DNA from: a virus
Taxonomy: Duplodnaviria; Caudoviricetes
IMG/VR virus record: IMGVR_UViG_3300017757_000140
Location: 1 to 25,149 of that record
Strand: one strand, 5' to 3'
Length of the DNA stretch: 25,149 nucleotides
Shown here: piece after piece, positions 1-25,149 of the stretch
How the letters are laid out: the number at the start of each line of letters is the position of its first letter
How positions within the stretch are numbered: position 1 is the first letter of the stretch
The notes under the pieces: model-generated
What the model saw: the letters and a program-made list of their open reading frames with translations, nothing else
The model's database searches: none
What the model was told of the DNA's origin: nothing
Translations under genes and position numbers: made by a program

Positions 1-1
1 A

Positions 2-226
2 ATGGCTACACTACAAGCTAACTTATATAACTTAGAGCAACAGGTTAGAGATGGTGGGTTTGATTTAGATAGATATTACTTACTAGAAAAGTGGGAGTAC
101 CAAGACCTCAATGATTCTTTGACTAGGGTAGAAACACAAGTACAAACTGTTAACAATAGTATGTGGGAACTTAACGATTTAAAAACTAGACTGGCATACC
201 TTGAAGCTAACAACCATAGCCACTAA
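2..226 (+). CDS. Hypothetical coiled-coil-like protein, possibly 5'-truncated by the window edge
   Basis: ORF track; amphipathic helical pattern; same strand as and directly upstream of the lysis genes. Confidence 0.6.
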   Translation: MATLQANLYNLEQQVRDGGFDLDRYYLLEKWEYQDLNDSLTRVETQVQTVNNSMWELNDLKTRLAYLEANNHSH

Positions 227-235
227 GATAAAGGT

Positions 236-796
236 ATGAAATTACAAGTAGTCAGGACACAATTTGGTAAGGATGCAACTAATGGGATGCTGTTTATTGA
301 TGGTAAGTTTGAGTGTTATACTTTAGAGGACCAGTATCAAGCAGTCAAAGTTATGCACGAAACCTGCATACCAGAAGGCACATACAAACTTAAACTTAGG
401 ACAGTTGGTGGATTCAATACTCGTTACACCAAGAAGTATCCTACCTTTCATAGAGGTATGTTGTGGTTACAAGATGTACCAGGCTTTGAATATATACTTA
501 TCCACCAAGGTAACACAGATGAACACACCAGTGGTTGTTTGATAATTGGTGACTCACAACAAGATTTAGATGTAAACTTTAATGGTATGGTTGGCAGTAG
601 TGCTAACGCTTACAAGAAACTTTATCCTAAAGTATCTGGTGCAATACTTAAAGGTGATGATGTCACCATAGAATATACAAAGATAAACCTTGATGGTGAA
701 GATAACAAACCTAAAGACTACATGAAACTTGATGACATCTTTACTAAACTAGAGAGTATAGAAAGAAAATTAAAGTTAGGAAAATTAATACAATGA
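236..796 (+). CDS. DUF5675-family protein, putative cysteine-peptidase-type endolysin
   Basis: Motifs YTLED, CIPEGTY and ILIHQGNT..HTSGCLIIG resemble DUF5675 (L,D-transpeptidase-like His/Cys); stop overlaps the holin start (ATGA). Confidence 0.75.
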   Translation: MKLQVVRTQFGKDATNGMLFIDGKFECYTLEDQYQAVKVMHETCIPEGTYKLKLRTVGGFNTRYTKKYPTFHRGMLWLQDVPGFEYILIHQGNTDEHTSGCLIIGDSQQDLDVNFNGMVGSSANAYKKLYPKVSGAILKGDDVTIEYTKINLDGEDNKPKDYMKLDDIFTKLESIERKLKLGKLIQ

Positions 797-981
797 ATGA
801 TGATATAAAATCAATGATTGAGAAAACTGTTTGGACATTTATTGAAGCATTTATAGGTGCTTTAACTATCTCACCTTTAGTAGGTGTAGATGCTAACGCT
901 TTACAATTAGCTGCAATCGCAGGTGGTTCTTCTGCATTAGTAGTAGTCAAAGAGTTCGCAAAGAAAAAAATATCTAAATAA
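793..981 (+). CDS. Holin, r1t-like
   Basis: 62 aa; EKTVWTFIEAF resembles the r1t-holin ERAxKTFxQ motif; two hydrophobic segments and a basic C-terminus; adjacent to the putative endolysin. Confidence 0.75.
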   Translation: MNDDIKSMIEKTVWTFIEAFIGALTISPLVGVDANALQLAAIAGGSSALVVVKEFAKKKISK

Positions 982-1035
982 AAAACTATCACACTGCTCC
1001 TGTATACTGAGATTAACAGGGCAAAGGAGGATAGA

Positions 1036-2208
1036 ATGCCTAAAGTACCAGAAGAGTGGGGAAATAATTTCTATAAGACTGGATGGCAACCAGGATTAGA
1101 AGTCAATGAACAGACTGGCATGGGCGAAATCACACATGTTGGAACAGACCCACACTACAGAAACAAACTAGATTCCATACTTAAAGAATGGGGATTTGAC
1201 CCTAAACATTACCAGATAGAAGGTAGTGTTCGTGCTTCTAGTTGGAATGTACAACTTAAAGGTGGTGCGACAGAAACCTTTTATGCGTTTAAAGGTATAG
1301 TCAAAAAGAAAAAGCCAGGACATGACAAATATTTTCAAGCCTTGTTTAAACAAGCTAAGAAGAAACCTCCTATAACTAAGAAGTTTAACCCAGGTGACAC
1401 TGCGTTCATGTGGTTTATGAGTGACTGGCAACTTGGAAAAAAAGATTATGGAGTTGAGAACACTATCAACAGATACGACAGGGCGTTACAAGATGGTGTG
1501 AACAGGATTAAAGACCTGCGTAAACTTGGAGTACAAATAGATGAAATCTATATGGTAGGTTTAGGTGACCTCACAGAAAACTGTACGCCTTTTTTCTTTG
1601 AAAGCCAACCACACAATGTTTCTTTGTCACTGATTGAACAATACGCATTAGCAAGGTCAATGATAATGAAGACGATTGATACCTTCCTACCTCACGCACC
1701 TAAGTTAATCTTGGCAGGTGTTCCTGGTAATCATGGTGAGATGTCAAGAACAAGTAAAGGACAAGTATCTACAAACAGATTAGATAACTCTGACACAATG
1801 CACTTACAGATATGTGAAGAGATTATGAAGGCTAACCCAGAAAGATATGGAAAGGTAGAAGTAAATGTGCCTACTGGCTTTCATCAAACGATAATGGTAA
1901 AGGGTAAGACAGTTGCCTTTACGCATGGTCACATGACTGGAGGGGGTAGTGGTAATCCAGAAGCTAAGATTGAGAAGTGGTGGAAGGGTCAAATGTATGG
2001 GTGGCTACCAGTAGGAGATGCAGAGATTTTAGTAACTGCTCATTACCATCACCTAAGAATGAAACAACAAGGTGATAGAACTTGGTTTCAAGCACCATCA
2101 ATAGACCAGAGCATAGACTTTACTGCACAAACTGGACTGTGGTCACACCCTGGAGTCCTGACTTTCACTATAAGTGACAAGGGATGGGATAATTATTGCC
2201 CTTTATAA
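1036..2208 (+). CDS. Calcineurin-like metallophosphoesterase (Mre11/SbcD-like)
   Basis: Motifs SDWQ, GLGD, GNHG, THGH and AHYHH in canonical order; strong SD AAGGAGG at 1024-1030. Confidence 0.85.
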   Translation: MPKVPEEWGNNFYKTGWQPGLEVNEQTGMGEITHVGTDPHYRNKLDSILKEWGFDPKHYQIEGSVRASSWNVQLKGGATETFYAFKGIVKKKKPGHDKYFQALFKQAKKKPPITKKFNPGDTAFMWFMSDWQLGKKDYGVENTINRYDRALQDGVNRIKDLRKLGVQIDEIYMVGLGDLTENCTPFFFESQPHNVSLSLIEQYALARSMIMKTIDTFLPHAPKLILAGVPGNHGEMSRTSKGQVSTNRLDNSDTMHLQICEEIMKANPERYGKVEVNVPTGFHQTIMVKGKTVAFTHGHMTGGGSGNPEAKIEKWWKGQMYGWLPVGDAEILVTAHYHHLRMKQQGDRTWFQAPSIDQSIDFTAQTGLWSHPGVLTFTISDKGWDNYCPL

Positions 2209-2688
2209 ACGATTAAAGGGTAGTTGTTTAAACAACTTAGGGTTACCTTGGAAATCTTTTTCAGGATATGTTCCCCAGTGTTTCATTTCGTTCCACATTT
2301 CTTGTACTTGAACAAATGGTATCCATTTAAAACCTTTATAAAAACTGTTGTAATAATATATACCAACATCTACTTGTTTAAACAACCTAGTCTTTTCGTG
2401 CATTTGATATAGCTTTTGGTAGTCATCTAGCTTTAACTTAGTTGTACCTTTAACTTCACACAATCGTAGTTCGTTTTGAATGTACACTAGGTAGTCTGGA
2501 TTAACTGCTATGAATGTGTACAACCAGAACAGTGGCATCTCATGTTCCCATGGGCTAGTGCCAGTCTTCATCCATTGTTTTTGTTTGACTAACCCTAGTT
2601 GTGTTAGATAGATTTCAAAGTTATCTTCTGCTTCCTTGCCTACTTTATCTTTAACTCTATCTTGATATGGTCTATCGCTTTGTTCCAT
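2203..2688 (-). CDS. PD-(D/E)XK nuclease
   Basis: PDYLV...LCEVKG motif; start placed at MEQ (2688), just behind the upstream stop at 2690; the track start at 2718 is an alternative. Confidence 0.7.
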   Translation of the reverse strand: MEQSDRPYQDRVKDKVGKEAEDNFEIYLTQLGLVKQKQWMKTGTSPWEHEMPLFWLYTFIAVNPDYLVYIQNELRLCEVKGTTKLKLDDYQKLYQMHEKTRLFKQVDVGIYYYNSFYKGFKWIPFVQVQEMWNEMKHWGTYPEKDFQGNPKLFKQLPFNRL

Positions 2689-2689
2689 T

Positions 2690-2986
2690 TTAAAATGGGA
2701 GTTCATCTTGGTCTGCACCTTGGTCTGCTTTTTCTACCAGTGCATGACAAACTCTGTACTCCCACTTGTATATATTGTCATCTTCTACATGCTTGTATCT
2801 TGCTCCACAATATCTATTACCCTCTGCATCTGTATAAAATATATCATTGTCTTTACAAATGAATGGCGACTTGTGTCGTGTATCTGGCTCTGGTTGTATA
2901 TCAAAGTTATAATCTGGATAGCGTTTCTTTAACTTGTCTTTTAACTTATCCAGATTAATTGATATATTGTTATCTTCTAGAGCCAT
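2690..2986 (-). CDS. Hypothetical protein
   Basis: ORF track; overlaps the end of the upstream gene; ends in DELPF, resembling an SSB-like acidic tail. Confidence 0.7.
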   Translation of the reverse strand: MALEDNNISINLDKLKDKLKKRYPDYNFDIQPEPDTRHKSPFICKDNDIFYTDAEGNRYCGARYKHVEDDNIYKWEYRVCHALVEKADQGADQDELPF

Positions 2987-3882
2987 TCTGTTGGGCAGTC
3001 AGTATCTCCCCATCCAGTCCAACCACAACCATTCTTACCACCAGCTGGATACTTGTTACAACTCCAGCTTGGTATCTTACCAAACTTTTCTGGTTCATCT
3101 TGTTTCTTCTGTCTGTTGTCCTCTATCCACTCAGTCGCACCACAATCAGGACAGGCTTTAGTTAGGTCCTTGACTTCTCCAAATACATCCTCAACAATCT
3201 TTACATCAGAAGGTATAGGTTGTTCGTTTGCAATAGATTCAAACAAATCTAAGTACGCTCCAATGGTATCGTTATCCCAACTCTCTACATCTTTACTGTG
3301 TCCTGCTCCAATAAATTCATTAAAAGATTGCTTCTTTACTTCATCTTCTGTAGCTTTAGGCAATCCCCATCCTGCAATTAGCTTGGCTATTTGACTTGCG
3401 TTACTAGAGGTAACTTCTTTATTAACTCCAATGTCTTCATCAAACTTTGCCTTAGCTTCTTCTAAACTAGACAGGCTCTCATCACTAGGTTTGTTTTCTT
3501 TCTTACGATTGTCAACCTTAGTAACTTGTACTTTGTTTTGAGCACCCACTTTAGACATCTCTTCTTTGCTTGGTCTAGCCTTGTTGCTACCTTGGTACTT
3601 CCAGTTAGCCAACGCTCTACCTATCGCACTTGTTTCACAGTTCTCCATCCATGCATCAGCGTTAGCGAATCCACCTTGTCCTTTAGTTTCTTGTGCTATA
3701 CCTGTTGCAACTGGTCGTGCATCTTCTTCCTGTTTAAACACCTCTGCTTTAATAGTGACACAAGTACCATCTTGTGTTATGTGTAGTATCTCTGTAGATA
3801 TTCTTGCATCTGGGTTATCCTTCCAGAATTTTTTTAATCTATCTTCTACTGTTTCATATTTATCTGGGTCGTACTTAGCCAT
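2977..3882 (-). CDS. Sak/Rad52-like ssDNA-annealing protein with C-terminal Zn ribbon
   Basis: YETVEDRL...ATGIAQE...ENCETSAIGRALAN resembles phage Rad52-fold annealing proteins; CPDCG...WSC...GCGW at the C-terminus; SD AGGAGG and TAATG coupling. Confidence 0.7.
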   Translation of the reverse strand: MAKYDPDKYETVEDRLKKFWKDNPDARISTEILHITQDGTCVTIKAEVFKQEEDARPVATGIAQETKGQGGFANADAWMENCETSAIGRALANWKYQGSNKARPSKEEMSKVGAQNKVQVTKVDNRKKENKPSDESLSSLEEAKAKFDEDIGVNKEVTSSNASQIAKLIAGWGLPKATEDEVKKQSFNEFIGAGHSKDVESWDNDTIGAYLDLFESIANEQPIPSDVKIVEDVFGEVKDLTKACPDCGATEWIEDNRQKKQDEPEKFGKIPSWSCNKYPAGGKNGCGWTGWGDTDCPTEWL

Positions 3883-4196
3883 TATTCTTCCTCCTGTTTG
3901 TCTTTGTTAGATTCAATTATCTTATATACTCTTTGTCTACTTACCTTCATAATGTTTGCACACTGTATAACTGATAGCTTCTTTTCTTCTACAATATATT
4001 CTAATAGTCTAGCTCTTTGTAGAGACAGATTCTTTTCAATCTCTCTAGCAGTATTTATTTGTAGTGTTAATGCGTTTATTCTGTCCTCATGTTTACCTTC
4101 TGGTATGTGATGAAACGCCATCTCAACACCATTAGCGTAGGATACCTTGCCCTCTACACCAGTAATATCTTTATCATTAATTGTCTGTAATATCAT
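3882..4196 (-). CDS. Helix-turn-helix DNA-binding protein
   Basis: LSVIQCANIMKVSRQRVYKII is an HTH pattern; start moved to 4196 because SD GAGGAGG precedes it. Confidence 0.75.
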   Translation of the reverse strand: MILQTINDKDITGVEGKVSYANGVEMAFHHIPEGKHEDRINALTLQINTAREIEKNLSLQRARLLEYIVEEKKLSVIQCANIMKVSRQRVYKIIESNKDKQEEE

Positions 4197-4371
4197 AGTC
4201 CTCCTCATAAATATCTATTTGTAACTCATCAATAAAATCTATTGCATCATTGTTTAAACTGATAACCCTCATTGGTTTATTAGTTAGTATGTGTGCAACC
4301 AGTACCAACACTAGAACAATTAAGAATGTTATAGTCGTTAGCATTATTGGTATCCATATAAATAATTCCAT
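4177..4371 (-). CDS. Small single-pass membrane protein
   Basis: About 25 hydrophobic residues at the N-terminus; SD AAGGAGG and TAATG coupling. Confidence 0.75.
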   Translation of the reverse strand: MELFIWIPIMLTTITFLIVLVLVLVAHILTNKPMRVISLNNDAIDFIDELQIDIYEEDYDITDN

Positions 4372-4586
4372 TACTCTTCTTCCTCCTTACTTTCTTCATT
4401 CATAATTACTAACTGTTCATTATAAGCAACTACGAATTCCTCTAGTAATATGTTTGCAACTCTTGGTTCTGGCTTCCTCAACACCTTGGACTTAATAACT
4501 ACTGCTCCTCCACAGGCGTTAGATAAATCCATACTCCACTTCTTTAGATTTTCTGGGGTAAAGAATCCCCCTTTGCCATTTGGCAT
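4371..4586 (-). CDS. Hypothetical protein
   Basis: ORF track; SD AAGGAGG. Confidence 0.75.
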   Translation of the reverse strand: MPNGKGGFFTPENLKKWSMDLSNACGGAVVIKSKVLRKPEPRVANILLEEFVVAYNEQLVIMNEESKEEEE

Positions 4587-4612
4587 ACTTCCTCCTTCTT
4601 ATTGATAGTTGT

Positions 4613-4774
4613 TTAAACTACTTGTTGTTCTATTGGAATCTCAATTAACCTAACGATAAACATACCACCTAAGTCTTTGAGTTCCCTTACCTTGCACTTC
4701 GCATCATGTTCATTGTCGTACTGCCATGTCACAGTACCACCATAAACACTTGTACTTTGTACTTGATAAATCAT
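4613..4774 (-). CDS. Hypothetical 53-aa protein (not in the ORF track)
   Basis: MIYQVQSTSVYGGTVTWQYDNEHDAKCKVRELKDLGGMFIVRLIEIPIEQQVV; SD AGGAG; stop TAA lies inside a GTTTAAAC palindrome. Confidence 0.75.
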   Translation of the reverse strand: MIYQVQSTSVYGGTVTWQYDNEHDAKCKVRELKDLGGMFIVRLIEIPIEQQVV

Positions 4775-4800
4775 AGTTCTCCTATGTAATCTCCTATTTA

Positions 4801-4829
4801 ATCTTAGTCCTTATTTTCTCTATTGTAAA
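4801..4829 (-). promoter_or_regulatory. Sigma70/SigA-type promoter
   Basis: TTTACA-N17-TAAGAT on the minus strand, upstream of the 4774 ORF. Confidence 0.6.
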
Positions 4830-4842
4830 CTACTGTTGAGGT

Positions 4843-4879
4843 ACAAGGTAGAAGTAAACAAAGAAAGCTCCCACCTTGT
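4843..4879 (-). other. Intergenic stem-loop (terminator or processing site)
   Basis: ACAAGGUGGGAG/CUUCUACCUUGU, 12 bp with two G-U pairs that form only on the minus strand. Confidence 0.6.
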
Positions 4880-4895
4880 TTAAACATGTATGTAT

Positions 4896-5117
4896 TTATT
4901 CTCCTTCTCCTCTAAACATATCTTCAAAACATTCTGGATGTACACCAGTTAACAGTTGCTCTCTCTCTGCTCTGCTCTGTTCAGGAAATATATCTTGTAT
5001 CAATCTGCGTTGATGTCTTGGTGTCTGGGTAAACTCAATGTACTTTTCTGAGTCCACCATTACGCTACCTGTCTTCCTACAATGGATACATTCTTTAGTC
5101 GTTACTGCGAACATCAT
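4896..5117 (-). CDS. Small Cys/His putative Zn-binding protein
   Basis: CIHC...QDIFP..SRAEREQLLTGVHPEC; overlaps the upstream gene end. Confidence 0.75.
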   Translation of the reverse strand: MMFAVTTKECIHCRKTGSVMVDSEKYIEFTQTPRHQRRLIQDIFPEQSRAEREQLLTGVHPECFEDMFRGEGE

Positions 5118-5427
5118 TCTGCATCTTCTTTAATATTGTGATTACTCTTTTGTATAAGTCATCATATTTTTTTACCAATACATCTTCAGTATGTTCATCA
5201 CATTTAAACACACCCTCTAACTCCTCTATTATTGTGTCATCTATCAATGATTTATAAAGCTCCATCTTGCTAACTAAATCATTCAAATCATTAACAATGT
5301 TATACGCTTGTGAACTGAATCCATCATGGTCAAATCCACTGTCACTATCATTATCAACTGCGAATGGATACTCTTTACCATTTATAGTAAGAGTTCCCTC
5401 TATCCATATTGTTGGGTGTGCTACCAT
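5095..5427 (-). CDS. Hypothetical acidic protein
   Basis: Start reassigned to MVAHP at 5427 (TAATG coupling, SD GGAGGAGGAG); the track extension to 5532 overlaps another gene. Confidence 0.75.
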   Translation of the reverse strand: MVAHPTIWIEGTLTINGKEYPFAVDNDSDSGFDHDGFSSQAYNIVNDLNDLVSKMELYKSLIDDTIIEELEGVFKCDEHTEDVLVKKYDDLYKRVITILKKMQNDVRSND

Positions 5428-5777
5428 TACTCCTCCTCCTTTACTGTTGACTCGCCTAAAGTTTCTCCATATCCTAATTCTTTTAGCTTGTTTAAACAGT
5501 GCTCTGTATACTCGCCATCTTTTGTTATCCATCCATACTCTACTGTTTCTATGAGTTGTCTTCTCATATCGTAGTTGGCGTCTAGATATTTTCTATAGGC
5601 TTCTAGCTTATGGTTTCTAACTAGGGTTCTCATAAACATAAAGACCTGCTCCATGTTTAAGTGTCCTTGTTTAAACAACCTAGTCATTATTATTAAGTAG
5701 TCATTTGGTTTATGTTGACCTGCATCCATCAAAGATTGATTCACATATCCTTGAAAAGATTTAATTTGATTAGCCAT
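5427..5777 (-). CDS. Hypothetical protein
   Basis: ORF track; SD GAGGAGG and TAATG coupling. Confidence 0.75.
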   Translation of the reverse strand: MANQIKSFQGYVNQSLMDAGQHKPNDYLIIMTRLFKQGHLNMEQVFMFMRTLVRNHKLEAYRKYLDANYDMRRQLIETVEYGWITKDGEYTEHCLNKLKELGYGETLGESTVKEEE

Positions 5778-5980
5778 TACTCATCCTCCTCTAGTAGTTC
5801 TACTTCATCCTTCAGCTCCTCAATAGAAGTCATAAGGTCGTAGAATTTGTTATCAAGTTCGTTGTTATCTTTTAATTTAGAACTGGATAGCATGTGATAT
5901 CCTTGCTCTAAAAAGTCGTAACTACTTTGTACTTCTTTTGTTATCTCACTTACTTTGTTATCTTTTTTATTTATCGCCAT
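5777..5980 (-). CDS. Hypothetical helical protein
   Basis: ORF track; SD AAGGAG immediately preceded by TGTTTAAACA. Confidence 0.75.
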   Translation of the reverse strand: MAINKKDNKVSEITKEVQSSYDFLEQGYHMLSSSKLKDNNELDNKFYDLMTSIEELKDEVELLEEDE

Positions 5981-6002
5981 GTTTACTCCTTGTTTAAACA
6001 GT

Positions 6003-6030
6003 CAGGGAGATGGTGTTGCACATCTCCCTG
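6003..6030. other. Perfect 10-bp intergenic inverted repeat
   Basis: CAGGGAGATG-N8-CATCTCCCTG; no clear U-tract. Confidence 0.65.
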
Positions 6031-6043
6031 CTACTCCTTACTT

Positions 6044-6976
6044 TTATTCCTTCCACTCTAATCTCTGGACATTTCCATGGGAGTGTCTCTCCCAGTAACC
6101 TATCCTTGTATCAGTAGTTCCATCTGTGTAATAGAATGTTGTTGTCCACTGCTTCTTTCTTTTATCTGCTGGGTCTTTACCTTTGCTTCTTACGATACCT
6201 TGTCCTGCTCCATAGCTACCAACACCAGTCTGTAAGTCAGCTACCCTGATACCATTGAAGTTATCATTATCCCAGCCAGACTTGATACCTTCTTCCAGTC
6301 CTGCTAACAATTCTTCTGCGTTATCGTTAGTCCAGTCTTGCGTGAAGTTACCATCCTCATCAGTGTTGAAGTCTTGGTGTACTTCCAGAATATCTGGGTC
6401 AGTAGACTTATTAATTTCTACTGCCTTGTTTAAACTACTATCCCAATAGTATCTACCAGTCTGGCATTTGGTTTGTTCGTACAAACTTGGGAAGTGAGCT
6501 AGTGCATCTGGATGGTCGCACCACTGTCCTCCATATCTTTCTTCAAGTGCTTTGGTTTCTTCCACTACTAACAACATGTCTAAACATTTGTTAGCGAACT
6601 GTATAACTTGTTCTCTGTTCTTGAAACCAATAGAGAAATAAGAATCTTCATAGCTTTTTCTGTTGTTATCACTTCTTGTAGTCTTACAAGCGTAACCATA
6701 TACTTGGACACCCTCTTCGTATCTACTATCTGTTACCTTGACTCGTTGTTTAAACAACTCATCTCTATATGAATGGACACCATTGACATCTACACTTAGA
6801 AAATCTAAGTCAGCATCAAAGTCTACCTCTCTCTTTGGAACATGTACTACTGCACTATGTCCTTTTCTTTCTTTATTACCTGATAGAGACACTGCTTTAT
6901 CAGAAGCGTTATAGATATTTGCATCTGCAATATCTACTGCCTGTCCTTTCGTAATTGTTTCTTTAATCTCACTCAT
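6044..6976 (-). CDS. Hypothetical 310-aa early protein
   Basis: ORF track; SD GAGGT; no family recognised. Confidence 0.8.
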   Translation of the reverse strand: MSEIKETITKGQAVDIADANIYNASDKAVSLSGNKERKGHSAVVHVPKREVDFDADLDFLSVDVNGVHSYRDELFKQRVKVTDSRYEEGVQVYGYACKTTRSDNNRKSYEDSYFSIGFKNREQVIQFANKCLDMLLVVEETKALEERYGGQWCDHPDALAHFPSLYEQTKCQTGRYYWDSSLNKAVEINKSTDPDILEVHQDFNTDEDGNFTQDWTNDNAEELLAGLEEGIKSGWDNDNFNGIRVADLQTGVGSYGAGQGIVRSKGKDPADKRKKQWTTTFYYTDGTTDTRIGYWERHSHGNVQRLEWKE

Positions 6977-7258
6977 TGTTTATCGTACCTCTCTTGTTTG
7001 TTTGTTACCTTCAAGGATTTTGGAGAGAGTTCCTAGGTCTGCGATTAGTTGTTAAGGGCTATCCAGTTATTATCTGGCTACCTTCTCTCTCTCCATCCTC
7101 CTAACTAAAGGAGCCAATGAATATCGTTCATTAACTATTACCTACATTACTACCTATCAGATTTACACAACATCTATTTACAATTATTTTAATAATAGTT
7201 CTTGACTTGTTTAAACACCTATTGATTTTCTCTTTGTTTAAACAGGGTAAGAAATAAC

Positions 7259-7274
7259 ATACTATATATTGTGT
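7259..7274. promoter_or_regulatory. NrdR-box-like site
   Basis: ATACTATATATTGTGT versus consensus acaCwAtATaTwGtgt. Confidence 0.6.
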
Positions 7275-7373
7275 GTCCTTATTTGCTCTGTGTCAATAGT
7301 ATATGACAACTATGGGTGTCAGTTCCACAATCAATATGGTGCTCTTAAATCCTCTGTATCGTGGGCTTAGGCA

Positions 7374-7401
7374 TAAACAAAAACCCCAGATTTCTCTGGG
7401 G
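7374..7401 (-). terminator. Rho-independent terminator after the SprT-like gene
   Basis: CCCCAGA-GAAA-TCTGGGG followed by TTTTTGTTT on the minus strand. Confidence 0.8.
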
Positions 7402-7435
7402 CTCTCGCACACTAGGGGGATAGTGTTATAGTTGT

Positions 7436-8170
7436 TTAAACATAGATGTTAGTAAGAACTGGAGAATCTACATAAGCTCTGTTCATACACACTGGGCAGA
7501 AGAAGTAATCATTCTTGTCTACCACAGATGATGAAAGTCTAAAGATTGTACCTTGACCTTGCTCTATAGATTTCTTAGTTGCTCCATCACATTCTACATC
7601 TGGACAGTAGAGCTTAACCATTCTTGTAGTTTGCTTTCTTTGTACATCAACAAACTTAATATATGGATAGCTCCCAGCTTTCTCTAGCCATGATTGAATC
7701 AGTTCAGTGAACTCCTCTGTTACAGTAGTGGCAGTTGGAATACCTCCCAGTTTAAACACTGAGTAAACTGCATCAACAAATTTACCCTTGTGACCTACAC
7801 CAGCATCTAACACTGCATGACTTACTTCATGGGCAACAATCTGTAAGACCTGAAGTGGGTCGCTGGTCTCTCTATCTATCTCTATTCTTCTTATGCTATT
7901 ACCTTCAGAGTATTCAGTTGAGTAACATAATCCTATTGCTTTACCTTGATTGTGATTACTAGTAGTTTTTCTTCCTCTGGTATTAGATATGTGAACGCTT
8001 AACTTATCTCCTAGATTATCAGTATCTCCAACACCATTCTTGATGGCATACTTCACACACCAGTTAGCGAATGAAGTCAGATAATCTTCAGGAGATTTCT
8101 TACTTACTTTTAACTCACTTACCCATGCTGGATAATCTTTTGCATTCAGTGTTTTTTTCTTAGTAGTCAT
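7436..8170 (-). CDS. SprT-like zinc metalloprotease with C-terminal Zn ribbon
   Basis: HEVSH (HEXXH) followed by GHKGKF; CPDVEC...CPVC; start reassigned to MTTKK (SD GAGGG). Confidence 0.75.
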   Translation of the reverse strand: MTTKKKTLNAKDYPAWVSELKVSKKSPEDYLTSFANWCVKYAIKNGVGDTDNLGDKLSVHISNTRGRKTTSNHNQGKAIGLCYSTEYSEGNSIRRIEIDRETSDPLQVLQIVAHEVSHAVLDAGVGHKGKFVDAVYSVFKLGGIPTATTVTEEFTELIQSWLEKAGSYPYIKFVDVQRKQTTRMVKLYCPDVECDGATKKSIEQGQGTIFRLSSSVVDKNDYFFCPVCMNRAYVDSPVLTNIYV

Positions 8171-8203
8171 TTCGTTTCCCTCTTTCTTTGTTTGTTTGAA
8201 TCT

Positions 8204-8253
8204 TATAAGATTCCTAAAGGGTGCCTGTTTAAACACCCTCCTAGAATATTATA
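8204..8253 (-). other. Long imperfect intergenic stem-loop with TGTTTAAACA at the apex
   Basis: UAUAAUAUUCUAGGAGGGUG-loop-CACCCUUUAGGAAUCUUAUA, about 18 bp with bulges. Confidence 0.55.
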
Positions 8254-8256
8254 ACT

Positions 8257-8646
8257 CTAGCCAGTAGTTACCACCTTGAAGTTATAAGTATCTTTACCTT
8301 CAAAGGATGAAGGAACTGCTGGATTGATGTATCCAACTTCTACCCAGTTTCTTAGGTCTTTCTCTGTAACTGTTCTCATAGCTTGATATGATTCTACATA
8401 ATCAGAATCCACAGTGTATTTGTAATCTATGGATGCTTTCTTAGTCTTGTAGATATAAGCTGGGTAAGTCTCTCCACTAGCAGTTGTAATAGCTATTGGC
8501 ATACCTGCATGGAATTGGCTCATGAATCTTTTCTGTCTCGCATCCTTCTGTTCTCTAACTGAATTAGATAGGACTTCAAGCTCATGGTCATTCAACTCGC
8601 TTAGGTCTCTACTTAGTATTATTCCACTTATTGGTTGGTTAGTCAT
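8257..8646 (-). CDS. Hypothetical protein, first gene of the early block
   Basis: Start reassigned to MTNQP (SD GAGGAG); the track start at 8748 lacks an SD. Confidence 0.75.
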   Translation of the reverse strand: MTNQPISGIILSRDLSELNDHELEVLSNSVREQKDARQKRFMSQFHAGMPIAITTASGETYPAYIYKTKKASIDYKYTVDSDYVESYQAMRTVTEKDLRNWVEVGYINPAVPSSFEGKDTYNFKVVTTG

Positions 8647-8668
8647 TTGGTCTCCTCTTGTTAAGGAC

Positions 8669-8699
8669 CTACTAGATGTAGTACCACTATATGTAGTGG
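8669..8699. promoter_or_regulatory. Tandem NrdR-box-like sites in the leader of the first early gene
   Basis: CTACTAGATGTAGTAC (8669-8684) and CCACTATATGTAGTGG (8684-8699), 15-bp period. Confidence 0.6.
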
Positions 8700-8736
8700 G
8701 TTGGTCTAGAAGGTCTGTATATGTTTGCATGAGTCC

Positions 8737-8762
8737 ATTATAAGACAACCTCTGTTTAAACT
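8737..8762 (-). promoter_or_regulatory. Putative early promoter: TATAAT -10 with GTTTAAAC in the spacer/-35 region
   Basis: Minus-strand TATAAT at 8742-8737; no consensus -35; palindrome at 8754-8761. Confidence 0.45.
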
Positions 8763-8813
8763 GTGTATTTCTTTTAATTATTTTTTCCCACTCTTCCAGC
8801 TTCTTTCTTATTC

Positions 8814-8839
8814 ACTGGATATTAAATACTGGATATTAA
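8814..8839 (+). repeat. 12-bp direct repeat
   Basis: ACTGGATATTAA at 8814-8825 and 8828-8839. Confidence 0.75.
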
Positions 8840-9051
8840 TTAATGGGCTACCCCCTCTTTGTTTAAAATTAATCTGGTACAAACCTAGTCAATACTTATT
8901 CATACCTAGGTAATTGTTTAAACAGTCTTAGTCATACTGAATTATTCTTATACTGGGTACACCAATAATATAGGCATATAACATTGGGGGGGTTCAATCT
9001 GCACCCCATAGTTACAGTTGATGTACCCCTTAGATATATGCTGTTAAGTAG

Positions 9052-9109
9052 GTACAAGATATAGTGGTACTACATATTGTGGTGTACCATTTGTTACTAG
9101 ATATAGTAT
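9052..9109. promoter_or_regulatory. Three NrdR-box-like sites
   Basis: GTACAAGATATAGTGG (9052-9067), GTACTACATATTGTGG (9067-9082), TTACTAGATATAGTAT (9094-9109). Confidence 0.6.
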
Positions 9110-9352
9110 TACTTTTTAAAAGTAAGTCTATTAAAACTATGAATGAGTACAGCTAACCCTGTGTCACTCCCTCCCAAAAACCAGAATGAACTATATAGTG
9201 AACATTTAAATGTGTGAAGTAATAGCCTATTACGCTAGTTACCATGGTCCTGCTAATCCACTTGATTGACTGTATATTGTCAAAGGTTCTTTTCTTAAAG
9301 CAGGAAGAACCTCTTGCTTGTTATCTGTATCTTATCATACCACAAGATTTAA

Positions 9353-9361
9353 TGGTAGTAT
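9353..9361 (+). promoter_or_regulatory. Extended -10 promoter
   Basis: TGgTAGTAT, 6 nt before the first base of the 9368 stem. Confidence 0.5.
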
Positions 9362-9367
9362 TACTTT

Positions 9368-9433
9368 AGGGGGTTGCGTATTACAAGTAGGAGTTTCCTC
9401 CTTTCGCCTACACCTTGTAACCCCCCTTTTTTT
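9368..9433 (+). ncRNA. Candidate sRNA 1 (about 65 nt) carrying an anti-Shine-Dalgarno sequence
   Basis: Closing stem GGGGGUUGC/GUAACCCCC with a G-U pair, inner stem GUAGG/CCUAC around UUUCCUCCUUUC, 3' U-tract, upstream extended -10. Confidence 0.55.
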
Positions 9434-9452
9434 ATCTATTAAATAATTAATG

Positions 9453-9461
9453 TGATATAAT
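9453..9461 (+). promoter_or_regulatory. Consensus extended -10 promoter
   Basis: TGaTATAAT. Confidence 0.7.
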
Positions 9462-9467
9462 GTTTAT

Positions 9468-9540
9468 GCTACATTCGTAGCTTCAGGAAACCCTCCTGAT
9501 TGTTTGTTCAGTATAGACCCTCTAGCAATAGAGGGTTTAT
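9468..9540 (+). ncRNA. Candidate sRNA 2 (about 72 nt, three hairpins)
   Basis: GCUAC/GUAGC, UCAGGA/UCCUGA and the 11-bp UAGACCCUCUA-GCAA-UAGAGGGUUUA; starts 6 nt after TATAAT. Confidence 0.55.
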
Positions 9541-9541
9541 C

Positions 9542-9550
9542 TGTTAGGAT
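9542..9550 (+). promoter_or_regulatory. Extended -10 promoter for a probable leaderless mRNA
   Basis: TGtTAGGAT followed by 6 nt and then ATG 9557. Confidence 0.5.
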
Positions 9551-9556
9551 ACAAAC

Positions 9557-9664
9557 ATGGATTTCATTTATGTTACTGATTGTGATGTATGCTTACATCC
9601 CTACTGGGAGGATGAGCTCATTGAAGGTATGTGTGTAGGTTGCAGAGAGTTTGAAGAAGAATGA
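9557..9664 (+). CDS. 35-aa CxxC-CxxC Zn-finger microprotein (not in the track)
   Basis: MDFIYVTDCDVCLHPYWEDELIEGMCVGCREFEEE. Confidence 0.7.
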   Translation: MDFIYVTDCDVCLHPYWEDELIEGMCVGCREFEEE

Positions 9665-9765
9665 GCAAATCAAAGGACCAATACACTTGTGAATCCTGCT
9701 ACAGGGTTACTTTACTTGATGGCAAAACTAATCTATGTTACGACTGCAACAGAGGGCATATATAA
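9661..9765 (+). CDS. 34-aa CxxC-CxxC Zn-finger microprotein (not in the track)
   Basis: MSKSKDQYTCESCYRVTLLDGKTNLCYDCNRGHI; ATGA overlap with the previous ORF. Confidence 0.7.
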   Translation: MSKSKDQYTCESCYRVTLLDGKTNLCYDCNRGHI

Positions 9766-9812
9766 AAAAATTTTTTTCACTACTAAGTCAGGGGGCGTAC
9801 TATAGTACTTAT

Positions 9813-9997
9813 ACCTGGAAAATCCAGGGGCAGCGTATGAGGATACGCTTCTATTTATAATAAGAAAGGAAAACTTTTCATCTAGGAAACAGTATGTGGT
9901 GTACAGTGTAATAGAGAAATGTTTTTGTGGATTGTTATATTTTTCATAACAGTTTGGACAACTGTACGAACAGAACGCCACCATGTGTGGCGTTTTG
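9813..9997 (+). ncRNA. Candidate structured RNA 3 (about 185 nt)
   Basis: TATAGT -10 at 9801-9806; hairpins at 9814-9828 and 9832-9849; long-range GUACAGU/ACUGUAC enclosing a G-U-rich stem; terminator-like hairpin at 9971-9997. Confidence 0.55.
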
Positions 9998-10006
9998 TGT
10001 TATTAT
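9998..10006 (+). promoter_or_regulatory. Extended -10 promoter for the virion operon
   Basis: TGtTATTAT upstream of SD AGGAG (10021) and ATG 10031. Confidence 0.5.
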
Positions 10007-10030
10007 AAAGATTATAAGTTAGGAGTTAAT

Positions 10031-10102
10031 ATGCCAAAAGGTATAGGCTACCCAAAAGGGATGAAGAAGAAATCCAAAAAAGGTAAAAAGAAAAAGAAGT
10101 AA
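10031..10102 (+). CDS. 23-aa lysine-rich microprotein (not in the track)
   Basis: MPKGIGYPKGMKKKSKKGKKKKK; SD AGGAG. Confidence 0.7.
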   Translation: MPKGIGYPKGMKKKSKKGKKKKK

Positions 10103-10104
10103 GT

Positions 10105-10362
10105 ATGGCTGAATATCAAGGTAAATCTGTCAAACTCAACAGTCCTTCTAGGATTGGTAAGGGTGAGCCAGGTCATGGTCGTAAAAAGTTTAAAGTCTTT
10201 GTACAGGATGGTGGCAAAGTTAAAAAGGTTATGTTTGGAGACCCCAACATGGAGATTCGTAAAGATAACCCAGAAGCTAGAAAATCATTTAGAGCAAGAC
10301 ATAAATGTGATACAGCAAAAGATAAAACAAGTCCAAGATATTGGTCTTGTAAAATGTGGTAA
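10105..10362 (+). CDS. Basic phage protein
   Basis: KVMFGDPNM...RKSFRARHKC...RYWSCKMW, a pattern I associate with small proteins encoded near terminase genes of aquatic phages. Confidence 0.8.
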   Translation: MAEYQGKSVKLNSPSRIGKGEPGHGRKKFKVFVQDGGKVKKVMFGDPNMEIRKDNPEARKSFRARHKCDTAKDKTSPRYWSCKMW

Positions 10363-10371
10363 GGATGAGTT

Positions 10372-10512
10372 ATGGCAGCTAAAAAAGGTTTATATTACAA
10401 CATGAACAAGCGTAAAAAAGCAGGAACAAGTAGGTCTAAAAAGAATTCTACAATTAGTCCAAAGGCTTACGCTAACATGAAAAAAGGCTTTCCTAAAAAG
10501 AAGAAAAAATAA
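10372..10512 (+). CDS. 46-aa lysine-rich microprotein (not in the track)
   Basis: MAAKKGLYYNMNKRKKAGTSRSKKNSTISPKAYANMKKGFPKKKKK; SD AAGGA. Confidence 0.75.
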   Translation: MAAKKGLYYNMNKRKKAGTSRSKKNSTISPKAYANMKKGFPKKKKK

Positions 10513-10611
10513 TTGACCATTACTATACCCTGTCCAAAATGTGGAGAGGTGTTACTACCCAAGGACAACATGAAGTGTAAAAATAAAGAATGTACTGGTT
10601 ATGTCAGATAG
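10513..10611 (+). CDS. 32-aa Zn-ribbon microprotein (TTG start, not in the track)
   Basis: MTITIPCPKCGEVLLPKDNMKCKNKECTGYVR; abuts the previous stop and overlaps the terminase start. Confidence 0.55.
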   Translation: MTITIPCPKCGEVLLPKDNMKCKNKECTGYVR

Positions 10612-12523
10612 AAAATTATGTTACGCTGCAGGATGTAAAAGAGTTCTTAGTGGTAAGCGTACAAAATATTGTAGCGATAGATGTGCTAACAGAATACAAA
10701 CACAAAAGAAAAGAGCTAAAGCTAAAGGTGTTGAATGGATTCAAACAGAAGACGAATTAGTTATACCTAGTAAACAAAATGTCCAAAGTCGTAGAGGTGT
10801 AGTTTATAATGACCTCAAAGAATCAGGTTTAGGTAAAGATATACTTAGAGAAAAAACAACTATAAAAGATGTAGCAAAGATACTTGAAACTTCTGTAGCA
10901 GCAGTATCTATGGCGTATCAAGCATACATAGAAGATTTAGAACAAGAAGAAGCAAGAAAGACCTGGGAGTTACCACAGGTAGCAGAGAAATCACTAGAAG
11001 ACTTTAGAAATTTTAGAGACAGATATTTTCAAACAGAAACAGGCGACCCATACGAAACACCAGACTTTCACATCAAATGGATTAATTCTATCTTAGAAGC
11101 AATAGAGCATGGTAATCAGCAAATGATATTATCACCACCACGACATGGTAAAACTGATTTGTTAATACATTTTGCAGTATGGTTAATATGCACAAAACCA
11201 AACATAAGAATATTATGGGTTGGTGGTAACGAAGAGATTTCAAAGAACGCAGTCAGTTCTGTACTTGACCAACTAGAGAGTAACGAATTATTAATAGAAG
11301 AGATATGTGGACCTGGACCTAAGTTTAAACCTACAAGTAGAACTGGTAAGTCTTGGTCACAGAATGGTTTTACTGTTGGTACTCGTACTGTTACTGGTAT
11401 TAAATCTCCTACTATGGTAGGTATTGGTAGAGGTGGTAAAATTTTATCAAGAGACTGTGACATAATTATTGCAGATGACATTGAGGACCACAGTTCTACT
11501 ATGCAACCTGCATCAAGAGATAACACAAGAAACTGGTGGACTACAACATTATCAAGTCGTAAAGAGGAACATACAGCTATGGTTGTAATAGGTTCAAGAC
11601 AACACTATGACGATTTGTATTCACATTTGTTAGACAACGAATCATGGTTAACTATTGTAGAAGAAGCACATGATACTGCTTGTACAAAATCTGATTGGGA
11701 TAATGACGCACATCAAGAGTGTATGTTGTGGGCTAAGAAGAGAACATACAAATGGCTTATGGATAGAAAGAAAGCTGCAGAGACTACAGGTGGTAGAGCA
11801 ATCTATGAGATGGTGTATCTTAATGTAGCTATGCCAGATGGTATGAGTTTATTTGACAGACCAGAGATAGAAGAATGTAGAGACCAAAACAGAGACATAG
11901 GACACATACCAAATAATGTCAGACTTATTGCAGGACTTGACCCTGCGTCAACAGGATACCAAGCTGCGTTTTTGTGGGGGTATGACCAACAGACAGATAA
12001 ACTATTTATGATAGATATGGAGAATAGTTTAGGTGGAGGTATTCCAGTAGCATTAGAAATAATAAAGAGTTGGTTTCAAAAATATAACTTAGCACACTGG
12101 GTTATTGAAGAAAATGGATTTCAAAGAGCGATACGACAAGATAAATCAATTAGAGAGTTCGCAGGTAAGCATGGTATCTTTTTAGAAGGTACGCAAACTT
12201 ATGGTAATAAGCATGACCCAGTATATGGTGTCACAGCTATGAGACCACTGTTTGAACAAAAGCTAATTAATTTACCTTATCGTAGCTTTGAAGCACAAGA
12301 AAAGGTAAACTTATATACAAGTCAGTTAGTATATTTTAGTTCTGCACAAAACAAGAGTAGAAGCGTTGGACAGAAATCTGATTTAGTTATGGCAAGTTGG
12401 TTTCCAATGAAAACAATAAGGCGTTTACAAAAGGAAAGACTTGCTACAATGGGTATGGAATATGAACCTAGCTTTAGTGGATACTCAGGGCTAGACATAG
12501 ATATAGATGTTTGGAGAACATGA
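10601..12523 (+). CDS. terL: Terminase large subunit with N-terminal Zn-finger and HTH extension
   Basis: Walker A SPPRHGKT, Walker B IIIADD, coupling motif IGSR, nuclease motifs GLDPA, IEENGFQ and SDLVMA. Confidence 0.92.
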   Translation: MSDRKLCYAAGCKRVLSGKRTKYCSDRCANRIQTQKKRAKAKGVEWIQTEDELVIPSKQNVQSRRGVVYNDLKESGLGKDILREKTTIKDVAKILETSVAAVSMAYQAYIEDLEQEEARKTWELPQVAEKSLEDFRNFRDRYFQTETGDPYETPDFHIKWINSILEAIEHGNQQMILSPPRHGKTDLLIHFAVWLICTKPNIRILWVGGNEEISKNAVSSVLDQLESNELLIEEICGPGPKFKPTSRTGKSWSQNGFTVGTRTVTGIKSPTMVGIGRGGKILSRDCDIIIADDIEDHSSTMQPASRDNTRNWWTTTLSSRKEEHTAMVVIGSRQHYDDLYSHLLDNESWLTIVEEAHDTACTKSDWDNDAHQECMLWAKKRTYKWLMDRKKAAETTGGRAIYEMVYLNVAMPDGMSLFDRPEIEECRDQNRDIGHIPNNVRLIAGLDPASTGYQAAFLWGYDQQTDKLFMIDMENSLGGGIPVALEIIKSWFQKYNLAHWVIEENGFQRAIRQDKSIREFAGKHGIFLEGTQTYGNKHDPVYGVTAMRPLFEQKLINLPYRSFEAQEKVNLYTSQLVYFSSAQNKSRSVGQKSDLVMASWFPMKTIRRLQKERLATMGMEYEPSFSGYSGLDIDIDVWRT

Positions 12524-14304
12524 AAACAGTTGACGAGCTTTATTCAAGAGTGTATGAACTTAGAGCTATGCACTCAGATTTTGTATCTGATAAAGCAAAC
12601 ATAAGAGCAATCATGAATGGTGGTGCAGATGGATTAAAAGCATTACTAGGTAAAGATATGCGTGATATGGACTACAAACAATTACCAGCACCTAACTTGT
12701 TGATGTCTGCATTAGAAAGATTCGCACAAAAATTAGGAAGAGCCCCAGATTTAAAAGTAGATATATACAATGATAAAGATTCAGAGAGAGCTACTAAGAG
12801 AGCAGAGAAACTAGAGAGAATCGTACATGCGTATGATGATATGCAAAAACTAGAAAAACAACTACCACAAATAGGTAGGTGGTTACCTGGTTATGGTTTT
12901 GCTGTATGGATACTAAAAGAAAAAAAAGATGCTAATGGAATACCATATCCAGTAGCAGAGATAAGAGACCCTTATCTATGTTATCCAGGATACTTTGGCG
13001 TAGACCAACAACCAACAGAGTTGGCTGTAGTACAAAGAGTACCTCATAAAACACTTGCAGAGATGTATCCAAAACACAAAAATGTAATACTTGATGAAGT
13101 AAGTACAGAATATAATACTATGGCGTATGCTTCTAGTTATGATGAAGGATGGGCTAACGCAGATGGTACAGGTAAAGTAGTTGCAGAATATTATGACAAC
13201 GAAGGTACTTATGTGTTCTTACCTGAAAATAGAATAATATTAGATTTCATTCCTAACCCTCTTAAATCAGGACCAAGATTTGTCATAGCAAAGCGTTACA
13301 GCTTTGACCAAATGCAAAGTCAGTTTCATCATGTAATTGGCTTGATGTCAAATATGGCAAAAATCAATGTTCTATCTGTTATTGCTATGGAAGATGCTGT
13401 GTTCACAGAAACCAACATCATTGGCGAGATAGAATCTGGACAATACAGAAAAGGTAGATTCGCTGTCAATTACTTGACACCTGGTTCGCAAGTTAGCAAA
13501 CCAACTAATAATTTGCCTTATCAGTTGTTTCAACAAATAGATAGACTTGAAAGACATTTAAGACTTGGTGCGTCTTATCCAGTATCTGATGATGGACAAA
13601 GTCCTAATGCTTTTGTTACTGGTAGAGGATTAGAAGAACTAGGACAATCAGCATCATTACATGTGAGAGAATATCAAACAGTATTAGTTGATGCACTAGA
13701 AGAAGTAGATGCTAAAAGATTAGAGTGGGATGAGATTATGTATAAAGGTCAAAGAAAACCTATTGCAGGATTTAGAAAAGGAACTGCATTTAAAGAATCT
13801 TATGACCCAGGAACAGATATTGCTGAAATGTACAAGACTAGAAGAGTCTATGGTGTTATGGCAGGATTTGATGAACCACAAAAAATAATAACAGGGCTGC
13901 AACTAAAACAACAAGGCGTAATAGATATGCAAACATTACAAGAAAACCTTGATGGTATAGATAATATATCCCAAGTGCAAAACAGAGTTAACTCTGAAAA
14001 AGCAGAGAATGTATTATTTGAATCATTAATGGCACAAGCTGCACAGGGAGATAGTAAAGCAACTATGGCAGCTATAGAGATAAGAAAAAACCCACAAAAT
14101 ATGTCAGAGATACTTGATAAGTTTTATACACCAGAAGAACCAGAAATGACACCACAAGAAGCTGCTTTAGGTGGTGCAGGTGGACCACAGGTTCCACAAG
14201 GTGAACCAGATATTGCTTCTGTTTTAGCACAACTAGGTGGAGGATTACCACCTGAACAATTAGCAGCAGGACCAGGACTCCCACCAGGAGGACCTCTTGG
14301 CTAA
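12520..14304 (+). CDS. Portal protein (podovirus-like)
   Basis: Follows terL with an ATGA overlap (TTG 12511 is an alternative start); about 595 aa, helical, IRDPYLCYP motif, Pro/Gly/Gln-rich tail. Confidence 0.75.
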   Translation: MKTVDELYSRVYELRAMHSDFVSDKANIRAIMNGGADGLKALLGKDMRDMDYKQLPAPNLLMSALERFAQKLGRAPDLKVDIYNDKDSERATKRAEKLERIVHAYDDMQKLEKQLPQIGRWLPGYGFAVWILKEKKDANGIPYPVAEIRDPYLCYPGYFGVDQQPTELAVVQRVPHKTLAEMYPKHKNVILDEVSTEYNTMAYASSYDEGWANADGTGKVVAEYYDNEGTYVFLPENRIILDFIPNPLKSGPRFVIAKRYSFDQMQSQFHHVIGLMSNMAKINVLSVIAMEDAVFTETNIIGEIESGQYRKGRFAVNYLTPGSQVSKPTNNLPYQLFQQIDRLERHLRLGASYPVSDDGQSPNAFVTGRGLEELGQSASLHVREYQTVLVDALEEVDAKRLEWDEIMYKGQRKPIAGFRKGTAFKESYDPGTDIAEMYKTRRVYGVMAGFDEPQKIITGLQLKQQGVIDMQTLQENLDGIDNISQVQNRVNSEKAENVLFESLMAQAAQGDSKATMAAIEIRKNPQNMSEILDKFYTPEEPEMTPQEAALGGAGGPQVPQGEPDIASVLAQLGGGLPPEQLAAGPGLPPGGPLG

Positions 14305-14533
14305 GAACCCAGCAGATGTCAATGCAAGATTTTTTAATATTATAAACAACGAAGATTGGGATATTCCAGAAATAGAATCTGACTCAACAATGGTTAGAGA
14401 TTTATTTGTACAAGGGGATGTTCCTTTAGGTGCATTTATTTTACCTACACCATTACCTGGTGTATGGTTTAGTATAAGTATGGGGTTTGAAATAGAAGAA
14501 CCAGATGAGGATGATAACAATGCCAGGTGGTAG
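14297..14533 (+). CDS. Small acidic hypothetical protein
   Basis: ORF track; TTG start with SD AGGAGG. Confidence 0.7.
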   Translation: MAKNPADVNARFFNIINNEDWDIPEIESDSTMVRDLFVQGDVPLGAFILPTPLPGVWFSISMGFEIEEPDEDDNNARW

Positions 14534-14855
14534 AAAACCTAAAATAGATGGAGCATATCAAGATGTAGTTTTAAAACCTATACCAGGTTCTGATGAATTT
14601 GGTGGGTACAAACAACAAGAAGAACAGATAGCTGCAGTAGGTCAACCTCCTACAACAGGAGCGTTGCCACAAGGTGGAACACCTATGCAATATACACCAG
14701 AAGATATATTTGCTAAAGGTACTGAAAGGCAAGATGAATCAGGAACATTTGATAGTAACCCACAACAAACAGTTAGTTTGCCAGTAGGTTCAGATACTCA
14801 AATACTTATAGAGTTAATTAAGGAAAAAGCACCAGTAACTACTCAAAGGTTCTAA
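14520..14855 (+). CDS. Hypothetical virion-module protein
   Basis: Start placed at MPGGRKPK (14520); TAATG-coupled to the giant gene. Confidence 0.7.
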   Translation: MPGGRKPKIDGAYQDVVLKPIPGSDEFGGYKQQEEQIAAVGQPPTTGALPQGGTPMQYTPEDIFAKGTERQDESGTFDSNPQQTVSLPVGSDTQILIELIKEKAPVTTQRF

Positions 14856-17800
14856 TGAGCATTTATCATAAATGGAACAAAGACTTCTTTGAGAAACAAA
14901 ACGAAAGTATTGCATATACTAAAAAGAAAGATGCTACTAAAGCTAATACTGATTTAGATGCACTTACTCAAAACTTCCAAGACTTAAAAGATTTAAACTC
15001 ATTAGAAATGGATGAGTTAGTAGTATCAGCAGCAGAGCTAGATGTTACACCAGAACAATATTATGACTTATATAAAACTACTAAACCTATACAAGTTAAT
15101 TTAACTAATGGCAAACCAAATGCTATTACAGATTATCTAAAGAAAGTACAACAAATAGTTCGTGATAACAATAAGATACTAGAACAAACAAGCAAAGATT
15201 TAGGTTACGAAAAAAATAATAAGTTAATGACAGGCACTCTTTTTATGGGTCTTAATAGCATTTTTGATATTCTTCAGAGAGGTGTAGTTAATCAATTAGG
15301 TGTGCCTTATGCACAATACGAAGAACAGATACTTGCTGAAGATGGTCTTACTAGACAAGACATGATTGAGTTTGAAAAAAAAGGTCGTAATGATAATCAA
15401 CAAGAATGGAAAGCAGCAAGTGTAAGAGCAAGAGCATTTTTACTAACCTTAAATAATTATCTTACAACAGCTCCAGAAACTTTATTAAATATCTTTGGTT
15501 TAGATACACCAGTAGATTCTTTAGTTGATGTAGAAGTTAAATCAAAAGCATGGTTAGCTACACAAGGTGTAGTAGATGCTGATGGAGAAGGATATGTTCA
15601 GCAAACTGATATAGAATCTGCTATACAAGCGACAAAAGAAAATACTCTTGATGAGATACGAATACAAGAAAAAGAATTGCAAAGAGACCTTACACAAACA
15701 GAAAAAGCTAGTTTAGCTTTGAATAACTGGTATGACATTATTACAGAAGAAACATCAACAAATCCTTTATTAAATATATTAGGTGAGTCTACACCAGTAG
15801 CAGAAAATAGAAAGTTAAGAGAAGGTTATGAAAAAGCACAAATATCTTCCAACATAGGAGATTTTGCTAGTTACTTAGTTACAGGAAATATGCCAGGTAG
15901 ATATTCACCTGAAAATGTAATGTATGAAGAAACGCAAGAACTATACGATTTAAAAGTATTACAAGCAGAACAAGCATTTGATACAGGTCAAATATCTATT
16001 ACACAAAAAAATGAACTTGTTGATAAATTAGAAGATGAAAGAGATGAAGAATTAACTAAGGTAGCATTTGACCCTAACAGAGGTATAGCAGGAATTATGG
16101 GTGGTGCTATGAATTTAGTTGGTATGTATTACACAGACCCAGTTGTTATGTTTGCTAAGGGTGTAGGAATAGCAGGTAAAGTTCCAGAGAAATTTGATGA
16201 AGTACTTGCTGGTGCACAAAAAGAAATGAAACGATTTATTGACGAAGGTGGAACTGTAGCTGATTTTTGGCAAAACAATGACGAAATACTAGATGGTTTA
16301 TCTACTGTTCTTGTAGAAGCTAACAATGCAAATCAACCTACATTTTTAAATATGATTAACGCAGGATTTAATCATAAGTTTGCAAAGACTGTAGCTGATG
16401 CAGTTGACCCTGCAATTATTAAAGAAGGTCTTATAGATGGATTTAATAATGGTTATGTATCAGATATGGTGTTTGGAAAATCTTCGCTAGGTAAAACAGG
16501 TCAATTTAGAATACAATCAAAAGTAATATCAGATAATTTAATTACCACATTTGGAGCAAAAGATATAGACAACAGTATTACTGCAACTGGAAATAAAGTA
16601 TTAGGTTCTACAGTAAAAGAAATGGTGAATGGTACAGATATAAGATTGCCTAATCGTGGACAAGTAGATTTAAGAAACATACAAGAAGCTGTAGTAATGT
16701 TTGCAAGAGTTGGAAATGTTTTTAAAGTTCCACAATCTCGTTTAAACAAGTTGCTAATAGATTTTTATAATGCAGCAGACGAAGGTCTGTATACAAAAGC
16801 ACAAGATATTTATTATGATGGTTTGCTTAGAACAGAGGGTGCATTACAACTTAGATATTTGTATGGATTATCAGATGGAGAAATAACAGAGTTTTTTGGA
16901 AACATGAAACAAGGTCCAAGAATGTTCAGTGATGATGTAGGAGATTTTTTAACACCATCAAGAACAAATGAGTTTTACCCTGTAGATGAAATAGATATTC
17001 TTACAAAAAGACAATTTAGTGGGCAAGTAGAAGGTATAGAAATACCACAAGAATTTACAAAAAACTCTATAGAACTTATAAATCAATTTAGAGGCTATAG
17101 CATAGAGATACCAGATGTAGTAGGAATAATTAAAACTACATCACAAAGAAGAAGATTAAGAGCTAAAGCATTAATTGAAAAAGAAGGTATTGATAAAGTA
17201 TTTGATAAAGCTAGAAAAGCATTTGAAGATGGTAAACGAGGAACCTTTTGGGATGAAGAGACTCCTATGGGTGCAGAGATAGCAGCTATTTCTAAAGGTC
17301 TAGGAGACCCAGGAATATTGTTTAAAGGTCAAGAAAAGATTTTGTCATCTATAGAAAAAGGAACATTTGGATTAGTAAGAGGTGTATTTTATCCACTACA
17401 GTTGCTAGGTAGATTTTCTTATCCAGCAAAACTAACAGTAGATGGACACATAAGAGCATCTTTACTAGGTGTTAGGTCTGCATTTAGAAGCCCTTTAAAA
17501 TTTCTTAGGTTCTTATTAAATGATGCAAATGGTGCATTAGCTAGAGCATTAGGATACACACCAGAAACATCTCTAGTTGGTCCATATAAAATAACTAGAC
17601 CATTGGAATTTCAAAATAAAAGTTTACAAGGATTGAATGAAAAATTACCTATGCCTGTAAGGAAAGCATTAGGTGTTCTACAAGACAGTGCAGAATATGG
17701 TATACCAGAATTACAGTCGTTGTCATCTGCTTCACCAACATTTGCGTTTGGTAGAAGATTCCCAGATACTGGTTATGACTTAATTAATAAAGTAGGAACA

Positions 17801-20800
17801 AAAAATGTTCCTATGCCTGATGGCGTGTTAGATTTTAAATTGTCAGATGAGTATATAGAAGCTGTACAAGAATATTTCTTTGAATATATTGATGATGATT
17901 TATCTATGATTACAGCAGCATTAATGAAACAGGGTTTAGATTACACAGATATTGCTAAGTTTTACCAAGAGACTCCTTCAGTACAAGCAATTATAGAACA
18001 AGCAAACAAAATGATGCAGTCAAGAAATGTGTATTCAAGAGGAACGCTACCTATTGCGTATAAGACAGAAGACTTTGATGAGTTAGCTAAACATTATGTA
18101 CAAAGCATAAACAATATGACTGGTGGAAGTGCAGATATGATAGATATTATTGCTACAGGTAAAGTAGGAAGAGTTGATTTGCGTAGTCCAGATTCTATGA
18201 CACCAGAAAACCTAGCTATTTATAATGCAAAAATGAAAAAACTTACACTTAAAAATCAAGCTAATATGCCTAATCAAATGCCAAAACAGAAACCAGAATT
18301 AGATGAAAGAACTGCATTTCAAAAAGGATTAGACTCTTTGTTTTTTGCTACTGCACAAATGGAAGCTGATTTAATTAGAGTACCTTTGTTTAAACAAGGT
18401 TACGAACATTTTATAGAAGCAGGTATACCATTTACTTCTAAACAAGGTCTTAATAAAATAATGAATGCACATAAAGACCCAGAGTCTCCTATAAAACTTA
18501 GTGATGAAATATTTAAATCAGTTCAAGAAGAATATAATGCTATTAAAAATTTAGCACCTGATTTAGCTGTAACAGAAAGAACTGTACCAGTTAAAGTATT
18601 TGATAATGGTGACTCGTTATCCATAATTGCTTATAGTGATAATGGACAAAAACAAATTACATCATTAAAAAGATTAGATACATTTAATAATGAACTGACT
18701 TTTGATTTAAACTTATACAACACAGAACTTAAAGTATTTAAAAAACAATCTGCTGTAGCTGATTACAGATTAGGTGATGATGGTGATGCTATAGGTGTAT
18801 ATAATTTTTCTGTTAATAAATCAGAAGCTATTATTAATGGTTCTATACCAAATAGAGATGCACTTGTTAGAGCAGTAACTAATGCACTTGATGAGAGCGT
18901 AGATGCAGAAGCATTAGTAGATAATGCTATAGAGTATTTAGCTAGTAGTCAGGGTAAGTTTGATAAAACAATAACTAAACAAGAATTGTTTGAAGTTCTA
19001 GGTATAGATGGTTCTACACCTAATGTTGTTGGATTAAAAGTAAAATTACAAAAAGGTAAGACAACTAAAAAAGTTAAAAATACACAAGGTGAAATAACAC
19101 ATGATGTAGGTGTTACTACATTAAATAGAGTATTAGGTAAGAAAATAGCAAGACCAATACTTAGAAAAAAAGCAGATGTAGAAGATGCTATAGATAGAGC
19201 ATACGAATACATAAATGCTAATCCACAAGGATGGAGTATAGATTTAGGCAGAAAAAATAATACAAACATACCTGGTTATTATGTTTCACCATATAAAACT
19301 AGAGAGTTAATATTAGATACTCCTGTAACAAGAAAACAAATAGAAAAATTTATTACTAAGAATAAAACATTGTTAAAGAAAGAAGACCATGTATTGGGTG
19401 GTTGGATAGAAAATAACAAATTGTATTTAGATGTTTCTGTAAAAATTAAAAAGGGTGTTGCTGCACAAGTAATAGATGGAACAGATGAAGCACTTGCTAA
19501 AGCACAATACATAGCGATACTAGCAGACCAAAAAGCCATAGGTAATATAACTACTGCTGGTTATCAAGGAGCTATACCTAGCAATACTGCAGGAGCATTT
19601 GATGTTATAAGAAGAGCAGGTCAAGATTTACTTATAGGTTCTAACAAAAAAATACTGAAGCCTAATAAAGCTATCACCTCTCCAAGAGCAGGAGCAGTTA
19701 TTGGTAATGATGTATTACAAGCTGCAGGAATTAGAGCGATTGTAGATGAAAAAGCAGGTATTGTTAAGATATTAAAACCACAAACTAATCCAATTTTAAA
19801 TGAAAAAACATTTAGTGGAGACTATCAATCTATGTTAGATTTGTCAGATATAAAATCTGCATCTACACCAAGAGTTATGTCTATGGAAGATTTACATGAA
19901 AGAGCTGTGGAGTATGCTTTTGAGTTACACTCTAGGTTATTATATAACCTAACAGAACGAGGGTTTTTCTCACAAGCATATAGAGTAGGCTTTGCTTTCT
20001 TTGAAGCATGGCGAGAAGTGTTAGGTAGATATTACAACCTAGGTTTAGCTAATCCTAAAGCAATAGGACAAATAGGATTTGGTTACAGAAAAGGTATAGA
20101 ACATAACTTTATATACGAAGACCCTTCTGGGGAAAAGTACTTAATAGTACCAGTAGGTGGAACACCATTTGAAGATTATGTAAAGACTGAAGGTAGAGGT
20201 GCGTTTACTGATGATATGTCACTTGCTGATTCTAAGATTATTGCTAAAAGAGGAATACCACTTAGTGCATTAAATGTTGGTGGTGGAGGATTATTCCCAC
20301 CAGTAGGACCTGCAATAGCATTACCTGTAGGTGTTTTAGTTAAGGATAAACCTAAAGCTAAAAAGAATTTAGAAAAATATGTATTTGGTGGATTTGAACT
20401 AACAGGTGCAAGGTATGATTCGCTAGAAGATATTCCAGGAATATTATTAGAAACTACAATACCATCAGTTGGTAAGAACCTTTTAAATCAACTTGCTACA
20501 AATTTAGATACACAAGGTTTAGATGAGGACCAATGGTTATCAGCTATAAACACTGGGTATCAAGTAGCAGGTATATTAAGACCAGATTTAGCAGATGACC
20601 AACAAGCATTAGAAACTGTTGCTATGACATTAGCAGCTAACTTCTTTCAACTTAAAGCATGGGATAGATTTGTAAACCCATTCATACCAAGGCTATCTAT
20701 TATGTACGCAATAGAAGGTAACGAAGTTGCATTTGGAGAATGGTATGGAACTAAAGGTGAAGATAGTGGATTAGTGTACAACAACTTTGTAGAGCTTTCT

Positions 20801-21703
20801 GTTATACATGGTTTCTATCAAGATATTAAAGATGAGTATGTAATGACACTAGGACCACAAGGTGAGTTCTATGCGTTGCTAGAAGTAGCTAAACTATTAG
20901 GTTTAGACAATAGAGATTTGTCAGAAGGTTTTACTTCTACTGCTTTACAACTAAAAGGTAAGAATATATCACAAGGTGGTATCTTACCAAGAACTACACC
21001 AGAGTATGATTTTGTTTTAGATAACCCAGAACTAGCTGCTGATTATGGACCAGTCCTAACATTGTTTGCTCCAGGATTAGATGAGGGTAATGTTGATTAT
21101 GGTGGAGTTAGTTATATATCTAACTTAGGATTGTTTTCACCAAAAACACCAGATGAGTTTTATGTATCTACACAAACATTCCTTGCCAGTGCAATAGAAG
21201 TAGCAACAAAAGATTACTGGTCTAAAGTTATAGACAATAGCACTGCTGACCCAGGAGAAAGAGTTGCTAGAAAGAAAGCTAAGTTCGCATTAATAGAAGC
21301 TGATTTGGCAAAAATGTTTCCAATGGCTTATGGTAATTCTGCAGAGTTAAACAAAGTTCTAGGTTCTGATTATGAAACAGGTGTACCTAATGATGTACTT
21401 ATAGATTATTTAGAAAGAGCTGTTAAGGACCAAAGACTAGATAACTTTGATAACAGAAATGAAATAGCTTTATATCTTAATTATAGAGCACAGGCAATAG
21501 ATGCTGTAGCAGATACTAGAGGTTATCCTATAGAAAAAGATGCTATGAGATGGATTAGTACAAGTGATACTGTACAAGCACAAGAAGTTCGTAATCAGTT
21601 GTATACTAAAGCACAGGAAATAGGAAGAAATAATCCTAAATTTTTGGTAATATTTGATAAGGTATTCTCTTACGAGCTTACCAGATTTGGATTAGAAGGA
21701 TAA
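14855..21703 (+). CDS. 2282-aa protein, putative internal virion/DNA-ejection protein
   Basis: Uninterrupted ORF; mostly helical; position in the virion operon next to a muralytic protein; no tape-measure repeats or RNA polymerase motif seen. Confidence 0.6.
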   Translation: MSIYHKWNKDFFEKQNESIAYTKKKDATKANTDLDALTQNFQDLKDLNSLEMDELVVSAAELDVTPEQYYDLYKTTKPIQVNLTNGKPNAITDYLKKVQQIVRDNNKILEQTSKDLGYEKNNKLMTGTLFMGLNSIFDILQRGVVNQLGVPYAQYEEQILAEDGLTRQDMIEFEKKGRNDNQQEWKAASVRARAFLLTLNNYLTTAPETLLNIFGLDTPVDSLVDVEVKSKAWLATQGVVDADGEGYVQQTDIESAIQATKENTLDEIRIQEKELQRDLTQTEKASLALNNWYDIITEETSTNPLLNILGESTPVAENRKLREGYEKAQISSNIGDFASYLVTGNMPGRYSPENVMYEETQELYDLKVLQAEQAFDTGQISITQKNELVDKLEDERDEELTKVAFDPNRGIAGIMGGAMNLVGMYYTDPVVMFAKGVGIAGKVPEKFDEVLAGAQKEMKRFIDEGGTVADFWQNNDEILDGLSTVLVEANNANQPTFLNMINAGFNHKFAKTVADAVDPAIIKEGLIDGFNNGYVSDMVFGKSSLGKTGQFRIQSKVISDNLITTFGAKDIDNSITATGNKVLGSTVKEMVNGTDIRLPNRGQVDLRNIQEAVVMFARVGNVFKVPQSRLNKLLIDFYNAADEGLYTKAQDIYYDGLLRTEGALQLRYLYGLSDGEITEFFGNMKQGPRMFSDDVGDFLTPSRTNEFYPVDEIDILTKRQFSGQVEGIEIPQEFTKNSIELINQFRGYSIEIPDVVGIIKTTSQRRRLRAKALIEKEGIDKVFDKARKAFEDGKRGTFWDEETPMGAEIAAISKGLGDPGILFKGQEKILSSIEKGTFGLVRGVFYPLQLLGRFSYPAKLTVDGHIRASLLGVRSAFRSPLKFLRFLLNDANGALARALGYTPETSLVGPYKITRPLEFQNKSLQGLNEKLPMPVRKALGVLQDSAEYGIPELQSLSSASPTFAFGRRFPDTGYDLINKVGTKNVPMPDGVLDFKLSDEYIEAVQEYFFEYIDDDLSMITAALMKQGLDYTDIAKFYQETPSVQAIIEQANKMMQSRNVYSRGTLPIAYKTEDFDELAKHYVQSINNMTGGSADMIDIIATGKVGRVDLRSPDSMTPENLAIYNAKMKKLTLKNQANMPNQMPKQKPELDERTAFQKGLDSLFFATAQMEADLIRVPLFKQGYEHFIEAGIPFTSKQGLNKIMNAHKDPESPIKLSDEIFKSVQEEYNAIKNLAPDLAVTERTVPVKVFDNGDSLSIIAYSDNGQKQITSLKRLDTFNNELTFDLNLYNTELKVFKKQSAVADYRLGDDGDAIGVYNFSVNKSEAIINGSIPNRDALVRAVTNALDESVDAEALVDNAIEYLASSQGKFDKTITKQELFEVLGIDGSTPNVVGLKVKLQKGKTTKKVKNTQGEITHDVGVTTLNRVLGKKIARPILRKKADVEDAIDRAYEYINANPQGWSIDLGRKNNTNIPGYYVSPYKTRELILDTPVTRKQIEKFITKNKTLLKKEDHVLGGWIENNKLYLDVSVKIKKGVAAQVIDGTDEALAKAQYIAILADQKAIGNITTAGYQGAIPSNTAGAFDVIRRAGQDLLIGSNKKILKPNKAITSPRAGAVIGNDVLQAAGIRAIVDEKAGIVKILKPQTNPILNEKTFSGDYQSMLDLSDIKSASTPRVMSMEDLHERAVEYAFELHSRLLYNLTERGFFSQAYRVGFAFFEAWREVLGRYYNLGLANPKAIGQIGFGYRKGIEHNFIYEDPSGEKYLIVPVGGTPFEDYVKTEGRGAFTDDMSLADSKIIAKRGIPLSALNVGGGGLFPPVGPAIALPVGVLVKDKPKAKKNLEKYVFGGFELTGARYDSLEDIPGILLETTIPSVGKNLLNQLATNLDTQGLDEDQWLSAINTGYQVAGILRPDLADDQQALETVAMTLAANFFQLKAWDRFVNPFIPRLSIMYAIEGNEVAFGEWYGTKGEDSGLVYNNFVELSVIHGFYQDIKDEYVMTLGPQGEFYALLEVAKLLGLDNRDLSEGFTSTALQLKGKNISQGGILPRTTPEYDFVLDNPELAADYGPVLTLFAPGLDEGNVDYGGVSYISNLGLFSPKTPDEFYVSTQTFLASAIEVATKDYWSKVIDNSTADPGERVARKKAKFALIEADLAKMFPMAYGNSAELNKVLGSDYETGVPNDVLIDYLERAVKDQRLDNFDNRNEIALYLNYRAQAIDAVADTRGYPIEKDAMRWISTSDTVQAQEVRNQLYTKAQEIGRNNPKFLVIFDKVFSYELTRFGLEG

Positions 21704-21704
21704 T

Positions 21705-22721
21705 ATGGTACATATACCAGGACATAACGACACAACTACAACTACAACTGTTCCACAAGGACCATTTGGAGGGGTAGGAAGTGGAACTGGAGCAGCAAAC
21801 AATAGTTCTATAGATGAAGATTTTTATGTGAGGATTGCTAGTATCTTAGATACTGCAGGTTCAACAACTAAGACACCATTAGGTAATGGTTATCTTAAAG
21901 AGTATGAAGTACAAACAGGAATTACTGACCCAGAAGAAGGACCAGTAGTTAAGGTAATTTCTGCTGAAGAGTTTTTAACAAGTGATGAATGGCAAACACA
22001 ACGAAGAGATATATTAGGAACAGGTGCTGCTTATGGTTATGTTTATTTTCCTACAGATATAGGAGCACAAGCAAGACAGTTAACTCCTTATCTTAGAGTA
22101 CAAACAAAAAATTTATTATCTGCTGCAGGTCTTATAGATTTAAACAAAACTGTAGGAGCTGAAATAGATGATGAGTTTCTTAAAGGACTTAAAGCAGCTA
22201 TGGAATTTAGTATGAATAATGGTGGTACCTTTACATGGACTGCAGGACTAAAAGTACTAGCAGGTCAAACACAAGCTGCAGCTTTAGGTGGACTAGGTGG
22301 AGGATATACATTTGGTGATGAAGCCCTAGACGAGTATGTAGAAGATTTAAAGAAAAAAGCAGAAGCCAGAAAAGGTTCTCCTTTGTCAGATTATGAGAAA
22401 CAATACATTACAGGAAAATTAGTACAAGGACCAGCAGAAGAGTTTAAACAATCACTAACAGGATTAGGAGCAGGTACTGCACCTTCACTTAGTTATGATG
22501 TTACAACAGGTCAAGCGATACAAACACCTGGTATGGAAGCAGAAGAACCAGATGTAGATATACTTACAGAAGGTGGAGAAAATGTATTAGATGAAATATT
22601 TGAACCAAGAGAAGAGTTACAAAGACAAGCAGATGTAGAAGATGAGACTTTCTATAGAATGCAAAGAAATTTAGCAGGGCTTAAAACTGCTGAAGCACAA
22701 CCAGTACCAAGGATAGGATAA
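21705..22721 (+). CDS. Putative internal virion protein
   Basis: ORF track; Gly/Thr-rich N-terminus; operon context. Confidence 0.6.
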   Translation: MVHIPGHNDTTTTTTVPQGPFGGVGSGTGAANNSSIDEDFYVRIASILDTAGSTTKTPLGNGYLKEYEVQTGITDPEEGPVVKVISAEEFLTSDEWQTQRRDILGTGAAYGYVYFPTDIGAQARQLTPYLRVQTKNLLSAAGLIDLNKTVGAEIDDEFLKGLKAAMEFSMNNGGTFTWTAGLKVLAGQTQAAALGGLGGGYTFGDEALDEYVEDLKKKAEARKGSPLSDYEKQYITGKLVQGPAEEFKQSLTGLGAGTAPSLSYDVTTGQAIQTPGMEAEEPDVDILTEGGENVLDEIFEPREELQRQADVEDETFYRMQRNLAGLKTAEAQPVPRIG

Positions 22722-23578
22722 TGGAAGAAACAAACTATACAGTAGAAGAAGTTATTGAAGCACTACAAAGTGTTGGCATAGCAGAAGAAGTTATAGAGTA
22801 TGTTGTTCCAATAGCTGGTTATGAATCAAGAGTTGGTGGTGTACCTTTTACTAGAGATGCACTAGATAAAGAATCTCCTTCATGGGGTATATTCCAAGCT
22901 AACTTAAATTCAATGGCTCCTGCTATTTATAAAGCCATGAAAGAACTTGGTGTTAAATTACCAGCAGTTACAGATGAACAAGACAAAGTTTTGTTAAGTA
23001 ATGTCGCACAACCAGGGCAAGAAAGTTTACTTAAATTTTCTAGTGAACAAAAGAAGTTTGCTGCTGAATGGTTTAAGACACAAGCAAATTTAAAAGATAA
23101 TGCACTTGTATTTAAATATATGTTAGAACAAAAGTTAAAAGATATAAACTCAGATGACTACAAAGAAGCTATGAAAGAGTTATATGTTTTAACTATTGAT
23201 AAGTTTAATGACCCTAACAATACAGACGCACAAAAATTAAAACAAGAAATAGAAAGTGAAGTAAAAGAAATTATGGCTGGTTCTCCTACAGATGATAATG
23301 CACCTGACAGAGGTATACCAGAGCCAGAAGATGGTTTTGACCCAAGACAACCTAAACCACAGAGGACTCCTTTTCTAACACCACCTGAGATGACACAGTA
23401 TACAACACAAGTTCCACTACAAGCACAAAGTAAAATGTATGGTAGAGTCAGACAGATGTTAGAAGCACAAGTTAATAAACAAAAGAAAGCAGTTGGACAG
23501 GAACCTCTTAATACAGTTGTTCCTAAACCTAATCTAAGTGATAGTGTAAAAGCTGCACTAAAGTTGTTGTCAAGATAA
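22721..23578 (+). CDS. Lysozyme-fold (lytic transglycosylase-like) virion protein
   Basis: IAGYES...A......SWGIFQAN matches the SLT motifs (catalytic ES and GxxQ). Confidence 0.65.
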   Translation: MEETNYTVEEVIEALQSVGIAEEVIEYVVPIAGYESRVGGVPFTRDALDKESPSWGIFQANLNSMAPAIYKAMKELGVKLPAVTDEQDKVLLSNVAQPGQESLLKFSSEQKKFAAEWFKTQANLKDNALVFKYMLEQKLKDINSDDYKEAMKELYVLTIDKFNDPNNTDAQKLKQEIESEVKEIMAGSPTDDNAPDRGIPEPEDGFDPRQPKPQRTPFLTPPEMTQYTTQVPLQAQSKMYGRVRQMLEAQVNKQKKAVGQEPLNTVVPKPNLSDSVKAALKLLSR

Positions 23579-23694
23579 TGGCACCTAATAAAGAAAAAAG
23601 TGTTGTGGCAATAATCTTAGAAGACCTTGAAGATTTTGAGTTAACTGATTTTAATTTTGAAGAACCTGATGAAGCACAACTAAACAACAAGTAA
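23578..23694 (+). CDS. 38-aa acidic ORF, or the frameshifted N-terminus of the next ORF
   Basis: MAPNKEKSVVAIILEDLEDFELTDFNFEEPDEAQLNNK; TAATG overlaps at both ends. Confidence 0.5.
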   Translation: MAPNKEKSVVAIILEDLEDFELTDFNFEEPDEAQLNNK

Positions 23695-25149
23695 TGAACA
23701 GACAACTGATTATTAAAGAGAAAGATAGGATTCTTACTAATTTTCTTATAGGTATATTAGAACCTTCTGATATTGGTAATACAGTAATACAAACATATAG
23801 ACAAAAGGCTTTGAGCTTAATGATGTATGGTAATAATTTACACCATAATGATTTAGGTAATGCTATGACCAACCTCTCTACAGAACCATGGTCAAAGTTA
23901 TCTACAAGAAATATAGAGAATAGACTTACAGAATTTTTTATAGATGCAGCTCAATTAAATATTGATGCAGGTAAAGATGTTTTTCAAATGCAAGGTCAAG
24001 GTGTCAATAGATTATTAGAAAAAGCAACAAGAGATGGTGCAGCTAAATTTAAAAGATATGTTAAGTTTGCTATAAATTCTTTAAAAGAATCTAACGAAAA
24101 AGATTTTCTTTATGATAACTCAAGTGACAATTACAGAAGAGCTGCAGGAGACATACTTGATAGTGTTACAAGGAATATAAACAGAAGCGAAATTGCATTA
24201 GGTATCAGACATGTCTTTCCTGAAAGTCTTGAACAGAGAGTGTTGATGAATCATGGTTTAGACATAATTGAATTTTTACAAAATGCTGAAGGAGAACTTT
24301 ATAATCCAGATGAACTTGATGTAGAAATAGATTGGAATAGAATTGCTGTACCCCAAGAAAATTTTAAAGGTAACAGGTTATATACTCCACCTGAAAATCT
24401 AAGTCAGTTGCGTGAACTCCATACTTGGTGGACAAACGAATTTAATAAAAAAGCTAAAGAGTTTGTATTAGGAGATAATGTATTTTTATTAATGGATGAC
24501 TTGACTGATAACATAGTTAATAATGATGCCTATTATCAATACGCAGGTATGGGTCAAAGGAATACACCTGCTCCTCCTATTGTGCAATTAATAGATGAGA
24601 AATTATCAGAGTTTTTGCAAGAGTTAACTAGAAAATATGGTGTTGAAGTGTTTGATGAGATGCGTAGTAATGCTGGGTTAGCTCCTAATGATTTGGATGT
24701 TTATGAAAAGTTGGGAGATGGTAGTCGTGAAGCAGTTAAACAACTTACAAAAGAAAAGATAATAGAATTTATTGAAGCTAATTCAAGTGCTTCTGATGAC
24801 TTGTTACCAGTTATTTATCCTGAAGTACAAATAGGTGGAATGACTAATATGTATCCAAGCACCACAATATACGAAAGTCTGAATGGTCCAGTATTAGAAA
24901 CACAACTTTTTAAAAATAGAATTGATGTTACTAATACCCTACAAGGTAATGTCAATGAATTAGACACACCTACAAATGTAGTAGATGATATAAACGAAAT
25001 TACTTTAAATGTAATACAAAATAATAGAGATAAAGTAGAACATCAAAAAATAATAGATGCTTTATTAGAAAAATATGATGAAGATATTGTAGGAAAATAT
25101 TTTAATAATTTAATTGCTGAACAAGAAAAAATAAATCCTGAATATTCTG
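23694..25149 (+). CDS. Large hypothetical protein, 3'-truncated (>480 aa, not in the track)
   Basis: Translated by hand from ATG 23694 (MNRQLIIKEKDRIL...) with no stop before the window end. Confidence 0.85.
   Translation, partial: MNRQLIIKEKDRILTNFLIGILEPSDIGNTVIQTYRQKALSLMMYGNNLHHNDLGNAMTNLSTEPWSKLSTRNIENRLTEFFIDAAQLNIDAGKDVFQMQGQGVNRLLEKATRDGAAKFKRYVKFAINSLKESNEKDFLYDNSSDNYRRAAGDILDSVTRNINRSEIALGIRHVFPESLEQRVLMNHGLDIIEFLQNAEGELYNPDELDVEIDWNRIAVPQENFKGNRLYTPPENLSQLRELHTWWTNEFNKKAKEFVLGDNVFLLMDDLTDNIVNNDAYYQYAGMGQRNTPAPPIVQLIDEKLSEFLQELTRKYGVEVFDEMRSNAGLAPNDLDVYEKLGDGSREAVKQLTKEKIIEFIEANSSASDDLLPVIYPEVQIGGMTNMYPSTTIYESLNGPVLETQLFKNRIDVTNTLQGNVNELDTPTNVVDDINEITLNVIQNNRDKVEHQKIIDALLEKYDEDIVGKYFNNLIAEQEKINPEYS

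Follow-up and report, generated by a model that had tools for sequence, protein, structure and literature searches.

The octamer GTTTAAAC, which recurs through the 25,149-nucleotide stretch of viral DNA analysed here (the window), is on balance the likely operator of a SprT-like protein encoded within it at 7436-8170. The predicted reader of the word is a zinc ribbon at the C-terminus of this protein, which would act as a repressor; we infer both its binding and the repression. The features are as follows.

1344..8923, no strand: densely packed GTTTAAAC sites, 19 exact copies in all, 10 in coding sequences (two frames), 2 on stop codons and 7 intergenic, with starts at 1344, 2226, 2376, 3732, 4252, 4611, 4878, 5490, 5669, 5992, 6428, 6748, 7209, 7236, 7434, 7750, 8227, 8754 and 8916
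11323..22449, no strand: four sparse late GTTTAAAC sites, all in coding sequences, with starts at 11323, 16740, 18388 and 22442
7436..8170, minus strand: SprT-like zinc metalloprotease with a C-terminal Cys4 zinc ribbon, 244 aa, the putative array reader
7817..7831, minus strand: HEVSH (HEXXH) metalloprotease motif, intact, from sequence and alignment
7487..7636, minus strand: zinc ribbon K179-C228, KQTTRMVK..C....C...R.S...CPVC, the predicted DNA-reading domain
8737..8761, minus strand: early promoter-like element, whose GTTTAAAC site (8754-8761) spans roughly -31 to -24 relative to TATAAT (8742-8737)
3882..4196, minus strand: weak HTH-like gene, outside the system, which does not follow the array

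A recount returned the 19 copies between 1344 and 8923 and the four elsewhere given in the preliminary description (23 in total), together with the extended form TGTTTAAACA (15 in the window, of which 14 early), the 16-bp palindrome at 2222 and the density peak at 4.2-8.9 kb, which holds 15 of the 19 early copies. The reported excess over base composition is also present, with 15 observed against 0.07 expected (100 dinucleotide shuffles, maximum 1). The invariant word is the 8-mer GTTTAAAC, the T/A flanks of the longer form being merely preferred. Its one-mismatch neighbours are not enriched (4 versus 5.3 expected), and TTTAAA falls inside GTTTAAAC in 19 of 23 early occurrences versus 4 of 29 late ones. 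Early sites are separated by a median gap of 341 bp. The early clustering stands as a dense block, and late copies are also above chance (4 versus 0.75 expected under the codon-preserving null, P=0.003; 4 of 9 opportunities used). A near-identical record of 40.5 kb (99% complete) holds 12 copies besides the 19 early ones, 31 in all, and its largest gap is 5.4 kb. Because of these late and non-early copies, the array is taken to be genome-wide with a dense early block. The sequences of the relatives come from seawater and viral metagenomes, and the nearest cultured TerL proteins, at 24%, are those of Streptomyces phages. RNA contigs cover the early region patchily and are uninformative on strand or level.

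GTTTAAAC is selected at the DNA level. Ten early copies lie wholly within coding sequences against 0.78 expected under a codon-preserving null, a number reached by none of 3000 synonymous-codon shuffles, and all 10 of the places that the peptides permit in early coding sequences are used. Among relatives, the same exonuclease peptide LFKQ is encoded with a site in 17 of the 17 array-bearing loci that cover it, versus a TTA codon and no site in all four distinct array-less records. Coding opportunities are used in 18 of 24 and 18 of 32 cases in array-bearing records, versus 1 of 14, 1 of 17 and 0 of 11 in array-less ones. An artefact of codon usage or composition is ruled out by the dinucleotide shuffles, the synonymous shuffles and the array-less records. 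Promoters of the Sigma-B/SigF type have the consensus GTTT..GGGTA; this class was rejected, the flank profile of GTTTAAAC having no partner at a fixed spacing.

The likely reader, judged from co-occurrence, is the SprT-like protein and not the HTH gene. The SprT-like gene is found in 11 of 11 array-bearing TerL relatives versus 1 of 13 array-less ones, and 35 of 38 loci fetched by this gene have sites. A search with only the DNA word retrieved 79 loci; among these the ribbon occurs in 29 of 40 with at least 10 sites and in 0 of 27 site-poor loci of at least 8 kb. Across 126 distant loci, GTTTAAAC is found 426 times versus 12.5 expected and GTTTACAC/GTGTAAAC 123 times versus 15.6, and 11 control octamers range from 0.4- to 1.9-fold. 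Siphoviruses, myoviruses and prophages that are unrelated to one another, from several phyla and with a GC content of 30-70%, show the same pairing of gene and array. In five bacterial genomes that carry the gene (5.5-9.5 Mb), 51 of 60 GTTTAAAC copies lie within the 40 kb around the SprT-like gene and only 9 lie outside the element; the chromosomal enrichment that marks host-chromosome motifs (parS, matS, HIP1, uptake sequences) was not found in these genomes. The readers proposed earlier fare poorly. A host factor is unlikely because the word is nearly absent from host chromosomes outside the element and the hosts span several phyla. The HTH protein (3882-4196) was rejected because its gene does not follow the array: 5 of 15 array-bearing relatives lack it, and 3 of 5 array-less ones have it. 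Array-less relatives share the same virion genes, which speaks against a virion protein.

Within the SprT-like protein, the conserved residues of the ribbon are Q180, T182, R183, K186 and a later Arg. Loci with Q[TSGAN][TV]RxxK are enriched for sites in 96 of 129 cases versus 5 of 23 without it, the rows being kin, and 33 of the 129 intact-ribbon loci lack enrichment. Armstrong, Quenya, Epa43 and two marine loci have no site and CN1 has one, all with HEXXH intact and the ribbon changed or absent; a counterexample, L244, has a QTTRNIK ribbon and no site in 9.2 kb. Ribbons lacking QxTR are mostly without sites. HEXXH-less and ribbon-only forms still accompany arrays, and the HEXXH domain is not needed for site persistence. 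No significant replacement word was found upstream of TerL in the array-less members of a set of 19 loci, nor in six Q[GS]CR-ribbon loci or two EB phages. By inspection, no single ribbon residue explains the choice between GTTTAAAC and GTTTACAC, and several elements contain both.

The best named viral fold matches of the protein are SprT-like (top E 2e-12), and weaker ones include SPRTN 6MDW (E 0.066), IrrE (E 0.05) and CapP (E 0.16). PF10263 matches 26 of 48 aligned family members, the window protein itself not being among them. For the ribbon, no solved relative was found by sequence (best E 0.12), and its model has no significant Foldseek match to a known DNA reader, the best matches (E 1.0) being chains of Streptomyces RNA polymerase complexes and ribosomes. 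The ribbon matches 1,266 clusters at 50% identity and 164 cultured-phage records, and it also exists in stand-alone proteins of about 55 aa that lack the protease domain.

Cultured phages place these sites along whole genomes. Yang, Liebe, Emotion and Percival each have 16-20 sites, and GTTTACAC favours the coding strand by 49 to 19; R26L has 21 sites and LazerLemon 41, the latter in both orientations (16 and 24). Gaps are more even than random (P<=0.0004), with coefficients of variation of 0.36 in R26L, 0.44 in Yang, 0.46 in Percival and 0.57 in LazerLemon and largest gaps of 3.8-6.1 kb. The suggestion that the array belongs to early DNA injected first does not fit this genome-wide even spacing. 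Neither LazerLemon, R26L nor the near-identical 99% complete record has a match to integrase PF00239 or PF00589. Because LazerLemon and R26L are evenly arrayed and have no integrase, prophage silencing does not explain their sites; the window phage likewise has no integrase, so its array may serve early-gene shut-off or a DNA-anchored protective protease. Cluster AZ phages form immune lysogens for which no repressor is known (PMC8758107). Within this group, Liebe forms clear plaques and has a frameshift in its SprT-like gene, and Maureen forms turbid plaques (bioRxiv 2025.05.26.655371, a preprint); they are one pair with three further changes, and the shortened Liebe product retains both HEXXH and the ribbon.

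The same reader may have another job. Its ribbon would tether a SPRTN-like protease to sites spaced out over the phage DNA, and the protease would cut or displace host proteins there, the targets being silencers, restriction or defence complexes, or DNA-protein crosslinks; forms with a dead protease or with the ribbon alone would protect the DNA by occupying it. We regard this as rather unlikely. It agrees with the even spacing over whole genomes, integrase-less phages included, with the HEXXH motif that is intact across the marine family, with the weak match to SPRTN and with the greater density of sites beside protease-less forms (median 2.45-2.65 versus 0.64 per kb, a comparison confounded by kinship and locus choice). 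However, spread-out sites would equally be produced by stoperator-like roadblocks, and a protective protease predicts neither a site on the gene's own promoter, nor the strand bias of GTTTACAC, nor the clear-plaque mutant.

The promoter sites bear on the direction of regulation. In the window, sites 8227 and 7434 stand at either side of the SprT-like gene and 7750 is internal. The site-to-promoter spacing of the early element is the same in 22 of 30 marine relatives versus 4 of 399 downstream sites; in this family the site precedes TAnnnT and a canonical -35 at 17 bp is absent. Such an arrangement recalls T4 MotA, an activator acting from near -30, and the SprT-like protein could in the same manner activate early or middle promoters, always from one set distance. 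This is very improbable, since the position varies in other lineages, where the site covers the -10, the -35, the spacer or +2 to +9, since the promoter concerned precedes the SprT-like gene itself and since sites inside coding sequences are left unexplained. Of the 9 cultured phages with an intact ribbon, 8 have a site that overlaps promoter-like sequence ahead of the gene, its first base at -32, -8, -6, -5 or +2; none of the 3 cultured phages lacking an intact ribbon does. By analogy, sites that shift between lineages on the gene's own promoter would behave as operators do. In genome contigs, 44 of 200 sites overlap promoter-like sequences versus 6.2 in controls. Overlap is at control level in the marine family (91 of 421 versus 92) and in the window (4 of 23 versus 5.2), and does not exceed it in 80 viral loci (35 of 358 versus 27.7 +/- 6.3). 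The 250 bp upstream of the gene contain a site in only 18 of 108 distant loci.

It is also hardly likely that the word is read by a host protein, a virion protein or the HTH gene product and that the SprT-like gene merely travels with the array in an early module. In the TerL family, gene and array do form one early block whose label changes only twice on the tree, and 11 of the 40 word-fetched array loci, fragments of 4.6-14.8 kb, have no visible ribbon. Against this stand the repeated pairing in unrelated phages and prophages, the near absence of the word from host chromosomes, the independent distribution of the HTH gene, the shared virion genes and the disappearance of sites together with ribbon residues. 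That the word acts in RNA, the ribbon reading mRNA for translational control or processing at gene starts, seems least credible of all. In its favour, the interval from Shine-Dalgarno to start codon contains 59 of 233 non-redundant intergenic sites, hairpin loops contain others, and the asymmetric GTTTACAC is strand-biased. Against it, sites upstream of -10 elements are untranscribed, LazerLemon uses both orientations, and in a compact genome no free sequence is cheaper than the spacer before the start codon.

If GTTTAAAC is the operator of the SprT-like protein, incoming phage DNA would be unoccupied at entry, and because it is unoccupied the early promoter would fire. The SprT-like protein would be among the first products, and its ribbons, probably paired on the palindrome, would bind the promoter site in negative autoregulation. 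Bound downstream sites may then be stoperator-like roadblocks to elongation that reduce expression of the early operon. The protein would serve temperate relatives as their immunity repressor, and the HEXXH domain is a possible off-switch through DNA-activated self-cleavage, modelled on SPRTN or CapP. More tentatively, these phages may share a widespread and undescribed class of one-chain switch, in which a SPRTN-like metalloprotease reads GT(T/G)TA(A/C)AC through its ribbon, represses its own and other promoters, spaces roadblocks 0.3-4 kb apart and is freed by its own DNA-activated protease, serving as immunity repressor in AZ/EH phages and in early-gene shut-off in integrase-less marine phages like the present one.

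The initial comparison with stoperators holds for a selected, multi-site array that a protein would bind, and not for the readers then proposed. Cluster A mycobacteriophages, with a repressor of the L5 gp71 type, have more than 20 sites genome-wide at promoters and gene junctions (PMC9283540). Bound sites there block both initiation and elongation. The two systems share many spread sites (here 31 in the near-identical record, one at a promoter-like element) and a strand bias, here confined to the asymmetric GTTTACAC variant of AZ/EH phages. The cluster A site is 13 bp, asymmetric and oriented by transcription, whereas here it is an 8-bp palindrome or near-palindrome; its reader joins an HTH to a Stoperator domain, whereas here the putative reader is a Cys4 ribbon on a metalloprotease. 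Unlike in cluster A, many sites lie inside coding sequences and the word is near-constant across phyla. Cluster A phages are temperate with an integrase, and the array here is also found in integrase-less phages.

Reg576, an autoregulated repressor, permits a burst of plasmid establishment genes after DNA entry (PMC6294495), a logic like that proposed here for an integrase-less phage. As described there, it is a ribbon-helix-helix protein at four promoters only, with no genome-wide array, unlike here. CapP-CapH and IrrE-DdrO likewise couple a zinc metallopeptidase to a repressor (bioRxiv 2022.04.27.489752). As described there, peptidase and HTH repressor are separate proteins, whereas here peptidase and putative reader form one chain; no separate HTH repressor travels with the SprT-like gene and array among the relatives compared. 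The DNA-dependent protease SPRTN/Spartan (6MDW) is similarly built, with a zinc-binding domain after its SprT HEXXH domain. Sequence-specific reading is not known for SPRTN, whereas here a fixed octamer follows the ribbon.

The SprT-like protease of Arthrobacter AZ and Microbacterium EH phages (Lizalica gp46) is homologous to the window protein across both the protease and the ribbon (E 1e-10, about 27% identity; profile match 99.9%), and both have the same best PDB match, 4JIU. It is among four repressor candidates, with a SPRTN-like function predicted (bioRxiv 2025.05.26.655371). The passages of that preprint consulted name no binding site; the 16-20 GTTTACAC sites and their promoter placement are added here. 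A literature search, which fell short of most subscription papers, found no published description of GTTTAAAC, TGTTTAAACA or GTTTACAC as a phage or SprT operator site. The analysis provides a putative binding site and a likely role for a large family of proteins from phages and prophages annotated only as 'SprT-like protease', and offers a candidate for the repressor of temperate AZ/EH actinophages, well-studied soil phages for which published work lists the repressor as an open question. If the protease is the off-switch, one chain would combine repressor and protease independently of RecA, and SPRTN would have a relative that is sequence-specific.

The word GTTTAAAC occurs 23 times in the window, and TGTTTAAACA 15 times versus 0.07 in shuffled sequence. 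The counts and coordinates of the preliminary description are correct. Its early concentration is borne out by the 19 copies inside 1344-8923, but the late region is also above expectation (4 versus 0.75), and a near-identical complete record holds 12 copies beyond the early block. The word is exact there: its one-mismatch neighbours are at chance level (4 versus 5.3 expected), and 19 of 23 early TTTAAA belong to GTTTAAAC. The contrast drawn earlier with a purge of short palindromes is confirmed, as 7 of the 16 four-base palindromes (ACGT, CCGG, CGCG, GATC, GCGC, GGCC and TCGA) are never present in the window. Six-base palindromes are also strongly purged, with 40-41 of 64 missing from each window half.

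Enrichment holds against a codon-preserving null. Coding sequences fully contain ten early copies, where synonymous shuffling predicts 0.78, and the word is used in each of the 10 early-block peptide contexts permitting it. Across whole records, permitted contexts are used in 18/24 and 18/32 cases with the array versus 1/14, 1/17 and 0/11 without. Among relatives, one site in the exonuclease gene is retained in 17 of 17 array-bearing loci covering that position despite a varying peptide; all four distinct array-less records encode the same exonuclease LFKQ via a TTA codon that abolishes the site. The array is real and selected, and these comparisons indicate that selection acts at the DNA level.

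The window is a portion of a ~41-kb phage from seawater and viral metagenomes, with the early operon leftward and the terminase (TerL) and virion genes rightward. Neither of two integrase families was found in a 99%-complete near-identical relative. Three genes are referred to here:
3882-4196: HTH gene
7436-8170, minus strand: SprT-like zinc-ribbon protein, 244 aa, with HEVSH then KQTTRMVK..C....C...R.S...CPVC
14855-21703: 2282-aa protein without Pfam or PHROG match, likely an internal virion protein; its homologues in array-less relatives share 29-34% identity

The SprT-like gene is present in 11/11 array-bearing versus 1/13 array-less TerL relatives (24 with at least 2.9 kb upstream, from 77 fetched), although 4 of the 13 are possibly too short to show it. 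On the TerL tree the array/gene label switches only twice. Two loci, L044 and L051, carry both nested within an otherwise array-less clade, suggesting transfer of the early module as a unit. When loci were fetched by the gene (40 returned minus two duplicates or partials), 35 of 38 contained sites, and two of the three site-free loci have a degenerate ribbon. Alone among 14 early window genes, it occurs in 15/15 array-bearing and 0/5 array-less loci; since 14 of those 15 were gene-picked, only its absence from array-less loci and the HTH result are informative there. The HTH gene, previously proposed as reader, does not track the array (10/15 versus 3/5). A set of 79 loci chosen solely for the DNA word avoids this circularity: the ribbon occurs in 29/40 of those with at least 10 sites versus 0/27 site-poor ones. 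The SprT-like protein is very probably the array reader, its binding being predicted from this co-occurrence. A 20%-GC contig (L160, L161) has 16 GTTTAAAC and no ribbon match; its copies may reflect composition or another reader.

Distant homologues supplied 126 loci (the best 80 of 588 viral, plus 46 on genome contigs). These contain 426 GTTTAAAC versus 12.5 expected and 123 GTTTACAC/GTGTAAAC versus 15.6, with 11 control octamers at 0.4-1.9-fold; enrichment holds for 74 of the loci taken singly, and 9 lack any site. By these counts, the gene-word pairing crosses phyla. A host factor, also suggested as reader, is made unlikely by five bacterial genomes (5.5-9.5 Mb): 51 of their 60 copies fall inside the gene-bearing element, which shows that the word does not serve the host. 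In a plasmid collection, a homologue is present on 74 plasmids, mostly of sphingomonads.

Sequence comparison further indicates that the ribbon, rather than the catalytic motif, is what matters for the array. Forms of 55 aa with the ribbon only, and forms lacking HEXXH, retain dense arrays, while intact proteases with altered or absent ribbons have 0-1 sites (Armstrong, Quenya, Epa43 and CN1, the last counted over 40.6 of 59.8 kb), and six Q[GS]CR-ribbon loci have no array sites nearby. Enrichment is found at 96/129 loci with an intact ribbon versus 5/23 without, rows being related by kinship; of the 33 intact ribbons without enrichment, L244 is a clear exception. Ribbon-only and HEXXH-less forms (L099, L100, L113, L137, L154; L101, L102, L123, L131, L134, L136, L144, L146, L159, L170) have arrays ~4-fold denser than with an intact protease, a difference confounded by kinship and locus selection.

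Other repeated words occur in relatives. GGTCAC-N10-GTGACC hairpins with GTACAAAC or GTACGAAC in the loop lie at early gene junctions of L246 (8751-10423), L245 and L244 (6830); this element differs from the array word, and its carriers are array-less. Three Q[GS]CR-ribbon loci (L317, L325, L337) have a local iteron-like cluster of TTACCGAT direct repeats, not a dispersed array. Genome-contig locus L357 pairs five GTGTACAC, possibly a third word, with a divergent ribbon.

The model of the SprT-like protein is confident (pLDDT 89.7). Among solved structures, its closest matches (abylysin 4JIU, IrrE, SPRTN 6MDW and CapP) are weak, at E 0.02-0.16; named viral matches are mostly SprT-like. The ribbon alone has no significant match by sequence or structure search, so DNA binding is inferred from co-occurrence and conserved basic/polar residues, not fold.

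In cultured phages, a site overlaps promoter-like sequence directly before the gene in 8/9 with an intact ribbon and 0/3 with a defective one. It lies on or adjoining the -10 in Yang, Liebe, Emotion and Percival, on the -35 in LazerLemon, and at +2 in Persinger, PT1 and ep3; Streptomyces prophages have sites in the promoter spacer or just above the -35. In the marine family, a site lies at about -31 to -24 of TAnnnT in 22/30 loci (8754 in the window), and 44/200 genome-contig sites overlap promoter-like sequences versus 6.2 in controls. Against a role as operator stand a general promoter-overlap test, null both for AT-rich marine loci and for the 80 viral ones, and the distant loci, only 18/108 of which have a site just upstream of the gene. 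Of the non-redundant intergenic sites in the marine loci (L211-L248), 59 of 233 fall between Shine-Dalgarno and start codon. Operator sites wander over the promoter core and activator sites do not, so the variable position argues for an operator rather than an activator. That the protein acts as a repressor through these sites is predicted with somewhat better than even confidence.

Cluster AZ and EH phages encode an SprT-like protease homologous to this protein. They form immune lysogens whose repressor was not identified in the part of the account cited (PMC8758107). Their genomes (n=4) carry 16-20 sites each, unmentioned in the cited portions of published accounts, with a strand bias (49 versus 19) resembling that of stoperators in the section cited (PMC9283540). 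The analogy with stoperators proposed earlier stands in that the array would work likewise, but in family tests it departs in its site, its protein and the phage lifestyle. LazerLemon and R26L fit repression poorly: both are integrase-less, but their 41 and 21 sites are more evenly spaced than expected by chance. The window's own phage is likewise without integrase. Either the repressor would serve such phages for timing or in a carrier state, likened to the Reg576 burst of establishment genes (PMC6294495), or the array would position a protease that protects the DNA, a role that is unlikely overall.

A literature search limited to listings found no published description of the array site. Newly established are the promoter overlap, the host-chromosome control, the residue-level loss, the even spacing and the AZ/EH link, and the array is most likely the operator set of an SprT-zinc-ribbon repressor.
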